IMG/VR virus record: IMGVR_UViG_2541047847_000004
DNA length: 54,394 bases
Reading direction: 5' to 3' (one strand)
From: a virus
Lineage: Duplodnaviria > Heunggongvirae > Uroviricota > Caudoviricetes
Shown here: positions 1-54,394 of the stretch, one piece after another
Position numbering within the stretch: the stretch's first letter is position 1
Layout of the letters: the number at the start of each line of letters is the position of its first letter
The notes under the pieces: model-generated
Seen by the model: the letters and a program-made list of their open reading frames with translations, nothing else
Databases searched by the model: none
Told to the model about the DNA's origin: nothing
Made by a program: the position numbers and the translations under genes

Positions 1-1209
1 ATGTCGGTTTTTCATAACTGGCTGCTTGATATCGCAAGCGGGAATTACTTTATCTACATCAAACGCCTTTCTGCAAACGACACTGGCGCAACAGGTGGCC
101 ATCAGGTCGGACTTTATATCCCCTCAAATATCGTTGAAAAGCTTTTTCCATCTATCAATCATACTCGCGAACTGAACCCTTCAGTCTTCCTTACTGCGCA
201 TGTATCATCCCATGATTGCCCTGATACCCAAGCACGCGCAATTTATTACAACAACCGTTATTTTGGTAAGACCCGAAACGAAAAAAGAATTACGCGCTGG
301 GGGAGAGGAAGTCCATTACAGAACCCTGAAAATACAGGAGCTCTCACAATTCTTGCTTTCAGGTTAAACGAACAGAACACTGACTGTTCCGAGGTAGATA
401 TATGGGTCTGCGTCAATCCCGATGAAGAGGATATCATCGAGTCTGCTATTGGCGAAATCATACCTGGAACCCTAATTTCCGGCCCTGCCGGACAAATTTT
501 GGGCGGATTGTCTCTTCAGCAAACTCCAGTAAATCATAAATATGTTATTCCTGAAGACTGGAAGAAGCGTTTTCCTTCTGGAAACGAAATTATTCAATAT
601 GCTGCTGGCCATTATGCTAAAAACTCCAAGGATCCAGATGAGCAACTGATTGACCGTCGGCGTGTCGAGTATGATATTTTTCTACTCGTCGAGGAATTAC
701 ATGTTCTTGATATTATTAAGAAAGGATTCGATTCTGTAGATGAGTTTATTGCATTAGCCAACTCTGTCAGTAATCGACGTAAATCAAGGGCAGGTAAATC
801 ACTTGAACTTCACCTAGAGAAGCTTTTTATCGAGCACGGACTACGGCATTTCTCCACTCAGGCAGTTACTGAAGGTAATAAAAAACCAGATTTCCTGTTT
901 CCTTCAGCAGAGGCATATCATAACGCTGAATTTCCTGTAGAAAACTTACGTATGCTGGCAGTAAAGACCACCTGCAAAGATCGCTGGCGTCAGATACTGA
1001 ATGAAGCAGATAAAATCCATCAGGTACATTTATTTACGCTGCAAGAAGGTGTTTCTTCAGCACAATACCGAGAAATGAAAGATGCGGGTGTCAGACTCGT
1101 TGTACCATCAACTTTACATAAAAAATACCCAGAAGCAGTTAGAGAAGAATTAATAACGCTCGGAGCATTCATTACTGAGCTGATAGAACTTTACACTGAA
1201 CTATCATAG
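1..1209 (+). CDS. ecoRIIR: Type IIE restriction endonuclease, EcoRII-like
   Basis: 402-aa ORF starting at base 1; N-terminus MSVFHNWLL...YIKRLSANDTGATGGHQVGLYIP matches my memory of EcoRII; convergent with a Dcm-like methyltransferase. Confidence 0.75.
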   Translation: MSVFHNWLLDIASGNYFIYIKRLSANDTGATGGHQVGLYIPSNIVEKLFPSINHTRELNPSVFLTAHVSSHDCPDTQARAIYYNNRYFGKTRNEKRITRWGRGSPLQNPENTGALTILAFRLNEQNTDCSEVDIWVCVNPDEEDIIESAIGEIIPGTLISGPAGQILGGLSLQQTPVNHKYVIPEDWKKRFPSGNEIIQYAAGHYAKNSKDPDEQLIDRRRVEYDIFLLVEELHVLDIIKKGFDSVDEFIALANSVSNRRKSRAGKSLELHLEKLFIEHGLRHFSTQAVTEGNKKPDFLFPSAEAYHNAEFPVENLRMLAVKTTCKDRWRQILNEADKIHQVHLFTLQEGVSSAQYREMKDAGVRLVVPSTLHKKYPEAVREELITLGAFITELIELYTELS

Positions 1210-1214
1210 GCTGA

Positions 1215-1237
1215 CTCCCGGCTTAAAAGGCCGGGAG
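1215..1237. terminator. GC-rich hairpin between the convergent R and M genes (possible bidirectional terminator)
   Basis: ctcccggc-ttaaaa-gccgggag inverted repeat in the 34-bp gap; no clear U-run on either strand. Confidence 0.35.
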
Positions 1238-1243
1238 GTGTTC

Positions 1244-2677
1244 TCAAGGCTGCCCAGTCTTACCAGCATCAGCAGAAACAGCTTTGAGGATATAGGGTTC
1301 CAGAAGTCTGGCAACGGCTTCAAATACTGGCACCACAACGGAGTTACCGAACTGCCGATATGACTGAGTATCTGAAACCGGAATACGGAATGGTTTCCCT
1401 CCAGGTTTTTCAAACCCCATAAGGCGTGCGCACTCTCGGGGAGTCAGCCTGCGTGGTCGACGAGCCTGGTTACTCTCATTCATAAAGTCAGCCTCTCCCG
1501 TTGCCATATCCCAACCACGATCAATAAGAATTTCTGATCCGTCTTTGTGATATCTGGCAGAAAGTGTGCGTGCAATGCTTTCCTTATTCTCAGGATTGAC
1601 CAACCCAAAGCCAAAACCATTCCCCTTGGCTGCATGCTTTTTGGCGTAGTTATAAAGGTACTCCCATAGTTTTGGCGTAAGTATATATTTACTGTCGACT
1701 ACAGGCTCCAGCAATTCACCAAATGATGGGCGGTGTTCCGGATAAAAACGACTGATATCACGCAAGGTAAACCCCTTGTGAATATTCAGATCTCGTCTAA
1801 ATCCGACCAGAACAATGCGTTCACGATGCTGAGGCAAAAAATGCTTCCCATCGATAATCTTTGGATCGTTTTTTCCCATTTCTGCAGCATCGGCAACTTC
1901 GTAGCCCAGCTCGTCAAGGGTCTCCATAATGACTTTGAAAGTTTTACCCTTATCATGGCTCTTCAGATTTTTGACATTTTCCAGCACAAAAATTGCCGGT
2001 TTTTTTGCTCGTATAATACGTGCCACGTCAAAAAAAAGTGTTCCTTGTGCTTCACATTCAAAACCATGCGCACGACCAAGTGAGTTTTTCTTACTAACAC
2101 CAGCAAGGCTAAATGGCTGGCACGGGAACCCCGCAAGAAGCACATCATGATCCGGCACATGCTCATCAATATATGCATAAGCATCCGTTTCCAATACATC
2201 GGTTTTATCACTCAGCGTGACTTCCCGAATATCGAGATTGAATTTATGCACCTGTTCATCGTTAAACCAGTTGGCCTTGTATGTACGCACAGCATCTTTA
2301 TTCCATTCACTGGTAAAAACACACTGACCTCCAATGGCCTCAAAACCTTTCCGTATCCCTCCAATTCCAGCAAATAAGTCAATGAAGCGGAAAGCATATT
2401 CCGGATGGTTTGCAGGTGGTTCTGGTAGCATCTTACGCAGAAGAGACTCTTCTACTGAAGTCAACGATTTTGGTAAACACTTGCCATTAATCCAGCGGTT
2501 AATGGTTTCACGGCTCCACTCATTTTTTCCGACTTTTCTCAGTAATTCAGCCACATACTTCTGATCATAGATTTCCAGCACTTTCTCGATAAGCTTTTTA
2601 TCATTTTCCTGTCGCAGCTTTTCTTCCGCCTCGGCTTCCTTCAGCAGATGCTGTGCCAACACTTCAAATTCAGACAT
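1244..2677 (-). CDS. ecoRIIM: DNA cytosine-5 methyltransferase (Dcm / M.EcoRII-like, CCWGG)
   Basis: Motifs [15 protein letters not shown] (motif I), GFPCQPFS (PC motif IV), ENVKNL (motif VI), strong resemblance to E. coli Dcm. Start moved to internal ATG at 2677 (GGAGGA Shine-Dalgarno upstream, gives 477 aa); ORF track start is 2719. Confidence 0.85.
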
Positions 2678-2895
2678 AATTCCTCCAAGGGGTCTAATGG
2701 GTGAAACTTTATCACTCATTCAACCCAGAAGGAAATGTTTTATCTGGATATTTAAACAGTGACTACAACGTAATCTAGCACTGGTGATGCTTTGTTAGGC
2801 ATAGAGAATCATTCTATATACGACTAATGACAGAAAAACAGCAGACAAGTAGTTTGTTCATAAATTAACGCATACAACGTGCCTGCGGTTTTTGA

Positions 2896-3852
<957 letters not shown>

Positions 3853-3909
3853 GTCTTTAAGTGATAAGCATAAACCGCAGCACGATCTTGCATACGACGT
3901 GCTACGGTT

Positions 3910-4464
3910 TCATTTATCTCCGACCGGAAACTTCTTATACAGTGTCGATATACCAACATCATAGATGATCGCCACCTTCTGGCGAGGAACGCCTGATGCA
4001 ATTAATCGCCCGGCCTGCGCCCATTGTTCTGGTGTAAGTTTGGGACGACGTCCACCAATTCGTCCCTGTGCGCGAGCAGCTTCCAGTCCAGCTTTTGTTC
4101 GTTCAACAATCAGTTCTCGTTCCATTTCAGCCAGGGCACCCATCACATGAAAGAAAAAACGCCCCATCGGTGTGCTGGTATCAATAGCATCCGTCAGGCT
4201 GCGAAAATTAACGCCACGTTCGCGCAACTCCTCAACCAGAATGACCAGATGCCGCATACTACGCCCTAGCCGATCCAGCTTCCAGACAACCAGAGTGTCA
4301 CCTGCCGATAATGTCCTGAGCAGTTTTTTCAGTCCCGGCCTTTCGGACTTTGTACCGCTTATCTTGTCTTCAAAAATCAGCTCGCATCCTGCACAGTTCA
4401 GCGCATTACGTTGTAGATCTGTGTTCTGGTCATTTGTTGACACACGTACATAGCCAATAAGCAT
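3910..4464 (-). CDS. pin: Serine recombinase / DNA invertase (Pin/Gin/Hin family)
   Basis: MLIGYVRVSTNDQ... catalytic-Ser N-terminus and C-terminal HTH typical of Pin; start set to the ATG at 4464 (184 aa) rather than track start 4500. Confidence 0.9.
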   Translation of the reverse strand: MLIGYVRVSTNDQNTDLQRNALNCAGCELIFEDKISGTKSERPGLKKLLRTLSAGDTLVVWKLDRLGRSMRHLVILVEELRERGVNFRSLTDAIDTSTPMGRFFFHVMGALAEMERELIVERTKAGLEAARAQGRIGGRRPKLTPEQWAQAGRLIASGVPRQKVAIIYDVGISTLYKKFPVGDK

Positions 4465-4490
4465 GGTAGATCTCCCTGACAAAAGCAGGA

Positions 4491-5039
4491 ATGATGCCAT
4501 TTGCTCGTTATTTCTGCATTTTCATAAACGTTGGTTTGGGAGAAGGTTCAGCATTACCTGTTGGTGCACCTGTTCCGTGGCCTTCAGAGACACCTCCAAC
4601 AGGCTGGCTGAAATGCAATGGAGCAGCTTTTTCTGCTGAAGAATATCCGGAACTGGCAAAGGCTTACCCGACAAATAAATTGCCTGATTTACGTGGTGAG
4701 TTTATTCGTGGCTGGGATGATTCTAGAGGGATTGATACGGGGCGTTCATTGCTAAGTGGTCAGGCTGCAACATTTATTCGTACAGCTTTGCAGGATTATT
4801 ACGGTTACGATCTGAATACTAATGTCAAAGTAGGTATCGCTTTTGCTACTGCTGATTCTGTTATAACCGTTGGAAACCCAGCTAATCCTAAAGCAGGAAA
4901 TAATAGCGATTATGTTCCTGCATCAGCAGATAACTCCATAATGGGTACTCAAAGGACAGCGGAGGATAATTTTACCGGGGCATGGATATCAATGCGCCCT
5001 CGTAACCTTTCATTTAATTACATCGTGAGGGCTGCATAA
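4491..5039 (+). CDS. Alternative tail-fibre C-terminal cassette (StfE-like), silent in the current orientation
   Basis: Encodes NVGLGEG... directly from the crossover site; lacks its own N-terminal fibre part; the track start at 4491 lies outside the segment so the real coding portion begins near 4546. Confidence 0.55.
   Translation: MMPFARYFCIFINVGLGEGSALPVGAPVPWPSETPPTGWLKCNGAAFSAEEYPELAKAYPTNKLPDLRGEFIRGWDDSRGIDTGRSLLSGQAATFIRTALQDYYGYDLNTNVKVGIAFATADSVITVGNPANPKAGNNSDYVPASADNSIMGTQRTAEDNFTGAWISMRPRNLSFNYIVRAA
4526..4545. repeat. Left inversion crossover site (pix/gix-like)
   Basis: aaacgttggtttgggagaag is the reverse complement of the 6418-6438 site (19 of 20 positions). Confidence 0.65.
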
Positions 5040-5641
5040 TGGATAATGCCGTATTAAATAGCGAGTTTATTGCCACGAAGGCGGGGGATATTACTGTCTA
5101 TAATTATAATGGTGAAACACGAGAATATATTTCCACATCAACTGAATATCTTGCTGTTGGTGTCGGTATTCCGGCATGTTCCTGTTTAGATGCACCAGGA
5201 ACATATAAAGCTGGTTATGCCATCTGCCGCTCTGCGGATTTAAACTCATGGGAATATGTGCCAGACCATCGCGGAGAAATCGTCTATAACACCGAAATGG
5301 GAGACGCCAAAGAAATCACAACTCCGGGTGATTACCCCGAAAATACAACCACTATCGCCCCATTAACGCCATACGATAAATGGGATGGTGAGAAATGGGT
5401 GACCGATACTGAGGCACAGCATCACGCCGCAGTAGACGCGGCAGAAGCACAGCGTCAGTCACTGATTGATACTGCAATGGCTTCCATTAGTCTGATTCAA
5501 CTGAAATTACAGGCTGGGCGGAAGCTGATGCAGGCAGAGACCTCCCGACTTAACACTGTGCTGGATTACATTGACGCGGTGACGGCAACAGATACCAGCA
5601 CCGCGCCGGATGTCATCTGGCCTGAACTGCCGGAGGAGTAG
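5039..5641 (+). CDS. tfaE: Tail fibre assembly protein (TfaE-like)
   Basis: 200 aa, follows the StfE-like cassette; typical Tfa N-terminus and C-terminal ...TSTAPDVIWPELPEE. Confidence 0.65.
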   Translation: MDNAVLNSEFIATKAGDITVYNYNGETREYISTSTEYLAVGVGIPACSCLDAPGTYKAGYAICRSADLNSWEYVPDHRGEIVYNTEMGDAKEITTPGDYPENTTTIAPLTPYDKWDGEKWVTDTEAQHHAAVDAAEAQRQSLIDTAMASISLIQLKLQAGRKLMQAETSRLNTVLDYIDAVTATDTSTAPDVIWPELPEE

Positions 5642-6053
5642 GCCATTCAATATCTGGCGCACTGGAAGTATCGACCAGCTCCAGTGCGTCCAGATAATCC
5701 AGCCACAAATTATATTGCGCCAGTTCCTCACCTTTCAGACGACCAATAGCCGCTTTACCAGCCCATTGTTTACTGTTCATATAATCGTTGGCCTGATTAA
5801 TCAATTGCTGCTTTTTCAGTTCGGCTGCAGCAATCTGTTCCTCATGTGTTGGTGGTGGAATTTCAGACCATGCAGGAAAACCATTTTCTCCAGCGATACG
5901 GATTTTTCCTTTCGGCGGTAATCCGGAAAACTCAATATACACTTGCTCATCAACTTCAACAGCATCATCTGGCCATGAGTCAGCTTGCGTGTAATCCTCT
6001 TTCATCTCCAAGGGATAGAAAGAGTTTGTAGTCGCGGAATATATGTAATTCAT
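5613..6053 (-). CDS. tfaP: Tail fibre assembly protein (TfaP-like)
   Basis: 146 aa downstream of the expressed fibre gene; 3' end overlaps tfaE convergently (5613-5641). Confidence 0.6.
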   Translation of the reverse strand: MNYIYSATTNSFYPLEMKEDYTQADSWPDDAVEVDEQVYIEFSGLPPKGKIRIAGENGFPAWSEIPPPTHEEQIAAAELKKQQLINQANDYMNSKQWAGKAAIGRLKGEELAQYNLWLDYLDALELVDTSSAPDIEWPTPPAVQAR

Positions 6054-6079
6054 TTTTCACTCCATAAAGTTAAAAGAAA

Positions 6080-6721
6080 TTAACACCCTAATGCGAAAAA
6101 TGAAGCACCGATACCGGGTACGCCTGCTCTGGAAATAAATTTCACCGGGTCCTGGTTATAACCGGCACAAGCTATATAGCCAACATTTGCACTGCCGGGA
6201 GTGTAATCCTGAGTCGCAAATACCCGCAGACATCTATTCGGAAATGCAATCGGAAAATAGGTTACTGTGTCCTGAGACGTCAGCGGAACATCAATTGGCC
6301 CCCATTGAATAATTAAACCGGATGGCAATTTTTGATATCCAGGAACTGAAGCAGAAAGCATAAAACTACCCATATCAGGTATCTGATTCGCCCCTGTCCC
6401 TACATTTCTTTTAGCCGCTTCTCCCAAACCAAGGTTTTCGAGAGCCGTTTTCACGGTGCCATCCGATTTGATATCGTCAAACGGATTCTTGCGGCTTAAC
6501 AGCAGCGCACGAAGCGCGGTAAGCAGCTGGTCATGCCGCCCCTTCTCCAGGCTGGCACCGGATGCCTCCACCACGCCACAAAGCTCTTCCTGCAACATGT
6601 CAAAGTAGTCATCATCCAGATCGGTGGCAGGCGTGCCAGTCTGGGGGTTACCACGGGTAAAACCGTTCTTACCCGCGCCGAACTTATCCTTCTGCGCGGT
6701 TTTCGTGTCTATACGATGCAT
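6080..6721 (-). CDS. stfP: Side tail fibre protein (StfP-like); C-terminal ~113 aa lie inside the invertible segment
   Basis: 213 aa; the crossover site encodes ENLGLGEA at the constant/variable junction. Confidence 0.7.
6418..6438. repeat. Right inversion crossover site
   Basis: cttctcccaaaccaaggtttt, inverted copy of 4526-4545, located inside stfP. Confidence 0.65.
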
Positions 6722-6724
6722 GGA

Positions 6725-7309
6725 TTACTCCGGATATTTAAAAATTACGTAGGTATGCGACGGGCAGAGTTTGTTAAGCACACACTCGACAACGGTGTCA
6801 CCCCAGATACGCAGTGCGGAATCACAGGGATCGCCACATGTCATCCAGGTGGTGTTGGTGGTGGTTGGCATGTTGACCTGCCAGTAATACCGCCATTCCG
6901 GCGCATTCACCGCGTCAGTACAGGCCGATGAGCAGGTGAACGTGCTTTTGTCGTATCGCGTGATGGTGGCATCTGGTCTGCCCAGGGCAGCAAGCTGTGC
7001 AAGATAAAAATCCTCGTTGATGCCGCCCGCCAGGTTAACCTTCGCATCCAGCCGTTGCTGACGCTGGCGAAGGGTCTGCGTTCCCGCCGGAATACATTCA
7101 TCCGGCAGACCGCACAGACGCTCCCAGCGGTTTATCAGTTCAGTGGTGGTGCGCGGATCCAGCTCCCGCATCAGGGCATCCGCACGCTGATGAACACGGG
7201 TTAATGACGGTGCCGCACCGGCAATCGCCGGATCGCTGGCTGACCACGCCGGACCAGGCGGCAACAGTGCCGATAACAGGCGGATGTAATCATCGTTTGT
7301 CACGTCCAT
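6725..7309 (-). CDS. Phage tail protein (YmfQ / Mu gp48-like)
   Basis: 194 aa immediately upstream of the tail fibre gene, same length and position as e14 YmfQ. Confidence 0.6.
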
Positions 7310-8358
7310 GAAATCGTCCCCAGTACCGCCAGTTCGTTTTTCGCAATGGAGATATTGTCCACCGGTGCAAGCAACTGATGGCTGTATTCCCCGTTCGCAC
7401 CGGAAATCGCCTCACTGATACGCGATACCTTCAGTTCTCCCTGCGGATAACCATCACGCAGCAGGAACGAACGCAACTCCGCGGTAATGGCAGCCCGTAT
7501 TTCCGGTGTGTCCGGCGTCACGCGGATATGAAAATCCACCGTATGTGCCACCGGCCTGAATACATACAAATCAGAGCCTGCCACCGGGGCCAGTGGCCCG
7601 ATATGTTGTCTTGCTGCCGTTTCCGTTGATTCTTCCGGAATGGGATTAATCAGGTCACTGCTGGCAATCATCACACCGACAGTTCCCGTTCCCATCCAGT
7701 GACGGTATGTCCATGCGCGGGTAATGCCGGGCACTTCTTTAGCCCAGACGACATAGTCCCCGTCAGCCCCGCCCTGAGGCGTCCAGTAATACCGCTCAAT
7801 GACGCGGGCGCGCCACGTTTCCAGCTCTTCAGTATCAAATCCACCTGTCAGGGTATCTGCCACGCCGGAAGACGGCAGACCATTAACCGGCGTGACCAGG
7901 ATTAATGACGTACCGTCGTCAGCGTTACCGACCGCGCCTGCACTTGAGCAGGCGATCGGCACGCGCAGGACACCACCGGAGCTGGTTGCATCGGCAGTTG
8001 CCGTGTACTGAACCAGGTCATCGCGCTGAATAACACTCCCGGCGGTCACCTTCAGGCCATCGCTGACACCTTCCCAGCGCATATACCCGCTGGCAGCCGT
8101 GGCCCCCTTGCGCGGACACCGTTTCATCGCAGCATGTCGCGCCAGCCAGGACTCATCGCACAGGTCAGGCAGCATGTTCATTGCCAGATAATCGATGTAC
8201 CCGTAAACCGTATGCAGCGCCGCCGCATACACCTTTGCCCGCACGTCTTCATCCATGCGCCGGAGCGTGTCGCTGACGTCCAGCCTGGCGAATAAATCGT
8301 TACGGAGCATACTGATATTTTCTGCCAGCGTCGGGCGCTGAAATTCACTGTCCGCCAT
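7300..8358 (-). CDS. Baseplate J-like protein (Mu gp47-like)
   Basis: 352 aa in a conserved Mu-like baseplate gene order. Confidence 0.7.
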
Positions 8359-8773
8359 GCGTTATCGCACTCCACAGATCATCAAAAGAAATCATTACCG
8401 GTCCGTCACGACGCCAGAGAGTGATACTGTTACCCAGTTCATTAATCCCGGTGCGGCGGATATCCAGATCAATACGGGACACCACGCCGTCATCAATCAT
8501 CCATTGCAGGCATTCGCGGATATACCCCCTTACTGTCTGCACCAGCTGATTGGTCAGTTTGCTGCGCTGAAGCAGCCACAGTCGGGAGCCGTAACGGTCA
8601 TTCTGTACCGCAGGCCAGGTATCCCCCCACCATCCCATCGGGACGTCGGCATTGTCATCAGGCTCCGCCCGCCGCCAGGTGAACAGGGAAATCACCACAG
8701 CGCGGGTCAGCGGCTCCAGCGGTGCGCTGGCGCAGGTGCGTTTACCGTTCATCGTCAGCCACAGTTCCATCAT
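8345..8773 (-). CDS. Baseplate protein (Mu gp46-like)
   Basis: 142 aa between the baseplate spike and baseplate J genes; synteny-based. Confidence 0.55.
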   Translation of the reverse strand: MMELWLTMNGKRTCASAPLEPLTRAVVISLFTWRRAEPDDNADVPMGWWGDTWPAVQNDRYGSRLWLLQRSKLTNQLVQTVRGYIRECLQWMIDDGVVSRIDLDIRRTGINELGNSITLWRRDGPVMISFDDLWSAITHGGQ

Positions 8774-9318
8774 GCCTCCATCGCTTTATCAGGTTTGTCG
8801 GTGTTACTGCCCTGACCGTTCTCTCTGTGACGATGCCCGTTATAGGCAAGCCGCATCGCTGACATGGTGGTGCCGCCGGAGTCGCACAGGTCTTTCACCT
8901 GTCCGGTCACTTCCAGGTCCATTTCAAAACGTGCTCTGGGCGCATTACGAAACGTGATCGTTTTACCTGCACCGTCCACCACGATACCCGCCCGGGTCAG
9001 CGTCACGGACTGCCCCTGATCGTCATAGACAGCCACCTCACCCGTCTGCAGCCCTTTCAGGCGGTAGCGCCGGTCCGACACCGTAACAACCACCGCATGA
9101 GAACGGTCGCCATCCGGAAACAACACCACCGCTTCCGCACCGCTGTTTGCCCTTGCGGTAAAACCGTAGGGTTCAAGATGTTCAACCCCGGCTTTGGGTT
9201 CACCGGCAATCAGGAACACATCCACGGTCTGACATTTCGTGGCGGCACTGATGCTTTTCACCACGGCCCGCCCAATCAGGCCGAGGAGTTGTCGCTGCAT
9301 GGCTTCAATCGTCCTCAT
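8770..9318 (-). CDS. Baseplate assembly protein V / spike (Mu gp45-like)
   Basis: 182 aa, position and size consistent with gpV-type spike. Confidence 0.6.
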   Translation of the reverse strand: MRTIEAMQRQLLGLIGRAVVKSISAATKCQTVDVFLIAGEPKAGVEHLEPYGFTARANSGAEAVVLFPDGDRSHAVVVTVSDRRYRLKGLQTGEVAVYDDQGQSVTLTRAGIVVDGAGKTITFRNAPRARFEMDLEVTGQVKDLCDSGGTTMSAMRLAYNGHRHRENGQGSNTDKPDKAMEA

Positions 9319-10397
9319 CAGAACGGGTCCTCCTGTACTCTGGCTTTTTTCTTTTTCCGCGCGCCGGGGGCTTCGGGTTCAGGCAGATAAGCATCAGGTG
9401 GGCCGACACGGATTTCCGTCAGGGTGCCGTTCTGGTCCTGAGTAAACGTGACTTCCGAGACAAGCAGTTCGGTATTGTCGAAACCACAGACCGGATCGAA
9501 GACAATCACCCGCTGGTTGGGCTGCCACAGCGTACCGTTACCCTGTCGCCAGCCCTGCACCACATAGGTGGTTTCATCCGTCCGCGCCGCCCGTTGTCGG
9601 GCTTCAAAGTCAGCACGCGCAATACAGCCTGCCCCCGTAGCCTGCCCTGTCTGCCTGATATACATCGGACGATAACGGGCAATAAATGCGTCCTCTGTGC
9701 GGGCCCGCAGCGCAGTTGTGGTGGCCTCACCGAAATCATCGTCGTTTCCGGCACGCTGCCCCGCCACCTGGTAAACAGAAAACCGCTCCCGGATACTCTT
9801 CTCCGTATCGCAGGAAAGGATGTTTTCCCCGAGTACCAGCGCGGTATGTGCCCGCGTTGAGCCAATACCGCCAATCACCAGCCTGCCGTGCGGGTCGTCA
9901 TAAGCCAGCGCCTGCTGCTGACCGAGTATTTTGTTAATCACCTCGATCACCGTTTCACCGTGATCAGGCTGGACATCAGGAATAACACCCGACGGCGCAC
10001 CGCTGTTCACCACCTCAATGCCGAAGGGCGCAGCAAGCGCCTGCGCAATCTGTACCAGTGATCGTCCGTTAAACTGTGTCGGTTCGGCTGCACAATCAAT
10101 CAGGTCAGCGGTCAGACTGCGTCCGGCAATACCGGTGCTGACCGAACGGGCATCGTAACGAACGGGCGTCGCCTCCACCCAGCCGGTGATCACCAGCTCA
10201 TCACCAATCAGCACCTCCACTTTTGAACCGTTTTTAATGCGCGGCTGAAGCGTGGTGATACCCTCATCACCCGGCCACTGGCGGGTGATCTCCACACTGA
10301 AATCCCGCGCCAGTCGTTCAACACCGGCACCGATGCGCACCGATGTCCAGCTATTCCACTCCCGGCCATTTACCCGTAGCGTGACATTGTCGTTCAT
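9318..10397 (-). CDS. Baseplate hub / tail protein (Mu gp44 P-like)
   Basis: 359 aa following the DNA circularisation protein gene. Confidence 0.6.
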   Translation of the reverse strand: MNDNVTLRVNGREWNSWTSVRIGAGVERLARDFSVEITRQWPGDEGITTLQPRIKNGSKVEVLIGDELVITGWVEATPVRYDARSVSTGIAGRSLTADLIDCAAEPTQFNGRSLVQIAQALAAPFGIEVVNSGAPSGVIPDVQPDHGETVIEVINKILGQQQALAYDDPHGRLVIGGIGSTRAHTALVLGENILSCDTEKSIRERFSVYQVAGQRAGNDDDFGEATTTALRARTEDAFIARYRPMYIRQTGQATGAGCIARADFEARQRAARTDETTYVVQGWRQGNGTLWQPNQRVIVFDPVCGFDNTELLVSEVTFTQDQNGTLTEIRVGPPDAYLPEPEAPGARKKKKARVQEDPF

Positions 10398-11764
10398 TGC
10401 ACTGGCACCTTCAGAGGGATCACCGGCACAAAGCCGGGATGCGTAATGGCATTACGCCGGATAATGTCCGCATCACGCGCCGCGTTATCAAACCAGGTCG
10501 CCGCCAGCACCAGCGCGGGTAAAACCTCATCCGGTGTGCGCTGAATGATCCGTGCAGACTGTTCAAGGCGCGTGTTGATATCCGCATTCAGATCTGCTTT
10601 CACCCGGCGCAGTGCCAGAAACAGCGCATCACTGGTTGTACGGGACAACTCCTTATCAATTGCCGTATTCAGTGTGTCGCGAATGTCAGTCAGTTCTTCC
10701 CACGTTGGCAGGTCAACCGTGTTTTTCACCGCCGGTGCATTGTTCAGTGCCGGATGCGTGACAGAAGGCCAGCCGGTGCTCTGCGCGGGTGTTGTTGACT
10801 GCCCCACTGTGGCATTCTGCATCACCGCGGAAGTTGTGGGCGCAGGCAATCGTGTGACGGCATACGCCGCTTCGCTGATTGCGGTAGTACGAAGGGTGCT
10901 GGCAACCACGTTACGCTGCTGCGTCGCCGTGGCGGTGGTTTTACTGTCCGTTTTCCAGACGCCGCGCGGTTGCAGATCGCTGCCGAGGCTGACACCGGAA
11001 AGCGTTTTGATCATGGTGACCAGGTCGCTGGCGTTACCATAAAGGCGTTTCCCGGTACGCCACATTTTCTGCACCTGCTCAACGAAATTTTTGCCTGACG
11101 ATGGTGGCGGCAGAAGTACCGAGATATCCCCCTGCAACAGCCTGGCAGCATCCGATACGGCAGAATCCACCACTTTCATCGCATCAGAAACATACCCAAG
11201 CATTGTGCTGGCATTACCGATAACGTCGTTCTGCACAAAATCCGCCACGCCATCGATACTGAAACCGCTGAAGCTGTCACTGATGCAGTCATCCAGTGCA
11301 GAACAGGATGACATCAGCGTCTGCGCCGTCGCCGCACCTGATGTGGGGTAAGAGAGTTCTCCCGCTTCGACAAACTTCAGGTCAAAGCGGACAATACGCC
11401 CTTCACTCTTCGATGTGCTGACCCGAACCTCTCCGTCAACACAGACTTTCAGCTCACCGTAAGTCGGATGGACAAGCGTGCCGGGACCGGGTTTATTCAG
11501 CGCGTCAATCAGGCGATCGCGCTGGTCAAAGCAGTCATCTCCCACCACATAAGCCGTGATGGACGGGCGGAAAGTGATTTTCCCCAGGTCTTCGGTATAG
11601 GGTTTGTCGCGGTTCGGGTATTCGTGCGTTTCCACACGACGACCGGTTCCCGCACTTTCTTCTTCAACCTTAAACGGCACACCGCGAAATGACGCGTCCT
11701 GAAGTCTGTCTTTCCACGTCATATAAACTCCGTACATAAAAAATCCCACCGGAGTGGGACTCAT
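10394..11764 (-). CDS. DNA circularisation protein N (Mu gp43-like)
   Basis: 456 aa after the tape measure gene; alternative start at 11722 (GGAG + 5 nt) would leave a hairpin + T-run at 11743-11765 as an intra-operon terminator. Confidence 0.55.
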   Translation of the reverse strand: MSPTPVGFFMYGVYMTWKDRLQDASFRGVPFKVEEESAGTGRRVETHEYPNRDKPYTEDLGKITFRPSITAYVVGDDCFDQRDRLIDALNKPGPGTLVHPTYGELKVCVDGEVRVSTSKSEGRIVRFDLKFVEAGELSYPTSGAATAQTLMSSCSALDDCISDSFSGFSIDGVADFVQNDVIGNASTMLGYVSDAMKVVDSAVSDAARLLQGDISVLLPPPSSGKNFVEQVQKMWRTGKRLYGNASDLVTMIKTLSGVSLGSDLQPRGVWKTDSKTTATATQQRNVVASTLRTTAISEAAYAVTRLPAPTTSAVMQNATVGQSTTPAQSTGWPSVTHPALNNAPAVKNTVDLPTWEELTDIRDTLNTAIDKELSRTTSDALFLALRRVKADLNADINTRLEQSARIIQRTPDEVLPALVLAATWFDNAARDADIIRRNAITHPGFVPVIPLKVPVQ

Positions 11765-11782
11765 TAACAGATTAATTTTTCA

Positions 11783-13618
11783 TTACCTGCCAAAGCGCGT
11801 ATAGCCAACATCATGGCTGACATCAAAACCGCTGGATCGCGTTTCCATAACCCGCATACCCGGAGGCGAATTCACAAAAGAGACCTTGATCTCACCATCA
11901 ACTTTTGGCGCAGTAGCTTTATTAATCATGAAGGGATTCGGGCCTGTGGCATCGGAGGCGTTGTTTGACTGAGCCAGATCTACCGCCGGATAAGGTGTGT
12001 ATCCCCGTGCCGGTATTCCCGTCCCATAAGCATCATAAGCACCCGCGCCCCACTGCGCAGAGTTAATGGCATCGACCGTGTCTCCGGAACTGTCGGTAAA
12101 CCACTCAATAATTGGCTTCAGCTTGTCCCACATATCCTGAAACCACTTAACAACCGGCCCCCAGTTATTGATCACCATCCCCAGCGGCGACCAGGCAAAA
12201 ACTTTCTTAAGGAGTTCCCAGCCAGCCTCAAAATAAGGACCAATGGTTTCCCAGAGTTTCTTAAAATAAGGTCCGACAACATCCCAGTTAGTGATAATTA
12301 ATCCCGCAGCCAGGGCTATCGCCGTCGCAATCATGCCAATCGGCGTCATCGACATGATCCTGCTGACAATACTGATGGCACCGCCAACTCCCATCAATCC
12401 CAGTTTCAGAATCGCAAGACCGGCAGCAAGCCCGACGACGCCGCGAATAACCCGGGGATTTTCATCCGCAAACTTCGTGAATTTTTCCCCCAACTCCCCC
12501 AGCCATTGCGTGATATTTTTAGCGTCACCAGAAAATGCGCCGCCAATAGCTGCAAGACCGTTAGTTGCGGTCCCCGTCATTGCCTCCCACAGGTTGGACA
12601 GCGTACCAAGCTGTGCCTGAACACGTTTATTCAGGCTGGCCTGTTTATTCATCTTCTGCTGGATCTGATCGTAACCATCCTTTCCTTTATCGATCAGAGC
12701 ATTGACCACCTGAAGGGTTTCGGCATCATCACCAAATATTGCCTTAAGTACACCTGTTCGCTTAACGTCGGTCAGTTTTCGCAGCTTTGCCAGTTGCTTA
12801 AACATGTTATCAAGACCGCCAAAACTCCCTTTGCCGTCAGTAAAATCGAGCTGCACTCCGAGTTTCTGGCGGGCCATGACTTTATTGACGTCCCTGATTT
12901 TCTTAACGCTTAATCCGGACTGGATAACTTTTCGCAGGGCATTACCTGCCGACTCCCCGTTCATCCCCATCTGATCCATCATGACGCTGATAGGGGCAAG
13001 GCTCTGTGCAGCCTGAAGACCGTCCTTATTCACCATCTTCAGAACAGAACTGGTTTTAGTGAAGAAGGACAACATGTTGGTATCGTCAACGCCCAGATAA
13101 AACGCTTTCTGGATAGTGTCGAACAGCCCCATCATGTCTTCTGACGCCGTTCCGGTAGCATCCTGCATCTTTGCAGCAAACTCGGCAGCCGCTTCCGGTG
13201 TTTTTTTCAGTTGTACCGCAAGATAAGCTGTCGCTTTACCCACACCACCCAGAATGTTTTCTGCCGGGATCCCCTGACGCACCAGCATCTGCATCATGTT
13301 CTGGAAATCAGCCGTTGTACCGGGTAGCTGGTTACCCAGGCCAATAGCCAGTTTATTGATGTCCTGAAAGCTCTTTCCAACCTCGCCGTTCGCATCCATC
13401 ATGGCGACTTTCAGCCCGGTGGCGGCGTTTTCCTGATCGGCATAAGATTTCAGGGAAAGCGTCAGACCCGCTGCCAGTCCGCCACCAAGCGGCAGCCCAC
13501 CCTGTGACGCTTCTTCCGCCTGGCGTTTAAATCCCCGGATTTTCTTTTGCATTTTCGACAGCGCCGGAGAAAGCCTGTCGACACCGGTGATCAACGCCTT
13601 AAGCTCAAATTCAGCCAT
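11783..13618 (-). CDS. Tail tape measure protein
   Basis: 611 aa, Ala/Gly-rich with predicted coiled-coil and C-terminal hydrophobic stretch; downstream of chaperone frameshift pair. Confidence 0.8.
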   Translation of the reverse strand: MAEFELKALITGVDRLSPALSKMQKKIRGFKRQAEEASQGGLPLGGGLAAGLTLSLKSYADQENAATGLKVAMMDANGEVGKSFQDINKLAIGLGNQLPGTTADFQNMMQMLVRQGIPAENILGGVGKATAYLAVQLKKTPEAAAEFAAKMQDATGTASEDMMGLFDTIQKAFYLGVDDTNMLSFFTKTSSVLKMVNKDGLQAAQSLAPISVMMDQMGMNGESAGNALRKVIQSGLSVKKIRDVNKVMARQKLGVQLDFTDGKGSFGGLDNMFKQLAKLRKLTDVKRTGVLKAIFGDDAETLQVVNALIDKGKDGYDQIQQKMNKQASLNKRVQAQLGTLSNLWEAMTGTATNGLAAIGGAFSGDAKNITQWLGELGEKFTKFADENPRVIRGVVGLAAGLAILKLGLMGVGGAISIVSRIMSMTPIGMIATAIALAAGLIITNWDVVGPYFKKLWETIGPYFEAGWELLKKVFAWSPLGMVINNWGPVVKWFQDMWDKLKPIIEWFTDSSGDTVDAINSAQWGAGAYDAYGTGIPARGYTPYPAVDLAQSNNASDATGPNPFMINKATAPKVDGEIKVSFVNSPPGMRVMETRSSGFDVSHDVGYTRFGR

Positions 13619-13793
13619 GTGTGCGTTTCTCCTGCTCTATCCTGTTTGCCTGACTGACCAGTAAGGGAATTTCACTGATCGGCATATTCAGCAATTCGAA
13701 AGGATTAATGCGCCAGTAACTGGCGCAGTCAAAGAAGCGATCAGTGAGGTATTCAGCCGTCAGGCCTGGAGGAAAAAACCGGCCACAAGCCAC
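13611..13793 (-). CDS. Tail assembly chaperone -1 frameshift extension
   Basis: ORF in the -1 frame overlapping the 3' end of the chaperone ORF; slippery site at 13772-13778 (gaaaaaa on + strand). Confidence 0.45.
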   Translation of the reverse strand: MACGRFFPPGLTAEYLTDRFFDCASYWRINPFELLNMPISEIPLLVSQANRIEQEKRTHG

Positions 13794-14029
13794 GCCGCTG
13801 CATTCAGGTCTGCCGGAGACATCTGGTCGACAGAGCTTTGCGGCACTTTCGCCAGCCGCACGATGTATTTCGATACCACATGCGCCAGAAGTCTGACGGA
13901 CTCATCCTGATTCATCTGGTAGGGATATCCCAGCTCGCGGACATCTTTCCCGGTGGGCTCATCAAACTCCAGTACGGAGAGTGTCTCGCCATGAGCGGTA
14001 ATCGGTTTCTTTAACTCAAGCTCTTTCAT
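13760..14029 (-). CDS. Tail assembly chaperone (frame-0 product)
   Basis: 89 aa between tail tube and tape measure genes; ends just after a T-TTT-TTC slippery heptamer. Confidence 0.6.
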   Translation of the reverse strand: MKELELKKPITAHGETLSVLEFDEPTGKDVRELGYPYQMNQDESVRLLAHVVSKYIVRLAKVPQSSVDQMSPADLNAAAWLVAGFFLQA

Positions 14030-14385
14030 TACTGGTAATCCCCTTCTTCACCGTGGAACTCAAGATCAACCGTGCCTTCTTCGGCATTATGGTTCGCTTC
14101 GCCGTGCAGCCAGGCAGACGACAGTACATAGACCTGACCGTTCGCCAGCTCGGCAGTGATTGTCATCTCATCAGACGAGGTGATTTTGTTCACCGGAAAA
14201 TTCTTCGGCACCTTGAAGGTCCCTTTGACATAAGGCGCACGGTGAGTTTCCTTGCGGTCCACTGAGCCGTCCAGGCCGATGATGTCATCATTGACCGTCC
14301 TGTTCATGGGCACCTCAATGCCGCCGGTCAGCGATAGCTGCTGACCGTCAATTTTGAAATAACAGGTTCCCCCGATACGGGCCAT
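14029..14385 (-). CDS. Tail tube protein
   Basis: 118 aa immediately downstream of the sheath gene. Confidence 0.7.
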   Translation of the reverse strand: MARIGGTCYFKIDGQQLSLTGGIEVPMNRTVNDDIIGLDGSVDRKETHRAPYVKGTFKVPKNFPVNKITSSDEMTITAELANGQVYVLSSAWLHGEANHNAEEGTVDLEFHGEEGDYQ

Positions 14386-15881
14386 TATGCAGACTCCTCT
14401 GAATACTGAAGACGGAACTGGTTAACCACGGCAAAGACACGCAACTGGTTAACATAGTCAGGCGGGAACAGCGTGTTCAGGCGGTTCGGATCGCTGGCAT
14501 CACGCTCCACAACCAGGTACTGCTTAAACAGTTCGTAGTTTTCCACGATCCCCGCACGCTCGAGCTGACGGTAGGTTGCCAGCAGTTCCCCTTTGATCAC
14601 CGCCGGGGTGACAATCGCCTGACCGGGACCAAAGCGGGTACCGTCACTGGCAAGCTTGTGACGCCCGTACTTACTGGTAATGACGGATTTCAGTTTGCGC
14701 AGTACATACGCACTGGTATGCAGCGTCTCGCTGTCGAGGTAGCTGTTATCCGCAACCCCGTAAGCATTTTTCCTGTACGTGGTGACATCACGCTGAATGC
14801 GCAGCACCCCGCTTTCGACATACGCCGTTGCCACGCCATGAGACAGCAGGGTCTGTTGTTCGGTCATCGTGAACCGTTTCCCCTTCGGCGCAGGCAGCAT
14901 ACCCACCAGCTCACCGGTCTGCGTGGGACGTGCCGGATCGTTGCGAATAAACACCGCTGCGCGGGCGGCACGGCTTGCCGCCAGCTCGTCGGCAGGCGTC
15001 TGGGTCTCTTTTTCGTACCCCGCCAGGGTAATGTGCTGCTGGTTAAACTGGTCACCTGCGGTCACCAGTTCTGACAGCGTGCCGATCTTTGCCGTATACA
15101 CATGACCATACAGCTGACGCGCATAGCTCCAGCGACCGCTGGTATCGTTCATCTCGGTCACCAGCGTGTTAACGGAGGCCGTGTCGTTGAACGGAAGACC
15201 GATATAATCAAACGGCTCATCCGCCATTGCAGCCACCGCGCCGGTGAGAACAGGAGCCCCCGTTCCGGCGGTCCCCGCCGCCACGGCAATCTGTACGCCC
15301 GCAGGCAGCACTTCTCCCCCACCGAAGCCGTAGTAATTGAGGCTGACTGGAATTTCATTCCCGCAAAGCCCCTTATGACGCGCGGTCAGTGTGACCACGC
15401 CAGCCGAAGATGAGGCCGTAAACGGCAGGGCCGGAACGGCATTGATGGCATCCTGGATACTGCCGGCAATCGTCGCGACGTTATCGCCATTGGTCACCGG
15501 TGCCTGCACGCGGGTACGTCCCACATAAACATTCACCGTGCCGGTTTCGGTTGCCGCCCCGGTCACCGTCAGCGTAACCGTTGCCGCCGCGCCTGTGGCT
15601 TCCGGAACGGCAATCACATACAGCTCGCCAAACGGGTCAGTCTGGCGATAAGCCTCGACCATACGCGCCAGCTGACTTCCCGCACCACAAATCTGGCGTG
15701 CATAGTCTGCCGACGGCATCAGTACCAGACTGTTGGCAACAATCTCTGCACCGTTATTGGCATGACCAATCAGCAGCGATGCTCCGCTGTCCTGTGCAGT
15801 ATTCGCCGCCTGGTTATCCATTTCCGCATAAAACAACGGAACCAGCGTATTCGACGGAATGGTGTTAAAGCTTATCGTCAT
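14385..15881 (-). CDS. Contractile tail sheath protein
   Basis: 498 aa, Mu gpL-like size and position. Confidence 0.85.
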   Translation of the reverse strand: MTISFNTIPSNTLVPLFYAEMDNQAANTAQDSGASLLIGHANNGAEIVANSLVLMPSADYARQICGAGSQLARMVEAYRQTDPFGELYVIAVPEATGAAATVTLTVTGAATETGTVNVYVGRTRVQAPVTNGDNVATIAGSIQDAINAVPALPFTASSSAGVVTLTARHKGLCGNEIPVSLNYYGFGGGEVLPAGVQIAVAAGTAGTGAPVLTGAVAAMADEPFDYIGLPFNDTASVNTLVTEMNDTSGRWSYARQLYGHVYTAKIGTLSELVTAGDQFNQQHITLAGYEKETQTPADELAASRAARAAVFIRNDPARPTQTGELVGMLPAPKGKRFTMTEQQTLLSHGVATAYVESGVLRIQRDVTTYRKNAYGVADNSYLDSETLHTSAYVLRKLKSVITSKYGRHKLASDGTRFGPGQAIVTPAVIKGELLATYRQLERAGIVENYELFKQYLVVERDASDPNRLNTLFPPDYVNQLRVFAVVNQFRLQYSEESA

Positions 15882-16035
15882 CGGTATTCACCTTTTTATT
15901 CACGCGCCGGATATCACCCGCTGCTTCACGGCGCAGCCAGTAGTTGTTCTCGTCAACATTTCGCCCTTCGGCGGGCAAAAGGTCGCCGCGGGCAGGATCA
16001 GGAACTGACCGCCCTTTAACAGGTTTGACAAACAT
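15865..16035 (-). CDS. Small tail-region protein (56 aa, not in ORF track)
   Basis: ATG at 16035 with GAGGA upstream; MFVKPVKGRSVPDPARGDLL...; overlaps sheath start. Translated by hand. Confidence 0.35.
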   Translation of the reverse strand: MFVKPVKGRSVPDPARGDLLPAEGRNVDENNYWLRREAAGDIRRVNKKVNTDDDKL

Positions 16036-16043
16036 GAGGATCC

Positions 16044-16604
16044 TCAGGAAGGAAGGGTTATTTCGGTGTGATGTTCGATATCGCCGTCAGGCCCGTTACC
16101 GGGCTCGAGATAATCAACATCAATCGCCAGCGTTTGCAGTTCATCCAGACTGTTCAGATCATCCTGCTGGCGGGTATCGTCTTCAGTCAGCTCGCTGATG
16201 ACCGAAAAATCGAACTGATAAATCAGCTCATGACGATTCAGATCCAGCAGCGTGCCGCCGTCATAGGTAATCGGGTTACCGCACGCCTCCGGGTTCCAGC
16301 CCAGCAGAGCCTTAAAGAGCATCTGCCGGACATCGTCCACCACATCATACGAGGCAAACTGACCGCGCTCATCACGCCCGTTACTCAGTATGACAACCAC
16401 GGAGAAACCCTCTTTCAGCTCCTGCCAGTAGTCGGTCTGGCTTTTGTTTTCTCCCGGAGAATCATCACCCGGTACAACATATGCCGCCGGGAGTTTCAGC
16501 TTTCCGACCTCCGGCAGATTTTTGAACTGGGCCGCGCCTGCAACCCGGTTTTCAAAATACGGACAGCGGGCACGCAGTGCAGCAATAACAGGCGTCAGTT
16601 TCAT
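16044..16604 (-). CDS. Phage virion protein (tail completion/terminator-like)
   Basis: 186 aa in the head-tail joining block; function from position only. Confidence 0.45.
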   Translation of the reverse strand: MKLTPVIAALRARCPYFENRVAGAAQFKNLPEVGKLKLPAAYVVPGDDSPGENKSQTDYWQELKEGFSVVVILSNGRDERGQFASYDVVDDVRQMLFKALLGWNPEACGNPITYDGGTLLDLNRHELIYQFDFSVISELTEDDTRQQDDLNSLDELQTLAIDVDYLEPGNGPDGDIEHHTEITLPS

Positions 16605-17107
16605 CTGTGTCGTCGCTCCGGCTTCAGTGATTTACGCAATTCCCGCGCCAGAAAATAGCGTGTCCAGCTGCGGTTCTTTTCAAGCGTTTCCACCATGAAG
16701 TTATTACGTGGAGCCAGTCGCCAGCCGCTGCCACCGGATGCGCCACGATGATGGCTGCGACGACGCTTTGCCCCTCGCCTCACGCCATAGAACAAAAAAG
16801 CCGGATAAAAATCACCGGTGATACGGCGGTTTCCCTCTCCATTACGCTGGTTAGGGGCTATACGTGCCATAAAACCAGGGCGATGTTTACTGGCTCTGGG
16901 TACCATGTAACCAATCGAACGAGCCAGGCGTCCGGTCTGATAACCGGGGTTTTCACCCGGTGCCGACCGCGCACGGCGCATCACCAGCCGACGGGCATCA
17001 CGCATATGACGCTGACCAATCGTGACAAACGCCCGCCGGACACGGGCGCGGTTAAAGCGCATCTCCGCGGGCTGCTGAAAATCAACGTGCAAAAAGGAAG
17101 TCGTCAT
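16601..17107 (-). CDS. Arginine-rich phage morphogenesis protein (HK97 gp10-like)
   Basis: 168 aa, position between head-tail adaptor and tail genes. Confidence 0.45.
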   Translation of the reverse strand: MTTSFLHVDFQQPAEMRFNRARVRRAFVTIGQRHMRDARRLVMRRARSAPGENPGYQTGRLARSIGYMVPRASKHRPGFMARIAPNQRNGEGNRRITGDFYPAFLFYGVRRGAKRRRSHHRGASGGSGWRLAPRNNFMVETLEKNRSWTRYFLARELRKSLKPERRHR

Positions 17108-17492
17108 TGTTGCCTCCGTGACTCTGCCTACATTCGCCCAGCTCCGTACACTCCAGCAGCAGAAAGCGCCGCGCCCCGTTCAGATCGCGCTGACGTTTCA
17201 CCCGGTACACACTGTCACCGCAGACCACCTCATAATCAGCGGTGATCCCCCGGCGGTAACGAATGGTGATGTAATGGGTGATGGCGTCCCCGGTCTGCGC
17301 GGTTTCCTGCCAGGTGGTGGCACTGGTCTGGATAACCTTCGCCCATGTCCGGAACGTAACCGGGTATTGAGGCTCCACGCCAAAGTTATCCGCGGGCATA
17401 TCCACCCGCAGGCGGATCAGGACGCATTTATTCAGTTCACCGGGGTCCGGCAGAATGTAAGTTGCGCTGGTCTGCGCCTGACGAATTTTCAT
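17082..17492 (-). CDS. Head-tail adaptor / head closure protein
   Basis: 136 aa, synteny downstream of connector gene. Confidence 0.5.
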   Translation of the reverse strand: MKIRQAQTSATYILPDPGELNKCVLIRLRVDMPADNFGVEPQYPVTFRTWAKVIQTSATTWQETAQTGDAITHYITIRYRRGITADYEVVCGDSVYRVKRQRDLNGARRFLLLECTELGECRQSHGGNNDDFLFAR

Positions 17493-17812
17493 TGCGGAAA
17501 GTACCTGTACGGGCCGACAAGCCAGCCAAAACTCTGCGGCATGTCGAGTTTCTCCACTTCCGTAACCGACGAGCGGTTTTCGTAAAAATGGCTGATAAGC
17601 ATCAGCATCCCCAGACGAATATCATCCGGCAGGTGCAGCCCGTCCGGATCGCTGTCCGGAATGGATTCATCCGGTGCATAGAGCTTCCGGTTCAGATACG
17701 TTTCCGTCCGCTTTTGCGCCGCACAGGCCAGCAGTTGCAGATGGCGGTCATCAGCATCGAAATCCTCATCCAGCCGGAGTTGGGCTTTAATCTCTTCCAT
17801 TGTCAGAAGCAT
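17489..17812 (-). CDS. Head-tail connector protein (gp6-like)
   Basis: 107 aa directly after the capsid gene block. Confidence 0.5.
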   Translation of the reverse strand: MLLTMEEIKAQLRLDEDFDADDRHLQLLACAAQKRTETYLNRKLYAPDESIPDSDPDGLHLPDDIRLGMLMLISHFYENRSSVTEVEKLDMPQSFGWLVGPYRYFPQ

Positions 17813-17814
17813 AC

Positions 17815-18015
17815 TCAGCTCTCTTTACTGGTCGTGGCTTTTTTCTCTTTTGCCGCTTTACTGCTTTTTGCACTGGTTCCGCGCTCAGCTAACCCGGCCT
17901 GAAGTGCAATCTCCTGCACCCGGGCAGGAAGCGCCCCGTCGTCATACTCACCGGCCCGAATGACCTCAACACGCATACCGTCCGGTGACCATTTCAGATC
18001 TTGTTTCAGGATCAT
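17815..18015 (-). CDS. Small phage protein downstream of capsid gene
   Basis: 66 aa, Lys/Ala-rich C-terminus; possibly capsid decoration or DNA-binding. Confidence 0.35.
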   Translation of the reverse strand: MILKQDLKWSPDGMRVEVIRAGEYDDGALPARVQEIALQAGLAERGTSAKSSKAAKEKKATTSKES

Positions 18016-18064
18016 GATTCTTCACCCGTCAGAACAGGGGGCGCGGTTCCGCGCCCCTGAATGA

Positions 18065-19270
18065 TTACGCCGCTGCAATCTTCAGCAGTTTGATGGCCTG
18101 CGAATCGACCAGCATCCCGCCGGTGCGCTTGGTGGTATAAAAACCGACAAACGGTTTATTGGTGTACGGATCACGCAGAATGCGGGTGCCGATACGGTCA
18201 ACGATGGTGTAACCCCGTTTGAAGTTACCAAATGCAATGGCTTTCGCATCAGCGGCGATATCCGGCATCTGTTCGTTTTCAGCGATACCGTAACCCGCCA
18301 GAGAGGACGGCTGCCCCAGTTCCAGCCCCGGACGCCACAGATAGTTACCCTCGGTGTCTTTCAGCAGACGGATGGCAAACAGGCTGTTGTTGTTCATCAT
18401 GAACTTCGCGCCAGTGCGGTGTGCCTTTCGCAGCGTGTAAATCAGTTTGATAATGGCGTCTGCGGTCACCGCGGTCGCTTCGCCGGATACAATATGCTGA
18501 AGTTTGCCGAACGCCCGGACCTTATCGGTTTCATCAGTGGATTCATACGCCAGGAACCCTTTCGGCTTCTTGGTACCATCGCCGGTGGTAAAGGCAATTT
18601 CTTCCTGTTCGGCAAATTCGGTTGCCAGCTCGCTGTTGATCCAGGCCTCCACGTTGAAGAAGGCATCATCCAGCATTTTCTGGGTGGCCTGCGGGTTGCC
18701 GTAGATTTCCCCCATGAGAGGTTCAATCAGCTCCAGTCTGGAGGTGGCAGTCTGGGATCGCGTATCCGTTTCCCCCACCCATCCGGAAGCCGTGCCGCCC
18801 AGATTCACCAGTTTTTTGTAGTCGGAACCGCCAACGGTGATCACCGTGGCTTCCTGGCGCATCACCACTTCATCTTTCAGCAGGGTGAGAATGTTGCGAT
18901 CCAGCGCTTCCGGCACGGCATAGCCACCGTCTTCATCGGTGCCCACCTGCAATGCCTTACGCTCCAGATCGCGCAGACCATCTTCACGGCCTTTACGCAA
19001 AAAGCCCACAAACGCTTCTTTATGCTCGGTGGCCAGTTTATTTTGCGCGCCACCTGCCGGACGTTTCAGCTCAAGCAGCTCTTTTTCAAGATCGCTTTTG
19101 AGATTTTCCAGCTCGCTGAGTTTCCCGTTCAGGGTTTCCACCTGCCCGGCAAGCTTGCCTTTTTCCTGCTCAATCGCATCCACGCGCTTGTCGTTCTTTG
19201 CTTTGAAGTCGTCAAACTTCTGCTGCAGCTCCTGCGCGACCTGTTCGACATCTTTAATATCTACCGCCAT
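18065..19270 (-). CDS. Major capsid protein (HK97 fold)
   Basis: 401 aa with N-terminal coiled-coil delta domain, downstream of prohead protease. Confidence 0.85.
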   Translation of the reverse strand: MAVDIKDVEQVAQELQQKFDDFKAKNDKRVDAIEQEKGKLAGQVETLNGKLSELENLKSDLEKELLELKRPAGGAQNKLATEHKEAFVGFLRKGREDGLRDLERKALQVGTDEDGGYAVPEALDRNILTLLKDEVVMRQEATVITVGGSDYKKLVNLGGTASGWVGETDTRSQTATSRLELIEPLMGEIYGNPQATQKMLDDAFFNVEAWINSELATEFAEQEEIAFTTGDGTKKPKGFLAYESTDETDKVRAFGKLQHIVSGEATAVTADAIIKLIYTLRKAHRTGAKFMMNNNSLFAIRLLKDTEGNYLWRPGLELGQPSSLAGYGIAENEQMPDIAADAKAIAFGNFKRGYTIVDRIGTRILRDPYTNKPFVGFYTTKRTGGMLVDSQAIKLLKIAAA

Positions 19271-19284
19271 CGTATTTCTCCTGA

Positions 19285-19971
19285 TTAGAAGTTCAGATTT
19301 TTCAGTGCATTCAGTGCAGAGCCCACATCCTCAGCGTCGCGCAGGGACAGTGCGCCATAGCCCCCGGCCATGAATGCTTTGGCCTGGGTACGGGAGAGTC
19401 CGACATCACGCAGGACTCTTTCGATTTTTTTCTGTTCGGGGATTTCCCCGCGGGCCAGCGCGTTCTTGACGTCGCTGATCCGCGCCTCGTCGTTAGACGG
19501 AAACGTCACCAGACTGACTTCCCAGAGGTCGATTTCTTTCAGCAGAAAGGCTTCTTTCGTCCGGTCGTATTCCCAGTCCTTCAGGACGTACCCAATAGAA
19601 AGGCCGGTTAACGAACCGGCCTTCATGTGTGCATGTGCGCGTTTTGCCAGGGGATCATCATCAATGAGCAACCGCCCCCTGACGTAAAGCCCGACATCGT
19701 CTTCCTTCATTTCGGTGTAAACACCGATGGGTTCATCCATGCGGTGCTGCCAGAGCAGCGCAGGTAACGCTTTTCTGTCACTCCACGCCCGCAGGGAAGC
19801 AGCAAATGCCCCGGACATCACCACATCATCGTGGCTGTCCTTTACACCAAAGACGGAGCCATACCCTTCAAACTCACCGGAGTCACTGACAGATTTCAGA
19901 CTCAGCGGTACATCAAGACGTTGTTTCGTCTGCATTGGCGTTATCCTTCTGCTTACCGGCTTTACTGCCAT
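19285..19971 (-). CDS. Prohead protease (HK97 family)
   Basis: 228 aa between portal and capsid genes. Confidence 0.75.
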   Translation of the reverse strand: MAVKPVSRRITPMQTKQRLDVPLSLKSVSDSGEFEGYGSVFGVKDSHDDVVMSGAFAASLRAWSDRKALPALLWQHRMDEPIGVYTEMKEDDVGLYVRGRLLIDDDPLAKRAHAHMKAGSLTGLSIGYVLKDWEYDRTKEAFLLKEIDLWEVSLVTFPSNDEARISDVKNALARGEIPEQKKIERVLRDVGLSRTQAKAFMAGGYGALSLRDAEDVGSALNALKNLNF

Positions 19972-21154
19972 CGGAGGGTTTCGTGGTCATGTTCATCGGT
20001 GTGAGATAGACATCACCACCGGGACGCGGATTCATATCTTCCAGGTCGCGGCAGTCATTGGGAGAGTAAATTCCCCAGTTGATCCCGGTGGCGTAGGCTT
20101 CAAAACGGGACTTCATATCCCCGCGCAGTAACGCCCCGGCGTTAAATTTGGCGTAATAAACGCCCTGCTTACTTTTTCGTACCAGTCCGGTGTTGATCCG
20201 CTGTTCGATGCGGGTCAGATACGGCACCAGTGAATAGTTGATAAATCCCAGCCCCAGCTCTTCGATATTGTTGAAGGTGGCGCGATCGGTGTTCTGCACC
20301 ATGTGCAACGGCACCCGGAACAGACGACAGATTTCTTCAAGCTGAAACTTGCGGGTTTCCAGGAACTGGCTGTCCTCGGCGTTCAGCGCCATCGACTTCC
20401 AGTCCAGCCCCATCTCAAGGATCATCGGGCGGTGAGCATTGCCAAGCCCGGTGTGACGCTCCTCAAAATCTTTCTTCAGGCGCTCATAAGCCTGATCTGA
20501 CAGCGTCTGCTCTGTACGCAACACACCCGACGTCACCGCGCCATTGCTGAACAGTCTGGCCCCGTGCTCTTCGGTCGCTGCCGCCAGCGATATTGCCTCG
20601 CGGGCATAGGCGATGGGATTCAGCCCCACCAGTCCGTCCAGCGTCAGCGTGCGCACATGCCAGATATCCTCCTGGCTCAGTACATCCGTGGAGCCATCCG
20701 GGAATGTGACCTGATAGACCGGCTCCCAGCTACTGTTAAGCTTCGGTACCACACAGCCGGGATCGACGGGCAGCAGTTCAGCCACTTCGCCAAATGCTTT
20801 CACTTTGTAGGCGTAAAAGTTTCCCCGCAGGCACAGACAGGTGACCACCAGCTCCCAGAACTCCTGCGGCGTCATATAGCCATTGGGATGCGTGGAGATC
20901 AGCTTATGCAGACGTTCGCCAGTGGCTCTCTGCTTCAGGCTGCCGTTCAGGTGATACAGGTTGCAGGGCAACATCCCGACCGACTCCGCCAGCACCCTGA
21001 CACAGGAAAAAACCGCCGTCAGTCGCATGGCCCGCTGGCTGCTGATCTGCTTTCCGGTATAGGTGTCGTAGGACAACCCGATAGCATCCGCCAGCTCTGC
21101 TGGCGTGGTCACCGGTGCGTCACTTTTTCGTTGAAATAATCCCGAAAAGAACAC
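19913..21154 (-). CDS. Portal protein
   Basis: 413 aa downstream of terminase large subunit. Confidence 0.85.
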   Translation of the reverse strand: MFFSGLFQRKSDAPVTTPAELADAIGLSYDTYTGKQISSQRAMRLTAVFSCVRVLAESVGMLPCNLYHLNGSLKQRATGERLHKLISTHPNGYMTPQEFWELVVTCLCLRGNFYAYKVKAFGEVAELLPVDPGCVVPKLNSSWEPVYQVTFPDGSTDVLSQEDIWHVRTLTLDGLVGLNPIAYAREAISLAAATEEHGARLFSNGAVTSGVLRTEQTLSDQAYERLKKDFEERHTGLGNAHRPMILEMGLDWKSMALNAEDSQFLETRKFQLEEICRLFRVPLHMVQNTDRATFNNIEELGLGFINYSLVPYLTRIEQRINTGLVRKSKQGVYYAKFNAGALLRGDMKSRFEAYATGINWGIYSPNDCRDLEDMNPRPGGDVYLTPMNMTTKPSDGSKAGKQKDNANADETTS

Positions 21155-21336
21155 TATTTACCTCCGCCGACAGACGACTGTGTACGGTCGAGATATCGCG
21201 CCACCAGCCACGACCAGAACAGACACAACGCCCCGGCAACAACAAACCCCGCCGGGGGATAAATCAGCCAGGCACCATACGCCAGCAAAAGCGCCCCCAG
21301 CACGCCCACCAGAGGCGCGAGAATCAGCATGATCAT
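21154..21336 (-). CDS. Small hydrophobic protein between terminase and portal
   Basis: 60 aa, two predicted TM helices. Confidence 0.35.
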
Positions 21337-21347
21337 AATTACCTCAG

Positions 21348-23081
21348 TTAAAGCGAGCGGATCCCATAGGACTCAATGTGGTCAGACAGCGTGTCTTCTT
21401 TCTCGTACAGCATGGCTCTGCCAACCGCCATAATCAGCGCAACTGCACCATCGATTTTGTTTTCCGCCTGCTCTTTGACGGGCTTCACCACATCATCGTT
21501 ACCCGGAATGGTTTTGCCGACCACGTTGCCGATACACCAGGTCATGATGGGATTGCCATCATGATGAAAGCGCCCCGATTCAATTGCCGCTTCCAGCTCT
21601 TTCATCGGGTCGGACATGTTGGTGTAGTTCTGAATGATAGTGATGGGGTTCAGGTCTTCATCAGCAAGGTCATGTGACAATCCGGTCGCCCCGAAGGGGT
21701 CGATGGGTGACTCACTGACCGGGCTGATTTTGTTCGCCGCTTTGGCCTCCTCGAGGATGTAGCGATAATCCACCTCCGCACCATCGGTAACGGTCAGAAC
21801 GCCCATTTCCACCCATTTCTGAAAGCGTTCGGCTGTCCGTCGATCTTCATTTTTCTCGACGCTGTACACCGTGTCATACGGTACCCAGAAACGCGGGGCC
21901 ACACTGTAGTAATGCGTTTTACCGTCAATCTCGCGGGTATAAAGTCGCGCCATGCTGTTCATATCCAGCTTACGCGCCAGGTCAAAGGCCAGAATGCACG
22001 GCTGCCCCTCGAACTGCTCAAGGGTCAGTGATTTATCCTCGCAGCTCTGCCAGCTCACCAGGTTGAAATACGCCGAACGCGCCGACACCCAGATATTGAG
22101 GTGTTTTGTTTTAAAGACGTTTGCCAGACGGGCGTTATTTTTCGCACGCTGCTGCTGACTTAACAAAAATTCGCGATAAACCGACACGCCAATATTTGGA
22201 TTGGCTTTTTCCAGCACCTGCGGGTCGGTCCAGTCGTCACCTTCATCAACGGTATAGATGATCCCGAACAGTTCATCGTTGGGTACCGACCCGTTGAGCA
22301 TCTCGATAACTTCCCGCCGCTTGTCGTAGCACGGCCCCTCAATGTTGTACCCGGCAGTAGTAATGGCCCACATCAGTGGCTGACGTCGCGCCCCCATCCC
22401 GGTAAGCATCGTGGTGTAAAGCGCATCGGTGGCGTGCTCGTGATATTCATCCACCACCGCACAGTGGGGTGATGATCCATCACCGGGGTTACCGATCAGC
22501 GGTTCAAACCGCGCGCCATCCTCCGGACGGTTCATGTTTGAGGCGTTAACCTCAATCCCGAACGCTTCCGTCAGCATGGGTGTGCGTTTACACATCAGTC
22601 GCGCCGGGCGAAAGACTTCCCACGCCTGTTTCTCTGTCGTGGCACCGGAATACACTTCCGCGCCAAACTCGTTATCACAGGCAAAACAATACAGGGCGAC
22701 ACCGGCAGAGATTGCCGATTTGCCGTTCTTACGGGGGATTTCGGTATACACCTCCCGGAAGCGGCGCAGCCGGGTACCTTTATTGACCCAGCCAAACGCA
22801 CAGCAGATCACAAAGAGCTGCCACGGCTCCAGCGTGATGGGCATCCGTTTGAATGCCCACTCACCCTTGGTATGCGGCAACAGCTGAATAAATTTGGCGG
22901 CCCGTTCAGCCAGGTCCTTGTCGAAGCGGTAACGAAACGACTTACTTTTTTCCGCCATCAGGTCATCAAGATGGCGCTGGCAGGCCTGAATCACAAACTG
23001 GCAGGCCACAATCTTTCCGCGCACGACATCACGGGCATACTGATTGGCTGCATTTACGTTGGGGTAAGATTTCCGGCTCAT
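21348..23081 (-). CDS. Terminase large subunit
   Basis: 577 aa; ATPase-type N-terminal region ([11 protein letters not shown]-loop-like, VVDEYHEH) and nuclease C-terminus. Confidence 0.9.
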
Positions 23082-23094
23082 GATTCGATGATTT

Positions 23095-23589
23095 TCAGAT
23101 TGTCAGAAACGGGTTAGTGGCTTTCTTCTTCCCCGCCAGGCCAATCAGACGCTGGCGGCTGCTGGGGTCGAGTCCGAGCATTGCCCCCGTGCTGCTCATC
23201 TCGGACTCCTGTTCTTTTTTGGCGGTCAGCTCCGGATTTTTGACCATGCCGCCCATTGCACCGGTGATGGTGTTGCCCTGTCTGGCAATATTTTTCACGG
23301 CACGTCGCCAGAATTCATAGGCCACACACCACCGCTCAAGTACCGCCAGGTCAGTCACGCACAGCAGGCCCTGACCGCAGAGTTCTTTGGTTGTCAGTTG
23401 CCACATGATCGTGGCGAGAGGGAGATCTTCTTCAGCGAACCACTCCGGTGGCTCAACACCTTTGATGGGCGTAAAAACAGGTTCATCTTTATTCAGGGCT
23501 CGCTTGCCGGGGTTTCCGGCCAGCGCCTTGCGCGCCGTTGGCTTGGGGCGACGCCCGGAACGCCCCGCCGTTCCAGCCATATGCGGCAC
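23095..23589 (-). CDS. Terminase small subunit (P27-like)
   Basis: 164 aa, basic N-terminus, immediately upstream of the large subunit gene. Confidence 0.7.
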
Positions 23590-23705
23590 TCCTGGTTAAA
23601 TTTCATTTTTCGCGGGTATAAAAAAACGATGGGGCGGGCAGTCCGGAAGACGTCAGGTCACAGAGATTTGACCCGCCCCTCCCCTCAGACAGTCGAGAAT
23701 TATTA

Positions 23706-24056
23706 TCACTTAAGTCGTTCACGGGCCGTCTTCGCCTTATGACACGGCCAGCACAGACTCTGCAGATTACAGTCGGCATCAGTGCCGCCATGCGCTTTAG
23801 GGATGATGTGGTCAACGGTTTTCGCCTCACGCACCACACCAGCACGCAGACATAACTGACACAGGCCTTTGTCACGCTTCAGGACACCCGCGCGGATACT
23901 GTCCCACTTCGAACCATAACCGCGCTGATGACGGGATTGTCCTGGCTTGTATTGCTTCCAGCCCTCGCTTTTGTGGCTTTCGCAATAGCCTGACGGATCA
24001 GTAGTGGTATTGCGGCAACCGCGAAAACGGCAGGCTTTTGGGGTTCGTGGTGGCAT
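23706..24056 (-). CDS. HNH endonuclease
   Basis: 116 aa with Cys pairs and VDHIIPKAHGG...N...CHKAK HNH motif; adjacent to terminase. Confidence 0.8.
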   Translation of the reverse strand: MPPRTPKACRFRGCRNTTTDPSGYCESHKSEGWKQYKPGQSRHQRGYGSKWDSIRAGVLKRDKGLCQLCLRAGVVREAKTVDHIIPKAHGGTDADCNLQSLCWPCHKAKTARERLK

Positions 24057-24222
24057 TTATATCCCCTCTTTGGTGCACGCTTACAATGCGTAAAAAAGCC
24101 TCGCATTAGCGAGGCTCGTTTATATCTTGAAGGTGAATACTTATTGTCTTATCTATCCACGGGAAACATTAAGATTATTACACCCGTTAGTTGGGAAATA
24201 AAACAAAATGCAGGTGGTTTAT

Positions 24223-24447
24223 TTATTCTTTGCTGATTGCTTTCTGAATGGCATCGGCTAATGGTTCAATTAAGCCAATAGCTGCTTTTAATTCCTGTTC
24301 AAATTTTGCACTTGTAGCCTGACCACCTGCAGAAGAAAGTGAGGCCTTAACTAATTCAAGGGCAGCTTGAACAGCTATAACCCTCTGTTTTTGAGCTTGA
24401 GTTACAGGCTGAGCACCTATTCCTGAAGGGAAATAATTCTCTAACAT
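24223..24447 (-). CDS. Hypothetical small protein
   Basis: 74 aa, Ala-rich, between lysis cassette and HNH gene. Confidence 0.3.
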   Translation of the reverse strand: MLENYFPSGIGAQPVTQAQKQRVIAVQAALELVKASLSSAGGQATSAKFEQELKAAIGLIEPLADAIQKAISKE

Positions 24448-24714
24448 TACAACCTCCGTATTAAAAAGTGAGGTTACACATTACCCTTAAGATTACTCTT
24501 AGTGAAGAGGTATCTCATAATTATCACCCTTACCAATAACGCTTGATGAAATTTGTAATGGACTGGCTCTTATTTCAACGCAACCACTTACCGCGCGCCA
24601 GATGCTTAACCTCAAACATTAGCAATGAGATGTTTAATCTGAATCCACTCCAGAAGTAATCACCACTCTGTCTACAGGGCCTGATGTGAAGGATGATGAG
24701 TAAAATTATCGCTA

Positions 24715-25176
24715 TCATCGAAGGCATTGCGTCCTGATGTACTCCTGCAGGTAGTTAACCTGTGCGGTTATCCTGTCGATTCCACTTCGGAGACGGTAAT
24801 AATTGAGTTCAGCATCTGCTGTAAGTCCTGGGCTTTCTCCATCGCCCATGCCGCTGGCTCTGGTCGTTGATTTTGCACAGGTGGCGGCGACTTGCAGGCG
24901 CTTACGCCCAGAAGAAACATCAGCACGGAGACTTTCGATAGTCGCGTTAGCATCAGCAAGCTCCTTTGTGTATCTGGCGTCAAGTTCTGCTACGTCACGT
25001 TGACGCTTCTGCATATCAGAGATAGTCGCCATAGCCGAATCTAATGCCATAGCATTCTCATCACGCTGCTTTTTGTATTCGATGGCTTTGCTGTGGTAAT
25101 AATTTGCTGAACAGATAAAAGAACCAATGACAGTAACGAAGAATGCAGCGATAACCAGCTTATAGCTCAACTTCAT
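24715..25176 (-). CDS. Rz-like i-spanin
   Basis: 153 aa, N-terminal TM anchor then coiled-coil, follows endolysin. Confidence 0.75.
   Translation of the reverse strand: MKLSYKLVIAAFFVTVIGSFICSANYYHSKAIEYKKQRDENAMALDSAMATISDMQKRQRDVAELDARYTKELADANATIESLRADVSSGRKRLQVAATCAKSTTRASGMGDGESPGLTADAELNYYRLRSGIDRITAQVNYLQEYIRTQCLR
24768..24953 (-). CDS. Rz1-like o-spanin lipoprotein, embedded in Rz in the +1 frame
   Basis: Signal peptide with lipobox LGVSAC then Pro-rich mature part (SPPPVQNQRPEP); start chosen at internal Met. Confidence 0.6.
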   Translation of the reverse strand: MLTRLSKVSVLMFLLGVSACKSPPPVQNQRPEPAAWAMEKAQDLQQMLNSIITVSEVESTG

Positions 25177-25636
25177 TTACCACCCCGCCAGCCTCTTTGA
25201 ATCGGGCAATCAGGTCACCGATTTTATGTTCATACTGACCGTAACCAGCGCCCGGCAGTGAAGCCCAGATATTGCTGCAACGATCGATAGCCTGACGAAT
25301 ATCGCCGCGATCAATCATCGGTAAAGCGCCACGCTCTTTAATCTGCTGCAATGCCACAGCATCCTGGCTTTTTGGAGAGAAGTCTTTCAGCCCAAGCTGC
25401 TTGCGGTAAGCATCCCACCAGCGTGAAAGAAGTTGATAACGGCCTGCAGCTGTTGATTTGAGTTTGGGGTTTAGCGTGACAAGTTTGCGAGGGTGATCGG
25501 AGTAATCAGTGAATAGTTCACCACCGACAATAATATCATAACCGTGGTTACGTGTCGGTTGTCGCCCGTTATCCGTTCCTTCTGACCATGCCACCATATC
25601 GAGGAAAGCTTTACGCTGAGGATTAAGATTTTGCAT
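25160..25636 (-). CDS. Endolysin (lambda R-like lysozyme/transglycosylase)
   Basis: 158 aa, near-identical in pattern to lambda R (NQRKAFLDM.AWSEGTDNGRQ.TRNHGYD). Confidence 0.9.
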   Translation of the reverse strand: MQNLNPQRKAFLDMVAWSEGTDNGRQPTRNHGYDIIVGGELFTDYSDHPRKLVTLNPKLKSTAAGRYQLLSRWWDAYRKQLGLKDFSPKSQDAVALQQIKERGALPMIDRGDIRQAIDRCSNIWASLPGAGYGQYEHKIGDLIARFKEAGGVVNEVEL

Positions 25637-26027
25637 TTTTCACCCCTGTCAGTCGTTCCCAGAAGTACGTCAGTGCAACCGAACCCATCGCACCACTAAT
25701 CCCCGCTGTCGCGAGAATCATGTAAATACTGAATCCACTTTCGATGCTGATCAGGCCACCAATAACACCGGTGAATCCTGATACCACTATCTGAGCCAGA
25801 GCATTTATCCAACTCCACGTTGCTTTACTCTGCTTCACATCTATCAGGTAGCGGACCAGACCGCCCCAACCTGCGATGATCAGCAAAACGAGCCAGAACG
25901 CTCCAGCAAGATTCTCTTTTTCGTGCATATGAATAGCCGCAGTTTCGCCTCCGACAGAAAATCGGAGCGTGAAATGATATGTTGATTTATTATTAATTCG
26001 AAAATTACATTCTAATTCATCAGGCAT
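25623..26027 (-). CDS. Holin
   Basis: Three hydrophobic helices; probable true start at internal ATG 25928 (MHEKEN...). Confidence 0.65.
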   Translation of the reverse strand: MPDELECNFRINNKSTYHFTLRFSVGGETAAIHMHEKENLAGAFWLVLLIIAGWGGLVRYLIDVKQSKATWSWINALAQIVVSGFTGVIGGLISIESGFSIYMILATAGISGAMGSVALTYFWERLTGVKNAKS

Positions 26028-26045
26028 TGATGATTTTATAATAAT

Positions 26046-26068
26046 AAAGGCCGTTCGTTACGGCCTTT
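26046..26068. terminator. Hairpin terminator between acidic ORF and holin (tR'-like)
   Basis: aaaggccg-ttcgtta-cggccttt followed by A/T-rich runs on both strands. Confidence 0.45.
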
Positions 26069-26079
26069 ATTATTGATAT

Positions 26080-26415
26080 TTATTTTACATCCCAAGGTAG
26101 TTCCTCAAGAGAGAAGACTAATTCATTATCAATAATTTCGTATTCTGCATAACCTTCAACCTCTCCTGAGAAGTTATTGTCAACGCATCCTTCATAATAG
26201 CTATATGGTGCTATAAAGTGAAACCCATATTCATCTATCTCTGTGATTTCAAAATTGTAGTAATCGTAAGAATATCGAATATCATCATCAGAAATAGAAC
26301 TAAGTACATAGTTATTAAATTTATCGGAATGCTTAACGATAAGCTCTGACAACGCGTCAAGATTCTCTGGAGAGATATTTCCTAACGGTAATCTGTACTC
26401 AACGGCATTAATCAT
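26080..26415 (-). CDS. Strongly acidic, Tyr-rich hypothetical protein (moron at the Q-holin junction)
   Basis: 111 aa with ~24 Asp/Glu vs ~5 Lys/Arg; local AT-rich composition; own hairpin downstream. Confidence 0.5.
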   Translation of the reverse strand: MINAVEYRLPLGNISPENLDALSELIVKHSDKFNNYVLSSISDDDIRYSYDYYNFEITEIDEYGFHFIAPYSYYEGCVDNNFSGEVEGYAEYEIIDNELVFSLEELPWDVK

Positions 26416-26600
26416 ACAACCTCCTTTTTAACTGATATGGGGTTATATAATGTGTTTCAGTACAAGTAAATAAAAACCCGCTCAACAGCGGGTTCGTGAA
26501 AATTATCAACGGCAGACATACAAAGCCCATCGTTGAGAAAATCTTATCCATATTTTTTGAAAAATGCAAGCTTCATGTCGCCATCTTCGGCGAAAATCAC

Positions 26601-27359
26601 TTATCTCGTCACCTTTCTCAATTGTGTTTCAGCATATGCTTCTTCCTGCCAGCACTTTGTTACCAGTTTATCAATGACGTCTGCATATCCTTTGTACCAC
26701 TGATAATCAGTCAGGTCTGGAACCAGCTTCTGGACATGACGTCGTGCCAGTGTAGTTGGTAAACGGCTAAACCGGTTTCCATTGCAACGCCCACAAATCT
26801 TATAAACAGGCGTGCCATGAAGCCGGGTCCTTTTTTCATCCAGGACAATACCTTTACCCTTACACCCTCTGCACGCTGTGCTGACTTCTCCCTTACCATG
26901 ACAATGCTGGCATAGTTCCTTCACCCACTCTTCCTTGATAACAGATTCCCCGCTTCTGGAGTGTTTCACCACCTCGCGCAATACATTATGAAATCCAGTA
27001 CCAGCACAATGCTCACAGCGAGCCTTACTTGCCGCAGACCTGGAATAATCAGCAAAGGCAAAATTCACAAGGTAAGGAATGATCTGTAGCCGGGTTTCTT
27101 CACTCAATTTATTCAATGTCGGGTTATCCAGTGCCATCGCGTAATTGAGCAGACCTTCAATCGCAAACTGAGGATCCTGAACACCAACTTTTGCCAGGAA
27201 TAAGGCAAACCCAAGCGGTGCTTTCGACTGCACCATCCCCTGCGCAGCCATCACATCCGTAATCGTTAAACCACCAGAGCCTGTCGCCGGTGCGTCATCG
27301 CTCAGTTTTGGAGATTTCGGGGAGTAATATTTCGGTAAGGCTTCAAGGTTCATGCTCAT
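26601..27359 (-). CDS. Q: Late-gene antiterminator Q
   Basis: 252 aa with Cys-x2-Cys zinc-binding pairs, located just upstream of the lysis cassette. Confidence 0.75.
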   Translation of the reverse strand: MSMNLEALPKYYSPKSPKLSDDAPATGSGGLTITDVMAAQGMVQSKAPLGFALFLAKVGVQDPQFAIEGLLNYAMALDNPTLNKLSEETRLQIIPYLVNFAFADYSRSAASKARCEHCAGTGFHNVLREVVKHSRSGESVIKEEWVKELCQHCHGKGEVSTACRGCKGKGIVLDEKRTRLHGTPVYKICGRCNGNRFSRLPTTLARRHVQKLVPDLTDYQWYKGYADVIDKLVTKCWQEEAYAETQLRKVTR

Positions 27360-27366
27360 TCTCCAC

Positions 27367-28362
27367 TTACGCCAGTACGCCTATTGCCAGCGCACGATCG
27401 ATAAAACGAAATATCAGCTCCAGCTGGGAACCATACTTCTCTTCAAATGCCACGGTATCCGCATGCAGCTCGTCGTGATGCTTTCTGCACAAAGGCAACA
27501 CAAAGAGGTCATGCGCTTTTGTACCCATTCCCCCCTGACCGTGGCCTATCAGGTGGTGGGGATCATCAGCAGCCTTTCCACAACATGCACACGGCTGTGT
27601 CTTAACCCAGCGTGTGTACTTTTCATTAACCCAGCGGCGACGTTTTGGGCGTAACATAAAAGACTCCGGCGACTCCGGATCCACTTTCAGCGCCAGCACC
27701 TTTTTCGCCTTATCCTGGATGATGCTGGTGGCAGGAACCGAAGGCACAAGGTCACTTTCCCGGGTGACAGACGGCACAACAGGCTTCGGTAATCTCAGTG
27801 CCTTACGGGCTGCACTTTCCGGTAAGGCATCCGCCAGGTCATTACGAATCAGCCACCAGCACAGTTCCGGCATTGTCACAACGTGACTATCATCAAAACC
27901 GAGATCCCGACGCACAACAGACAACACCCAGCGGGCACAGTTATCCGTTGCCATTGATTCCAGCCGTTCCGTGAACTGATCGCGCAGCTGGTTATCGCAG
28001 TGCCAGCACAGACGGATTGCGCCCGGCGCGTGTCGCATTGTTGTCATGTTCTCGCTGTGCCAGTCGGAATGAGGCCACTGGCAGCCTTTTTCACGAAGTA
28101 ACCAGCTTTCAAGACATTCCACGCCACCAGCACGACGGATCACTGCCTCATTGCGGAACACGGCCCGAACGTCAGGATCATCCGCCAGCGGTTGTGATGC
28201 CGCCGGAACAGCACCACTGGCGAAAGATGAATAACGTTCCGGCTCAGGCTCCAGCAGGACACGCCCCTGCATAAACAGGGGCATCAGCTCTGAACCTGGT
28301 CTGAACAATACGATCCCCATACGCGGGGCAATTTCAGGGGTCAGTAGTGCTCTCACGGTCAC
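27367..28362 (-). CDS. DUF968-type phage protein
   Basis: 331 aa; C-terminal Cys/His cluster CACCGK...HHLIGHG...CRKHHDELH. Confidence 0.55.
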   Translation of the reverse strand: MTVRALLTPEIAPRMGIVLFRPGSELMPLFMQGRVLLEPEPERYSSFASGAVPAASQPLADDPDVRAVFRNEAVIRRAGGVECLESWLLREKGCQWPHSDWHSENMTTMRHAPGAIRLCWHCDNQLRDQFTERLESMATDNCARWVLSVVRRDLGFDDSHVVTMPELCWWLIRNDLADALPESAARKALRLPKPVVPSVTRESDLVPSVPATSIIQDKAKKVLALKVDPESPESFMLRPKRRRWVNEKYTRWVKTQPCACCGKAADDPHHLIGHGQGGMGTKAHDLFVLPLCRKHHDELHADTVAFEEKYGSQLELIFRFIDRALAIGVLA

Positions 28363-28363
28363 C

Positions 28364-29173
28364 TCAATGAACGGTATCGAGCAGCTTTAACAGCTCAGGG
28401 AATCGGGATTCGAAGAAATGCGGCTGCGTCTCACGCGGATTTGCGGGACTGGTGATGTTCTTGCCGAACATGCAGCCTTTCGCCGTCAGCGACCAGAATT
28501 TTTTGATGTTGTTAATCGCGGTACGGCTGTATCGTTCGCGCTGCTCGACGATCCCCAGTTTCACCATCTGGTGATATGCCTGATTAGCCGTCAGGCGGAT
28601 ACCATACTGCTTCAGCAGTGCACTCAGTGACAGCGTGGGGCGGCTTGAGCCATCAGGCGCGTCAGCAGGAGCATCAATGGCATAGCGCGGTGCCAGATTC
28701 GGTAAGCCAACAGCCTCCTGGAGTTTCTGACAGGCACCAAGCACTGAAGAGTTAGACAGGTTTAACTCCCGGCGCATAAAGTCCAGCAGGATCACGCCAG
28801 CCTGCATCTTGTCAGCAGCCTGCCCGGATAATTTTTCCGGTGCGCTGGTTACCATATCGAAAGTACGGATCACCTTCAGATGGAATGACGGGCTGATCCA
28901 CATTGCATAGGCATACACCAGTTCTTTGCAGACATACGTCCCCTGGTTATTTCCGCCATTAATGACGCTAACTGGTTGATTTTGTTCCAGAGGCGGAATT
29001 CCACCCTCGGTGAAAAGTTGTTCAATCAATTCACAGGTTTGCTTATTGGAGAGCCAGTATTTCGGGCGGTTTTTTTGTTCTCCCCCGGCTGCCCTGTGCA
29101 GATCGTTCAGGCTGTAACGCCCATAAGCATCACGACGAACTTCAATACCATCAATAACCATCAGATTATTCAT
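28364..29173 (-). CDS. KilA-N domain protein
   Basis: N-terminal ...IDGIEVRRDAYGRYSLNDLHRAAGG...KYWL resembles KilA-N DNA-binding domain. Confidence 0.5.
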   Translation of the reverse strand: MNNLMVIDGIEVRRDAYGRYSLNDLHRAAGGEQKNRPKYWLSNKQTCELIEQLFTEGGIPPLEQNQPVSVINGGNNQGTYVCKELVYAYAMWISPSFHLKVIRTFDMVTSAPEKLSGQAADKMQAGVILLDFMRRELNLSNSSVLGACQKLQEAVGLPNLAPRYAIDAPADAPDGSSRPTLSLSALLKQYGIRLTANQAYHQMVKLGIVEQRERYSRTAINNIKKFWSLTAKGCMFGKNITSPANPRETQPHFFESRFPELLKLLDTVH

Positions 29174-29192
29174 ACTTCGTTTCTCCTCTTAA

Positions 29193-29582
29193 TCAGGCGG
29201 CTGCACCCGCCGGTTTCTCATACTTACTGATAGTGATCTCGACCTTCCCTTTCGGGATAACCGGTCCCCACTCCACCAGCATTCTTTTCACCTGTCTGTC
29301 GTCTTCCCACACACCCGCGTGGGTCAGGGCGTCAAACAGCGCCTTGTTATAGTTGTCCAGATCGCGGATCCGGTTATCCGGAGGAAACAACACGATCTCC
29401 ACTGAAGCAGGTGCCGACGTTGGTTTTGGCAGACGACGTAACTGCTCAACTATTGCTGCGCACGCCGCGCTCTGAAATTTTCGCCCCGCCGCGCTTATCA
29501 GGCTCTTACCAGCAAATGCCCCTTTGTTGGGGTGTCGCCAGTAGGTGTTCACGCTGGGCGGGAAAGGCAGGATCAGCTTCAT
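29193..29582 (-). CDS. rusA: Holliday junction resolvase RusA
   Basis: 129 aa, PFPPSVNTYWR N-terminus and conserved acidic residues typical of RusA. Confidence 0.75.
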   Translation of the reverse strand: MKLILPFPPSVNTYWRHPNKGAFAGKSLISAAGRKFQSAACAAIVEQLRRLPKPTSAPASVEIVLFPPDNRIRDLDNYNKALFDALTHAGVWEDDRQVKRMLVEWGPVIPKGKVEITISKYEKPAGAAA

Positions 29583-29905
29583 ACTTTCAGGCCCCTCTCA
29601 TGTAACCAGTGGGCTGCACGCAGCCTGGCGTTTTCCTCACCGACAAGCAGTGAGCGGATAATCCCGACCGCCTCGCTGTCGTCGTCCTTCACCGCGGTAT
29701 GAAGCGTGATCCCCCGGGCCACACCACGCTTTATCGTGATGACGCCTTTTTTCTCCAGTGCGCGAAGATGCTCCACCGCTGCATTCACCGAACGGTATCC
29801 CAGCATGGTTGCCACCTCCTGATTGGTTGGCGGGAAGCCACGCTCTTTCTGATAAGAAATCAGCATATCCAGCACCTGCTGCTGGCATTGAGTTAACGTC
29901 GTCAT
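29579..29905 (-). CDS. LexA DNA-binding-domain-only protein (no S24 peptidase domain)
   Basis: 108 aa; LTQCQQQVLDMLISYQKERGFPPTNQEVATMLGYRSVNAAVEHLRALEKKGVI closely parallels the LexA N-terminal winged helix. Confidence 0.6.
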   Translation of the reverse strand: MTTLTQCQQQVLDMLISYQKERGFPPTNQEVATMLGYRSVNAAVEHLRALEKKGVITIKRGVARGITLHTAVKDDDSEAVGIIRSLLVGEENARLRAAHWLHERGLKV

Positions 29906-30555
29906 GCCGCCATCTCCCTGACCAGCTTTTCCGCCTGCAGGCGAACCTGCGCCAGAAACGCCTCACCACATGCCTCAAGTTCATCGCGCCCGATGTAGCT
30001 GATTGCCGGTCCCTTCCAGGTCTTGTCGAAAACAGCAATAGCACCAGCGAAGAAAGCGCCTGTCGGCACCTGCTTCTCATCCTTCGGGATAAACCAGGCA
30101 GGCAGTTCAAAACCAATACGCCCGCGAATAAAAGCAATATGATCTGCATCTTCCGGCCACCACACTTCGCTGGTGGCAGCTTTGATCAGGAAAACATAGC
30201 GCCCGCCCTTATCACGCATGGCACTGGCATGCTTCATGATGTAACGCATGCCGGTGATGTATTGCCCCTCATGCTGACTGGCGCGGCTGTATGGGGGATT
30301 TCCAAAGGCAGCACCTTTAAGCTCCGCAAGGCGTTCTGACCAGTCATGCGCCAGCGCGTTGTCTTCCGCCGTGTAATACGCAGCACATTTGGCGTTATCA
30401 CCGTCAGTGAACAGATCCAGAACAAACGGACCAAACAGGGTGTTAATTCCCCAGAAAATGTTGTCCGGCGTGCGCCACTGATCGCCCACTTCCTTCAGTT
30501 CATGGGCTGGTTTGTTCCGCAGTTCCACCAGCTCCTGGCAATATTTATTACTCAT
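29902..30555 (-). CDS. Phage orphan DNA N6-adenine methyltransferase (Dam-like)
   Basis: GNPPYS (DPPY-type) catalytic motif; start set to ATG at 30555 overlapping the upstream stop (TAATG). Confidence 0.7.
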   Translation of the reverse strand: MSNKYCQELVELRNKPAHELKEVGDQWRTPDNIFWGINTLFGPFVLDLFTDGDNAKCAAYYTAEDNALAHDWSERLAELKGAAFGNPPYSRASQHEGQYITGMRYIMKHASAMRDKGGRYVFLIKAATSEVWWPEDADHIAFIRGRIGFELPAWFIPKDEKQVPTGAFFAGAIAVFDKTWKGPAISYIGRDELEACGEAFLAQVRLQAEKLVREMAA

Positions 30556-31049
30556 TAAGCCCCCACGTAATTCCCTGACAGATACCACTCTTCACCTGAT
30601 GCAGCCCGCTTACTGCTTTTCCGTAAACACCGTTCACGACGCGCCAGAAAATTGTTTCGTTCTGGCTGGGAGTAGCTTTCACGGAATGCCGCCATCCACA
30701 CCGTTGCAGCACGACGGTATAAGCCCCTGGACTCCAGTTCTTCCGCCTGGCGGGTCAGGCACAAAATCACCCGGGGATCGTTAGTGCCGACATAGAAATT
30801 GCGCACAGGTCTGGTTTCACGAACTGGTTGTGGTTCCGGCTCCTGCGCTCTCTCAGTCAGGCGTGGGAAATGTCTGCGTGTATCTCCTTCACAACGGTGA
30901 GCCACACGCCCACTCTGACGTAACTTGCTTGCTGACTGCAGAACGCGCTGCCGTGAGTAACCTGCAAAAGCATCCGCAATGTCTCCGGAAGTACAGCCCG
31001 GATGGGCTTCAATGAATTTCTGAACGTCATTCAAAAGACTCATGATCAC
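30555..31049 (-). CDS. PerC-family (Pch-like) transcriptional regulator
   Basis: C-terminal ...AEELESRGLYRRAATVWMAAF resembles the PerC signature (LE..GLWRRAA..W); assignment from memory. Confidence 0.45.
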   Translation of the reverse strand: MIMSLLNDVQKFIEAHPGCTSGDIADAFAGYSRQRVLQSASKLRQSGRVAHRCEGDTRRHFPRLTERAQEPEPQPVRETRPVRNFYVGTNDPRVILCLTRQAEELESRGLYRRAATVWMAAFRESYSQPERNNFLARRERCLRKSSKRAASGEEWYLSGNYVGA

Positions 31050-31987
31050 CCCCTGAATCCTGCCGGGATCTGGCTGTAGTCCACGTTGTCGTAACTGGCT
31101 TTGAAGTACGGGTCTTCGCGTTTTTCGGTGTACGTGCTGACGGACGGCGATAAGCGCAGGGAAAGCTCATCCCATTTTTCCCGCAACTTCGACGGGCTGA
31201 GCACGTTACGGCACCAGAACGGATCGCGGCTGACGCGGCTGTACATCTCGCAGATTTGTTTGTGAGTACGACCATCCTGCACACACATCAGGCGAATTTC
31301 GTTTGCCCATGCTGTCCAGTTAGGTTCTTTGGGACGAACCACCTCGCCGTCACATTCGGCGGCCTGCTCGTACAGGGCGATGATTTTTTTCCAGAGCCAC
31401 TGTGCGCAGGTCAAATCATCCTGCGTCCCCCACTGGCGCTTTTTAGGGCTGAATACAACCGCATCAGGATGGCGAGTTAAAAAATCCTGTTCATCCGTCT
31501 GCGTGTCCGGTTGCGAAGCGTCCGGACGAGAAGGTTTTTTATCTGACGGATCATGTTTTGATTTTACTGACGGATCCCCGCCAGATTCTGACGGGTGAAA
31601 ACCCGCTTTTTTGCCAGATTTCGACGCATCAAATTTTGACGGGTCAGATTTTGATGCGTCAGATTTTGACGGGTCAGAATCTGACAGTTGAGAAAATGCC
31701 GCTGCCTGAAGCTTCGCAACGTTAAGCTGATAAACATTCGACGCATTGCGGTTACCCTGGCGACGCGCCTTACGCGTTAACCAGCCTTCTGCTTCCAGCC
31801 GTGCGATAGCCGTTCTGACGGTACTCATCCCCGCGCCAATCTGACGGGCAATAGTTTCAATTGATGGCCAGCACACACCTTCGTCATTACTGAAATCAGC
31901 CAGGCGGGCCATAATTGCCACGCTGGATAATTTCATGCCTGACGCAGCGCAACCATCCCATACATAGCCGGTTAATTTAGTGCTCAT
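31046..31987 (-). CDS. Replication initiator (lambda O-like) with internal iterons
   Basis: 313 aa, HTH-like N-terminus, internal Asp/Ser/Lys repeat region encoded by 15-bp iterons. Confidence 0.65.
   Translation of the reverse strand: MSTKLTGYVWDGCAASGMKLSSVAIMARLADFSNDEGVCWPSIETIARQIGAGMSTVRTAIARLEAEGWLTRKARRQGNRNASNVYQLNVAKLQAAAFSQLSDSDPSKSDASKSDPSKFDASKSGKKAGFHPSESGGDPSVKSKHDPSDKKPSRPDASQPDTQTDEQDFLTRHPDAVVFSPKKRQWGTQDDLTCAQWLWKKIIALYEQAAECDGEVVRPKEPNWTAWANEIRLMCVQDGRTHKQICEMYSRVSRDPFWCRNVLSPSKLREKWDELSLRLSPSVSTYTEKREDPYFKASYDNVDYSQIPAGFRG
31540..31690. repeat. Origin-like iteron array inside the O-like gene
   Basis: About eight copies of a ~15-bp unit (consensus agattttgacgggtc), five of them contiguous at 31616-31690. 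Confidence 0.6.
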
Positions 31988-31996
31988 GACCGACCT

Positions 31997-32335
31997 CTAT
32001 TTCCCTGAATTTACGACGAAACTGTTCGAGCGGGCTAAAGCACTCATGCTCATAGCCTTCACGGAGGTAGATAACCCGTTGTGTTTCCGGCTCCCAACGA
32101 ATGACTCTGACGGGCACTCCGTAGTGATCTTTGAACCAGCGGTTAACTTGTCGCAAAGGACTGTCTCCTTCTGCCGGTTGAAATCCCCCACAGCCCACTC
32201 AGCAAAGCTGTGGGTTACAATTTCCCTGTCACCTGGTACATTTACTGCATAGCAATACTCCACCTTCGCTTTTCCACCCGGTACAGGAAGCGCAATCAGT
32301 TGCGAGCGACGGTAGTGTGTTGTTAAACTGTTCAT
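31997..32335 (-). CDS. Hypothetical protein (YmfM-like by size and position)
   Basis: 112 aa; start overlaps upstream stop (coupled). Competes with an overlapping 73-aa ORF in another frame. Confidence 0.35.
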
Positions 32336-32889
32336 GCGTTAGTTTCTCCACAACCAGAAGCAATCGACGCCACGACGCCCGGAGCTGCACACTCGCGGGC
32401 GTCATTACTTTCTGAAACGCAAAAAATTTTGTAGACAAGTGCTGCATGCTCCTGCAGCTTCGAAATTGAGAGGTACAGCTCGTCGTTAATTGCTGTCTTC
32501 TCATGCGGTTCCACTACACCGTCTTCGATTGCCGAACGAATCTGTTTTGAATAACTGCCGATCTGTTCAATGACTTCCAGTAAACGCTGGTTAATATCGG
32601 CATTGTCCACATCCTCGACGTCAGGAAGAGACACAAAGACGCCATTTGCAGACTGCGCCACAGCGTCAGCAATGAAGTGAGTGCCACCAGCACGTTGTAA
32701 AATCATTGCCCATCCCAGCGGGAAAATCTGATCGCCATCGGCACGAAGGCGGTTAAATAATGCGTTCTCTGTTACATCCAGCCACTCAGCAGCTTCAGCG
32801 TAACCCCCCGGCAACGCCGCGATAGTTTTTCTGACAGCTTTCACGTACCACTCAGGCTGTTTTTCCACTTTCCAGTGATGATTACCCAC
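32332..32889 (-). CDS. Early regulatory-region protein (YmfL-like)
   Basis: 185 aa directly downstream of cro-like gene. Confidence 0.5.
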
Positions 32890-33142
32890 GGCTTACCTCC
32901 TGTTCCTGTGGTTTAAACCCATTCTGGTTTTGGCTAGATTGAAAACGTGCCGGATAAAGAATCTGCATTTCGCTGATTTCACCCTTAAAAAAATTGGCCA
33001 GACGTTCTGCAAGATCGATAGATGGAATTTGTTCCAGTCTTTCAATACGACTCAGCGTCGCTGGATTGACCTGAACGCCAGCAGCAACATGCTGCAAAGT
33101 AAATCCGTGCGCCTTACGCACATTCCGTAATGGTGATTGCAT
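32882..33142 (-). CDS. Cro-like HTH regulator (XRE family)
   Basis: 86 aa, HTH GFTLQHVAAGVQVNPATLSRIE; divergent from cI. Confidence 0.7.
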   Translation of the reverse strand: MQSPLRNVRKAHGFTLQHVAAGVQVNPATLSRIERLEQIPSIDLAERLANFFKGEISEMQILYPARFQSSQNQNGFKPQEQEVSRG

Positions 33143-33239
33143 ATGACCTCCACATATTGCGTGATAAGCATATTATTTCACGCAAATATTTTGCGCAAGT
33201 TGATTTGCTTAACGCGCAATAAAGAAATGTAATAAACGC
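33143..33239. promoter_or_regulatory. Genetic switch region with operator-like inverted repeats and divergent promoters
   Basis: TTGCGTGA-N13-TCACGCAA (33157-33185) and TTGCGC-N17-GCGCAA (33191-33219) between cro and cI. Confidence 0.55.
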
Positions 33240-33932
33240 ATGAACATAGGAAACCGAGTCAGACAACTTCGCCAGGCGAAGAACATGAAAATCGCCGATC
33301 TCGCTGAAGCAATAGGAGTGGATGCGGCGAATATCTCACGCCTGGAAACAGGTAAGCAGAAACAATTCACTGAACAAGCCCTGAGTAATATTGCCAGGAG
33401 CTTAGGTGTTGATATTGCTGATCTCTTTACCTCAGACTTCAAAAGTAATACTGTATGTAAAAACAGTATTAGTGAGGATGTTGCGCAGGTGAAGGATGTA
33501 TTCCGTATTGAAATGCTGGATGTCAGTGCCAGTGCGGGAAATGGCCTTATCCAGGGCGGTGATGTCATTGATGTGATTCATGCCATTGAATACAGAACTG
33601 ATAATGCTGTATCGATGTTTGGCGGACGGCCAGCCAATCACATTAAAGTTATCAACGTTCGTGGGGACAGTATGTGTCCAACCATTGAGCCAGGAGATCT
33701 CATCTTCGTTGATGTCAGTATCAATCAGTTTGATGGAGATGGTATCTATGTATTTGGTTTTGATGATAAAATTTATGTCAAACGACTGCAAATGATACCT
33801 GACAAACTACTGGTGATTTCTGATAACCAGATTTACCGTGAATGGGGAATTACCAGCGAAAATGAACACCGGTTTATGGTCTTTGGAAAGGTCTTAATCA
33901 GCCAGTCACAAACCCTTAAGCGACACAATTAA
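33240..33932 (+). CDS. CI-like repressor (HTH + S24 LexA-type autopeptidase)
   Basis: 230 aa; N-terminal HTH, C-terminal VRGDSMCPT...KR Ser/Lys dyad. Confidence 0.85.
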   Translation: MNIGNRVRQLRQAKNMKIADLAEAIGVDAANISRLETGKQKQFTEQALSNIARSLGVDIADLFTSDFKSNTVCKNSISEDVAQVKDVFRIEMLDVSASAGNGLIQGGDVIDVIHAIEYRTDNAVSMFGGRPANHIKVINVRGDSMCPTIEPGDLIFVDVSINQFDGDGIYVFGFDDKIYVKRLQMIPDKLLVISDNQIYREWGITSENEHRFMVFGKVLISQSQTLKRHN

Positions 33933-33952
33933 CCCTTACCTCCTCATCAATT

Positions 33953-33976
33953 AGCCACCCAAAGGTGGCTTTTCAT
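33953..33976 (+). terminator. Intrinsic terminator after cI
   Basis: agccacc-caa-ggtggct followed by tttcatt. Confidence 0.55.
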
Positions 33977-33986
33977 TACCCTTTAA

Positions 33987-34045
33987 ATTGCATATCTCGC
34001 AACAAAAACACTTGCATAATGCGCAACTTCATTTTATCTTTCTTT
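33987..34045 (+). promoter_or_regulatory. Second operator/promoter region (PL-like)
   Basis: TTGCATATCTCGCAA and TTGCATAATGCGCAA resemble the cro/cI operator half-sites; TTGCAT...TTATCT spaced like -35/-10. Confidence 0.35.
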
Positions 34046-34634
34046 CCAGACAAACAAACAAGGTACTAACAAAATTTGGTTGTAACACGGCGTATGGCAC
34101 ATGCGTCGTTAGCGGTCTGGGGACGTTAAAGGGGACAATCCACTCCTTGCTCGGGCAAACAAACCAGGTAGCCGGAATGTGCAAGTCAATGATGATGCTG
34201 ATAAGACGCCTAACCAGCGTGGCGATTCGGTTTGACGCCTGGGAAGAGACCAGGGTGCAACGATGAGGGCATTTATGGAGCCGCGACAAAGTGTGGTGCT
34301 GTAACTGGCTAAGTGCTCTCAGCGTTGTGGTAATCCGCGAAATGGCGCGGCGGTAAGTATGGCGGGGTTACTCTTTCCCCGTTGAGGACACCGGATTGTC
34401 AGGTTGACCATACGCCTGAGTGACAAGCCCACCACAACAGCCACTGCTTTGGCGGTACCAGTTTGTACACTTGCTTCCGGCTGGTACCGCTCTTTTTACA
34501 AAACAGAGAAGAGCATCACCGGACGACGGGCTCATAACCCAATCCATCCGGGCGGCTGCCACCGCAGGTGTTCTTCTCTGTTTTGTGGAGAAACCAACCG
34601 ACCTTGCAGGGTCGATATGATGAGGAGCAGCAAA

Positions 34635-34997
34635 ATGGCTAGCGAACGCAGTACTGATGTGCAGGCATTTATCGGGGAGCTGGACGGCGGCGTATTTGAA
34701 ACCAAAATCGGCGCAGTTCTCAGTGAAGTCGCTTCCGGTGTGATGAACACAAAAACCAAAGGTAAGGTCTCACTCAACCTGGAAATCGAACCATTTGATG
34801 AGAACCGTGTGAAAATCAAACACAAACTCTCATATGTTCGCCCGACTAACCGCGGGAAAATTTCCGAAGAAGACACCACCGAAACGCCGATGTATGTCAA
34901 TCGCGGTGGTCGCCTGACTATTCTGCAGGAAGACCAGGGACAATTACTGACTCTTGCCGGTGAACCTGACGGAAAACTACGCGCAGCAGGTCATTAA
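34635..34997 (+). CDS. YfdP-like hypothetical protein
   Basis: 120 aa from ATG 34635 (AGGAG 7 nt upstream); long TTG-initiated upstream extension in the track rejected. Confidence 0.45.
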   Translation: MASERSTDVQAFIGELDGGVFETKIGAVLSEVASGVMNTKTKGKVSLNLEIEPFDENRVKIKHKLSYVRPTNRGKISEEDTTETPMYVNRGGRLTILQEDQGQLLTLAGEPDGKLRAAGH

Positions 34998-35062
34998 TAT
35001 CGTTCTTAATTAACTGATTATTTATCTCATCACTGAATATCTTTATATAGTGAGGACTTATT

Positions 35063-35887
35063 ATGTCTCAGAACTTAGACGCAACCGCAATTAATCAAAT
35101 CCATGCCCTTATTTCTGCTCAGGGTGTTAATGAAATTATCAGTAAGATTGGTGCCGATGCTGTGGCATTGCCTGAGAATTTCCGCATTCATGATCTGGAA
35201 AAATTTAATTTAAATCGCTTCCGTTTCCGTGGCGCGCTTTCCACTGCCAGCATCGATGATTTTACCCGTTATTCTAAAGATCTTGCGGATGAAGGCACCC
35301 GCTGCTTTATCGATGCCGATAATATGCGTGCCGTCAGTGTGCTTAACCTGGGTACTATTGATGAGCCTGGTCACGCAGATAACACCGCCACTCTCAAACT
35401 GAAAAAGACAGCACCGTTCTCTGCTCTGTTGTCTGTTAACGGCGAGCGTAACTCCCAGAAGTCACTGGCAGAATGGATTGAAGACTGGGCCGACTACCTT
35501 GTGGGCTTTGATGCTAATGGTGATGCCATTCAGGCAACAAAAGCGGCTGCGGCAGTCCGTAAAATCACGATTGAAGCAAACCAGACCGCTGATTTTGAAG
35601 ACAATGACTTCAGCGGCAAACGCTCCCTGATGGAGTCTGTCGAAGCGAAGACCAAAGATATTATGCCAGTGGCATTTGAATTTAAATGCGTTCCGTTTGA
35701 AGGCCTGAAAGAACGTCCGTTTAAATTACGCCTCAGCATTATCACTGGCGATCGTCCTGTACTGGTTCTGCGCATTATTCAGCTGGAAGCAGTGCAGGAA
35801 GAAATGGCTAACGAATTTCGTGATCTGCTTGTTGAGAAATTCAAGGACAGCAAAGTAGAAACCTTTATTGGTACTTTTACCGCCTGA
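35063..35887 (+). CDS. YfdQ-like protein (DUF2303-type)
   Basis: 274 aa, same length and neighbourhood as CPS-53 YfdQ; assignment from memory. Confidence 0.5.
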
Positions 35888-36014
35888 TTTCATTACTGCA
35901 AATGCCCCTGCGGGGGCATTTATGGAAACGTAATTGACTCAATAATCGCCGGATGGTGAGGGCTTTCTTTTACCAGAATTCAGCGCGGTGCAGCGCATAT
36001 ACGTGGAGAACAAA

Positions 36015-36539
36015 ATGTCATTTATTAAAACTTTTTCCGGGAAGCATTTTTATTATGACAGGATAAATAAAGACGACATCGTTATTAACGATATCGCGGT
36101 TTCTCTTTCAAATATCTGTCGCTTTGCAGGACATCTTTCACATTTCTACAGCGTCGCCCAACATGCGGTGCTTTGCAGCCAACTGGTACCGCAGGAATTT
36201 GCTTTTGAAGCGTTAATGCATGATGCAACAGAAGCGTATTGCCAGGACATCCCGGCGCCACTGAAACGCCTTCTTCCTGACTATAAACGGATGGAAGAAA
36301 AAATAGACGCCGTAATCCGTGAGAAATACGGGTTACCCCCGGTTATGAGTACGCCCGTGAAATATGCCGATCTCATCATGCTGGCAACCGAACGCCGCGA
36401 TCTCGGGCTTGATGATGGCTCTTTCTGGCCCGTACTGGAAGGTATCCCGGCAACAGAGATGTTCAAAGTTATTCCACTGTCGCCAGGCCATACCTATGGG
36501 ATGTTTATGGAACGCTTTAAAGAGTTAACTGAGTCGTAA
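36015..36539 (+). CDS. HD-domain phosphohydrolase (YfdR-like 5'-deoxynucleotidase)
   Basis: H...HD...E...D metal-binding pattern (FAGHLSHFYSVAQHAV...MHDATEAY...D); start at ATG 36015 with GGAGA upstream. Confidence 0.6.
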   Translation: MSFIKTFSGKHFYYDRINKDDIVINDIAVSLSNICRFAGHLSHFYSVAQHAVLCSQLVPQEFAFEALMHDATEAYCQDIPAPLKRLLPDYKRMEEKIDAVIREKYGLPPVMSTPVKYADLIMLATERRDLGLDDGSFWPVLEGIPATEMFKVIPLSPGHTYGMFMERFKELTES

Positions 36540-36647
36540 AAATCAGCACGTACGAATTCAAACTCTGCCATAAAAGAACATATAAGTAATTTATTAACAT
36601 ATAGATATAGGTTATATTACAAATTGAAAAATTATTGGAGAGCAACA

Positions 36648-37514
36648 ATGAATCAAAATCCATTCTCATTCTATGACTTTCTTGGATATTTAATACCAGG
36701 TGGTTTTTTTATCCTATTAATGTATTTCTGTGGTTTGACATTCGATCTAGATATTGTTATTGACTTAAGTGAATTACTCAGAGGTCAAAGTCAAATCTTT
36801 GGCATTTTGAACTACGCTTCAATAGTTATTATATCTTATATAGCTGGACATTTTATTTCTATCACGTCAGCATTTTTTATCGAAAAATACATGAATAAAG
36901 AATTAGGATATCCTTCCAAATATCTATTTAAAAAATTGATAGATACCTCAGAAAGCATTTGTAGCCCATCATGCGATGAGAGAAGCGCTGATAAAAAAAC
37001 AAAAATAAAGAATCGCATAATCAAATGCGTATTATGTCCAATAATACTATGGGATTTTATAACACAAAAACTATGTTATTCTCAATCTCTACCATTTCAT
37101 TTAGCTAATACAACATGGTTAATGATCAAAGAAGGTTATGAGAAAAAGTTCATAACAAATCGCCAATTATTACAAGATAAAAACGGACTTGATGATGATC
37201 TCTTCAGATTGGCATATCATTATGTTTATGAGTTTTCAAAACAACATCAAACAAAAATTCAAAACTATGTTGCATTATATGGTTTTTGCAGAAACATATG
37301 TTTAATCTTTATAATTTCATTTTGGGTATCAGTTCCAACCTTTATTTATCGATTATGTACTCATAGTGATTATCTTTATAGTTTACTTTCAATAATGCTT
37401 AGCTTTTTCTTCGTCTATGTTTTCTATGTTGGTTTTGTTAAATTTTATAGAAGATATACTTTAGAAGTATTAATGGCATTTGCTGTACTTCAAAGTAACG
37501 ACACTATTCGTTAA
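36648..37514 (+). CDS. Polytopic membrane protein of unknown function (AT-rich moron)
   Basis: 288 aa from ATG 36648 (GGAG upstream); at least four hydrophobic helices; markedly lower GC than flanking phage genes. Confidence 0.5.
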   Translation: MNQNPFSFYDFLGYLIPGGFFILLMYFCGLTFDLDIVIDLSELLRGQSQIFGILNYASIVIISYIAGHFISITSAFFIEKYMNKELGYPSKYLFKKLIDTSESICSPSCDERSADKKTKIKNRIIKCVLCPIILWDFITQKLCYSQSLPFHLANTTWLMIKEGYEKKFITNRQLLQDKNGLDDDLFRLAYHYVYEFSKQHQTKIQNYVALYGFCRNICLIFIISFWVSVPTFIYRLCTHSDYLYSLLSIMLSFFFVYVFYVGFVKFYRRYTLEVLMAFAVLQSNDTIR

Positions 37515-37516
37515 TA

Positions 37517-37762
37517 ATGTTGCTCCCGTGTGCAGACGGGATAATGGAGAAACGTATGCTGAACCTCGATTGTGTTCCTATCTCAACTTATTGCAAAGAA
37601 ACTGGCGAAACTCCTGAAGCAATAAACAAACGTGTACAGCGCGGTGTTTGGCGTGAAGGTGTTCAGGTTTTAAAGGTTGAAGGCGTTAAGGAGAGGTGGA
37701 TTGATCTTAGTGAGGTTGCAAAATGGGCCAGACAAAACTGCTCAAACTACCGCGCGGCGTAA
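37517..37762 (+). CDS. xis: Excisionase-like protein
   Basis: Small basic ORF directly upstream of and overlapping int; alternative start at 37556 (GGAG + 6 nt). Confidence 0.5.
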   Translation: MLLPCADGIMEKRMLNLDCVPISTYCKETGETPEAINKRVQRGVWREGVQVLKVEGVKERWIDLSEVAKWARQNCSNYRAA

Positions 37763-38895
37763 CAATCAGGAAACACCGCCAGGGAGAAACGATCAATATA
37801 ACTTTCACCTACAAAGGAGTTAGATGTCGTGAGCCGCTTTCCAATCTGGAAGTAACACCAAAGAACATTAAATACGCCGAGCGTACACTCGGCGAAATCC
37901 ATAATAAGATCGAAAGGGGAACATTCATTTATGCAGAATATTTTCCCCGTTCTGCTCGTTTGAAAATTTTTGGTAATGCTGCTGCAGGCAAAACGGTAAA
38001 GGTGTACCTGGACGAATATCTTGAAATCTGCGAAACAAGAAAACTTTCACCCTCTACGATTGGTGGCTATAAAAAATGCCGTAGTGCGTTAGCCTCACTT
38101 CACATTTGCCCTGCAAGTGAATTAACACCAGCAACCCTGAAAGCGTGGATTCAAAGCCAGAAAACAACCTTAAAAACCATTCGCAACCAGTTATCTTTCC
38201 TACGGTCAGCACTTGATGAAGCCGTGACCGATGGGGTACTTCAAATTAACCCCGTATCGTTAGTAACAGCTTCGCGCTACCAAAGTGATAAGTCAGAAGC
38301 AGAAAGCAGCTATGTGGTTGATCCGCTATCACCAGCAGAAGTTGATGCATTACTAGCAGCAGCCGGAAACAAACAATGGGAAAATCTGTTCCGGTTCGCC
38401 ATACATACAGGCCTGCGTAGTTCTGAATTATGTGCCCTACGATGGCATGATATCGACTTTGTTGGAAAAACAGCCCATGTTCAGAGCGCAAGTGTTGTCG
38501 GAGTTATCAAAGGAACAAAGACAAAAGCCGGTACCCGTAAAGTTGAACTGACTGAAGAAGCAATGTTGGCGTTGATAAACCAGAAGCCATTTACATTCAT
38601 GAAGGATGCTACTGTCTTTGAAGATCCAAAGACCAATAAACCCTGGGCAAGTGCTGATGCAATTAGGAAAAAAGCATGGGTGCCAACATTGCGAAAAGCA
38701 GGTATTCGTTACAGAAACCCATATCAAACCAGGCATACATTCGCCACCAGCCATATCAGCCGGGGAGCAAACCTGTTTTGGCTTGCGGCTCAAATGGGCC
38801 ATAAAGGGCCTGAAATGTTATTCAGGCACTATGGACAATACTTGAAAGAGTATGATGGGAGGGCAAGTATCAAGGATAAAAAGGCTTTATTTTAA
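37723..38895 (+). CDS. int: Tyrosine integrase (prophage)
   Basis: 390 aa; C-terminal R...H..R...Y catalytic pattern (HTFATSHISRGANLF...LGHKGPEMLFRHYGQY). Confidence 0.85.
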   Translation: MGQTKLLKLPRGVTIRKHRQGETINITFTYKGVRCREPLSNLEVTPKNIKYAERTLGEIHNKIERGTFIYAEYFPRSARLKIFGNAAAGKTVKVYLDEYLEICETRKLSPSTIGGYKKCRSALASLHICPASELTPATLKAWIQSQKTTLKTIRNQLSFLRSALDEAVTDGVLQINPVSLVTASRYQSDKSEAESSYVVDPLSPAEVDALLAAAGNKQWENLFRFAIHTGLRSSELCALRWHDIDFVGKTAHVQSASVVGVIKGTKTKAGTRKVELTEEAMLALINQKPFTFMKDATVFEDPKTNKPWASADAIRKKAWVPTLRKAGIRYRNPYQTRHTFATSHISRGANLFWLAAQMGHKGPEMLFRHYGQYLKEYDGRASIKDKKALF

Positions 38896-39504
38896 GTCAT
38901 TATGCCAATCGTCTACTGTTTGAAACCAAATTTTTAACCTTTGCATAAAGGTACGATCCTTTTTGGGAGGGTGGTACCTTTGAAAAGAAGTATGTAACGC
39001 TTCGATAACTCCCATACAAGCATCAATTACTTCTTGTGCTTTAACCGGGCGATCGGTATCTGAAAGCTTGTGAGCGACCTCACAATCCAGAGTTGCTTTC
39101 TCTAGTACAGATGAGAACACCTCGTCAGGTATATACAGTCCTCTGCTTTCCAAAATGCAAATCAGTTTGGAAACTTGTTGAGCTTTAGCCAAGATAGTTA
39201 ACAAGTATGAAACAGAAGCCTTTGTTCTATCCTTTTGCAACCTTAACAATCGATGCTTTGATGCTCTAATTTTAGGTTGAGTTGTCTGACTGAGCCAATA
39301 GTTAGAAGAAATATCAGAAATTTCAATAACTAACTTTGAAATAGCATCAATAATTGATTTCGATTCAGAACGTGTCGCCAGTTTTACAGAATTATTGTAC
39401 GCAACTCGCCATCCAATGAAAACTAAGCAGACGCTAACTACTGTGATACACCACGAATACTGTCCTATTTGTGCTACTAATGACATTGGTTCCGTACTGA
39501 TCAA
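38887..39504 (-). CDS. Membrane-anchored protein, third gene of GHKL operon
   Basis: 205 aa, single N-terminal TM helix (WCITVVSVCLVFIGW) then largely helical soluble part; 10-nt gap to upstream gene; 3' end overlaps int 3' end. Confidence 0.45.
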   Translation of the reverse strand: MISTEPMSLVAQIGQYSWCITVVSVCLVFIGWRVAYNNSVKLATRSESKSIIDAISKLVIEISDISSNYWLSQTTQPKIRASKHRLLRLQKDRTKASVSYLLTILAKAQQVSKLICILESRGLYIPDEVFSSVLEKATLDCEVAHKLSDTDRPVKAQEVIDACMGVIEALHTSFQRYHPPKKDRTFMQRLKIWFQTVDDWHNDLK

Positions 39505-39514
39505 CTATCGCCTC

Positions 39515-39841
39515 TTATACTCTTTCTGGTTGTGCTAAATCAATAAATTTATCAATCTGTTCTTTGTAGAACGGAACATCACTTTTTATAATCAAACGTG
39601 CTTTAACGTTGGCTTTAGGTATCCCTTCCTTACGGATGAGACCTCCAAACGCCTCTTCTAAGAAAGAGGAACCAACACCCAGTGCTATACCGCGAAAATC
39701 AACCACAATCTCCTGTTCAGTACCCTTCAGCGCAGGCACCAAAAACTCTCTACGAAATCTTTCCGCACTGTGTGGGCTATCCGTTGTGTAACGTCCGAAA
39801 GGTGTTCTGGAGAACTCCTTCGCTATGACGATATTTCTCAT
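39515..39841 (-). CDS. Small soluble protein, possibly STAS-like (DUF4325-type)
   Basis: 108 aa; 4-nt gap from upstream GHKL gene; family guess from memory of sequence pattern, unverified. Confidence 0.4.
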   Translation of the reverse strand: MRNIVIAKEFSRTPFGRYTTDSPHSAERFRREFLVPALKGTEQEIVVDFRGIALGVGSSFLEEAFGGLIRKEGIPKANVKARLIIKSDVPFYKEQIDKFIDLAQPERV

Positions 39842-39845
39842 AAAA

Positions 39846-40757
39846 TCATCTCCTGGGAACCAGCGACCATTGTAGTAAAGTACCCGGTATGTACTCAGCT
39901 AGCTTCTCACATCGAGGACTACTGTCATTAGAATTATAGCTATAACGAGCCCTTCCTGTTAGTATCAGAAGTGTCTCATTATCCTCACAACCTGCCCCAA
40001 TAGGTCTCTTGATATCTTCAGAGCCATTTCCCCGTCCGGAACCAACAAAGCGGGATTCCCCTACTAACATAGCTCTTTCCACAGAAGATACTTCGTTTTG
40101 AATGCTATGACCATCACCATTAGGCACGAAACTTCTATAAATCCCCAATCCAAGGTCACAAACGATAAAAACGACTTTATTTTCATCACGATTGAACCAA
40201 GCGCACTGCCACCATCGTTTACCTTTGAGAAGCTGAATATCTGACTCGAACCCCTCATCTTCATACGCATGATGAGAAACATTGAGCAAAGCTTCACTAA
40301 TCGCTGTCAGCAGTAAGCCTAACTGTTCATTATTAAGCAGAGCACTTTTCTGCAGCATGAGTACTGTTTCAACAATATGCTCGTAAGGTTCGACAGCTGA
40401 CTGAAAGTATCGTTCCTCCCTCGTAAGTGCATTCAGTTTCTCTTCTGTGCCAGCAAGCAAAGCACGAGCAAGTCCAGTACCAACGATCCATCTATGCCCA
40501 GATGGGTTATCATCCTTTTTAGGCCATTTAAAACGTATAAAATTAGGGTCCCGGGTTAAAAATTGAGCTCTATTTACTATGGCAAAGAACAGTACCGATG
40601 CCGCAGCTGAGGCAAATTTTACCTTGGACAAATCAACTATAACTCGACCTTTATTTTTTACTCCAATCGATTCAATCGAGTTGATGAAGTTCAATGTCCC
40701 AGCCCTAGAATCATCTGAGTAAATGCAAAATTTGCTTGGGGGTACCAGTATGGTCAT
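39846..40757 (-). CDS. GHKL-superfamily ATPase (histidine-kinase-like ATP-binding domain) with unassigned N-terminal region
   Basis: N-box SEALLNVSHHAY, G1 box VCDLGLGI, G2 box GSGRGNG in order in the C-terminal half; no HisKA/dimerisation domain or receiver visible. Confidence 0.55.
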   Translation of the reverse strand: MTILVPPSKFCIYSDDSRAGTLNFINSIESIGVKNKGRVIVDLSKVKFASAAASVLFFAIVNRAQFLTRDPNFIRFKWPKKDDNPSGHRWIVGTGLARALLAGTEEKLNALTREERYFQSAVEPYEHIVETVLMLQKSALLNNEQLGLLLTAISEALLNVSHHAYEDEGFESDIQLLKGKRWWQCAWFNRDENKVVFIVCDLGLGIYRSFVPNGDGHSIQNEVSSVERAMLVGESRFVGSGRGNGSEDIKRPIGAGCEDNETLLILTGRARYSYNSNDSSPRCEKLAEYIPGTLLQWSLVPRR

Positions 40758-40909
40758 AGCGATGTCATTCTTATACGATGGATTTATAGATTATCTACTA
40801 TTCATAGTTGGTTATGAAGACTGGGATATAACAGTAAAAGATACGTGTAAGATCCGCAAGATAGTTAATGTCGAAAAAAATCATTAATTACATCAAGTTA
40901 GTGATATTT

Positions 40910-40941
40910 GGACTCGGGTTCAACTCCCGCCAGCTCCACCA
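40910..40941 (+). repeat. ssrA: 3'-terminal fragment of tmRNA gene ssrA (attachment-site repeat)
   Basis: GGACTCGGGTTCAACTCCCGCCAGCTCCACCA matches the T-arm/acceptor 3' end of E. coli tmRNA; upstream sequence is unrelated AT-rich DNA, so only the att core is present. Confidence 0.7.
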
Positions 40942-41055
40942 CTTGCTCTTCCGGATACGTCCGGAGAAATCCTGAAAGCCCGCATGGCACAAGCTTTGCG
41001 GGCTTTTTTGTGTCTATCTTTGTCCGAGGATATCCAGCTAAATCCAGTGATTATT

Positions 41056-41103
41056 GGTATATGTTTAGGTATACGGTAAGATGTATACCTAAAAGCGTAT
41101 ACC
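41056..41103. repeat. Cluster of four GGTATAC motifs upstream of int (putative integrase arm-type sites)
   Basis: Two direct and two inverted GGTATAC copies; two further copies at 52640-52658 near the other element end. Confidence 0.35.
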
Positions 41104-41125
41104 AATACTCTGAGGTAGGATAATC

Positions 41126-42319
41126 GTGGCACGTACAACACGCCCTCTTACTAACACTGAACTATCACGTGCTAAAGCAACTGAAAAGGATCTAACGCTA
41201 CATGATGGTGATGGGCTTTTTCTACTCATAAAAACGAACGGAAGGAAGTTGTGGCGTTTCCGATACCAGAAGCCTGTATCAAAACAGAGAACCATGATTA
41301 GTTTAGGAACGTTCCCCGCCCTATCTCTGGCTGAGGCCAGAAACGTGCGTGCTGAGTATCTTTCCTTATTAGCCCGGGGTATTGATCCACAAACATACAG
41401 TAAGCAAGTCTCAGAACATCAACAGATTGCGATTGATAGTATTTTTTCAAAAGTTGCCACAAATTGGTTTGCCATAAAAAGCAATAACGTCACACCTGAT
41501 TATGCAAAGGATATATGGCGATCCTTAGAGAGGGACATTTTCCCTGCTATCGGTGAGATTCCTGTTCAGGAAATAAAAGCCCGCACATTAATTGAAGCCC
41601 TAGAGCCAATTAAAGCTCGTGGGGCACTTGAGACTGTTCGTCGTTTAGTACAACGTATTAATGAAATTATGATTTATGCTGTTAATACTGGTCTGATAGA
41701 TGCTAACCCTGCTTCAGGCATTGGTATGGCATTTGAAAAACCTAAAAAACAGCACATGCCAACGCTTAGACCTGAAGAATTACCGAAACTCATGCGTTCA
41801 ATAACAATGTCTAATTTATCTATTCCAACTCGTTGTTTGATTGAATGGCAACTCTTAACACTTGTACGCCCTGCAGAAGCTTCCAATGCAAAGTGGATAG
41901 AGATCGATTTCGAAGCTAAACTATGGATAATACCAGCCAATAGAATGAAGGCAAAGCGGGAACATATTGTTCCATTATCACTTCAGACATTAGATATTCT
42001 TGAAATTATGAAGCCAATCAGTTCACATCGAGAATATATTTTTCCTAGCAGGAATAACCCCAATCAACCAATGAACAGTCAGACGGCAAATGCAGCCTTA
42101 AAGCGCATCGGTTATGGTGGTAAGTTGGTTGCACACGGACTGCGTTCGATAGCAAGTACAGCAATGAATGAAGCTGGTATAAATCCAGATATTATCGAAG
42201 CAGCACTTTCCCATTGTGATAAAAATGAGGTTAGAAGAGCATATAATCGAACAACCTACTTGGAACAAAGAAAAGAGCTTATGAATTGGTGGGGTAGTTT
42301 CATTTCAAAAAACAAATAA
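41126..42319 (+). CDS. int: P4-type tyrosine integrase
   Basis: 397 aa from GTG; N-terminus MARTTRPLT...LHDGDGLFLLIKTNGRKLWRFRY typical of P4-family integrases next to ssrA. Confidence 0.9.
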   Translation: MARTTRPLTNTELSRAKATEKDLTLHDGDGLFLLIKTNGRKLWRFRYQKPVSKQRTMISLGTFPALSLAEARNVRAEYLSLLARGIDPQTYSKQVSEHQQIAIDSIFSKVATNWFAIKSNNVTPDYAKDIWRSLERDIFPAIGEIPVQEIKARTLIEALEPIKARGALETVRRLVQRINEIMIYAVNTGLIDANPASGIGMAFEKPKKQHMPTLRPEELPKLMRSITMSNLSIPTRCLIEWQLLTLVRPAEASNAKWIEIDFEAKLWIIPANRMKAKREHIVPLSLQTLDILEIMKPISSHREYIFPSRNNPNQPMNSQTANAALKRIGYGGKLVAHGLRSIASTAMNEAGINPDIIEAALSHCDKNEVRRAYNRTTYLEQRKELMNWWGSFISKNK

Positions 42320-42329
42320 GGATATAGTG

Positions 42330-43445
42330 ATGAATAATAAAGATTTTCCATGCAAAGCCTCAAATATCTATGATAAAAATATAAATTTTTTATTTGGCTC
42401 AGGCTCCTCTGCTTCATATATTCCTACTCTCTATCTAGATAAAAACACTACTTATGAAACATTACTTACACATGAGGATTGTGAGGGTGTCAAGGACTTC
42501 ATATTATGTTCTTATTTCAATAATATCATTAGAAAAACATTTTGTGTTAAACCTAATAGTGAAGACAAAAAATATAATTCTACTTTAGCAAACTATAGCT
42601 ACTTTATTGATGAACTAATCAAATTATTAGAGAAAAAAGGGGCAAATCAAATAAGGCGAGCGAATATTTTTACAACAAATTATGATCTTTTTTTCGAAAC
42701 TGCGGCTGATGATATTTTAAATAATAAAACATTTCATTTCAATGACGGTGGTCTAGGTTTCAAAAGCCGGAAATTGAACATTAGTAATTTTCATATTACT
42801 GCTTGGCATCAAGGTACGCATGATATGTACAAACATGAAATTCCAACAGTAAACTTAATAAAAATGCATGGTTCTGTTTCTTGGTGTAGAGATATTAATG
42901 AAACGATTAGTATTAATTACACTCAAGAAGAACCACCAAAGTTTAGACTAGATACAAAAAAAGACATTAATGATTTAGTCACCACCTTAAACGAAACAAG
43001 CGATAATCTCGTTAGTTATTTAAATTTATCTACAAGCGATCAAGAAACACTTCAAGAATTTAAATCTTATTACAACAACTTAGCTATAGTTAGCCCAACT
43101 AAAGAAAAATTTTCTGAAACTGTTTTTCAACAACATTATTACCAATGTTTACGATTGCTAAGTTATGAATTAGAGAAACCACAAACTGTATTAATTTGTT
43201 TTGGTTTTTCTTTTCAAGATGAACACATACGTGAGATTATAAAAAGATCATTAAGTAACCCTACTCTTAAGGTCTTTGTTTTTTGCTACTCAAAATCCAG
43301 CATGGAAAGTATACAGCACATTATCAATGACCAACGAATAACCTATATTCTTCCTATAGAAGATGATCATACAATTTCATTTAAACCGTTTATAGATAGA
43401 GTATTTAGATCTGAACACGGAGATTGGATTACATGGAAGAACTAA
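42330..43445 (+). CDS. SIR2-family NADase-like protein (defence pair with HerA)
   Basis: FLFGSGSS (Rossmann GxGxS), TTNYD and KMHGSVSW motifs characteristic of SIR2 domains; AT-rich; start at ATG 42330. Confidence 0.7.
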   Translation: MNNKDFPCKASNIYDKNINFLFGSGSSASYIPTLYLDKNTTYETLLTHEDCEGVKDFILCSYFNNIIRKTFCVKPNSEDKKYNSTLANYSYFIDELIKLLEKKGANQIRRANIFTTNYDLFFETAADDILNNKTFHFNDGGLGFKSRKLNISNFHITAWHQGTHDMYKHEIPTVNLIKMHGSVSWCRDINETISINYTQEEPPKFRLDTKKDINDLVTTLNETSDNLVSYLNLSTSDQETLQEFKSYYNNLAIVSPTKEKFSETVFQQHYYQCLRLLSYELEKPQTVLICFGFSFQDEHIREIIKRSLSNPTLKVFVFCYSKSSMESIQHIINDQRITYILPIEDDHTISFKPFIDRVFRSEHGDWITWKN

Positions 43446-45205
43446 TTGTTGGTAATGTTACCCAAATAAAGGGCACAACAGTAAGGGCCAAAATCAATCA
43501 TGACTTTTTTCAGTCAACATACTTTCATAAAGGTAAAATACTACGAGGTATCTCTATAAATGAATTTGTTTTGATTAAAAAAGGTTATCACGATATCGTC
43601 GGAAAGATTATTGGTGAAGAAATTGTTGAAAACATCAATATTAGAAGCGATGAAATTGAACAAAAAAAATATGACCGTTTTGTAGAACTGAATATTTTAG
43701 GGTATTTTTTTGAGAGTTCATTTTATTCCGGTATAAAATTTTTACCAATGATAAATGACAGCTTACACTTAATTTCAGACGAGAAGATATCAGAAATATA
43801 TAAGTTTAGCAAAAACACTAAAGCACCTTTAATAAACATAGGGAAATCTATGTTAGAGGAGTTGCCAATTAACATACCAATAAATGGTATTTTTAATTCA
43901 CACATAGGCATATTTGGAAACACTGGAAGTGGCAAGTCCAACACTCTTGCAAAACTTTATCACTCTCTAATAAACCTTATAACAACAAAAGAAAGAGTTA
44001 TATCAAAATCAAGTTTTGTTTTGATTGATTTTAATGGTGAATACAGCACATTTGCTACGTCATTTCCAGATTTGTGCGAACAAGTCAATCTCAACACAAA
44101 GAATTCCGGTGATAAACTAACTTTCACTGATGATGAATTTTGGGATGATGAATTATTATCGGTATTGTTTTCTGCAACTGAAAAAACTCAAAAGCCATTT
44201 CTTAGTCATTTAATTAAAAATAGAGAAAAATATAATGGTAAATTGGAGGATTACTTACAAACAACTATCCACAGTATGTTTTCTCCTAATCCACACAGGG
44301 AAACAATAAATTTATTAAAAAGCCTTGCCCCTTACTTTTCAGAGAGAGCACAGGGTAAAATACTTGAAGAGTTATCACAATTCTCATGGCATTCTGGGCA
44401 AAATAAGTATTTGCACTCAAAATACAACTTCATTGATAAAATGGAAGATGCTTTACAGGCTTTAGATGCAACATATAAATCCAAGTTTAAGTTAAACAGC
44501 GTTTTTGATGAAGTTGCAATCCGATCTATTCTACAACTAATTAATTCAGTATCACGTAATTATGTACAATATGATCATATATATCCGCTAATTAATAAAA
44601 TAACGGCAATGACTCCTGCCCTATCCAAAGTAATTAATATCAGAAACGAAACAAAAAATAAAAAACCTATATATATAGTGTCATTAAAAGAGTGCAATCA
44701 ATTAATCAAAAAAACCATTCCAATGATGCTTGCAAAATGTTCATTCTTAGAGCACAAGTCATCTAAAAATACAAAGGAAAGCTTCCACCTAATTATAGAT
44801 GAAGCACACAACATATTGTCTGAAACATCTGTCAGAGAGGCGGAAACATGGAAAGATTATAGGCTTGAGTTATTTGAGGAAATAATAAAAGAGGGAAGGA
44901 AGTTTGGGTTCTTCGTTACAATTTCGAGTCAACGACCTTTTGACATCTCTCCCACAATTGTTTCCCAACTTCATAATTATTTTATTCATCGATTAGTGAA
45001 CGAAAATGATTTGTTTTTGTTAAAAAATACTTTAAGCACCCTTGATGCGGCATCAAGATCACTAATTCCAACACTTCCTCCTGGTGGGTGTATAGTTTCA
45101 GGAACAGCTTTCCACACCCCATTACTTGTTCAAATCGACAGATTAGCTGAGGAAAATGCTCCTAACAGCGATACTCTTGATTTAGAAAAATTGTGGGATA
45201 TTTAA
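43433..45205 (+). CDS. herA: HerA-like ATPase
   Basis: Walker A GNTGSGKSN and Walker B HLIIDEAHN; overlaps SIR2 stop; start at ATG 43433 (track TTG 43424). Confidence 0.75.
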   Translation: MEELIVGNVTQIKGTTVRAKINHDFFQSTYFHKGKILRGISINEFVLIKKGYHDIVGKIIGEEIVENINIRSDEIEQKKYDRFVELNILGYFFESSFYSGIKFLPMINDSLHLISDEKISEIYKFSKNTKAPLINIGKSMLEELPINIPINGIFNSHIGIFGNTGSGKSNTLAKLYHSLINLITTKERVISKSSFVLIDFNGEYSTFATSFPDLCEQVNLNTKNSGDKLTFTDDEFWDDELLSVLFSATEKTQKPFLSHLIKNREKYNGKLEDYLQTTIHSMFSPNPHRETINLLKSLAPYFSERAQGKILEELSQFSWHSGQNKYLHSKYNFIDKMEDALQALDATYKSKFKLNSVFDEVAIRSILQLINSVSRNYVQYDHIYPLINKITAMTPALSKVINIRNETKNKKPIYIVSLKECNQLIKKTIPMMLAKCSFLEHKSSKNTKESFHLIIDEAHNILSETSVREAETWKDYRLELFEEIIKEGRKFGFFVTISSQRPFDISPTIVSQLHNYFIHRLVNENDLFLLKNTLSTLDAASRSLIPTLPPGGCIVSGTAFHTPLLVQIDRLAEENAPNSDTLDLEKLWDI

Positions 45206-45225
45206 TATCGCTACGCGCAGTGCTT

Positions 45226-45262
45226 TCCCCGCCTCGCCCGCACGCTTTGCGGGGCGGTTTTA
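45226..45262 (+). terminator. Intrinsic terminator after herA
   Basis: ccccgc...gcgggg stem followed by cggtttta; two further GC-rich hairpins at 45286-45309 and 45340-45374. Confidence 0.5.
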
Positions 45263-45402
45263 ATGCAGTTGCACTGACACGCTCAGACCGCGCCGGGAAT
45301 GGCGCGGTCTGCAGAAAATGAGGCAGGGAAACGCATGCAAAGCCATGCACCTTATCGATGCATGGCTTTTTTCAGTAAAAACAGGCGGATTTTCGGGAAA
45401 TT

Positions 45403-45975
45403 TTACACAGACTGACGTGATGCCAGTTGCGCACTTTTACGCGAAAAAATCATGTTCTGCGCAGGGGTAAATTTTTCACGGCTGTCGTCCACCGAAGCCG
45501 CGTCAGGCCTGAATCCGATGGTCGTTAAAATGTCGCTATCCTGTGCGGAATAATTAATTTTTTCCCCCTTCGCAAGCCAGGACAGAAGGGCTTCACGCAG
45601 GGCATCTGTGGCACGCTGTATGGCACAGTTTCGGGCAATGGCCGTCAGCTCACTGTAGCCCATCAGCTCCGGTGCCAGTGCCGCCGCCAGTGCTGTGCCG
45701 TGCTGCTGCATAAAATCATTCAGCCGGTCGCGGATGCTGATGTGCTGAACGGCTTCATGCGAACGAATATAACGACCAGCGGCCTGATTCACCTGCCATT
45801 TTCTGACTTCGATAATATTGCGTAATTCGTCCAGGCGACTGACGTTTCTGCCTTCTCCTGACAGAAGCCGCAGATATTCCTGTTCGGCCGCTGCCAGCTC
45901 ATTTTTGCGTTGCAGCCATGCTGCTTTGTTATTCTGACAGGTGTCAAAGGCCTGCTGTAAGGCTGTGCTTTCCAT
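45403..45975 (-). CDS. psu: Polarity suppression protein Psu
   Basis: 190 aa, same length and position as P4 Psu in the sid-delta-psu block. Confidence 0.75.
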   Translation of the reverse strand: MESTALQQAFDTCQNNKAAWLQRKNELAAAEQEYLRLLSGEGRNVSRLDELRNIIEVRKWQVNQAAGRYIRSHEAVQHISIRDRLNDFMQQHGTALAAALAPELMGYSELTAIARNCAIQRATDALREALLSWLAKGEKINYSAQDSDILTTIGFRPDAASVDDSREKFTPAQNMIFSRKSAQLASRQSV

Positions 45976-46048
45976 CGTTATCTCTTTCTCATCATGCTGA
46001 AGAATAAAAATACGGTGTGCGGCGACGGCCGGTGTTAACCGGCAGCCC

Positions 46049-46549
46049 TCATTCCAGACGCAGCGAATATGATTGTGTTTTTAAGCGTACTGGCGGCAGT
46101 TCCTGTTTTTCATGCAGGCTTTCTGCCAGTTCGTCCGGCGTGACCGGGCGGACAATGAAACGGTTGATGGTCTGAAGCGTTTTAAACACCAGACCACAGC
46201 CCGGATCCGTGCACACATAAAAACGCTCGGTGACTTCCTGAGACAGACGCCGCGATGTTCTTGACAGTGCAAGGCCTTTACATCTCCGACAACAATATCC
46301 GGTAACAAGCATTCTTTTCGGGCGTTTCATACTGCCGGAGGCTGACGTCAGTGAATCGCGGTATCTCTGTTTGCCTGAAATGTATTCCATTCCTGAATCT
46401 TTACTGTCAGAGAAAAAGCTTTCACTCGCTTCAAATGTCGCAGAGCAATAAATATTCCGGCACTGTGCAATCATTATCTTGGTGCCATCGTCCATGAAAT
46501 GTGCGCGGCGGGTGTGAGCAACATGACCACACGACGGGCAGTAAATCAT
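46049..46549 (-). CDS. delta: Delta (Ogr/Delta zinc-finger late transcription activator)
   Basis: 166 aa with two CxxC...CxxC units (CPSCGH...C...C and CCRRCKG...CTDPGC). Confidence 0.75.
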   Translation of the reverse strand: MIYCPSCGHVAHTRRAHFMDDGTKIMIAQCRNIYCSATFEASESFFSDSKDSGMEYISGKQRYRDSLTSASGSMKRPKRMLVTGYCCRRCKGLALSRTSRRLSQEVTERFYVCTDPGCGLVFKTLQTINRFIVRPVTPDELAESLHEKQELPPVRLKTQSYSLRLE

Positions 46550-47280
46550 GACAGCAGTCCTCTGGCCTTAAGCACTGCTCCCTGCTGGTCTATTTTGTCC
46601 TGCCACACCTTGCGCTGTGCCGGTGTGCCTGCCACCTCATAATCCATGTGAGGAAGTGTTGCCGCTGACAGTCCGGTCAGCCGGAGAACCGGCTCGCCGG
46701 TGAGGCTGATTTGCATCTGTTTAATTTTCTGTTCCAGCGATGATTTCACCTGCTGCATGACAGCCTTTTCCGGTGCGACGTAGCCCTGATGGCCGGTGGT
46801 GTTGGCGAGCGGATTTTCCTGTACCAGAATGCTCAGATGCATTGCCCGGACAAGCGCCTCACAGGTTTCATTCAGGGCGTGTTCCAGCTCATGCTCTGCA
46901 TACAGACTCAGAAGGTGATGATGTGCCTTCCGGTAGGCGGTGGCCGTGCTGTCACACGCCCCTTTCAGGCGTTCGCGTTCAAAATTCAGCACCACGGCCA
47001 GATTGTCATATTCCTGTACCAGTTCCCGGCGTGCCACGCGCTCAATGTGGCGCTGTTTCAGCTCGTCGCTCAGGACACCACCGGCTGCACGAAAGGCCGT
47101 GCGCCAGTCGTCAGCGTCGTTTCCGTCGGCCTGCGCCAGCGCATTTTTTTCCTGCTCTGCCCGTTCAATGGCCGTGACGGTCTCATCCATCAGGCGGGCG
47201 TTCTCAAGATGGGCGGCTCTGGCCTTTTCCAGTTGTGCCAGTGCGGGTTGCAGATATTCAGGGATGGTGTTGTCAGACAT
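46546..47280 (-). CDS. sid: Capsid size determination protein Sid
   Basis: 244 aa from ATG 47280; upstream of delta with overlapping stop/start. Confidence 0.7.
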   Translation of the reverse strand: MSDNTIPEYLQPALAQLEKARAAHLENARLMDETVTAIERAEQEKNALAQADGNDADDWRTAFRAAGGVLSDELKQRHIERVARRELVQEYDNLAVVLNFERERLKGACDSTATAYRKAHHHLLSLYAEHELEHALNETCEALVRAMHLSILVQENPLANTTGHQGYVAPEKAVMQQVKSSLEQKIKQMQISLTGEPVLRLTGLSAATLPHMDYEVAGTPAQRKVWQDKIDQQGAVLKARGLLS

Positions 47281-47449
47281 TTTCCGGCTCCTCGTCACTT
47301 CAGGTTAAGAAAATTGTGACGTACACCGGACAACAACACGACGCATTGCAGATGTGCCAGCCCTGACACAGGAGACTCATCCTCAGACCGGCAAGCCAGG
47401 AAAAGGTCGCAGGAAAAACCGGCTTACTGTTTGTTTTTTTATATTTTAC

Positions 47450-47553
47450 TGTTCACCTCTGTTCACCATAAGAAAAAAGACAAGTAATACAGTAAGTTAA
47501 ATGGTGAACAATCGCAGTAATGACTGTTCACCGTCTGTTCACCACTGTTCACC
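47450..47553. repeat. TGTTCACC iteron cluster (P4 crr/ori-type alpha-binding sites)
   Basis: Six TGTTCACC octamers (five direct, one inverted) within ~100 bp. Confidence 0.6.
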
Positions 47554-47880
47554 CGTTGATGGGCTTTTTGTGCTGTTTATTACTGTTTGTTTTTATTAAT
47601 TCGCCGGGAATGAATAAGAAAAAACGATTTGTATTTCACTATAAAAATTACGAATTGCTTTAAGTGGCTTTAAATGACTTTAAGTGGAGATGAACAAAAA
47701 ACACACAAGCATTATAAGACTGCCGGAACAAATCCCCCCTGTTGCGTCTGCTGAAAATATTCACAAAATAAAGCGCTACCCGAAGCCGGACGGACTTATC
47801 CGGTGCTGTATGGACATTAACGAGGTAGCCCGATGCAAGCTGTTTTTTCTTCCCCGTCTCCCGCCCCTGTGACGCCACTG

Positions 47881-48099
47881 ATGCCGCTGCCGGACATCAC
47901 GCAGGAGCGTTTTTTACGTCTGCCGGAAGTGATGCACCTGTGCGGCCTGTCACGCTCGACCATCTATGAACTCATCCGTAAGGGGGAATTTCCGCCGCAG
48001 GTGAGTCTTGGCGGTAAAAATGTGGCCTGGCTGCACTCTGAAGTCACTGCATGGATGGCCGGGCGCATTGCCGGACGCAAACGGGGGTACGACGCATGA
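47881..48099 (+). CDS. AlpA-family transcriptional regulator (Vis-like)
   Basis: [31 protein letters not shown] typical of AlpA; start set to ATG 47881. Confidence 0.6.
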
Positions 48100-48497
48100 T
48101 GATGCCCGCTCTGCAAAAACGCCCTTTTTCTGGCTTGCCTTTTTCCGGCATTTGCGGATATAGTTTTTCCGCTGCCGCAAAATCGGCAGCCGGGCGTGGA
48201 AACCCGAGCAATTCACAGGCGACATATGACGCGCCATGCGTCTTTTTTTGTGTCGCAATCAACGCCACAGAGCGCCAGATTATGGTGTGGTGTGTGGTCA
48301 GTCGTGCAGATGGCATTCCGTGCATCCTGCCCGCGTCCGCTCATTATGCCGCAGAGTCAATGGTAGCTCAGGCGGGGCAGCCTCCGGGCTGGCCGGTATC
48401 CTGTGAAGCCGGTATTTCCACCCCCGTCTGGGCTATCGCCATCGAGCGTGGAAACTCCGGCGATAGCGTTATTTGCTATTCACAGGAGGCTGCCATC

Positions 48498-48695
48498 ATG
48501 GCTACAACCCTTACCCCCTCACACCCTGAATTTGTCTTTGTGTTTGCGGCTGTCCGTCGCGCAGACCGTCATCCCCGTATCTGTATGCTTCGCACCGTCG
48601 CCGGTGATGAACGCAGTGCCCGCCGTTCCCTTGTCCGTGACTATGTGCTCTCCCTTGCTGCCCGTCTGCCGGTGGTGGAGGTGTCCCGTGCGTAA
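48498..48695 (+). CDS. Icd-like small protein
   Basis: 65 aa from ATG 48498 (AGGAGG upstream); in-frame with a longer track ORF that I consider an artefact. Confidence 0.4.
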
Positions 48696-48975
48696 TAAAA
48701 AAGCCCCTCAGACCGTCTCAGCGCGTCATGACGCCCGTGAACACCTCAGCATTGAGGCTTACCATAAGCTCAACCGCGCCAGCGCCGTATCCCGGTTTGT
48801 TGGGGGTGATTTGATTCACCGTGAACTCTCCGGCCTGCATCAGCTCTACATTCCGCATATTTTCAGCTACCTGAATGAAGATATTGATTTTGTGCTGAAT
48901 GAGCTGAAAGCCAAAGGCCTGTGCCGCGATTTTCTCGCCCAGCAGAAAGACCGGGGAGACAGGACGCATGTTTGA
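48688..48975 (+). CDS. Hypothetical 95-aa protein (epsilon-like by position)
   Basis: GTG start with GGAGG 7 nt upstream, overlaps preceding stop; position equivalent to P4 epsilon. Confidence 0.35.
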
Positions 48976-49423
48976 TTTTCCCCAGCCCGGTGAGATTTAC
49001 CGTTCTGCCGGTTTTCCCGATGTGGCCGTGGTCGGCATTCTGGAAGACGGTATTCCGTGGGAAATGCCGTACCGCTGCCCGGACATTGTCTGGAACCCGT
49101 ACCGCCGTAAATTCAGTATCCTTGTGCGTATCCTCGCTGACGGGCGCACCACAGACATCCCGCTGGGGCGTTTTCTGCGGGAATTTACCTGTGACCGTCC
49201 TGACCTGTTTAAACGCAGCCCCGTAAACCGGCATGCGGTACTGAAAGAAATGGCCGGAGACCCGGAATTACAGAAATGGCGGGAGAAATATCTGGATATT
49301 TACCCGCAGGACACTGTTCCGGCCAGCCGGGCGGCACCGGTGGCGCGGGAATGGCGGGAAATTCCCCGCACGGAGCCTGACCCGGAAATCACCCCGGATA
49401 ACAGTTACCGCAATTATCTGTAA
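48968..49423 (+). CDS. Hypothetical 151-aa protein (P4 orf151-like by size and position)
   Basis: Translationally coupled to upstream gene; upstream of alpha. Confidence 0.45.
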   Translation: MFDFPQPGEIYRSAGFPDVAVVGILEDGIPWEMPYRCPDIVWNPYRRKFSILVRILADGRTTDIPLGRFLREFTCDRPDLFKRSPVNRHAVLKEMAGDPELQKWREKYLDIYPQDTVPASRAAPVAREWREIPRTEPDPEITPDNSYRNYL

Positions 49424-49558
49424 TTAAAAAACGACACCCGAAAAATTAAATGTGCGTATTCGCGCAGGGATACGCACGTCTTCAGGAGACGCAGATATGC
49501 CTTATCAGTTAATGCAACCGGCACGGAATGCAGTCATCTGTCACAGGGAGGAAAGCAA

Positions 49559-49879
49559 ATGAAAACACCCTTACCGCCCGTCTTACGCGCTGCCCTTTAC
49601 CGTCGCGCTGTCGCCTGTGCCTGGCTGACCGTGTGCGAACGTCAGCACCGCTACCCGCATCTCACCCTTGAGTCACTGGAGGCGGCCATCGCCGCTGAGC
49701 TGGAAGGCTTTTATCTGCGCCAGCACGGTGAGGAAAAAGGGCGTCAGATAGCCTGTGCCCTGCTGGAAGATTTAATGGAATCCGGCCCCCTGAAGGCCGC
49801 GCCGTCGCTGTCCTTTCTCGGGCTGGTTGTGATGGATGAACTCTGTGCCCGTCACATAAAAGCGCCGGTACTGCACTGA
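49559..49879 (+). CDS. Hypothetical 106-aa protein
   Basis: ORF with AGGGAGGA RBS immediately upstream of alpha. Confidence 0.4.
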
Positions 49880-49893
49880 AGGAGAACAACACC

Positions 49894-52227
49894 ATGAAAA
49901 TGAACGTAACCGCCACCGTCAGCCATGCGCTCGGCCACTGGCCGCGTATTCTCCCGGCGCTGGGGATTCAGGTGCTGAAGAACCGTCATCAGCCCTGTCC
50001 GGTCTGTGGCGGGAGTGACCGCTTCCGTTTTGATGACAGGGAGGGGCGTGGCACCTGGTACTGCAATCAGTGTGGTGCCGGTGACGGCCTGAAACTGGTT
50101 GAAAAGGTGTTTGGTGTTTCCCCGTCCGACGCGGCCGCAAAGGTGGCTGCCGTGACCGGCAGCCTGCCACCGGCTGACCCGGCAGTGACGGCCGCCGCCG
50201 TTGCTGAAACAGAAGCCGCCCGGAAGAACGCCGCCGCACTGGCACAAACCCTGATGGCGAAAACCCGTCCCGGAACCGGTAACGCCTACCTGACCCGCAA
50301 GGGCTTTCCCGGCCGGGAATGCCGGATGCTGACCGGCACACACAGAGCCGGTGGCGTGAGCTGGCGCGCCGGTGACCTTGTGGTGCCACTGTATGACGAC
50401 AGCGGCGAACTGGTTAACCTTCAGTTAATCAGTGCTGACGGCCGTAAGCGCACCCTGAAAGGCGGACAGGTCAGGGGCACCTGTCACATCCTTGAAGGAC
50501 AGAATCAGACCGGAAAACGTCTGTGGATAGCGGAGGGATACGCGACCGCACTTACCGTGCATCACCTGACCGGTGAAACGGTGATGGTGGCGCTTTCTTC
50601 CGTGAACCTCCTTTCTCTGGCCAGCCTTGCCCGGCAGAAGCATCCGGCCTGTCAGATTGTCCTTGCCGCAGACCGTGACCTCAGCGGTGACGGCCAGAAA
50701 AAAGCCGCCGCAGCCGCAGATGCGTGTGAAGGTGTTGTTGCCCTGCCGCCGGTCTTCGGTGACTGGAATGATGCCTTCACGCAGTACGGCGGGGAAGCCA
50801 CCCGTAAGGCCATTTACGATGCCATCCGGCCACCGGCTGAAAGCCCGTTCGACACCATGAGCGAAGCGGAGTTTTCCGCCATGAGTACCAGCGAAAAGGC
50901 CATGCGTATCTATGAGCATTACGGCGAGGCGCTCGCGGTCGATGCCAACGGCCAGCTTCTGTCCCGCTATGAAAATGGTGTCTGGAAGGTGCTGCCGCCA
51001 CAGGACTTTGCCCGGGATGTGGCCGGGCTGTTTCAGCGGCTGCGCGCGCCGTTCTCCTCCGGGAAGGTGGCCTCCGTGGTGGACACCCTGAAGCTGATTA
51101 TTCCGCAGCAGGAAGCCCCCTCCCGCCGCCTGATTGGCTTTCGTAACGGCGTGCTCGACACGCAGAACGGCACGTTCCACCCGCACAGTCCGTCACACTG
51201 GATGCGCACCCTGTGCGATGTGGATTTCACCCCACCGGTGGAAGGGGAAACGCTGGAAACCCACGCCCCCGCGTTCTGGCGCTGGCTTGACCGTGCCGCC
51301 GGTGGCCGTGCGGAAAAACGCGACGTGATTCTGGCCGCACTGTTTATGGTGCTGGCAAACCGCTACGACTGGCAGCTCTTTCTGGAGGTGACCGGTCCCG
51401 GCGGCAGCGGCAAAAGTATCATGGCCGAAATAGCCACCCTGCTGGCCGGGGAGGATAACGCCACGTCGGCCACCATTGAGACGCTGGAATCCCCGCGTGA
51501 ACGTGCCGCGTTAACTGGCTTCTCACTGATACGCCTGCCGGACCAGGAAAAATGGAGCGGCGACGGTGCCGGACTCAAGGCCATCACCGGCGGCGATGCG
51601 GTGTCCGTGGACCCGAAATACCGGGATGCGTACTCCACGCATATCCCGGCGGTGATTCTGGCCGTGAACAATAACCCGATGCGCTTCACCGACCGCAGCG
51701 GCGGCGTGTCACGCCGGCGGGTGATTATTCACTTCCCGGAACAGATAGCCCCGCAGGAGCGCGACCCGCAGCTTAAGGACAAAATCACCCGCGAGCTGGC
51801 GGTCATCGTGCGTCACCTGATGCAGAAATTCAGCGACCCGATGCTCGCCCGGTCACTGCTTCAGTCCCAGCAGAACTCAGACGAGGCGCTGAACATCAAA
51901 CGGGATGCCGACCCGACGTTTGATTTTATCGGCTATCTGGAAACCCTGCCGCAGACCAGCGGCATGTATATGGGGAACGCCAGTATCATCCCGCGCAATT
52001 ACCGTAAATACCTCTATCACGCCTATCTGGCCTACATGGAGGCAAACGGCTACCGGAATGTACTCAGTCTGAAAATGTTCGGGCTGGGGCTGCCGGTGAT
52101 GCTGAAGGAATACGGACTGAATTACGAGAAGCGCCATACCAAACAGGGGATACAGACCAACCTGACGCTGAAAGAGGAAAGCTACGGCGACTGGCTGCCA
52201 AAATGTGACGACCCTGCGACAGCCTGA
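49894..52227 (+). CDS. alpha: Alpha primase-helicase (P4 alpha-like)
   Basis: 777 aa: N-terminal Zn-binding CPVCGG...CNQCG, TOPRIM-like region, P-loop VTGPGGSGKS. Confidence 0.9.
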   Translation: MKMNVTATVSHALGHWPRILPALGIQVLKNRHQPCPVCGGSDRFRFDDREGRGTWYCNQCGAGDGLKLVEKVFGVSPSDAAAKVAAVTGSLPPADPAVTAAAVAETEAARKNAAALAQTLMAKTRPGTGNAYLTRKGFPGRECRMLTGTHRAGGVSWRAGDLVVPLYDDSGELVNLQLISADGRKRTLKGGQVRGTCHILEGQNQTGKRLWIAEGYATALTVHHLTGETVMVALSSVNLLSLASLARQKHPACQIVLAADRDLSGDGQKKAAAAADACEGVVALPPVFGDWNDAFTQYGGEATRKAIYDAIRPPAESPFDTMSEAEFSAMSTSEKAMRIYEHYGEALAVDANGQLLSRYENGVWKVLPPQDFARDVAGLFQRLRAPFSSGKVASVVDTLKLIIPQQEAPSRRLIGFRNGVLDTQNGTFHPHSPSHWMRTLCDVDFTPPVEGETLETHAPAFWRWLDRAAGGRAEKRDVILAALFMVLANRYDWQLFLEVTGPGGSGKSIMAEIATLLAGEDNATSATIETLESPRERAALTGFSLIRLPDQEKWSGDGAGLKAITGGDAVSVDPKYRDAYSTHIPAVILAVNNNPMRFTDRSGGVSRRRVIIHFPEQIAPQERDPQLKDKITRELAVIVRHLMQKFSDPMLARSLLQSQQNSDEALNIKRDADPTFDFIGYLETLPQTSGMYMGNASIIPRNYRKYLYHAYLAYMEANGYRNVLSLKMFGLGLPVMLKEYGLNYEKRHTKQGIQTNLTLKEESYGDWLPKCDDPATA

Positions 52228-52234
52228 CCCACCT

Positions 52235-52259
52235 GACCGGCATCTGCCGGTCTTTTTTT
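52235..52259 (+). terminator. Intrinsic terminator after alpha
   Basis: gaccggc-atct-gccggtc followed by seven T. Confidence 0.6.
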
Positions 52260-52269
52260 ATCCCTGAAT

Positions 52270-52590
52270 TCCCCGAAGGTGAACAATCCACTGTTCACCC
52301 TTCACCGTATATTCACCTGTTATCACACTGAAATTAAAAGAGAAAAACGAAAGGTGAACAGTGTGAACAATCAAATCAAAAAAAACTTTTTTTCTCCCTG
52401 TGTGATTTCAGTACGGGGGATTAATCACCGGTATGAGTCACACCGGCAGAATGCCGGAGGTGAAGAATCGAATGTTCACCCTTCACCCATTATTCACCAC
52501 CTATCATACTGAAATAAAAGGAGAAAAAAGAAAGGTGAACAGTGTGAACAGTTCTTTCGAAAAAAAATTTTTTTTCTGTACGATATAGCA
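52270..52590. repeat. Origin-like region: two ~95-bp direct repeats each containing TGTTCACC/GGTGAACA iterons and flanked by A/T runs
   Basis: Units at 52278-52372 and 52459-52553 are near-identical. Confidence 0.55.
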
Positions 52591-52712
52591 TCAATCCAAG
52601 TAAAAATGCGCTTTCATTTCACATTAACTTACAGCCATTGGTATACGATTAGGTATACGTACAAAAACTGAATTAAACAAAATCATTAAAAATCAAAACA
52701 ATACAGCATTTA

Positions 52713-52734
52713 TTCAAACTCCGCCAGCCCACCA
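52713..52734 (+). repeat. Diverged copy of the ssrA 3' end (probable attR of the P4-like element)
   Basis: TTCAAACTCCGCCAGCCCACCA vs TTCAACTCCCGCCAGCTCCACCA at 40919-40941. Confidence 0.4.
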
Positions 52735-52861
52735 ATCATGATTGGACGGTGTAAGGACTACACCAACAAAAACAGGAAGTTATAAGTCTCAGCAGGACAC
52801 CGACCAGACGGTGAGGAGACAAAAAAGGATACGCAACGGAGTCGCGACTCCCTATGACATT

Positions 52862-52890
52862 AAAGCCCGCTGATGCGGGCTTTTTTATTG
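52862..52890 (+). terminator. Intrinsic terminator
   Basis: aaagcccgc-tgat-gcgggcttt followed by ttttatt. Confidence 0.5.
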
Positions 52891-53317
52891 GTCCTGACCC
52901 GCCCTGAATAGAATTCATCCAATTACAGTCCAGACATATACAGTATCCCTCAGCTCAGTATCAGCTTCTCGACAAATGGTCACTGTTATTTACCCGTTGC
53001 CAGAAAGAGAATAATTTGCCCCCATAGCCAGCCTTCCCGGAATCTGTATATTCATTAATATTGTTATCGATTCCATCAAGTAACATAGGTTGGATGCGAT
53101 TGATCTTACTCACATTAGTCGACACGGAACTCAGTAAGTTGAACTCTGGAAAAGCAGTTTAAATAGCATTTAAACAAATGCCACCAGTTCGAAAAAGAGT
53201 ATAAGCACACTTAATATATTGTTTTAATTATTCATTTCCTTTCAACCCAATTCTTATCCCTCACATTATTTGTTATTAATTTGTTGTTTTTGATCACAAT
53301 AAGAAAACAATATGTAA

Positions 53318-54394
<1,077 letters not shown>

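Follow-up and report, generated by a model that had tools for sequence, protein, structure and literature searches.

The yfdP, yfdQ and yfdR genes and their K-12 counterparts

Within a viral stretch of 54,394 nucleotides, hereafter the window, we focused on three genes, yfdP, yfdQ and yfdR, and on the features that surround them. In order along the window, the locus contains:

33240-33932, + strand: cI/LexA-like repressor with HTH and S24 peptidase domains (Pfam Peptidase_S24 E 6.5e-19, HTH_3 E 1.1e-10)
33953-33970, + strand: terminator-like hairpin followed by a T-run, at the end of the repressor transcript (terminator scan; -11.8 kcal/mol, z -3.8)
33988-34027, strand not assigned: two 16-nt operator-like repeats, TTGCATATCTCGCAAC and TTGCATAATGCGCAAC, 24 nt apart (direct-repeat family D1)
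34083-34260, + strand: candidate structured RNA, called block A, of about 178 nt within a 600-nt leader (covariation and homologous segments)
34493-34591, + strand: long near-perfect hairpin with an outer stem of about 25 bp, just upstream of yfdP (MFE -59.7 kcal/mol, z -7.5)
34635-34997, + strand: yfdP, 120 aa, with a GAGGAG Shine-Dalgarno sequence 7 nt upstream
35063-35887, + strand: yfdQ, 274 aa, DUF2303 family
35901-35920, + strand: GC-rich hairpin AAUGCCCC-UGCG-GGGGCAUU in the yfdQ-yfdR spacer (fold of 35885-35960, z -2.5; no clear U-run)
36015-36539, + strand: yfdR, 174 aa, HD-domain phosphohydrolase
36648-37514, + strand: moron encoding a 288-aa predicted membrane protein of low GC content (0.35-0.38; PHROG 12528, E 9e-174)
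37517-37762, + strand: excisionase (PHROG 2917, E 8e-45)
37723-38895, + strand: tyrosine integrase (Pfam Phage_integrase and Arm-DNA-bind_2)

The yfdP, yfdQ and yfdR genes lie on one strand, and their order, sizes and spacers of 65 and 127 nt are equal to those of CPS-53 in E. coli K-12. BLASTP against the K-12 proteins gave 119 of 120 identical residues for YfdP and b2359 (99%), 272 of 274 for YfdQ and b2360 (99%), and 166 of 173 for YfdR and b2361 (96%). At the nucleotide level, window positions 34616-36534 align with K-12 2473585-2475503 over 1919 nt without a gap and at 96.4% identity. We placed the yfdR start at ATG 36015, which is preceded by a GGAGA Shine-Dalgarno sequence and is also the start in RefSeq; the list of open reading frames has an upstream GTG at 35988. 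The C-terminal ~25 residues of YfdR diverge between the window and K-12 and mark a mosaic boundary. The first-pass annotation had matched three co-oriented genes to the CPS-53 yfdPQR cluster by size and order, and the comparison bears this out, with open reading frames at exactly these limits. A lack of similarity to YfdPQR, the outcome it had named as speaking against the match, is decisively contradicted by protein identities of 96-99%. The similarity lies far beyond chance, and the identity is essentially irrefutable from these alignments. We conclude that yfdP, yfdQ and yfdR of the window are orthologues of the CPS-53 genes. They are already known genes with nothing new in their identity; both the HD domain of YfdR and its binding to DnaA are in the literature, and 3022 of the 5426 complete E. 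coli genomes carry the cluster (RefSeq annotation yfdP / YfdQ family / 5'-deoxynucleotidase).

Early-left operon and a candidate leader RNA

The gene order in the window is cI, terminator, OL/PL, a 600-nt leader, yfdP, yfdQ, yfdR, the membrane moron, xis and int. The repressor is accompanied by cro-like and cII-like genes (Pfam), and its counterpart in a near-identical E. coli F8 prophage is annotated as "LexA family protein ymfK". A third member of the repeat family lies between cI and cro, at 33205-33220, and the two repeats at 33988-34027 may constitute the OL/PL region of the early-left operon. In the annotation of phage Ayreon a promoter stands at the position of these repeats, and terminators stand at the positions of both the hairpin at 33953-33970 and the one at 35901-35920. 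From this arrangement, yfdPQR appear to be the first three genes of a cI/OL-controlled, PL-type early-left operon in an intact lambdoid prophage. Phages LLS, ST64B and phiNP share the same early-left layout (PMC12315714). As in the window, the yfdPQR cluster comes first after the repressor in ST64B (gp35-37), LLS (gp37-39), phiNP and mEp460/cdtI/Ayreon, and no canonical Rec module is present. These phages differ from one another in the genes that follow yfdR, and the YfdPQR-type proteins of phiNP are just ~59-67% identical to those of the window.

The K-12 locus differs from the window on both sides of the three genes. Downstream of yfdR, CPS-53 carries yfdS, yfdT, ypdJ and torI, whereas the window carries the 288-aa membrane ORF, xis and int. 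The moron thus occupies the slot of K-12 yfdS/yfdT; among 80 related loci, just 2 have the moron and 56 carry yfdS and/or yfdT. Upstream, CPS-53 lacks the repressor, PL, the operators and nearly all of the leader, with a deletion junction that corresponds to window positions 31754|34616. CPS-53 of K-12 derives by deletion from a prophage similar to that in the window, and its yfdPQR genes are a promoter-less remnant. This status matters for the interpretation of K-12 phenotypes, and the window provides the native regulatory setting of yfdPQR in an intact prophage.

The leader holds two structured segments. Block A is ~80% identical to unannotated segments of phiV10-like phages and of P1/P7, where the segment lies between tRNA-Ile and ban. 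In the alignment, seven base pairs in three helices have compensatory changes, 97.4% of cells are paired versus 26-47% when slid, and the junctions are invariant. Copies of the RNA occur in phiV10/epsilon15-like phages and in the leader of the P1/P7 ban operon. The covariation argues for block A as a candidate structured RNA. It has no RefSeq annotation. Neither leader nor cluster matched an Rfam family at the gathering score, and at E <= 10 all matches were of chance level; an ARAGORN scan of the window for tRNA genes was negative, and motif strings of the leader RNA retrieved only unrelated primer matches from paper texts. Homology to the HK022 put RNA was also considered and is unsupported, because the leader and the PL region of HK022 are not similar in sequence. 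The second segment, the hairpin at 34493-34591, was equalled in stability by none of 200 shuffled sequences. The part of the leader that contains it is common to ST64B, LLS and phiNP; in phiNP and ST64B, where it precedes the yfdP homologue, it is 85% identical.

YfdR and the YfdP-YfdQ pair

The third gene had been claimed to carry an HD metal-binding signature, and the ligands are indeed present. In the 174-aa numbering, the H...HD...D motif of YfdR comprises H50, H69-D70 and D119, with E73 and D78 in addition, and its H, HD and D positions align with those of the solved HD protein Atu1052 (PDB 2gz4, E 3.6e-12). YfdR also matches PHROG 318, "deoxyribonucleoside 5' monophosphate phosphatase", with an E-value of 4e-108. 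Phage T5 encodes Dmp, a pre-early 5'-deoxyribonucleotidase, that is, an early phage enzyme that dephosphorylates dNMPs; Dmp is likened to YfdR by activity class, through the PHROG 318 label, and is set alongside it by description only. YfdR shares its HD fold class and H...HD...D metal site with YfbR, the housekeeping HD-domain 5'-deoxynucleotidase of E. coli. The match to the YfbR-like family PF12917 (E 3e-5) spans residues 50-113 of the 183-aa ORF that begins at 35988, or 41-104 in the 174-aa numbering, and its 24.2 bits fall just under the cut-off of 25.9. Against the NCBIfam YfbR equivalog NF003009, YfdR scored 19.8 bits for a cut-off of 122. Because YfdR falls under both cut-offs, we regard it as a related HD protein rather than a YfbR orthologue. 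It further differs from YfbR in binding DnaA (PMC4776307), and its nucleotide affinities are given as much below those of YfbR in PMC4776307, which cites Zimmerman 2008 for this point. The first-pass annotation had named a 5'-deoxynucleotidase role for YfdR, and the RefSeq product name agrees with it. The literature describes YfdR as a low-affinity HD phosphohydrolase of the 5'-deoxynucleotidase type.

The other two proteins belong to families of their own. YfdP matches PHROG 204 (E 1.2e-49), and its close homologues carry the precomputed family PF27127; YfdP itself had no Pfam match because the Pfam set that was searched lacked the PF27127 model. YfdQ matches PF10065 (DUF2303) over positions 2-269 of the 269-position profile, with an E-value of 2e-92 and 309.7 bits for a cut-off of 26.6. 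DUF2303 comprises ~1800 clusters at 50% identity, and PHROG 210 is, with PHROGs 204 and 318, among the family matches of the cluster. YfdQ also matches PDB 9o7m, "YfdQ Protein" (E 1.2e-44), an entry with 36 chains from a Xanthomonas CP2-like phage. A literature search found no paper for 9o7m, and the CP2 neighbours, a YfdP homologue and a DUF1351-like protein, have no PDB entries. Fold searches, in whose libraries 9o7m did not appear, returned no structural relatives that indicate a role for YfdP or YfdQ.

In all 12 loci that we tested, a YfdP homologue lay directly upstream of a YfdQ homologue. The pair occurs in phages of Xanthomonas (CP2), Vibrio, Halomonas, Thalassomonas and Acinetobacter, where it adjoins SSB, Erf/RecT, exonuclease and DnaQ-like genes. 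Of 9 distant phages, 8 have the pair but lack YfdR, and across the 12 loci YfdR accompanies the pair only in enterobacterial lambdoids. Conversely, YfdR-family genes occur without the pair in 337 phage records. These neighbourhoods show that the strictly conserved unit is YfdP-YfdQ rather than YfdPQR, that YfdR is a separable add-on, and that the "module" is composite.

Possible roles of the cluster

Published work connects the cluster to replication initiation in K-12. The first-pass annotation had mentioned an interaction of overexpressed YfdR with DnaA; binding of the two is documented by Noguchi & Katayama 2016 (PMC4776307): YfdR binds DnaA domain I in a Phe46-dependent manner and competes partly or moderately with DiaA and DnaB. 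DiaA is a DnaA domain I-binding regulator, and YfdR uses the same DnaA surface, at Phe46 (PMC4776307). DiaA, however, belongs to an unrelated protein family, and its effect on initiation is stimulatory, in contrast to the inhibition caused by excess YfdQRS or YfdQRT. In K-12, multicopy yfdQ and yfdR together with yfdS or yfdT inhibit initiation at oriC; yfdQ is genetically required along with yfdR, and yfdP is dispensable (PMC4776307). Purified YfdR by itself had no inhibitory effect on initiation in vitro, and deletion of yfdQRST left initiation in K-12 unaffected (PMC4776307). We found no homologues of YfdS, YfdT or TorI anywhere in the window (phmmer, E <= 0.01), and the published inhibiting gene set is therefore incomplete in this prophage. 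The proposed modulation of host replication or nucleotide pools by the module during early infection is reasonable, but it transfers only in part to a prophage that lacks yfdS and yfdT.

Taken together, we consider it highly probable that yfdPQR are the CPS-53 orthologues in their native early-left operon and that they act on host DNA metabolism. Upon induction or infection, the genes would be expressed immediately from PL. Their products would then act on host DNA metabolism and may dampen DnaA-dependent initiation, dephosphorylate dNMPs, or both, while the phage would replicate through its own initiator. Within this scheme, YfdP and YfdQ would be a two-protein cassette in its own right, associated with neighbourhoods of phage replication and recombination genes. 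YfdQ probably builds a large homo-oligomer, as suggested by the 36 chains of its homologue in 9o7m, and YfdR would be an addition specific to enterobacterial lambdoid phages.

One alternative is that YfdP-YfdQ, perhaps with YfdR, makes up an unrecognised module for recombination or repair, which takes the place of Red/Erf-type functions in lambdoids without a Rec module. No recombinase is recognisable between cI and int in the early-left operon of the window's prophage, yfdPQR occupies the position of lambda exo/bet/gam, the pair neighbours Erf, exonuclease and SSB in the CP2 and Vibrio phages, and a yfdQ deletion is described as weakly MMS-sensitive in work cited by PMC4776307. ArgO145 and CP2, however, carry complete Rec modules in addition to the pair, and we rejected a hidden Rec module because of this co-occurrence. 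A hidden recombinase has also been explicitly argued to be unlikely (PMC12315714), and the fold searches linked neither YfdP nor YfdQ to proteins of the Rad52, RecT, Erf or Gp2.5 type. We therefore regard this alternative as quite improbable. Marginally less probable still is that yfdPQR are stress-tolerance genes expressed from the prophage to the benefit of the lysogen, rather than lytic early genes. The cluster has been kept in the degraded CPS-53, and studies cited in PMC4776307 describe higher H2O2 sensitivity of K-12 yfdQ and yfdS deletions and higher MMS sensitivity of the yfdQ deletion. In the intact prophage, however, the operator repeats that follow the repressor gene precede yfdPQR, which should therefore be silent in the lysogen. 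Since a deletion has removed cI, PL and the leader from the K-12 copy, the K-12 phenotypes may reflect an abnormal promoter context. Apparently virulent phages also carry the pair, CP2 and Vibrio podophages among them.

A stronger competitor, though still an unlikely one, is that YfdP-YfdQ acts as an autonomous early cassette in host takeover, by counter-defence or otherwise, for example as a large oligomeric decoy or sponge, with YfdR as an unrelated neighbouring enzyme of the nucleotide pool. The occurrence of the pair without YfdR in most of the distant phages, and of YfdR-family genes without the pair in hundreds of phages, is consistent with this idea. So is the high-order YfdQ assembly in 9o7m; in addition, YfdP and YfdQ resemble no known enzyme or DNA-metabolism protein, and anti-defence genes would typically be placed as these are, first in an early operon and within an accessory region. 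Yet inhibition of initiation in K-12 needs yfdQ together with yfdR (PMC4776307), and our literature search found no experimental link of YfdP or YfdQ to defence systems. YfdP, YfdQ and YfdR also match no PADLOC model, although PADLOC covers defence and not anti-defence.

Our preferred reading, action on host DNA metabolism from the early-left operon, leaves room for two further suggestions, which we advance jointly and tentatively, as somewhat doubtful: that YfdP-YfdQ is a so far undescribed machine with which phages take over the host or counter its defences, and that the leader RNA is a new cis-acting regulator of early operons or a stable phage RNA. As an example of such a role, the RNA could be a processive antiterminator in phages without N. 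Further work is best directed at the leader RNA and the YfdP-YfdQ cassette. Elsewhere in the operon, the moron at 36648-37514 gave a weak PADLOC match to Csx27 (E 1.4e-5).

The yfdPQR genes and their control region

The first-pass annotation placed three co-oriented genes at 34635-36539 and matched them in size and order to the yfdP-yfdQ-yfdR cluster (b2359-b2361) of CPS-53, a cryptic prophage of E. coli K-12. The coordinates were exact, and all three genes lie on the plus strand. Rather than an absence of similarity, pairwise protein comparison with K-12 gave near-identity (YfdP, 119/120 residues; YfdQ, 272/274; YfdR, 166/173). Window 34616-36534 is 96.4% identical to K-12 at the nucleotide level, without gaps over 1919 nt, and the intergenic spacers have the same lengths in both (yfdP-yfdQ, 65 nt; yfdQ-yfdR, 127 nt). 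We conclude that these genes are orthologues of K-12 yfdPQR. Mechanical ORF calling starts yfdR at a GTG (35988); RefSeq uses the ATG at 36015, which has a GGAGA ribosome-binding site. Of 5426 complete E. coli genomes searched by megablast, 3022 carry the cluster, its genes nearly always labelled 'protein YfdP', 'YfdQ family protein' and 'yfdR: 5'-deoxynucleotidase'; the first-pass name for YfdR is the one in use. The genes are thus already known and annotated; the original finding is correct, its interpretation is supported, and only the leader RNA and the YfdP-YfdQ cassette have potential novelty. The features of the region are as follows:

32332-32889, minus: cII-like gene
32882-33142, minus: cro-like gene
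33240-33932, plus: cI/LexA-like S24 repressor gene
33953-33970: terminator-like hairpin
starts at 33988 and 34012: two operator-like 16-mers, repeating a motif of the cI-cro spacer
between the 16-mers and yfdP: leader of about 600 nt
about 34083-34260, plus: block A, a candidate structured RNA in the yfdPQR operon leader
34493-34591, plus: long hairpin, outer stem of about 25 bp, -59.7 kcal/mol, z -7.5
34635-34997, plus: yfdP, 120 aa
35063-35887, plus: yfdQ, 274 aa
35901-35920: hairpin between yfdQ and yfdR
36015-36539, plus: yfdR, 174 aa
36648-37514, plus: low-GC ORF of 288 aa, predicted multi-pass membrane protein, between yfdR and xis
downstream of the membrane ORF: xis, then int

These features form the immunity and early region of an intact lambdoid prophage. 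From the order repressor, terminator-like hairpin, operator-like repeats, leader, yfdPQR, xis and int, we infer that yfdPQR are transcribed as the first genes of a PL-equivalent operon. The stretch from cI to int lacks a recombination module, and in this the phage fits PMC12315714's 'no Rec module' type. Of 80 closely related IMG/VR loci, just two have the 288-aa membrane ORF, which is therefore probably a moron; it matched PHROG 12528 (unknown function) and, weakly, the PADLOC model for Csx27 (E 1.4e-5). It occupies the slot of yfdS/yfdT in K-12, at a GC of 0.35-0.38.

Three window segments are collinear with CPS-53: 5351-6659 (tfaS-yfdK-yfdL), 30289-31754 (yfdM-N-O) and 34616-36534 (yfdPQR). 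The three abut one another in K-12; CPS-53 has therefore arisen by deletion from a prophage resembling the one in the window. In K-12, yfdO is joined to yfdP by a deletion with its junction at window 31754/34616, which removed cII, cro, cI, PL and all of the leader except the last ~20 nt. This loss left K-12 yfdPQR without their native control region, and the yfd phenotypes observed in K-12 would arise from an abnormal promoter context.

YfdR and the YfdP-YfdQ pair

The HD metal-binding signature noticed in the third gene is real: H50, H69-D70, E73, D78 and D119 of YfdR align with their counterparts in the solved HD protein Atu1052 (PDB 2gz4, E 3.6e-12). YfdR matched PHROG 318, 'deoxyribonucleoside 5' monophosphate phosphatase' (E 4e-108). 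Its score fell slightly under the Pfam YfbR-like cut-off and far under the NCBIfam YfbR equivalog cut-off, and therefore YfdR is an HD relative of the housekeeping 5'-deoxynucleotidase YfbR, not its orthologue.

[quoted passage not shown] The interaction with DnaA given in the first-pass annotation was accurate: only YfdR bound DnaA, via domain I and dependent on Phe46 (PMC4776307). In the same study competition of YfdR with DiaA and DnaB was moderate, purified YfdR on its own had no inhibitory effect on initiation in vitro, and deletion of yfdQRST left initiation unchanged. [quoted passage not shown] The earlier suggestion that the module acts on host replication or nucleotide pools is thus reasonable, with support confined to overexpression data. 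One or both of yfdS and yfdT follow yfdR in most of the 80 related loci. Using phmmer, we found no homologue of YfdS, YfdT or TorI anywhere in the window, and the published replication-inhibiting set is therefore incomplete in this prophage.

YfdQ matches DUF2303 along its whole length (Pfam E 2e-92; PHROG 210), and YfdP matches PHROG 204. Homologues of YfdP are assigned to PF27127, a newer Pfam family outside the Pfam copy searched. At 50% identity the DUF2303 family falls into ~1787 clusters, almost all of them of single-domain proteins of 265-285 aa. We sampled distant DUF2303 homologues from Xanthomonas phage CP2, E. coli ArgO145, Thalassomonas BA3, three Vibrio phages, Halomonas H4907, Acinetobacter Mystique and Citrobacter phiNP, and sought YfdP homologues with profiles built from our own alignments (12 loci). 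A YfdP homologue lay upstream of the YfdQ homologue in 12/12 loci, as its direct neighbour save for one interposed 66-aa ORF; CP2 ORF38 is 39% identical to YfdP. Among these loci YfdR was confined to enterobacterial lambdoids, and 337 phage records spanning many hosts contain YfdR-family HD hydrolases without the pair. The yfdPQR 'module' is thus composite, with a YfdP-YfdQ core and a separable HD gene. In the distant phages the pair neighbours genes for SSB, Erf/RecT, exonuclease, DnaQ-like and DUF1351 proteins; at CP2 2639-3892 it adjoins a DUF1351-like protein, Erf, exonuclease and SSB.

PDB entry 9o7m, 'YfdQ Protein', is a homologue of YfdQ from a Xanthomonas phage resembling CP2 (alignment E 1.2e-44). 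The single entry holds 36 chains, which implies a large assembly. Our literature search found no paper for 9o7m, and the phage neighbours of this homologue are not in the PDB. AlphaFold2 models (pLDDT 77 for YfdQ, 71 for YfdP) gave no convincing fold relatives, and PADLOC gave no match for YfdP, YfdQ or YfdR.

We propose that yfdPQR would be expressed from PL immediately upon induction and that the products would perturb host DNA metabolism to the phage's benefit, with YfdP-YfdQ as a separate two-protein function. It is plausible, as a tentative alternative, that YfdP-YfdQ form an autonomous counter-defence or takeover cassette. Complete Rec modules occur alongside the pair, which makes a hidden recombination module unlikely; PMC12315714, which reports no known function for yfdP and yfdQ, also regards them as unlikely hidden recombinases. 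Stress genes that benefit the lysogen are unlikely as well, given that the prophage is intact and repressed.

Conserved non-coding blocks in the leader

The leader consists of conserved non-coding blocks arranged as a mosaic. Block A is ~80% identical to unannotated P1 and P7 segments between tRNA-Ile and the ban helicase gene, and is similarly close to tRNA-adjoining segments of phiV10/epsilon15-like phages. It was present in 1833/5426 E. coli genomes, P1-like plasmids included, and annotated in none; Kosakonia, Citrobacter, Buttiauxella and gut metagenomes carry it too. In a 14-sequence alignment, 97.4% of cells were paired in a four-helix structure, compared with 26-47% when partners were slid, and compensatory changes affected 7 base pairs in three of the four helices. 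In 500 shuffles, the observed measures were reached 0 to 3 times. The fourth, long-range helix is invariant and hence affords no covariation test. Block A matched no Rfam family, its motifs did not occur in the paper texts searched, and it showed no similarity to the HK022 PL region.

The 34493-34591 hairpin lies directly upstream of the yfdP ribosome-binding site, in a leader block common to phiNP, ST64B and LLS at ~85%. The lambda N leader hairpin is a target of RNase III cleavage. By analogy, the hairpin here resembles that type and may serve as a control element acting through RNase III or on translation.

Genes beyond int

Three minus-strand ORFs at 38887-40757 directly follow the prophage integrase, and a P4-like satellite element lies beside the prophage:

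39515-39841, minus: STAS-like DUF4325 protein
39846-40757, minus: protein with a weak histidine-kinase-like ATPase (HATPase) match
41126-45975 and 48158-48443: P4-like satellite element
41126-42319: tyrosine integrase of the satellite
42327-45205: SIR2-HerA anti-phage defence pair, very low GC (PADLOC HerA E 1e-192, SIR2 E 4e-65)
45403-45975, minus: Psu of the satellite

The STAS-like and HATPase genes may form a small pair with an accessory or defence-like role; PADLOC gave no match for them in window 38887-40757. The satellite also carries the RNAs C4 antisense, c4-a1b1 and isrK.

Follow-up and report, generated by a model that had tools for sequence, protein, structure and literature searches.

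Csx27, the accessory protein of the type VI-B1 CRISPR systems, is the described protein to which the one considered here is most readily compared. Proteins of its family are reportedly predicted to be membrane channels for ssDNA, and the partners reported for them are competence or natural-transformation genes, multidomain proteins of the ubiquitin system and WYL-HTH regulators. An expansive wider Csx27 family, with four transmembrane (TM) helices, was reportedly delineated by Makarova et al. in 2019. In E. coli, Csx27 represses, rather than enhances, Cas13b interference (10.1101/092577). A second point of reference is the hotspot between gpA and gpQ of the P2-like phages, where experiments support the presence of a store of anti-phage systems (Rousset et al. 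2022, PMC9122126). The third arrangement of this hotspot, 'DUF4760 + 4 TM protein', is recorded with 1102 occurrences (PMC9122126, Table S5B); the pair is catalogued there and is not among the systems that were cloned, and the commonest arrangement is a ParM/StbA partition module, so that the cargo of the hotspot is not all defensive (PMC9122126). Our search of the literature found no functional data on Csx27-like proteins, DUF4760 or the RefSeq accessions of the family described below.

The window analyzed here is the whole of a 54,394-nucleotide stretch of DNA from a tailed phage of the Caudoviricetes (IMG/VR record IMGVR_UViG_2541047847_000004). Close to its integrase gene lies an AT-rich gene, which an earlier note, made from the DNA letters alone, had singled out as a likely lysogenic-conversion gene for a membrane protein. 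We used sequence profile searches, structure prediction and comparative genomics to investigate its 288-aa product. Profile comparisons place it as a distant, stand-alone member of the Csx27 superfamily, and several lines of contextual evidence would be consistent with an anti-phage role at the membrane, a reading to which we give an even chance.

Results and discussion

A conserved gene in an exchangeable cassette

The reading frame is open from 36624 to 37514 on the plus strand. RefSeq annotation in 205 complete E. coli genomes, together with a family alignment that starts with M-x-QNPFS, indicates that translation truly begins at the ATG at 36648, and this ATG is preceded at a distance of 7 nt by a GGAG Shine-Dalgarno element. 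The GC content of the coding sequence is 28.3% (GC3 21%) as against 49.4% for the window as a whole; the minimum-GC 867-bp stretch of the window begins at 36580 and overlaps the gene, whose own position is undercut in GC by just 0.2% of the windows of the same size (z = -2.7). The low GC relative to the neighbors, the dedicated ribosome-binding site and the location upstream of xis/int, all pointed out in the earlier note, are thus borne out, with the excisionase and a tyrosine integrase following directly (Table 1). Comparison with the 78-85% alleles of the gene gives a dN/dS of 0.16-0.19, and the coding sequence is kept at 99-100% in 176 E. coli genomes; these values mark it as a genuine gene on which purifying selection acts.

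The gene is carried as an accessory cassette, AT-rich and exchangeable, located where the early-left operon of a CPS-53/KplE1-like E. coli prophage ends. Sibling prophages of E. coli have yfdR and xis/int in common with it; homology to them breaks after 36534 and returns at 37525, and in place of the intervening segment the siblings hold 610 bp with a yfdS-like (DUF551) gene and an ORF of 72 aa. No direct or inverted repeats, nor any of the IS or transposon type, were found at the cassette ends. Whereas yfdQ/yfdR are present in 3009 of 5426 complete E. coli genomes, the gene for the 288-aa protein is found in 205 and is polymorphic cargo. The description of the gene as moron-type accessory cargo accordingly stands: the cassette is present or absent between near-identical prophages, is of foreign composition and has homologues in accessory slots of unrelated temperate phages. 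Prophages of extraintestinal pathogenic strains commonly carry it, as in UTI89, S88, APEC O1 and IHE3034. Other defence cargo is found in comparable slots: a SIR2+HerA pair in a P4-like satellite in the same window, and DarTG at the int-distal slot of a sibling prophage.

Alleles located behind different genes share a conserved leader of approximately 70 nt before the ATG, and this leader travelling with the gene hints at autonomous expression. A scan for consensus elements detected neither a sigma-70 promoter nor an intrinsic terminator flanking the coding sequence, and the leader is therefore to be read as a putative promoter region.

Table 1. Features of the cassette, its flanking genes and the encoded protein
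Feature	Position	Strand	Remarks
yfdR-like HD-domain 5'-deoxynucleotidase (left flank)	35988..36539	+	last codons changed by the cassette junction
AT-rich swap-in cassette, 990 bp (gene and 108-bp leader)	36535..37524	+	homology breaks relative to sibling prophages
Leader, possible cassette-borne promoter region	36540..36647	+	-10-like TATATT at 36614-36619, GGAG at 36637-36640
CDS, predicted four-TM inner-membrane protein, Csx27 superfamily by profile match	36648..37514	+	WP_001075212.1 'hypothetical protein'; phrog_12528
N-terminal cytoplasmic/interface motif NPFSFYDFLGYLIPG (residues 4-18)	36657..36701	+	alignment A1, 128 members
TM1 (10-31), variable periplasmic loop (32-51), TM2 (52-79)	36675..36884	+	hydropathy, AF2, conservation, charge distribution
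Central cytoplasmic domain (residues 80-183)	36885..37196	+	K+R richness, allele differences
Pre-TM3 motif D.FR..YHY..E....H..K.QNYVALYGF.R (residues 184-215)	37197..37292	+	alignment, topology
TM3 (212-237), periplasmic turn of 4-5 residues (238-242), TM4 (243-264)	37281..37439	+	hydropathy, AF2, charge pattern
C-terminal cytoplasmic motif KFYRRYTLEVLM (residues 265-276)	37440..37475	+	alignment, topology
Excisionase (phrog_2917; right flank)	37556-37762	+	directly after the CDS
Tyrosine integrase (right flank)	37723-38895	+	after the excisionase

Architecture and conserved residues

Hydropathy delineates four TM segments (about 10-38, 50-78, 207-237 and 242-267) and a weaker hydrophobic hairpin at 120-143. 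The AlphaFold2 (AF2) model is in agreement: it is all-helical (pLDDT 89.7, pTM 0.89), with helices that include 8-31 and 52-86. The several hydrophobic helices noticed earlier are hence recovered by topology prediction, which favors an N-in/C-in arrangement with two very short periplasmic loops and a cytoplasmic domain of about 125 aa between TM2 and TM3. The distribution of charge across 128 family members is of the positive-inside kind: residues 80-183 contribute about 15-16 K+R to each sequence, and the two outer loops 1.4 and 0.3.

The earlier statement that the protein has no recognizable motif does not hold, as the family has strong ones. An alignment of these 128 members identified Y14, Y64, G67, E79, R215 and K265 as family-wide invariants, with approximately 28 further positions conserved in at least 90% of the sequences. 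In the N-terminal motif, Y14 is accompanied by P5, F6, S7, Y9, D10, F11, L12, G13, P17 and G18 at that level of conservation. TM2 bears the signature YxxGH..S..S(A/S)..E, in which H68 and S74 (both at least 90% conserved) join the invariant Y64, G67 and E79. The same level is reached by H191, H200 and the stretch N206-G212 of the pre-TM3 motif that ends in R215, and by F266, E273 and M276 of the C-terminal motif that begins with K265. In the predicted topology the strongly conserved D10, Y14, Y64, H68, E79, H191, E195, H200, K203, N206, R215, K265 and E273, contributed by the N-terminal, TM2, pre-TM3 and post-TM4 segments, would all be placed on the cytoplasmic side of the membrane. The central cytoplasmic domain has a GYPS motif (87-90) and a hydrophobic helical hairpin with a near-invariant P131; outside these elements it is the fastest-diverging part of the protein, and it is here that the differences between alleles cluster. 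Its size varies among members without the addition of globular domains, and a search for domain fusions in the longer members of the family found none, but just loop expansions or, in a few, an additional TM pair.

Relationship to Csx27

The 288-aa protein matched no Pfam family, and no curated family of NCBIfam or PADLOC above threshold. However, the PADLOC Csx27 HMM aligns with residues 6-268 collinearly along model positions 4-188 of 206 (E = 1.4e-5) and matches 89 of the 128 family members (best E = 2.2e-10). The homologue from the P2 hotspot is matched by the same HMM at 9.5e-6, and the PADLOC model of the type VI-B TM protein 'tm_4' matches 27 of the 128. The NCBIfam Csx27 model (NF040557) matches 20 of the 128 at E<=0.01 (best 2e-6); on the 288-aa protein itself it recovers only the N-terminal 40 residues, with 14.9 bits (E = 0.02), far below the curated equivalog cutoff of 65 bits, and this match (residues 5-43) falls on the region of the N-terminal motif. 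The hydropathy, the AF2 helices and the charge pattern agree with the four-TM organization of the superfamily. Neither cas13b nor any other cas gene or CRISPR array was found next to the gene, where the neighbors are yfdR, xis and int. Two independent HMMs that match below the cutoff, taken with the lack of cas13b and of a CRISPR array, point to a stand-alone branch of the superfamily rather than Csx27 proper. Likewise, natural-transformation, ubiquitin-system and WYL-HTH genes are absent from the top Pfam families among the +/-2 neighbors in 78 loci, and the lack of these typical partners again points to a distinct, stand-alone branch.

Distribution and genomic contexts of the family

The family comprises 659 clusters at 50% identity (369 at E<=1e-10), nearly all of them full length at 260-310 aa, and spans Proteobacteria, Bacteroidota, Firmicutes and Chloroflexi, with the majority of members being chromosomal rather than phage-borne. 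The composition seen in the prophage recurs across it: in 77 of 78 loci from many phyla the gene lies below its flanks in GC, the mean gap being 10 points. A search for a conserved partner gene in these 78 genomes, by BLAST clustering and by Pfam and PADLOC comparison of the +/-1 and +/-2 neighbors, found none.

A megablast of the gene against the phage collection yielded no match, whereas tblastn with the protein retrieved nine phage and four plasmid records. Among the phage-borne versions, those of Enterobacter and Klebsiella prophages (50-52% identity) lie upstream of xis/int, although the integrase is unrelated to that of this prophage, and in 42 of 72 IMG/VR loci the integrase starts 211-285 nt downstream of the homologue. 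Elsewhere, a Serratia homologue sits in a lambdoid nin region, and in P2-like phages the homologue occupies the gpA-gpQ hotspot. On chromosomes the tight neighbors include a type I RM S subunit, an MvaI/BcnI REase, PIN_8 and patatin, and further homologues lie among N6_Mtase/HsdM genes or toxin-antitoxin pairs. These recognizable defence genes adjoin a minority of the chromosomal homologues; others adjoin housekeeping or polysaccharide genes. The polysaccharide clusters (about 10% of the loci) feature glycosyltransferases of families 1 and 2, WecG, an epimerase and a polysaccharide deacetylase, with tight same-strand spacing in contigs of Acholeplasmataceae and Herbinix.

A possible anti-phage effector and the alternatives

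We infer, at even chances, that the 288-aa protein is an anti-phage membrane effector acting by abortive infection or by entry exclusion. In favor of this are its membership of a conserved, real family, its status as cargo, the recurrence of the family in accessory slots of phages, the P2 defence hotspot included, the defence-type neighbors of some chromosomal loci, the link to Csx27, the other defence cargo in comparable slots, and the combination of topology with its pattern of variation. Of its two forms, an effector of the abortive-infection type is a possible one that we hold only tentatively. In the anti-phage reading as a whole, the single protein would act at the membrane to protect a lysogen against other phages. 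A cue of infection would be sensed by the variable cytoplasmic cap, whereupon the conserved polar cluster at the inner leaflet, with the protein probably being oligomeric, would open a path for ions or solutes or act on incoming nucleic acid, and the superinfecting phage would be stopped at or just after genome entry. By extension, and with similar diffidence, the stand-alone Csx27-like proteins may be a widespread, unrecognized family of single-gene membrane immunity against phages or DNA entry, spread by temperate phages and defence islands, with the polar cluster on the cytoplasmic face serving as a working site common to Csx27.

Several observations weigh against the anti-phage reading. 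PADLOC models of validated defence systems do not match the protein, only the Csx27 and tm_4 CRISPR-accessory models doing so, and the unvalidated candidates PDC-M48A and PDC-S47 are weakly matched by at most 7 of the 128 members; moreover, defence neighbors are confined to a minority of chromosomal loci. The promoter and terminator scan was negative, and read-through together with xis/int in lytic growth could account for expression. Polar residues that are invariant across phyla resemble an enzyme or a specific binding site more than a typical pore-forming abortive-infection effector. Finally, Csx27 lowers Cas13b interference in E. coli (10.1101/092577), and the cargo of the P2 hotspot is in part non-defensive, with ParM/StbA being the commonest.

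The second form of the anti-phage reading, constitutive superinfection exclusion at the inner membrane, with incoming phage DNA being blocked, diverted or degraded, appears rather unlikely to us. It agrees with the ssDNA-channel role predicted for Csx27-family proteins, with a gene that stands alone without a sensor partner, with the conserved basic and aromatic cluster on the cytoplasmic face and with a prophage position typical of sie genes. However, known entry-exclusion proteins are small, phage-specific and narrow in distribution, whereas the Csx27-like family crosses phyla. The periplasmic loops of about 19 and 4 residues are poorly conserved and would offer little surface for an injection apparatus; such tiny and variable loops argue against exclusion acting outside the inner membrane. 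Nor does this stand-alone subfamily show the association with competence genes that has been reported for the Csx27 family.

A different possibility is that the protein is an accessory of the lytic cycle or of counter-defence, co-expressed with the early-left operon and xis/int, and serving for example to modulate the host membrane or nucleic-acid uptake or to dampen host immunity. We consider this improbable, even though the gene shares its strand with yfdPQR and xis/int in what looks like a single early transcription unit, no terminator being detected before or after it, and co-expressed Csx27 represses Cas13b interference in E. coli. That the gene is dispensable, as is indicated by the sibling prophages without it, also counts in its favor. 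Yet E. coli lacks a type VI CRISPR target, a phage-only role leaves a mostly chromosomal family unexplained, and the conserved leader that accompanies the gene hints at expression of its own.

Lysogenic conversion of the envelope is another reading that we judge to have little chance of being correct. Here the protein would work in the membrane as an enzyme or a carrier, with a lipid-linked glycan, a lipid or some other component of the envelope as its substrate, and any phage resistance would arise indirectly through receptor modification. The serotype-conversion genes gtr and oac sit by int/att, and the AT-rich gene studied here is similarly placed; its invariant H, E, D, R and K residues are suggestive of a catalytic or a specific binding site, and some homologues lie within polysaccharide clusters. 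Against this, the protein has no similarity to Gtr, Oac, Wzy or the envelope enzymes of Pfam and NCBIfam, and no fold match; Pfam searches revealed no GtrA, GT2 or acyltransferase-3 match, and the flanking genes include no GtrA/GtrB partners. Known phage O-antigen modifiers work in the periplasm, while the conserved site of this protein is predicted to be cytoplasmic, and the polysaccharide contexts are a minority, about 10% of the loci, and are in their own right variable and low in GC.

It is exceedingly improbable that the ORF is merely spurious or decaying sequence within an AT-rich spacer: the sole annotation is 'hypothetical protein', and in AT-rich DNA stop-free frames are few by chance, though long ORFs are still possible, but the hundreds of full-length cross-phylum homologues with invariant residues, the dN/dS, the confident structure prediction and the near-perfect conservation among E. 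coli genomes effectively refute a chance ORF. A role as a holin or in lysis was rejected on account of the wrong position, a LydA-type holin being encoded at 25623-26027.

Significance

A large and highly conserved family, whose clusters at 50% identity number in the hundreds and come from many phyla, here emerges without a Pfam entry or a solved relative, and its P2 representative belongs to the third most frequent arrangement of a proven defence hotspot. If defensive, the family would add a compact single-gene membrane system and, in a host with easy genetics, offer a first way into the mechanism of Csx27; the E. coli prophage gene would then be a tractable model for the membrane role of Csx27. 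If it is not defensive, the invariant residues of the cytoplasmic face would still indicate a membrane activity worth identifying.

Comparison with known systems

The order TM1-TM2, large cytoplasmic domain, TM3-TM4 recalls the stators MotA, PomA and ExbB and ZorA of the Zorya system. Chains of PomA and MotA were the top rows of a Foldseek search against PDB, at non-significant values (E>1, probability <=0.16, TM-score about 0.2), and a MotB-like partner and common motifs are lacking; the likeness to MotA, PomA and ExbB is a topological resemblance only. This fold search detected no solved structural relative, and no transporter was matched in Pfam, NCBIfam, PDB sequences or the fold search, which leaves intact the proposal of the earlier note that homology to a known transporter would have overturned.

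Lambda RexB, Kiwa KwaA and Csx28 of type VI-B2 are, like the 288-aa protein, small polytopic inner-membrane proteins from prophages or defence loci, and RexB is additionally prophage-borne with an equal TM count. The Csx28 pore has been shown to stop infection via the membrane (10.1101/2021.11.02.466367), and RexB and KwaA are thought to do so. No similarity of sequence or fold to these three was detected. They are partnered by Cas13b (Csx28), RexA (RexB) and KwaB (KwaA), unlike the 288-aa protein, which has no partner, and the Csx27-like family is far more conserved, with an enzyme-like invariant polar set.

A closer likeness is with protein 2 of the third P2 arrangement, which has about 42% identity over 286 aligned columns, the same length class, the same motifs and the Csx27 HMM match, and which is likewise AT-rich phage cargo in a variable slot. 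The two differ in their carriers and slots: here it is a lambdoid, CPS-53-like phage and the yfdR-xis interval, there a P2-like phage and the gpA-gpQ interval. A tblastn search of the window for the one-TM DUF4760 partner found no match.

With Csx27 the protein shares two pairs of predicted TM helices, four in all, and the near-full-length collinear HMM match. In contrast to Csx27, its carriers are temperate phages of Enterobacteriaceae, its gene lies apart from cas13b and CRISPR arrays, and it is about 80 residues longer because of its larger cytoplasmic domain between TM2 and TM3.

A low-GC gene in an exchangeable prophage cassette

The gene at 36648-37514 (288 aa, WP_001075212.1) encodes a selected, mobile, stand-alone inner-membrane protein. 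It is already catalogued, as a RefSeq hypothetical protein and as phrog_12528, and a homologue is listed in Table S5B of Rousset et al. 2022 (PMC9122126). The ATG at 36648 is taken as the start because it is the RefSeq choice, a GGAG (36637-36640) precedes it by 7 nt and the homologues share the M-x-QNPFS N-terminus of the product. GC content is 28.3% (GC3 21%) versus 49.4% for the window, and the minimum-GC 867-bp stretch of the entire window, beginning at 36580, overlaps the gene. The earlier note's description of an AT-rich gene with its own GGAG ribosome-binding site and several hydrophobic helices, located upstream of xis/int, is borne out at these coordinates, with four strong hydrophobic segments in hydropathy plots and the excisionase and then the integrase following directly. 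The host element is a CPS-53/KplE1-like E. coli prophage, with yfdP/yfdQ/yfdR homologues upstream of the gene and themselves downstream of a CI-like repressor.

Features of the gene, its prophage, the adjoining satellite and the P2-like partner gene
Feature	Location	Strand	Remarks
Full open frame	36624-37514	+	
Coding sequence, 288 aa	ATG at 36648, end 37514	+	RefSeq start, Shine-Dalgarno, homologue N-termini
Excisionase	37556-37762	+	directly 3' of gene
Tyrosine integrase	37723-38895	+	after excisionase
Three co-oriented genes beyond integrase	38887-40757	-	first overlaps int 3' end
P4-like satellite	41126-52227		in tandem with prophage
Satellite integrase	41126-42319		
SIR2	42327-43445		int-psu hotspot
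HerA	43424-45205		int-psu hotspot
Psu	45403-45975	-	
Ogr/Delta zinc-finger protein	46049-46549	-	
Alpha-type primase-helicase	49894-52227		
DUF4760 protein, 165 aa	L097 (P2-like prophage) 6464-6961; also L095 4464-4958		one N-terminal TM helix

Among 5426 complete E. coli genomes the gene is present in 205, versus 3009 with yfdQ/yfdR, and its DNA is 99-100% identical in 176. Carriers include UTI89, S88, APEC O1, IHE3034 and ATCC 11775, and the annotation is always 'hypothetical protein'. Homology of the window to sibling prophages that share its yfdR and xis/int ends at 36534 and resumes at 37525; in these siblings, 610 bp with a DUF551 gene of yfdS type and an ORF of 72 aa replace the window's 990-bp AT-rich segment, and this swap supports the earlier reading of the gene as a moron. 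No repeats flank the 990-bp segment, and exchange therefore presumably occurs by recombination in the conserved flanks.

The cassette junction (36520-36539) is 5 nt short of the yfdR stop codon, so that the C-terminus of this HD-domain 5'-deoxynucleotidase differs from, and is slightly shorter than, that of the siblings, whose yfdR has 537 nt and an overlap with the gene after it. Between the stop of the cassette gene and the xis ribosome-binding site lies a hairpin, CCCGTGTGCAGACGGG (37528-37543), in the flank common to sibling prophages, where the sequence is CCCGTGTGCAGCGGG. It is not a typical terminator since no T-run follows it, and it may belong to xis/int regulation. A 99.3% identical gene copy is found at 13509-14372 of NZ_CP148393.1, a 44.6-kb E. 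coli record filed as a non-mobilizable plasmid, which may be an excised or mis-assigned prophage copy or a phage-plasmid.

A leader of ~70 nt accompanies the gene even behind different upstream genes. Given this leader with its -10-like TATATT (36614-36619), and neither a sigma-70 promoter nor a terminator in a consensus scan next to the gene, autonomous expression from a putative leader promoter is possible only.

Other cargo in the window

The window carries much defence-type cargo. Of the three products encoded beyond the integrase, one (205 aa, phrog_30059) has an N-terminal TM segment, one (108 aa) is a STAS-like DUF4325 protein and one (303 aa) weakly matches HATPase_c_2 (SpoIIAB-like kinase); PADLOC matches none of them. 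Siblings with this integrase have DarT/NADAR (DarTG) or an AAA ATPase in the corresponding place, and in UTI89 the chromosomal gene glaH comes after the trio. The region resembles a second slot for variable cargo, and the trio is a possible partner-switching-type defence candidate. In the satellite, SIR2 and HerA give strong PADLOC matches (HerA E=1e-192); strain 1EC213, which has the prophage in common, carries response-regulator-receiver and ATP-binding protein genes instead of the window's satellite cargo.

Sequence conservation and predicted topology

A phmmer search of 1.84 billion representatives recovered 659 clusters at E<=1e-3, of which 369 also pass E<=1e-10; almost all have 260-310 aa and match over their full length. 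The gene is without a name, Pfam model or structure. In an alignment of 128 members Y14, Y64, G67, E79, R215 and K265 are invariant and ~28 more positions are at least 90% conserved. The motifs are NPFSxYDFLGYxxPG at the N-terminus, YxxGH..S..SS..E in TM2, GYPS, HYxxE....H..K.QNYVALYGFxR before and into TM3, and KFYRRxxLE after TM4. AlphaFold2 with this alignment gave a confident all-helical model (pLDDT 89.7, pTM 0.89). By the family charge counts, the cytoplasmic parts are the N-terminus, the residues 80-211 domain (~18 K+R) and the C-tail. All conserved motifs fall within segments assigned to that side, and the two outer loops (19 and 4 residues) are the most variable parts of the protein. 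A conserved site is predicted at the membrane boundary facing the cytoplasm, along with a fast-diverging cytoplasmic cap and almost nothing periplasmic. Values of dN/dS are 0.19 and 0.16 against alleles of 85% and 78% identity, respectively; the differing residues cluster at 95-182 and in the turn between TM3 and TM4, and the motifs at the N-terminus, before TM3 and in the C-tail contain none.

Longer members have only extra loop length or an additional TM pair, and never an added globular domain. In the family members P0216, P0243, P0249, P0254, P0265 and P0269 the extra pair lies between TM3 and TM4 (6 TM in total), where the profile matches the TM3/TM4 region twice; all cytoplasmic-face motifs are retained.

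Genomic contexts

We sampled 78 loci with homologues (L011-L090) on contigs from one genome per species, spanning Gamma-, Beta- and Deltaproteobacteria, many Bacteroidota, Firmicutes, Chloroflexi, Acidobacteria and Gemmatimonadota. BLAST clustering and Pfam detected no conserved neighbour gene in these loci. In 77 of the 78 the family gene has a lower GC than the +/-8 kb around it; the mean difference is 10 points and the largest, in Pseudomonas, 27 percentage points. The drop persists in genomes of 60-69% GC, and the Phe/Ile/Tyr/Asn/Lys-rich composition of the protein accounts for it only partly. Neighbours include genes of restriction-modification type (Methylase_S, N6_Mtase, HsdM_N, Eco57I, ResIII, MvaI/BcnI REase), PIN_8, patatin and MADS genes, TA pairs and integrases, as well as glycosyltransferases, a polysaccharide deacetylase and housekeeping genes such as nrdAB.

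Among phages, Enterobacter and Klebsiella prophages carry homologues of 50-52% identity immediately 5' of xis/int; the integrase and excisionase of these prophages are not related to the window's own. In IMG/VR an integrase begins 211-285 nt downstream in 42 of 72 loci. A Serratia lambdoid prophage has a 40% homologue in its nin region.

Possible functions

We infer that the gene is candidate anti-phage cargo, a reading for and against which the balance stands about level; the superinfection-exclusion or abortive-infection function guessed earlier (a putative Sie/Abi role) is plausible. Tentatively, we favour abortive infection, in which a single-protein sensor-effector would perturb the membrane upon infection. 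Less probable is that the protein constitutively blocks the entry or handling of the genome at the inner membrane; a phage-specific entry blocker would fit poorly with periplasmic loops this short and with conservation across phyla. An accessory of the lytic cycle or of counter-defence, read through with xis/int, is doubtful, and next comes an envelope-modifying conversion function, which is unlikely even with homologues in polysaccharide clusters and enzyme-like invariant residues in its favour. A non-functional ORF is effectively excluded.

Relationship to Csx27 and to the P2 'DUF4760' pair

The sole specific resemblance is to Csx27, the accessory membrane protein of type VI-B1 CRISPR-Cas13b loci. 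The PADLOC Csx27 HMM is collinear with residues 6-268 (E=1.4e-5) and finds 89 of the 128 members of the family, the best at 2.2e-10; 27 are matched by a second VI-B membrane model and 20 by the independent NCBIfam Csx27 model (best 2e-6). Csx27 proper is rejected: NCBIfam scores are all far under the equivalog cutoff (14.9 bits for the 288-aa protein versus 65), and neither cas13b nor a CRISPR array lies at the gene. On these scores and this context, we file the product as a putative distinct, stand-alone branch of the Csx27 superfamily. Makarova, in 2019, reportedly predicted that the wider Csx27 family forms channels for ssDNA, with links to competence, ubiquitin-like and WYL-HTH genes; such partners are absent near the stand-alone members at the 78 loci. 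As far as we searched, the Csx27 link of this prophage-borne, partner-less, enlarged branch was not found described in the literature, and the 'expansive family' of Makarova 2019 may include such sequences.

In P2-like phages a 42-48% homologue, matching PADLOC Csx27 at 9.5e-6, lies in the gpQ-gpA region, a hotspot of anti-phage systems (Rousset et al. 2022, PMC9122126). It is protein 2 ('4 TM') of arrangement #3, 'DUF4760' (1102 occurrences), in Table S5B of that study. This pair is not among the systems cloned there, and the 2026 follow-up makes no mention of it. The DUF4760 gene lies 39 nt upstream on the same strand and is also AT-rich (35% GC versus 51% for the locus); its protein has no PADLOC match. 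In GenBank ON470623 the DUF4760 ORF is unannotated and a minus-strand ORF is called in its place. The window has no DUF4760 gene. Csx27, with four predicted TM helices like the present protein, represses Cas13b interference in E. coli (10.1101/092577).

Follow-up and report, generated by a model that had tools for sequence, protein, structure and literature searches.

A prophage operon encoding a putative STAS-GHKL kinase, a STAS-like protein and a membrane protein is a candidate membrane-effector variant of VapKSC

We find that one end of an E. coli prophage carries a compact cassette of three genes, hereafter g1, g2 and g3, which encode a putative serine kinase, a STAS-like protein and a predicted membrane protein. 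The cassette lies in a 54,394-nt stretch of DNA from a Caudoviricetes record (IMGVR_UViG_2541047847_000004), and "the window" below means that whole stretch. In our best explanation, which we believe about as much as we doubt it, the cassette is a prophage-borne, kinase-gated, toxin-antitoxin-like module of the abortive-infection type, a version of the VapKSC architecture with a membrane effector. VapKSC of Escherichia sp. E4736 comprises the STAS-GHKL kinase VapK, the STAS antitoxin VapS and the PIN toxin VapC; the damage-activated kinase phosphorylates the STAS antitoxin, the PIN toxin is freed, and the system protects against phage Bas42 (Chambers et al., EMBO J 2026, PMC13373217). In the cassette, the membrane protein g3 replaces the PIN toxin. 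We consider the cassette a good candidate whose role in defence is putative. A preliminary description of this DNA had proposed a toxin-antitoxin-like module or a partner-switching sensor coupled to a membrane effector; this is also the best reading here, although with VapKSC it now has a precedent.

The open reading frame list contains all three genes on the minus strand, together spanning 40757-38887. The first, g1 (39846..40757, 303 aa, ATG start), encodes the STAS-like plus GHKL (VapK/CapK-like) putative serine kinase, and g2 (39515..39841, 108 aa, ATG start) encodes a DUF4325 STAS-like protein. The single-pass membrane protein is encoded by g3 (38887..39504, 205 aa, TTG start), for which PGAP favours an ATG at 39486 that gives 199 aa. 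Gaps of 4 nt (39842-39845) and 10 nt (39505-39514) separate g1 from g2 and g2 from g3, respectively. On the plus strand, the tyrosine integrase gene of the prophage (int, 37723..38895, annotated 'site-specific integrase') converges on g3 and overlaps its final 9 nt; the Salmonella counterpart of int has Arm-DNA-bind_2 and Phage_integrase domains. The genes, their spacing and the convergence with int at the prophage end are as first described. An AT-rich leader of 152 nt (40758..40909, minus strand) precedes the cassette. Performing a consensus scan, we picked out TTCATA-17-GATAAT (40818..40790) as the likely candidate for the cassette promoter; for promoters and terminators around the operon, the scan gave no enrichment over shuffled sequences.

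The motifs of g1 place it among the GHKL ATPases of anti-sigma-kinase type and indicate an intact ATP site. The GHKL/Bergerat ATP-binding domain (residues 124-300, 39858..40388, minus strand) carries, in order, the N-box (E155/N159/H163; 40295-40263), the G1 box (D201-x-G203-x-G205; 40157-40143), the G2 box (R242-G243-x-G245; 40034-40014) and G3 (G292-T293; 39884-39879). These motifs are invariant in 22 homologues and present in 139-149 of the 149 family representatives in the broad g1 profile; E155, N159, H163, D201, G203, G243 and G245 are kept in 149/149. The Pfam HATPase_c_2 match of g1 (E 9e-5, 22.9 bits) lies under the 27.4-bit gathering cut-off, and some g1 homologues have a precomputed PF13581 match. 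Performing a Foldseek search with the AF2 model of g1 (pLDDT 85.8, pTM 0.88) against a PDB fold library up to 2026-04-08, we obtained the ATP-binding domains of GyrB, TopoVI-B, Hsp90 and CheA-P4 with probability 0.9-1.0; the E values were weak (3e-4 and up), and the TM scores were low because half of the model aligns. None of the CapS/VapS entries (9Z71-9Z7O) is among the PDB fold matches listed for g1. A sequence search of solved structures returned no CapS or VapS chain, and its best match was a weak one to RsbW (E about 1).

The ordered N-box, G1 and G2 motifs of g1, and the absence of a receiver or phospho-acceptor domain from it, had been noted before. What had been missed is a domain of its own at the N-terminus. 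Residues 1-121 (40395..40757, minus strand) are modelled by AF2 as a beta-alpha-beta-alpha-beta domain with pLDDT above 90; this alpha/beta STAS-like domain carries the motif DLSKVKFASAAASVLFFAIVNRAQ and aligns with the part of VapK designated STAS in the work that described it. One g1 homologue bears the UniRef name 'STAS domain-containing'. The profile of the 149 sequences matched VapK over residues 33-290, the STAS part included, at 57.8 bits and E 1e-19 in a two-sequence search. A narrow g1 profile scored only 15.4 bits against VapK, and hhalign with the narrower alignment A1 gave E 1.6e-4 at 51% probability. The N-terminal part of that hhalign alignment appeared shifted by one beta-alpha unit, so the broad-profile HMM alignment was used.

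Pfam assigned g2 to DUF4325 (PF14213, STAS-like) over its whole 108 aa (E 6e-14, 51.9 bits, cut-off 23), and VapS itself is PF14213 (E 2.7e-17). The suspected STAS-like nature of g2 is thereby confirmed; in the HMM searches that had been suggested as a check, g2 passes its cut-off, but g1 stays below that of HATPase_c_2. No HTH domain was detected by Pfam in g1 or g2. Within the GSSFLEEAFGGLIR motif, Ser58 of g2 (codon 39670-39668, minus strand; context GSSFLEEAFGG) is near-invariant, with Thr in one sequence, and aligns with VapS Ser48. Its position, a Ser/Thr at the N-terminus of helix alpha-2, is that of the phospho-acceptor in SpoIIAA, CapS and VapS. We regard Ser58 as a candidate phospho-acceptor, at the position phosphorylated in VapS (Ser48), CapS (Ser54) and SpoIIAA (Ser58). 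Judged by these sequence comparisons, the g1/g2 pair is homologous to VapK/VapS, with a similarity between g1 and VapK that is full-length yet remote.

The third protein, g3, is predicted to be a single-pass inner-membrane protein of N-out/C-in topology, which would place its four-helix bundle on the cytoplasmic side together with g1 and g2. In agreement with the first account, its AF2 model (pLDDT 78.6) has one N-terminal hydrophobic helix (about residues 16-35, 39459-39400, minus strand) and is otherwise all-helical; g3 also has a conserved juxtamembrane motif, KLATRSESKS. The topology is predicted from the charge distribution. By the positive-inside rule only about 15 residues lie outside and nearly all of g3 is cytoplasmic, and the C-flank is net positive in 17 of 19 third-gene products (window included). 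Pfam, NCBIfam and PADLOC gave no match for g3 or for its counterparts in all 18 related loci inspected, which likewise consist of a TM helix plus a helical bundle; for g1 and g2 these libraries added nothing to the domain assignments above. The g3 protein diverges much faster than its partners, showing 29-37% identity where g1 shows 43-58% and g2 51-73%. Matches of the cassette proteins in PHROGs are to function-unknown families only (phrog_3364, phrog_5816 and phrog_30059). For phrog_5816, a 441-aa profile, the match falls in the C-terminal part.

Nothing in the cassette is conserved more strictly than the g1 active site, and no toxic fold is identifiable in g3. Both points would suit a kinase that is itself the effector. 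Stk2-type defence kinases are reported to phosphorylate host or phage proteins broadly, and a triggered g1 might do likewise, with g2 as a pseudosubstrate inhibitor and g3 as a membrane tether or sensor. We hold this to be highly unlikely, since the GHKL serine kinases exemplified by SpoIIAB, RsbW and CapK are known to be dedicated to their STAS partners and the third gene is the toxin in VapKSC.

The cassette occupies a 2-kb exchangeable slot between int and an ssrA att core at the prophage end. Homology to sister prophages ends at 38858 and picks up again at about 40899 (matches end at query 2259; ssrA-only matches begin at query 4300/4307), which marks 38859..40898 as the swappable cargo segment. 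The att core is a partial copy of the ssrA (tmRNA) 3' end (40910..40941, plus strand, 32 nt), followed downstream by the ssrA terminator (about 40975-41010); the homologous ~100 nt are annotated as ssrA in E. coli genomes. The attachment repeat reported earlier is recovered here as this one copy beside the cassette. The 32-nt sequence occurs once within the window, and no complete tmRNA or tRNA gene was found there, so the second copy should lie outside it. Sister prophages with integrases 95-99% identical (loci L025-L027) hold different cargo in the same slot: either AbiLi and AbiLii (E 4e-101 and 5e-29) or an AAA ATPase plus PD-Lambda-5_B (E 1e-123). The exchange bears out the claim of accessory cargo at the prophage end. 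We count a slot otherwise filled by known defence systems as context that argues for a defence reading.

Relatives of the cassette are widespread. A contig scan with narrow degenerate patterns gave 9 loci, and the survey was widened through g2 homologues and an exhaustive HMM search. The full trio was found in 18/18 further loci inspected, from Enterobacterales, Acinetobacter, Pasteurellaceae and Rhodospirillaceae, with kinases of 295-391 aa, DUF4325 proteins of 101-128 aa and third proteins of 122-209 aa with an N-terminal hydrophobic helix. With the window counted, 19 of 19 sampled loci, spread across Proteobacteria, carry the trio. The three genes are tightly packed and travel together over wide sequence divergence. 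The g1 family has 2313 50%-identity clusters, about 1,200 of them at E <= 1e-10. Such a survey of other genomes had been proposed with defence islands in mind, and some relatives do lie outside prophages in chromosomal defence-island contexts. One is flanked by an LmuB_C/CTD7/MC3 cluster and a type I R-M S subunit, with AbiEii/AbiEi on the opposite side; others adjoin Mrr/HinfI R-M genes or a PvuRts1I-like enzyme. The same trio is listed for the inducible Francisella phage KIRK. Performing tblastn, we obtained no match in 50,697 deposited phage genomes and 2 weak matches only in plasmids.

PADLOC-DB v2.0.0 returned zero families at E <= 1 for g1, g2 and g3; its library does recognise the neighbouring SIR2, HerA, AbiL and PD-Lambda-5 proteins. 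With no PADLOC match, we rejected the named systems, including 3HP, reportedly the system of Rousset et al. In the literature on DUF4325, STAS-like defence and partner-switching anti-phage systems, a description of the membrane variant was not found. The initial statement that the combination belongs to no recognised anti-phage system stands as far as PADLOC goes, but the chassis of STAS-GHKL kinase and STAS protein was reported in 2026 as CapK/CapS and VapKSC (PMC13373217).

The cassette goes with a single prophage integrase lineage in E. coli and Salmonella. This would fit a DNA-damage or stress addiction module, or a life-cycle module of the prophage, in place of an anti-phage system: the kinase would sense ssDNA at SOS induction, and the freed g3 would act on the membrane. 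Its role may be to help time lysis, to block superinfection while the prophage is induced or to stabilise the element post-segregationally. DNA repair yields the ssDNA that activates CapK, the same cue is proposed for VapK, and modules of the CapK/VapK type answer a global stress signal according to the authors (PMC13373217); the negative outcome of a defence screen, given below, points the same way. We nevertheless find this account unlikely. Sister prophages fill the slot with bona fide defence systems, a placement that such a role alone does not explain, and relatives are found without any prophage.

The identical operon has already been challenged with phages, as unit 'VPUS' in Table S6 of the DefensePredictor study (DeWeirdt et al., Science 2026, PMC13092281). 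The VPUS accessions (WP_000154254.1, WP_001244589.1 and WP_000060412.1) are those that PGAP gives to a 100%-identical copy in strain F8. According to that source, DefensePredictor rated VPUS defensive, at a max log-odds of 5.75 and with the label 'structural defense homolog'. For the phage challenge, a low-copy plasmid carried the operon and its native promoter in E. coli MG1655. Against 24 coliphages there was no EOP drop of at least 10-fold and no change in plaque size, and Table S6 enters the unit as defensive = FALSE. MG1655 pCV1-VPUS is present in the strain list and in the plaque assays. In the accessible parts of the paper and supplement, VPUS is an unnamed table row, and neither a domain analysis nor a link to VapKSC was found; likewise, Bas42, the phage blocked by VapKSC, was not found in the accessible supplementary material. 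The authors point out that other phages, hosts or boundaries may be required for a unit that does not validate (PMC13092281). The preliminary description had held that a lack of phenotype on phage challenge would speak against a defence module, and for these 24 phages that is the published outcome. The existing clone fits a self-inhibited module, if the operon is expressed from the plasmid.

A narrow range confined to temperate phages would account for the negative panel, and such a range is expected of regulated superinfection exclusion. Here g3 would be a membrane blocker of the Sie/Imm/Cor type that acts on DNA entry or receptor function, typically against relatives of the resident prophage, while g1 and g2 would only tune it and no cell would be killed. 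The int-att junction is typical for prophage morons, g3 is predicted to sit in the inner membrane, and its fast divergence is expected of a protein that touches phage components. However, an almost wholly cytoplasmic g3 is a poor match to a blocker at the surface or in the periplasm, the cassette is also met in chromosomal defence-island settings away from prophages, and the closest characterised relative is a toxin-antitoxin system. We judge superinfection exclusion improbable.

For the kinase-gated, toxin-antitoxin-like module, we propose the following steps, which mirror those of VapKSC. While the lysogen is at rest, g2 would be unphosphorylated and bound to the cytoplasmic domain of g3, keeping g3 inert. 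A cue derived from infection or DNA damage would switch on g1, which would then phosphorylate g2 at Ser58, and phospho-g2 would release g3. The freed g3 would self-associate in, or perturb, the inner membrane and arrest or kill the cell ahead of completion of the phage cycle. The switch would be one-way because the cassette encodes no phosphatase. Kinase activity, g2-g3 binding and g3 toxicity are putative throughout the cassette family. VapK F54, an aromatic at the STAS-GHKL interface that is implicated in ssDNA sensing (W68 in CapK), aligns with g1 F48, and the family has K, Y, E, F or R there; the trigger may therefore differ from ssDNA. Against the module we count the negative 24-phage test, the missing VapS tail, the variable aromatic, the remote similarity between g1 and VapK and the lack of a match in the 50,697 deposited phage genomes.

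A broader proposal, towards which we are somewhat more sceptical than inclined, is that kinase-gated immune modules form a large family, as yet unnamed, whose founding example in E. coli is the cassette. Its members would rely on phosphorylation for the control that a STAS 'antitoxin' exerts over a helical effector anchored in the membrane; ssDNA would not necessarily be the trigger, and protection would be limited to phages beyond standard lab panels (temperate relatives, T5-like Bas42-type phages). Should the cassette prove functional, the kinase-STAS switch would be a general means of controlling bacterial immunity, with swappable effectors and a reach beyond PIN toxins or transcription, and phosphorylation-released membrane effectors would join the known abortive-infection mechanisms. 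The kinase/STAS reading also gives mechanistic grounds, in residues, stresses and phages, for re-testing a DefensePredictor candidate that did not validate. The 2-kb int-ssrA att slot of this common E. coli/Salmonella prophage lineage swaps AbiL, PD-Lambda-5 and the cassette, and is promising for further systems.

Among known systems, SpoIIAB-SpoIIAA and RsbW-RsbV also pair a GHKL serine kinase with a small STAS substrate, and the N-box, G1, G2 and serine position match. Unlike them, g1 carries its own STAS-like domain and the third partner is a membrane protein. In a classical partner-switching scheme, an anti-sigma-like g1 would sequester a transcription factor, g2 would be its antagonist and g3 a membrane sensor, and the output would be gene regulation and not toxicity. 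We give this scheme a very slight chance. Neither a sigma factor nor a PP2C phosphatase was found in the window or in the Pfam-annotated gene lists of related loci, and with both missing a classical RsbW/RsbV module was rejected.

RexAB and the TM effectors of CBASS and Pycsar are cases of abortive infection by membrane effectors. They are not known to have any sequence or fold relation to the cassette, whose activation would come from phosphorylation of an inhibitor and not from a nucleotide signal or a protein complex. The proposed logic is alike: membrane integrity collapses once a sensor in the cytoplasm has released or activated a small membrane protein.

In CapK-CapS, a STAS-GHKL kinase phosphorylates its STAS partner on a conserved serine where helix alpha-2 begins; the pair controls CBASS, Bub and Thoeris operons, repressing the immune operon downstream of it (PMC13373217). 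CapK bears an additional HTH at its N-terminus and CapS a wHTH at its C-terminus, whereas the cassette has no DNA-binding domain and no downstream immune operon, g3 ending inside the convergent int. CapKS membership was rejected on the missing HTH domains. VapKSC differs from the cassette in its third gene, a PIN nuclease in place of a TM helix plus helical bundle, and the two kinase families are far apart. The C-terminal tail of VapS is needed to inhibit VapC, its helix 94-116 reaching the toxin active site (PMC13373217); g2 stops about 24 residues short of VapS (alignment A3) and has no such helix, so any inhibition of g3 must work differently. In other respects the two operons run parallel. 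Both have three genes in the same order, kinases of 303 (g1) and 302 aa (VapK) with the same two-domain build, and a DUF4325 middle protein of 108 (g2) or 116 aa (VapS) whose serines align with each other; both operons lack genes for a phosphatase or an HTH protein, and both often lie near defence genes.

The cassette at the prophage end is a three-gene operon on the minus strand, comprising g1 (40757..39846; 303 aa), g2 (39841..39515; 108 aa) and g3 (39504..38887; 205 aa from a TTG start). The three ORFs run head-to-tail with gaps of 4 nt (g1/g2) and 10 nt (g2/g3), and g3 is convergent with the prophage integrase gene (37723..38895), its 3′ end overlapping the integrase stop region by 9 nt. 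These coordinates agree with the preliminary description, which had read a tight operon convergent with int. The TTG start of g3 has AGAGG upstream at 6-nt spacing, and PGAP places the start 6 codons further in. On the 5′ side of g1, 152 nt of AT-rich DNA is followed by a 32-nt copy of the ssrA 3′ end (40910-40941) and then by the ssrA terminator. An attachment repeat had been claimed next to the operon; the ssrA piece does stand beside it, but as a single copy in the window, with no second copy inside and the partner lying outside. We found no whole tmRNA or tRNA gene within the window. The G+C content of the cassette segment is 0.41 versus about 0.55 in the prophage structural genes.

Performing HMM searches, we obtained an uneven result for the two suspected families. 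The g2 product matched DUF4325 (Pfam, E 6e-14), which bears out its suspected STAS-like nature, whereas g1 scored 22.9 bits against Pfam HATPase_c_2, under the gathering score of 27.4. The GHKL motifs of g1 (E155-x3-N159-x3-H163-A-Y, D201-L-G-x-G205, R242-G-x-G245 and G292-T), which include the ordered N-box, G1 and G2 reported earlier, are complete and are invariant across 22 homologues. Across 1.84 billion representatives, an exhaustive HMM search found the g1 family in 2313 clusters at E <= 1e-3; 1179 of these reached <= 1e-10 and 100 reached <= 1e-30. Nearly all members are 290-390 aa long and align end to end. E155, N159, H163, D201, G203, G243 and G245 were kept in all 149 sequences of an alignment built from the best matches of this search. 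The AF2 model of g1 is confident (pLDDT 85.8, pTM 0.88). In it, residues 1-121 make up an N-terminal alpha/beta domain that carries the STAS-type strand-loop-helix motif DLSKVKFASAAASVLFF, and an ATP-binding sandwich follows; by Foldseek, the C-terminal half matches GyrB, TopoVI-B, Hsp90 and CheA-P4. With its ATP site intact, g1 might itself be the effector, a reading we consider very unlikely.

Residue 50 of g1 (window 40610-40608), in its own STAS-like domain, is Ser/Thr in 117/149 family members. It lies near the position phosphorylated in STAS substrates, 8 residues past the conserved Asp versus 9-10 in VapS, SpoIIAA and g2, and a Ser at this position is absent from VapK. This residue may serve for autophosphorylation or as a pseudosubstrate.

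The g2 homologues have a near-invariant motif in common, GSSFLEEAFGGLIR. A putative kinase next to such a STAS-like protein may also form a transcriptional partner switch, which we regard as most improbable. The g2 protein aligns only to the last 100 positions of phrog_5816, a 441-residue PHROG profile, which suggests that DUF4325 stands at the C-terminus of some much longer phage proteins.

The g3 protein had no family match in any library searched (Pfam, NCBIfam, PADLOC). Its AF2 model (pLDDT 78.6) has one long helix (17-72) opening with a hydrophobic segment and then a helical bundle, in keeping with the earlier reading of one N-terminal TM helix and a helical soluble domain. The short N-flank carries a net negative charge and the C-flank a net positive one; therefore, an N-out/C-in topology is predicted, with the bundle in the cytoplasm. 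A membrane protein carried by a prophage may also serve regulated superinfection exclusion, though we hold this unlikely. The juxtamembrane motif KLATRSESKS (residues 41-50, window 39384-39355), serine-rich and immediately adjoining the membrane on its cytoplasmic side, is invariant across enterobacterial homologues, although the remainder of g3 diverges fast.

The g1-g2-g3 order was kept in 9/9 loci from a scan of species-representative genomes; the third gene is shorter in Pasteurellaceae (122-150 aa), with the N-terminal hydrophobic helix still present. We widened the survey via distant g2 homologues and distant kinase-family members, which added loci from Acinetobacter baumannii, a Rhodospirillaceae integrative element, several metagenomic contigs and Salmonella. 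Every added locus encodes a kinase (295-391 aa), a DUF4325 protein (101-128 aa) and then a 122-209-aa protein without a Pfam match, the genes overlapping or standing a few bases apart. Counting the window, the N-terminal hydrophobic helix occurs in 19/19 third-gene products and a net positive C-flank in 17 of the 19. The fastest diverging member is g3, with 29-37% identity where g1 shows 43-58% and g2 51-73%. The same trio is tabulated in the inducible Francisella phage KIRK between repressor and integrase, as a 293 aa hypothetical protein, a 112 aa DUF4325 protein and a 125 aa TM protein (PMC7924643).

A lambdoid/Mu-tailed prophage, CPS-53/e14-like in kind, occupies the left 41 kb of the window. 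The cassette is present at >=80% coverage in 126/5426 complete E. coli genomes, chromosomal and beside this integrase every time. Such a constant association may also reflect a prophage life-cycle or addiction function answering DNA damage, to which we give a low probability. Several hundred further genomes carry the same integrase at 95-99% identity, and there the homology ends at window 38858 and restarts at about 40899 in ssrA; thus, 38859-40898 is a discrete cargo slot. In three sister prophages with this integrase, the slot holds either an AAA ATPase with a PD-Lambda-5_B methylase (E 1e-123) or AbiLi and AbiLii (E 4e-101 and 5e-29). In the Salmonella counterpart, a 52%-identical allele of the cassette occupies the same slot, with variable DNA beyond. 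A distant copy on a metagenomic contig (L032, 1-8262) is flanked closely by a type I R-M S subunit with CTD7/MC3/LmuB_C genes and, at its other end, by AbiEii/AbiEi; other relatives adjoin Mrr/HinfI restriction genes or stand near a PvuRts1I-like enzyme. Thus the survey of other genomes does place relatives beside restriction and Abi genes, in a context of the kind where defence systems occur, but the loci are a small sample and the count is descriptive only.

Just upstream of int, a 296-aa multi-hydrophobic protein (36624-37514; GC 0.35-0.38) matches phrog_12528 and, weakly, Csx27 (PADLOC E 1.4e-5, NCBIfam E 0.02). Its gene is missing from many sister prophages, whose homology begins only at window 37525; a second variable cargo slot is thus found here. 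A further mobile element, a P4-like satellite (41126-45205, on to about 53000), lies immediately on the far side of the ssrA att core and carries an integrase (41126-42319), a very low GC pair (0.30-0.32) of SIR2 (42327-43445; PADLOC E 4e-65) and HerA (43424-45205; PADLOC E 1e-192), sid, a primase-helicase and, by Rfam, C4 antisense RNA with its a1/b1 target and isrK (48158-48443); glaH starts at 53417. At the opposite end, an EcoRII-type restriction enzyme (ORF 1-1209, EcoRII-N and EcoRII-C domains both present), a Dcm-like C5 methylase (1244-2719, minus strand) and a GIY-YIG protein (3028-3852) are all of low GC and may be defence cargo or flanking chromosome. A serine invertase (3910-4500, minus strand) adjoins oppositely oriented tail-collar, tail-fibre-assembly and tail-fibre C-terminal genes, and the arrangement (3910-6721) resembles an invertible Gin/Cin-type segment for host range.

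The operon has been flagged and phage-tested before. It appears in Table S6 of the DefensePredictor study (DeWeirdt et al., Science 2026; PMC13092281) as transcription unit 'VPUS' (WP_000060412.1, WP_001244589.1, WP_000154254.1), with accessions identical to the PGAP accessions of a 100%-identical cassette copy in strain F8; in the text and supplement searched it is unnamed and carries no analysis. DefensePredictor called VPUS defensive, with a max log-odds of 5.75 and the category 'structural defense homolog'. A low-copy plasmid bearing the unit behind its predicted native promoter was put into MG1655, and this strain is listed and was plaque-assayed; against 24 phages the unit was recorded as defensive = FALSE, in a screen that validated 42/94 units (PMC13092281). 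According to its authors, a unit that failed to validate could require different phages, hosts or boundaries (PMC13092281). The negative screen does count against a broad defence function, yet it is not decisive. Bas42, the only reported phage against which the closest characterised relative, VapKSC, protected (about 2 logs; Chambers et al., EMBO J 2026; PMC13373217), was not found in the searched DefensePredictor supplementary text (PMC13092281).

The cassette itself offers domain identities, an intact ATP site, a conserved serine, a membrane topology signal, conserved synteny and a cargo-slot context. By analogy with VapKSC, g2 would keep g3 inactive until an infection or DNA-damage cue switched on g1; g1 would then phosphorylate Ser58 of g2, and the freed g3 would damage or depolarise the inner membrane, giving abortive infection. 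We rate this whole reading, a kinase-gated release of a membrane protein, as an even call. The cassette is a well-defined and widely distributed candidate, but its homology is remote, the fold of its putative effector is uninformative and the one screen was negative.

The combination had been described as unlike any named system. This holds in that we found no description of a membrane-effector version in the literature searched, but the kinase-STAS chassis is already known (2026), and VapKSC carries homologues of the g1-g2 pair. That system comprises VapK (STAS-GHKL, 302 aa), VapS (STAS with a C-terminal helix, 116 aa) and the PIN toxin VapC, which VapS neutralises unless it carries the phosphomimetic S48E (PMC13373217). 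Using the sequences of VapK and VapS that the authors supply in an AlphaFold3 file (PMC13373217), we find that VapS belongs to the same Pfam family as g2 (DUF4325, E 2.7e-17) and that its Ser48 aligns with g2 Ser58 (BLASTP, MAFFT). Against a narrow g1 profile VapK scored only 15.4 bits; with the family profile of 149 sequences the score was 57.8 bits (E 1e-19, two sequences searched), the alignment spanning VapK residues 33 to 290 with the STAS part included. This match and the protein sizes make g1 and VapK remote homologues of the same architecture and length. The two systems differ at VapK F54, which is proposed to touch ssDNA: its counterpart in the alignment is g1 F48, and this position is variable within the g1 family. 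They also differ in that VapS has a 24-residue tail reaching the VapC active site, which g2 lacks, and in the third gene, which encodes a PIN nuclease in VapKSC but a membrane protein in the cassette.

Follow-up and report, generated by a model that had tools for sequence, protein, structure and literature searches.

Near the right-hand end of a prophage, in a 54,394-nt stretch of viral DNA (Caudoviricetes, IMG/VR record IMGVR_UViG_2541047847_000004; the whole stretch is hereafter called the window), the last 32 bases of the tmRNA gene ssrA occur without the rest of the gene. How did the end of a bacterial RNA gene come to lie between two integrase genes, and where is the gene to which it belongs? 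The features on which the answer depends are listed below, in window coordinates; in the sequences given in the text, a slash marks a junction.

1–40909, no strand assigned: SfV-like lambdoid myovirus prophage, with its left end (about 233 bp of left arm) beyond the window
1–3852: left-end prophage cargo, an EcoRII-type restriction enzyme, a C5 cytosine methyltransferase and PD-T4-3 (GIY-YIG protein), from PADLOC
37517–37762, plus strand: prophage excisionase (phrog_2917, E 8e-45)
37723–38895, plus strand: LLS-type tyrosine integrase, ssrA-specific (Arm-DNA-bind_2 and Phage_integrase domains)
38887–40757, minus strand: three-gene cargo cassette separating the integrase from the right attachment site
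40760–40909, plus strand: prophage right arm, 150 bp, always followed by GGACTCGGG...
40910–40941, plus strand: ssrA 3′ fragment, very probably displaced, core of the prophage right and satellite left attachment sites
40915–40941, within the fragment: 27-bp identity block with ssrA
40929–40934, within the fragment: GCCAGC, putative crossover region for the IntA-type integrase
40935, within the fragment: counterpart of T357
40942–41125, plus strand: satellite left arm, which adjoins the CCA end of an intact ssrA in 12 satellite-bearing loci
40974–41007, in the satellite left arm: terminator hairpin, then a T run (fold –32.4 kcal/mol, z –4.4)
41056–41105, in the satellite left arm: probable arm-type repeats, T[AT]GGTATA[CT]G
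41126–42319, plus strand: IntA-type (P4-subfamily) integrase (Arm-DNA-bind_3, Phage_int_M and Phage_integrase domains)
42327–45205, plus strand: SIR2-HerA anti-phage system in the integrase-to-psu cargo slot (PADLOC, SIR2 E 4e-65, HerA E 1e-192)
45403–47298, minus strand: psu, delta and sid (Pfam Psu and Ogr_Delta, PHROG matches, RefSeq names)
47833–52227, plus strand: alpA, an Icd/ASH-type gene, C4/isrK RNAs and the alpha primase-helicase
48158–48443: C4 and isrK immunity RNAs (Rfam)
49894–52227, plus strand: alpha primase-helicase
52638–52659, plus strand: probable arm-type repeats of the satellite right arm
52713–52734, plus strand: satellite right attachment core, a scarred ssrA 3′ end without T357 (TTCAAACTCCGCCAGCCCACCA)
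52735–52885, plus strand: native ssrA 3′ trailer, where the chromosome resumes (terminator at 52862–52883)
53417–54394, plus strand: glaH (csiD), a core chromosomal gene

An ssrA 3′ end between a prophage and a P4-like satellite

The 32 bases at 40910–40941 (GGACTCGGGTTCAACTCCCGCCAGCTCCACCA) are a genuine leftover end of ssrA between the prophage and the satellite. Compared with the full E. coli gene of a related genome, which served as the reference, they match positions 332–363 at 31 of 32 bases (blastn-short E 2.6e-10), the lone mismatch being a T instead of a G at 40914. The exact 26-mer of the fragment is found at this one place in the window and did not turn up in any of 100 shuffles, and the Rfam tmRNA model aligned its 3′ end there as a 5′-truncated match (35.8 bits against a gathering threshold of 47, E 4.8e-13), with high posterior probability limited to the final ~35 nt. 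Neither ARAGORN nor Rfam at the gathering threshold found a complete tmRNA gene in the window. Domain searches place the prophage integrase and three cargo genes upstream of the fragment and the P4-type integrase downstream. The first-pass annotation had described about 32 nt of the tmRNA 3′ end without a full gene, flanked by prophage cargo and a P4-type integrase, and is thus borne out; it had also asked whether the fragment might be a chance match. Only the shortness of the 32-mer speaks for a chance resemblance or an unrelated structured element, and the identity to ssrA, the shuffles, the Rfam E-value and the conserved position of the sequence at an element boundary in many genomes make that reading vanishingly improbable. 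The fragment lies on the plus strand, in the orientation of glaH and of ssrA in all compared genomes, so that the island boundary carries a target-gene 3′ fragment in gene orientation, as looked for by Islander.

The prophage upstream encodes an HK97-type head, a Mu-type contractile tail and a lambdoid early region, and its 16000–40900 portion is 97% identical over 66–68% to Escherichia phages vB_EcoM-689R6 and 720R4. The name SfV-like stands for lambdoid Myoviridae (PMC3603311), the type to which this prophage belongs. A prophage of the same kind is annotated in strain 0-4 between ssrA and a 32-nt fragment. The integrase is assigned to the LLS type by its 86% identity to the integrase of phage LLS and by the right arm and 27-bp ssrA block found downstream of int and the cargo. 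The right arm is present at ≥99% identity in 130 of 5,426 complete E. coli genomes (2.4%), as a single copy in each.

The cassette at 38887–40757 encodes proteins of 303 aa (weak HATPase_c_2 match), 108 aa (STAS-like DUF4325) and 205 aa (domainless); all three match PHROGs of unknown function only, and no match was found in PADLOC, NCBIfam or PDB sequences. This stretch looks like a variable cargo slot, since it holds DarT and NADAR in ETEC1717 and one gene in LLS, and the three-gene cassette may be a so far undescribed module for defence or partner switching. At the other end of the prophage, the cargo slot of strain 0-4 holds unrelated genes, and the module of EcoRII-type restriction-modification genes and PD-T4-3 is likewise carried by prophages elsewhere in the chromosome (L034, L045 and L047). 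A pin-type invertase adjoins oppositely oriented tail-fibre and tail-fibre-assembly genes at 3910–6721; the prophage probably has an invertible host-range segment here.

To the right of the fragment, a complete P4-like satellite occupies about 40942–52734 (11.8 kb). All seven genes of the P4-like core set (int, psu, delta, sid, alpA, epsilon/ASH and alpha) are present in P4 order; Psu, Ogr_Delta, Phage_AlpA, Phage_ASH and primase domains were identified with Pfam, and sid is backed by a PHROG match and the RefSeq name "capsid size-determining scaffold Sid". Domain architecture and family model (NF007246, 599.5 bits for a cut-off of 434) both assign the integrase to the IntA type, and it is 62% identical over its full length to K-12 IntA of CP4-57. 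The left arm of the satellite was found in 271 of the 5,426 complete genomes (5.0%). The terminator scan made no call at the hairpin of this arm, whose loop is too long for the scan, and the hairpin was revealed by folding. Six matches to TAGGTATACG (≤1 mismatch) occur in the window, five of them in the two satellite arms, and six were reached in 0 of 100 shuffles; these decamers are probably arm-type sites for the N-terminal arm-binding domain of the integrase. In relatives H54 and H55, the integrase-to-psu cargo slot contains other genes.

No P2-type genes were found in the window, and the prophage beside the satellite is not P2-like. Elsewhere, in L019 (1–5816), the same satellite integrase is immediately preceded by a P2/186-like prophage with a CI repressor and a P2-type integrase, an array in which a candidate helper and its satellite are possibly found together.

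The satellite right end, the trailer and the intact gene

The sequence at 52713–52734 gave no match to ssrA alone in a blastn-short search and is not significant by itself. At the position of the ssrA CCA end it meets a 700-bp stretch that matches, at 99.3% identity, the DNA downstream of ssrA in an empty-site strain. A core like it terminates the same satellite in ten loci and also terminates K-12 CP4-57, whose right attachment site (TTCAGACTCCGCCAGC-CCACCA/ATCATGATTGG) is nearly identical, and the satellite stops at the CCA position whichever of three sequences comes next, the native trailer, a phage trailer or the arm of another island. The copy noted at the far end of the satellite is therefore real and corresponds to the satellite right attachment site, on the strength of its flank and of the same core elsewhere. 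Its description as a diverged copy is right in that it derives from ssrA but not in implying random divergence, since the left part (TTCAAACTCC) is the satellite's own arm and the right part (GCCAGC-CCACCA) is a host-side remnant with the known T357-deletion scar.

This T357-deletion scar is known for P4-type integrases, and the scars of ssrA islands fall into exactly three classes, -CCACCA, ----CCA and -----CA (PMC10107115 Table 1). In keeping with the IntA type, the satellite is inserted at the very 3′ end of ssrA, and its damaged right cores in the compared loci read GCCAGC-CCACCA, -CCA or -CA, in agreement with these classes. Comparison of the scar sites (window 52723–52734; L037 12820; L039 12820; L040 7609; L004 19817) showed that satellites 99.9–100% identical in DNA nevertheless differ after GCCAGC: near-identical satellites carry CCACCA in the window, L040 and L038, CCA in L037 and CA in L039. 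As all three classes occur among nearly identical satellites, the right-attachment scar is hypervariable, and it seems to be either remade at each integration or prone to slip. Separately, a transposase and a beta-lactamase gene lie between the satellite right attachment site and glaH in L039 (13232–17267).

Beyond the scar, the 151 bp at 52735–52885 agree at every base with the DNA downstream of ssrA in FDAARGOS_536, an empty-site strain (100% identity). This stretch was also considered as a left arm of the prophage, since it follows intact ssrA in lysogens; it would then have implied a satellite inside a phage attachment site or a second prophage further on. That assignment was rejected: the empty-site strain has the exact sequence between ssrA and glaH, and the prophage copy is only ~90% identical. 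A trailer of ~151 nt occurs in 2,409 of the 5,426 E. coli genomes, with ≤4 copies per genome, in variants of 88–100% identity, one of them native and the others in the attachment arms of ssrA-integrating phages and islands (copies were also noted in L003 from 12928, L010 from 2528 and L036 from 487). The trailer folds well (z –4.0) and has a terminator at its end; the Rfam search returned only sub-threshold chance matches for it and thus no family.

The identity of this trailer bears on whether the satellite might sit within the phage's own attachment site and travel as part of the phage genome. Such a site, with its ssrA 3′ end and trailer-like sequence, is a potential target. However, the trailer after the satellite right site is the native version, identical to that of the empty-site strain rather than the ~90% phage version, and runs into glaH, while the prophage has an HK97-type head and a Mu-type tail and lacks P2-type helper genes. 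A helper-embedded satellite is therefore very improbable.

Where, then, is the intact gene? The order smpB-ssrA-(islands)-glaH is kept in all compared E. coli genomes, and the related genomes WL164, strain 0-4 and HS have an intact target gene at the opposite end of the array. In strain WL164, and in six of ten contexts with the identical restriction-enzyme gene, ssrA ends 234 bp upstream of the gene with which the window opens (position 1). By comparison with these genomes, the intact ssrA would lie to the left of the window, in the simplest case about 234 bp before position 1, although a further island could be present between ssrA and the prophage, as in ETEC1717. Reading leftward from position 1, the expected sequence would be 82 bp, the phage-version trailer of ~151 bp (GGACAACACC...GTTAGCAGTC), an intact ssrA ending in ...GGACGCGGGTTCAACTCCCGCCAGCTCCACCA, and smpB. 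In L012 and L016 (1–5816), the ssrA-satellite junction is preceded by genes for a giant BapA-type adhesin and type I secretion and not by smpB, so that the DNA before ssrA seems to have been rearranged, or to have received an insertion, in these genomes.

Two attachment systems, the order of arrival and its consequences

The prophage and satellite integrases are unrelated (21% identity over a partial alignment). The proposal that prophage and satellite are inserted in tandem at ssrA stands, but not the part that they use the same att site, as these integrases go with identity blocks that differ in length and position. Each member has its own integrase and its own fragment, as in the arrays described by Islander: 37723–38895 goes with 40910–40941, and 41126–42319 with 52713–52734.

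In lysogens, the left and right attachment sites of the prophage share the 27 bp CGGGTTCAACTCCCGCCAGCTCCACCA, which correspond to 40915–40941 in the window. The T at 40914 is kept in all right attachment sites of this prophage; this T, like the imperfect match to ssrA on its 5′ side, comes from the phage, which places strand exchange 3′ of 40914, probably in the T-loop. The satellite shares with ssrA only CCGCCAGC plus CCACCA. This 8-mer is common to the left and right satellite sites (40927–40934 in the fragment), and the left site invariably reads ...CCACCA/CTTGCTCTTCC. The shared 8-mer and the experimental observation that CP4-57 excision yields an ssrA without T357 (PMC10107115) suggest that the IntA-type exchange occurs within CCGCCAGC, in the acceptor arm. 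A satellite crossover 3′ of T357, for which the absence of this T from all right sites might speak, is disfavoured by the same CP4-57 product (PMC10107115); exchange would then be 5′ of T357, and the missing bases would represent integration or excision damage.

Taken together, the 32-nt stretch is very probably a displaced ssrA 3′ end in a two-element tandem array at the tmRNA gene. The proposed layout would run from ssrA (left of the window) through the prophage, the 32-nt fragment, the P4-like satellite, the scarred core and the native trailer to glaH. The fragment would act as a compound site: joined to the prophage arm on the left it is the prophage right attachment site, and joined to the satellite arm on the right it is the satellite left attachment site. 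The LLS-type integrase would use the 27-bp block of ssrA identity from the T-stem to the CCA end, and the IntA-type integrase would leave its typical damaged copy at the right attachment site. Each element has a terminator of its own for ssrA. Each integration would also recreate a usable target, so that arrays can form in either order.

Either element should also be able to excise alone, and the predicted products match satellite-only and prophage-only states found in nature. Loss of the satellite would give a circle with the junction ...TTATTCAAACTCCGCCAGCTCCACCACTTGCTC... and a chromosome reading ...GGACTCGGGTTCAACTCCCGCCAGC-CCACCAATCATG..., and loss of the prophage would give a circle with the junction ...GATATTTGGACTCGGGTTCAACTCCCGCCAGCTCCACCAATCATGATTGG... 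and a chromosome reading ...GGACGCGGGTTCAACTCCCGCCAGCTCCACCACTTGCTC..., as in L037. The following related states were found in other E. coli genomes.

Empty site: smpB-ssrA/ATCATGATTGG... trailer-glaH, in FDAARGOS_536
Satellite only: ssrA-satellite-glaH, in strain E5, and in L037 and 18 similar contigs
Prophage only: prophage-fragment-native trailer-glaH, in L021 and 27 similar places
Prophage, then a different IntA-type island: prophage-fragment-island, in strains 0-4 and F8
Opposite order: ssrA-satellite-scar-prophage, in ETEC1717
Same satellite integrase behind a P2/186-like prophage: prophage-45-nt ssrA fragment-satellite, in L019

Searches for the exact junction of the window in the 5,426 complete E. 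coli genomes, the GTDB representatives and the JGI metagenome contigs gave no match, and the contexts of the identical integrase, cargo protein, primase and restriction enzyme showed related states but never the window's own. Only about six genomes with both the prophage arm and the satellite arm are expected by chance, which makes this rarity unremarkable. The absence of the junction from all collections searched, and the presence of the repeat at several places in such loci, would also be compatible with an assembly chimera across the short ssrA-derived repeat. However, the shared repeat of 27–32 nt is below usual assembly k-mers, two false joins would be required starting from the order seen in ETEC1717, the flanks and boundaries fall exactly where site-specific recombination predicts, and analogous prophage-fragment-element junctions with other partners exist in L019, strain 0-4 and P15-385. 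We therefore regard a chimera as quite unlikely.

As to which element arrived first, the most parsimonious history is that the satellite was established beside ssrA and that the prophage integrated between them later, since 19 of the 24 contigs with the identical primase carry the satellite alone next to ssrA. Over the 13.4 kb corresponding to 40942–54394, L037 differs from the window by one SNP and by the CCA indel in the right-attachment core. Because L037 has CCA where the window has CCACCA, descent from an L037-like ancestor by addition of the prophage would need one extra event. The reverse history, in which the prophage entered an empty ssrA and the satellite later used the displaced 32-nt fragment rather than the functional gene, is a reasonable but less favoured alternative. 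It leads to the same final structure, the fragment retains a perfect CCGCCAGCTCCACCA target, prophage-only lysogens occur, and the scar difference from L037 hints at a separate integration event. On the other hand, the satellite alone next to an intact ssrA is the common state of this lineage, and a prophage-first order would require the IntA-type enzyme to use a target without ssrA sequence 5′ of the T-stem.

The order of the elements in the array, whichever arrived first, might matter physiologically. In K-12, tmRNA loses T357 and its function when the IntA-type CP4-57 excises (PMC10107115). As the prophage separates the satellite from the functional ssrA in the window, excision of the satellite should spare tmRNA and scar the displaced fragment instead, with the predicted junction GGACTCGGGTTCAACTCCCGCCAGC-CCACCA/ATCATG. 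If the prophage crossover is in the T-loop, later excision of the prophage would carry this scar into ssrA, making prophage loss costly. That the damage at T357 is thus relayed through an array by successive excisions is a tentative proposal, which we consider somewhat less probable than its converse. The prophage right attachment site reads ...CCCGCCAGC-----CA/ATCATG in prophage-only lysogens and ...CCCGCCAGC-CCACCA in ETEC1717, and these CA and CCACCA scars are consistent with the relay.

Six of the loci, L021, L022, L026 and L028–L030, have the prophage right site ...CTCCCGCCAGC-----CA/ATCATG (at about 4822, minus strand). Such a footprint is consistent with the expected trace of an earlier downstream island that excised from a tandem array; given a T-loop crossover, prophage excision in L021-type lysogens would put the tmRNA-inactivating deletion into ssrA.

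Comparison with known systems

The feature described here is an ordinary, well-formed case, as it is established that several integrase families act at ssrA, that the elements form tandem arrays and bring terminators with them, and that attachment sites are damaged. It is a worked example of two unrelated integrases sharing the end of one RNA gene, with arrays in either order, and no new kind of system. Its use is that the boundaries are now fixed (the prophage extends to the fragment, the satellite covers about 40942–52734, and chromosomal sequence starts again at 52735), that the defence cargo can be assigned (SIR2-HerA to the satellite; the restriction-modification pair, PD-T4-3 and the uncharacterized three-gene cassette to the prophage), and that exact predicted junctions for excision are available. 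In his "Traffic at the tmRNA gene" of 2003, Williams reportedly described several integrase subfamilies using ssrA in enterobacteria, a P4-subfamily integrase that routinely damages its attachment sites, and a conserved ssrA terminator carried by each element.

The closest relative of the satellite boundary is that of CP4-57, the K-12 island integrated at ssrA by IntA, with the psaA fragment. In both, the integrases being 62% identical, the element begins immediately behind the CCA end of ssrA and brings a terminator hairpin, the right core reads TTCA(G/A)ACTCCGCCAGC-CCACCA followed by the ATCATGATTGG trailer, and the T357-deletion scar is present. Unlike CP4-57, a cryptic island of 22 kb, the element in the window is a complete 11.8-kb P4-like satellite and abuts the displaced fragment rather than the functional ssrA. 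With satellite P4 it shares int, psu, delta, sid, alpA, an epsilon/ASH-type gene, the alpha primase and a C4-type immunity RNA. P4 integrates at leuX, whereas the window satellite targets ssrA and carries SIR2-HerA in its cargo slot.

The prophage resembles phage LLS in its integrase (86% identity), in its lambdoid early region and in an attachment site that combines the ssrA 3′ end with ~150 bp resembling the trailer and terminator. In the free phage LLS, int, one gene, the ssrA 3′ end and the trailer-like stretch of ~150 bp are contiguous, as expected of a phage attachment site. This site contains 29 bp of the ssrA 3′ end; the authors describing LLS deduced integration at the 3′ end of ssrA and noted a convergence with CP4-57 (PMC12315714). 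Unlike LLS, which has a lambda-like tail and a single gene between int and the attachment site, the window prophage has a Mu-type contractile tail and three cargo genes at that place.

The tmRNA locus is hotspot #9 of E. coli, where prophages of several groups, P4-like satellites and mobilisable elements with defence systems are reported (Hochhauser et al. 2023, PMC10121019). The window fits this description with SIR2-HerA, the EcoRII-type restriction-modification pair and PD-T4-3 as its defence cargo; the specific junction of the window does not appear in that survey (Hochhauser et al. 2023, PMC10121019). More generally, the array agrees with those found at tRNA and tmRNA genes by Islander, in which ssrA is the most enriched target and each member has its own integrase and its own target fragment (PMC4383910). 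Compared with these known tandem arrays, the one in the window is the same in kind, and only the particular pair of elements and their order differ.

Follow-up and report, generated by a model that had tools for sequence, protein, structure and literature searches.

What are the two AT-rich genes that lie between the integrase gene and psu of a P4-like satellite, and what purpose do they serve? The question is raised by a stretch of viral DNA of 54,394 nt (the window; Caudoviricetes, IMG/VR record IMGVR_UViG_2541047847_000004), in which an earlier note, made from the letters alone, had proposed a SIR2-HerA anti-phage pair at 42330-45205. The results presented below indicate, with a probability of about 90%, that these genes form a SIR2-HerA operon for defence against phages and travel as accessory cargo of a P4-like satellite integrated at ssrA, in its int-psu hotspot.

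The structure of the two genes was established directly. The first gene, sir2 (42330..43445, plus strand), encodes a SIR2-family protein of 371 aa from its ATG, a predicted NADase effector, and the second, herA (43433..45205, plus strand), encodes a HerA/FtsK-type ATPase of 590 aa from its ATG. With alternative starts included, the open reading frames run from 42327 or 42330 to 43445 and from 43424 or 43433 to 45205, giving an overlap of 13 nt if herA starts at the ATG or 22 nt if it starts at the TTG; the ATG starts of both genes are those chosen by PGAP in E. coli loci 99.6% identical to the window. The longest stop-free run in the pair region was 596 codons; when the same 2886 nt were shuffled 1000 times, the longest run averaged 82 codons and never exceeded 191, showing that the long frames of the pair are not due to chance. 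The GC contents of sir2 (29.3%) and herA (31.9%) are below those of int (40.5%), psu (52.9%), alpha (61.2%) and the whole window (49.4%), so that the pair, at 29-32% GC, stands against a backbone of 49-61%; this agrees with the earlier description of two overlapping AT-rich genes. The int stop codon lies 10 nt upstream of the sir2 start. A promoter scan returned 17 promoter-like sites against 18.2 expected, none of them convincingly placed upstream of sir2, so that it is the 10-nt spacing which suggests that sir2-herA may be cotranscribed with int.

The identity of the first protein was examined by profile, motif and structure comparison. The result showed that it matches the PADLOC SIR2-HerA model PDLC04089 at 4.1e-65, as well as 23 further PADLOC SIR2 models, and the Pfam family SIR2_2 with 45.6 bits (cut-off 24.5). 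The motifs reported earlier are all found in the sequence: GSGSS at residue 23, TTNYD at 115 (N117, D119) and MHG at 179 (H180). In an alignment of 44 homologues, down to 38% identity, G23, S24, G25, N117, D119 and H180 are invariant. Residue 26, in the NAD-binding Gly-rich loop, is serine in the window protein and alanine in at least 90% of these homologues. The GSGSS motif of the earlier note is thus genuinely present but is the window allele rather than the family consensus, which is GSGAS; the E. coli copies carry A26. The TTNYD and HGS motifs of the window protein align with the same motifs in the Nezha SIR2 chain 8j4u. An AlphaFold2 model of the protein (pLDDT 83.6, pTM 0.85) was compared with the PDB by Foldseek, and its best 39 matches were all SIR2 subunits from the SIR2-HerA complexes of E. 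coli Nezha, Paenibacillus and PsSIR2 (E 2.4e-14 to 7e-10, TM 0.45-0.62), whereas SPARSA, sirtuins and Avs5 followed at 1e-4 or worse. The predicted fold therefore resembles HerA-associated SIR2s more closely than SIR2s of other classes, even though the window protein shares only 14-19% identity with the solved SIR2s. Taken together, the profiles, the conserved catalytic residues and the modelled fold uphold the earlier designation of a SIR2-type protein.

The assignment of the second protein was unambiguous. It matches the PADLOC HerA profile PDLC04097 at 1.1e-192 across residues 6-592 of 593, and Pfam DUF87 with 66.1 bits (cut-off 23.2; 6.6e-18). It contains a Walker A motif, GNTGSGKS, at residue 162 (K168), a Walker B motif, LIIDE, at 453 (D456/E457), an SQRP motif at 499, and a further motif, D199-x-x-GEY. 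A phmmer search matched it to five solved defence HerAs at 2e-22 to 3e-29, of which 9c1m and 8yho were covered nearly over the full length (residues 33-588 and 19-574 of the window HerA, respectively) and 8xau, 8wiv and 8j4u in part. These results confirm that the protein is a HerA-type ATPase, Walker A and Walker B motifs included, as had been read from the letters, and the profile check proposed in the earlier note came out in favour of both assignments, with PADLOC and Pfam models backing SIR2 and HerA alike.

Since both domains have housekeeping relatives, a sirtuin protein deacylase acting beside a HerA DNA-repair helicase, in the manner of the archaeal HerA-NurA system, was considered; archaeal HerA 4d2i is indeed matched by the window HerA at 4.5e-13 (phmmer), and sirtuins appear among the matches of the SIR2 model at 1e-4 or worse. 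However, defence SIR2s and HerAs match better by at least 8 orders of magnitude, the SIR2 protein falls in the SIR2_2 family and not in the deacetylase SIR2 family of Pfam, and no NurA, Mre11 or Rad50 gene was found among the neighbours. The low GC content, the position as cargo of a mobile element and the presence of the pair in merely 12 of 5426 E. coli genomes also speak against a housekeeping role, which was rejected on the PADLOC, Pfam, phmmer and Foldseek evidence and is extremely improbable.

The distribution of the pair was then compared across genomes. Among 5426 E. coli genomes, 2224 match the query over at least some of its length, most of them at a flank only; the pair itself is present in 12, and a 76% variant occurs in three more. 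The exact SIR2 sequence was found on 355 contigs and the exact HerA sequence on 333, from E. coli and Salmonella, and the alleles across the 12 complete genomes differ by 1-4 residues. More distant homologue pairs were found within a P4-like element at the ssrA of Enterobacter (54% identity), next to TA and RM genes in Gilliamella (48% identity) and on the chromosome of Listeria (39% identity). In E. coli, Enterobacter, Gilliamella and Listeria the order is always SIR2 followed by DUF87/HerA, co-oriented and overlapping or abutting, demonstrating that the SIR2-HerA pairing is a conserved module across taxa.

These data also bear on whether the copy in the window is inactive or decaying, that is, recognizable by homology yet without function. 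The A26S change affects a nearly invariant Gly-rich loop, and Zhang et al. (2026; PMC13434337) obtained robust protection against their phage panel from only four of the eight E. coli Sir2-HerA clusters that they assayed; the window pair may belong to the half that gave none. Nevertheless, both open reading frames are intact, HerA is full length against the PADLOC profile, and every invariant catalytic residue is retained. In addition, the occurrence of the exact sequences on hundreds of contigs, together with alleles that differ by so few residues, is the pattern of maintained genes, and a non-functional copy is accordingly very improbable.

The element that carries the pair was delimited by its core genes, RNAs and attachment site. 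Its left border is formed by attL (40911..40942, plus strand), where 32 nt of the ssrA (tmRNA) 3' end remain; GGTTCAACTCCCGCCAGCTCCACCA has one exact match, at 40917-40941, with 0 expected by chance, and the ssrA terminator hairpin follows at about 40975-41010. No complete tRNA or tmRNA was found within the window by ARAGORN or by an Rfam scan, and related satellites sit immediately 3' of a complete ssrA. The integrase gene int (41126..42319, plus strand) encodes a P4-type tyrosine integrase of 397 aa with Pfam domains Arm-DNA-bind_3, Phage_int_M and Phage_integrase above their cut-offs. Beyond the pair lie, on the minus strand, psu (45403..45975; polarity suppression/capsid decoration protein, Pfam Psu 1.3e-88), delta (46049..46549; Ogr/Delta zinc-finger activator of helper late genes, Pfam Ogr_Delta 6.9e-22, in two copies) and a sid-like gene (46546..47298), which was assigned to capsid size determination by its position and by the annotation of the near-identical locus L001; its product has no Pfam match, and L001 carries the label 'glycoprotein 3' at the homologous position. 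On the plus strand, the P4 immunity region (48158..48443) comprises the c4-a1b1 target (48158-48210; 50.2 bits), isrK (48171-48248; 74.9 bits) and the C4/cI antisense RNA (48356-48443; 76.6 bits), all above their Rfam gathering scores, and alpha (49894..52227, plus strand) encodes a primase-helicase of 777 aa with Pfam domains Zn_Ribbon_Prim, Toprim_3, D5_N, DUF5906 and Pox_D5. A tentative attR (52716..52737, plus strand), TTCAAACTCCGCCAGCCCACCA, was spotted by eye as a degenerate copy of the ssrA 3' core and was not recovered by a repeat finder or by a search allowing three mismatches; if this candidate is right, the satellite would be about 11.8 kb long. The presence of int, psu, delta, sid and alpha, arranged in the order known from P4, together with the C4 RNA, isrK and the ssrA attL, identifies the host element as a genuine satellite of the P4 type, as the earlier note had supposed, and places it at ssrA.

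Within this satellite, sir2-herA takes up 93% of the space separating int from psu. The right border of the slot (45201..45402) is conserved backbone: among the matches listed, all five E. coli genomes without the pair match the psu-side flank only, with about 95-96% identity to positions 45201-45400 of the window. A terminator-like hairpin (45243-45256) lies between the convergent herA and psu genes. On the other side, the int allele (99.9-100% identical) is restricted to the same 12 E. coli genomes as the pair, and related ssrA-type integrases carry other cargo in this position, namely a P-loop NTPase, two hypothetical genes or a different SIR2+HerA pair, which shows that the slot is variable. 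The int-psu cargo hotspot of P4-like satellites was described by Rousset et al. (2022; PMC9122126), who also confirmed anti-phage activity for many of the systems that it carries. The placement of the pair in a variable int-psu slot known for defence cargo, asserted earlier from the sequence, is thus borne out both by gene positions and by that study.

The pair itself also has a prior record. Table S1A of Rousset et al. (2022; PMC9122126) lists a 'SIR2_2 + DUF87' combination in the E. coli P4 hotspot, classed there as 'SIR2 + HerA (Gao et al., 2020)', with the accessions WP_072834289 or WP_040073453 for SIR2 and WP_032172094 or WP_094122396 for HerA. The E. coli loci that bear these accessions are 99.4-99.6% identical to the window, and the listed proteins differ from those of the window by 3-4 residues in SIR2 and 1-2 in HerA; peculiar to the window allele are S26, V174 and further small differences in SIR2, and E449 in HerA. 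The same pair in the same slot was therefore already catalogued in 2022, and the assignment made here is a correct, ordinary annotation; together with the profiles, that classification agrees with the earlier placement of the pairing in the known SIR2-HerA defence family. The text of Rousset et al., so far as it was available, gives no sign of the pair among the 18 hotspot systems that were cloned and tested.

How the window pair relates to characterized systems was assessed by sequence and residue comparison. It shares with Nezha, the E. coli SIR2-HerA system (PDB 8J4U, 8SU9, 8SUB, 8UAE), the two-gene order with SIR2 first and HerA second; TTNYD and (L/M)HGS motifs align, the model of the window SIR2 finds its best structural matches in the solved SIR2 chains, and the HerA ATPase core is homologous. 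However, the phmmer match between the SIR2 proteins reaches only E 2e-13 and is broken into two fragments, identity being 17-19% and the TM score about 0.6, the HerA proteins match at 1.6e-22, and both window proteins are shorter than their Nezha counterparts (371 versus 415 aa for SIR2 and 590 versus 610 aa for HerA). By these measures the window subtype is distant from the solved Nezha system. Membership in the NCBIfam anti-phage equivalogs was rejected, as the scores fell far below the cut-offs (80.1 against 500 bits for SIR2_antiphage NF042942, and 119.2 against 800 and 110.9 against 850 bits for HerA_antiphage NF042943 and NF042944). In the near-identical E. coli loci, the public PGAP names are only 'SIR2 family protein' and 'ATP-binding protein'; such generic names are consistent with the failure to reach the equivalog cut-offs, and the public annotation under-describes both genes.

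Like the window pair, the type III Sir2-HerA of E. coli (Zhang et al., 2026; PMC13434337) belongs to a divergent, non-Nezha lineage. An Asp lies 31 residues after the Walker A Lys in the window HerA (D199), and the spacing in type III is 30 (K188/D218, the latter a nickase residue; PMC13434337). Type III has its HerA Lys at K188 and its catalytic Sir2 Asn at N238, whereas the window proteins have K168 and N117, the Sir2 shift amounting to 121 residues; this comparison, made by residue numbering only, points to a different protein architecture and argues against the window pair being type III. The best PDB sequence match of the window HerA (3.2e-29, residues 33-588) was the HerA of the HerA-DUF4297 system (PDB 9C1M, 8XAU). 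The effector of that system is a DUF4297 (Cap4-like) nuclease, whereas the upstream partner in the window is clearly a SIR2, and a HerA-DUF4297 reading was rejected. A second SIR2+HerA subtype (WP_021516368 + WP_021516369, locus L010) occupies the same P4 slot in the same gene order behind an integrase about 80% identical, and is likewise entered in the Rousset table as SIR2_2 + DUF87 (PMC9122126). Its similarity to the window pair is local, with about 26% identity over 90 residues in SIR2 (E 0.003) and 38% over the 121-residue ATPase core in HerA; the L010 pair is a separate lineage.

It is conceivable that the pair, although a SIR2-HerA homologue, serves the satellite itself, for example as an addiction or stabilization module or by interference with its helper phage or with rival satellites. 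In favour of this are its residence on a mobile satellite, its tight linkage to a single integrase allele, a spacing from the int stop that suggests cotranscription, and the toxicity, in principle, of abortive-infection effectors. On the other hand, Gilliamella has the module in a defence island and Listeria on the chromosome, in both cases outside satellites, and no antitoxin is indicated by the sequence. Moreover, Rousset et al. (PMC9122126) class the pair as a known defence system from a hotspot with many systems validated as anti-phage. A role confined to the interests of the satellite is thus improbable, and anti-phage defence remains the preferred reading.

The mode of action can be proposed by analogy. 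Nezha and the types I-III described by Zhang et al. (2026; PMC13434337) have been demonstrated to deplete NAD+ when triggered by phage and to act by abortive infection. Nezha and type III are reported to unite NADase and ATPase functions with those of a nuclease or nickase in abortive infection (PMC13434337; PMC11514289; PMC11472057). A literature search found no published phenotype for the window subtype; complex formation, NADase activity, trigger and defence phenotype are predicted from these relatives. SIR2 and HerA of the window would assemble into a large complex, quiescent in uninfected cells, possibly in the form of a SIR2 dodecamer and a HerA hexamer as in the distant relatives 8su9, 8uae and 8j4u. 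A phage cue at infection would act via the ATPase/DNA-handling module of HerA and switch on the SIR2 NADase. The resulting collapse of NAD+ would arrest the growth of the infected cell before phage progeny are produced, and such abortive infection would shield the clonal population and thereby the resident satellite.

These results show that a reading of the sequence alone can recognize both the defence pair and its satellite context. As the system type, the NAD+-depleting logic and residence in the P4 int-psu slot had all been published, the finding matters little beyond correct annotation. There is a speculative and rather unlikely possibility that the pair has a trigger and gating logic of its own, distinct from those of Nezha and type III, and that its expression is coupled to the satellite integrase. 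The former is suggested by the 14-19% identity of its SIR2 to solved SIR2s and by a HerA nearest to the DUF4297-partnered HerAs, and the latter by the start of sir2 10 nt after the int stop and the strict linkage to one int allele. If expression is indeed coupled to the integrase, defence would be tied to the life cycle of the satellite.

The sequence-only reading in the earlier note had proposed two overlapping AT-rich genes for a SIR2-type protein and a HerA-type ATPase, and this description held. On the plus strand, sir2 (42330-43445) encodes 371 aa from an ATG, with an open GTG one codon upstream, and herA (43433-45205, plus strand) encodes 590 aa from an ATG, with a TTG at 43424 also open; both ATG starts are those used by PGAP in near-identical E. 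coli loci. The two genes overlap by 13 nt, and their GC contents are 29.3% and 31.9%, compared to 40.5% for int, 49-61% for other satellite parts and 49.4% for the window. A 596-codon stop-free run was found in the sir2-herA DNA (30% GC), which is far above chance (1000 shuffles: mean 82, maximum 191). Every motif cited by the earlier note was present. SIR2 has GSGSS (residue 23), TTNYD (115) and MHG (179); HerA has Walker A GNTGSGKS (162) and Walker B LIIDE (453), plus two further motifs, D199-x-x-GEY and SQRP (499). In most near-identical loci PGAP also calls a 62-aa hypothetical protein (WP_072038093; 45162-45350, minus strand), which overlaps the herA 3′ end by 44 nt, sits in the conserved backbone border and had no PADLOC match; it may be a spurious call.

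The HMM check bore out both family assignments. SIR2 matched the PADLOC SIR2-HerA model PDLC04089 at 4.1e-65 and HerA matched PDLC04097 at 1.1e-192 (protein residues 6-592, profile positions 5-612 of 618), and two Pfam families cleared their cut-offs, SIR2_2 with 45.6 bits (24.5 required) and DUF87, the central domain of HerA proteins, with 66.1 bits (23.2 required). The narrow NCBIfam equivalogs SIR2_antiphage (80 bits, cut-off 500) and HerA_antiphage (119 bits, cut-off 800) were hit but scored far under their cut-offs, which accounts for the bare labels 'SIR2 family protein' and 'ATP-binding protein' that the two genes carry in public genomes. SIR2 matched the SIR2 of Nezha, a solved E. coli SIR2-HerA system (8j4u), at just 2.2e-13 in two fragments, within which the TTNYD and HGS motifs were aligned. 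HerA matched five solved defence HerAs at 1.6e-22 to 3.2e-29, the best being 9c1m from a HerA-DUF4297 system, and Sulfolobus HerA at 4.5e-13. A housekeeping sirtuin and HerA are therefore unlikely, as the defence-type relatives score higher by many orders of magnitude.

An AlphaFold2 model of SIR2 built from a 44-homologue alignment was confident (pLDDT 83.6, pTM 0.85). In a Foldseek search of the PDB, each of its 39 best matches was a SIR2 subunit from a solved SIR2-HerA complex, namely E. coli Nezha (8sub/8su9/8j4u), Paenibacillus 8yhx and PsSIR2 (8w9l/8wld), at E 2e-14 to 7e-10, TM 0.45-0.62 and 14-19% identity; SPARSA SIR2, eukaryotic sirtuins and Avs5 matched just at 1e-4 or worse. On the family models and the SIR2 fold matches together, the pair is a genuine SIR2-HerA system whose lineage lies far from those with solved structures.

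The homologue search returned 1610 SIR2 relatives; those in Enterobacterales were between 99% and about 50% identical, and the range extended to Firmicutes, with Listeria, for example, at about 40%. When 44 of them were aligned, no variation was seen at G23, S24, G25, N117, D119 and H180 or in a C-terminal GFSFxDEH block. Since both reading frames and the catalytic residues are intact and widely conserved, it is unlikely that the pair is a decayed copy. Residue 26 (42405-42407), in the Gly-rich NAD-binding loop, is Ser in the window (GSGSS), whereas Ala (GSGAS) is found in at least 90% of the 44 homologues and in all compared E. coli copies. The exact S26 protein occurs on 355 public contigs, from E. 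coli and Salmonella, and this abundance argues that the A26S change is tolerated.

The pair is hosted by a genuine P4-type satellite and lies between its int and psu, as had been claimed. The element contains int (41126-42319; Arm-DNA-bind_3, Phage_int_M and Phage_integrase), psu (45403-45975, minus strand; Pfam Psu, 1.3e-88), delta (46049-46549, minus strand), a gene in the sid position (46546-47298, minus strand), the alpha primase-helicase (49894-52227) and the P4 immunity RNAs c4-a1b1, isrK and C4 (48158-48443). Its left border consists of a 32-nt ssrA 3′-end remnant (40911-40942), after which comes the ssrA terminator, and related satellites in other genomes directly follow an intact ssrA. 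A degenerate copy of the remnant near 52716-52737 is tentatively the probable right border, attR, giving an element of about 11.8 kb. Just downstream of alpha, two 121-nt direct repeats (52273-52393 and 52454-52574; 83% identical, 181 nt apart) each hold GGTGAACA-type sub-repeats, and their position would fit the P4 crr/alpha-binding replication region.

From the int stop to the psu stop is 3083 nt, 93% of it occupied by sir2 and herA. Of 5426 complete E. coli genomes, 2224 matched a 3.2-kb query spanning this slot, in most cases via one flank; among the matches listed, all five genomes without the pair matched only at the psu-side segment 45201-45400, at about 95-96% identity. The pair was present at 99.4-99.6% identity in only 12 of the 5426 genomes, with a 76% variant in three more. 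Behind related ssrA-type integrases (80-82% identical) the cargo was an 816-aa P-loop NTPase, two hypothetical genes or a different SIR2+HerA pair, so the slot is variable, as the earlier note had held. The window int allele (99.9-100% identity) was confined to the same 12 genomes. The sir2 start, preceded by AAGGA, lies 10 nt after the int stop; in comparison loci from other genomes this gap was 10-12 nt with SIR2-HerA cargo (L002, L004, L010) versus 23-98 nt with other cargo (L009, L011). The short gap, its pattern in related loci, the linkage of allele and pair, and an integrase GC content (40.5%) below that of the remaining backbone suggest that int and cargo may move and be transcribed as one block.

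In L010 (8212-11030), behind an integrase about 80% identical, the same P4 slot holds a second SIR2 (344 aa) and HerA (594 aa) with local similarity only to the window pair. This is an unrelated SIR2+HerA lineage, and thus P4-like satellites of the ssrA type have independently acquired at least two such lineages. Three further settings keep the arrangement of SIR2 first and DUF87/HerA second, with the genes overlapping or abutting: an Enterobacter pair (SIR2 54% identical), likewise flanked by a P4-type int and by psu, next to smpB/ssrA; a Gilliamella pair (48%) that adjoins a TacA-type TA pair and an RM system, without a satellite; and a chromosomal Listeria innocua pair (39%). Therefore, the two genes travel together independently of P4. 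That the pair serves the satellite itself, via addiction or helper interference, is unlikely given this occurrence of SIR2-HerA outside satellites.

At ssrA, a prophage (1-40942), with its integrase end facing the satellite, is followed in tandem by the satellite (40911-52737). The 390-aa integrase of the prophage (37723-38895, Arm-DNA-bind_2 type), the second in the window, is followed, before the ssrA remnant, by three minus-strand cargo-like genes, none with a PADLOC match. By coordinate, the first (38887-39504) encodes a 205-aa protein of no family, the second (39515-39841) a DUF4325 STAS-like protein of 108 aa, and the third (39846-40757) a protein of 303 aa that matches HATPase_c_2 weakly, under the Pfam cut-off. 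Among 5426 E. coli genomes, 131 carry the block 37723-40910 at 99% identity or more, with the annotation hypothetical/STAS-like, and DUF4325 was absent from the defence literature. The block looks like a partner-switching-type module (kinase-like ATPase plus STAS) in the int-att cargo slot of the prophage, and is therefore a possible uncharacterised defence candidate. The Enterobacter loci L004 and L005 (1913-5988) carry the same integrase type ahead of P4 int, followed by SocA_Panacea and a 155-aa gene in L004 and by nothing in L005, and E. coli GDAR2-2 (L001, 8532-12120) has a P2-like prophage instead at that position. Because the contents differ among these loci and the window, the phage int-att gap appears to be a second variable slot, adjoining that of the satellite. 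Near the prophage end, a 296-aa ORF (36624-37514) in a 27-29% GC stretch fell into no Pfam family, matched PADLOC only weakly (Csx27, 1.4e-5), and may be another piece of foreign cargo.

The int-psu hotspot of P4-like satellites was described by Rousset et al. (2022; PMC9122126), who named 'SIR2 + HerA (Gao et al., 2020)' among its known defence systems. Their hotspot table lists 'SIR2_2 + DUF87' as WP_072834289 or WP_040073453 plus WP_032172094 or WP_094122396. These accessions come from the annotation of E. coli loci that share 99.4-99.6% identity with the window, and they differ from the window proteins by 3-4 (SIR2) and 1-2 (HerA) residues. Exact copies of the window SIR2 and HerA occur on 355 and 333 public contigs, respectively, with Salmonella serovars among the sources, under the name 'MULTISPECIES ... 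[Enterobacteriaceae]'. Being listed in that survey and detected by PADLOC, the pair in this slot is already known.

Zhang et al. (2026; PMC13434337) described eight Sir2-HerA clusters from 2289 mined E. coli genomes; Nezha and three others, covering types I-III, gave robust protection with abortive-infection growth collapse, and the other half of the clusters tested did not protect robustly. In the type III system of that report, phage SSB is the trigger, HerA is a nickase (D218) with an ATP checkpoint via K188, and Sir2 is an NADase (N238); the corresponding window numbering (N117, K168, D199) does not fit type III as described there. Type I, type II and the clusters without robust protection are candidate placements for the window lineage. 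In the window, the two-gene operon is intact, the catalytic residues expected of an NADase and an ATPase are conserved, and the fold of SIR2 comes closest to that of HerA-bound SIR2s. By analogy with relatives, a SIR2:HerA complex would be assembled and silent in uninfected cells, a phage cue would activate it through the HerA ATPase/DNA module, and SIR2 would then drive NAD+ collapse, with abortive infection as the outcome. We put the probability that this pair in the P4 hotspot forms a SIR2-HerA defence system at about 0.9. Protection by this lineage via NAD+ depletion is judged probable with less confidence, because of its divergence, the lack of robust protection in half of the clusters of Zhang et al. 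and the A26S change in the Gly-rich loop.
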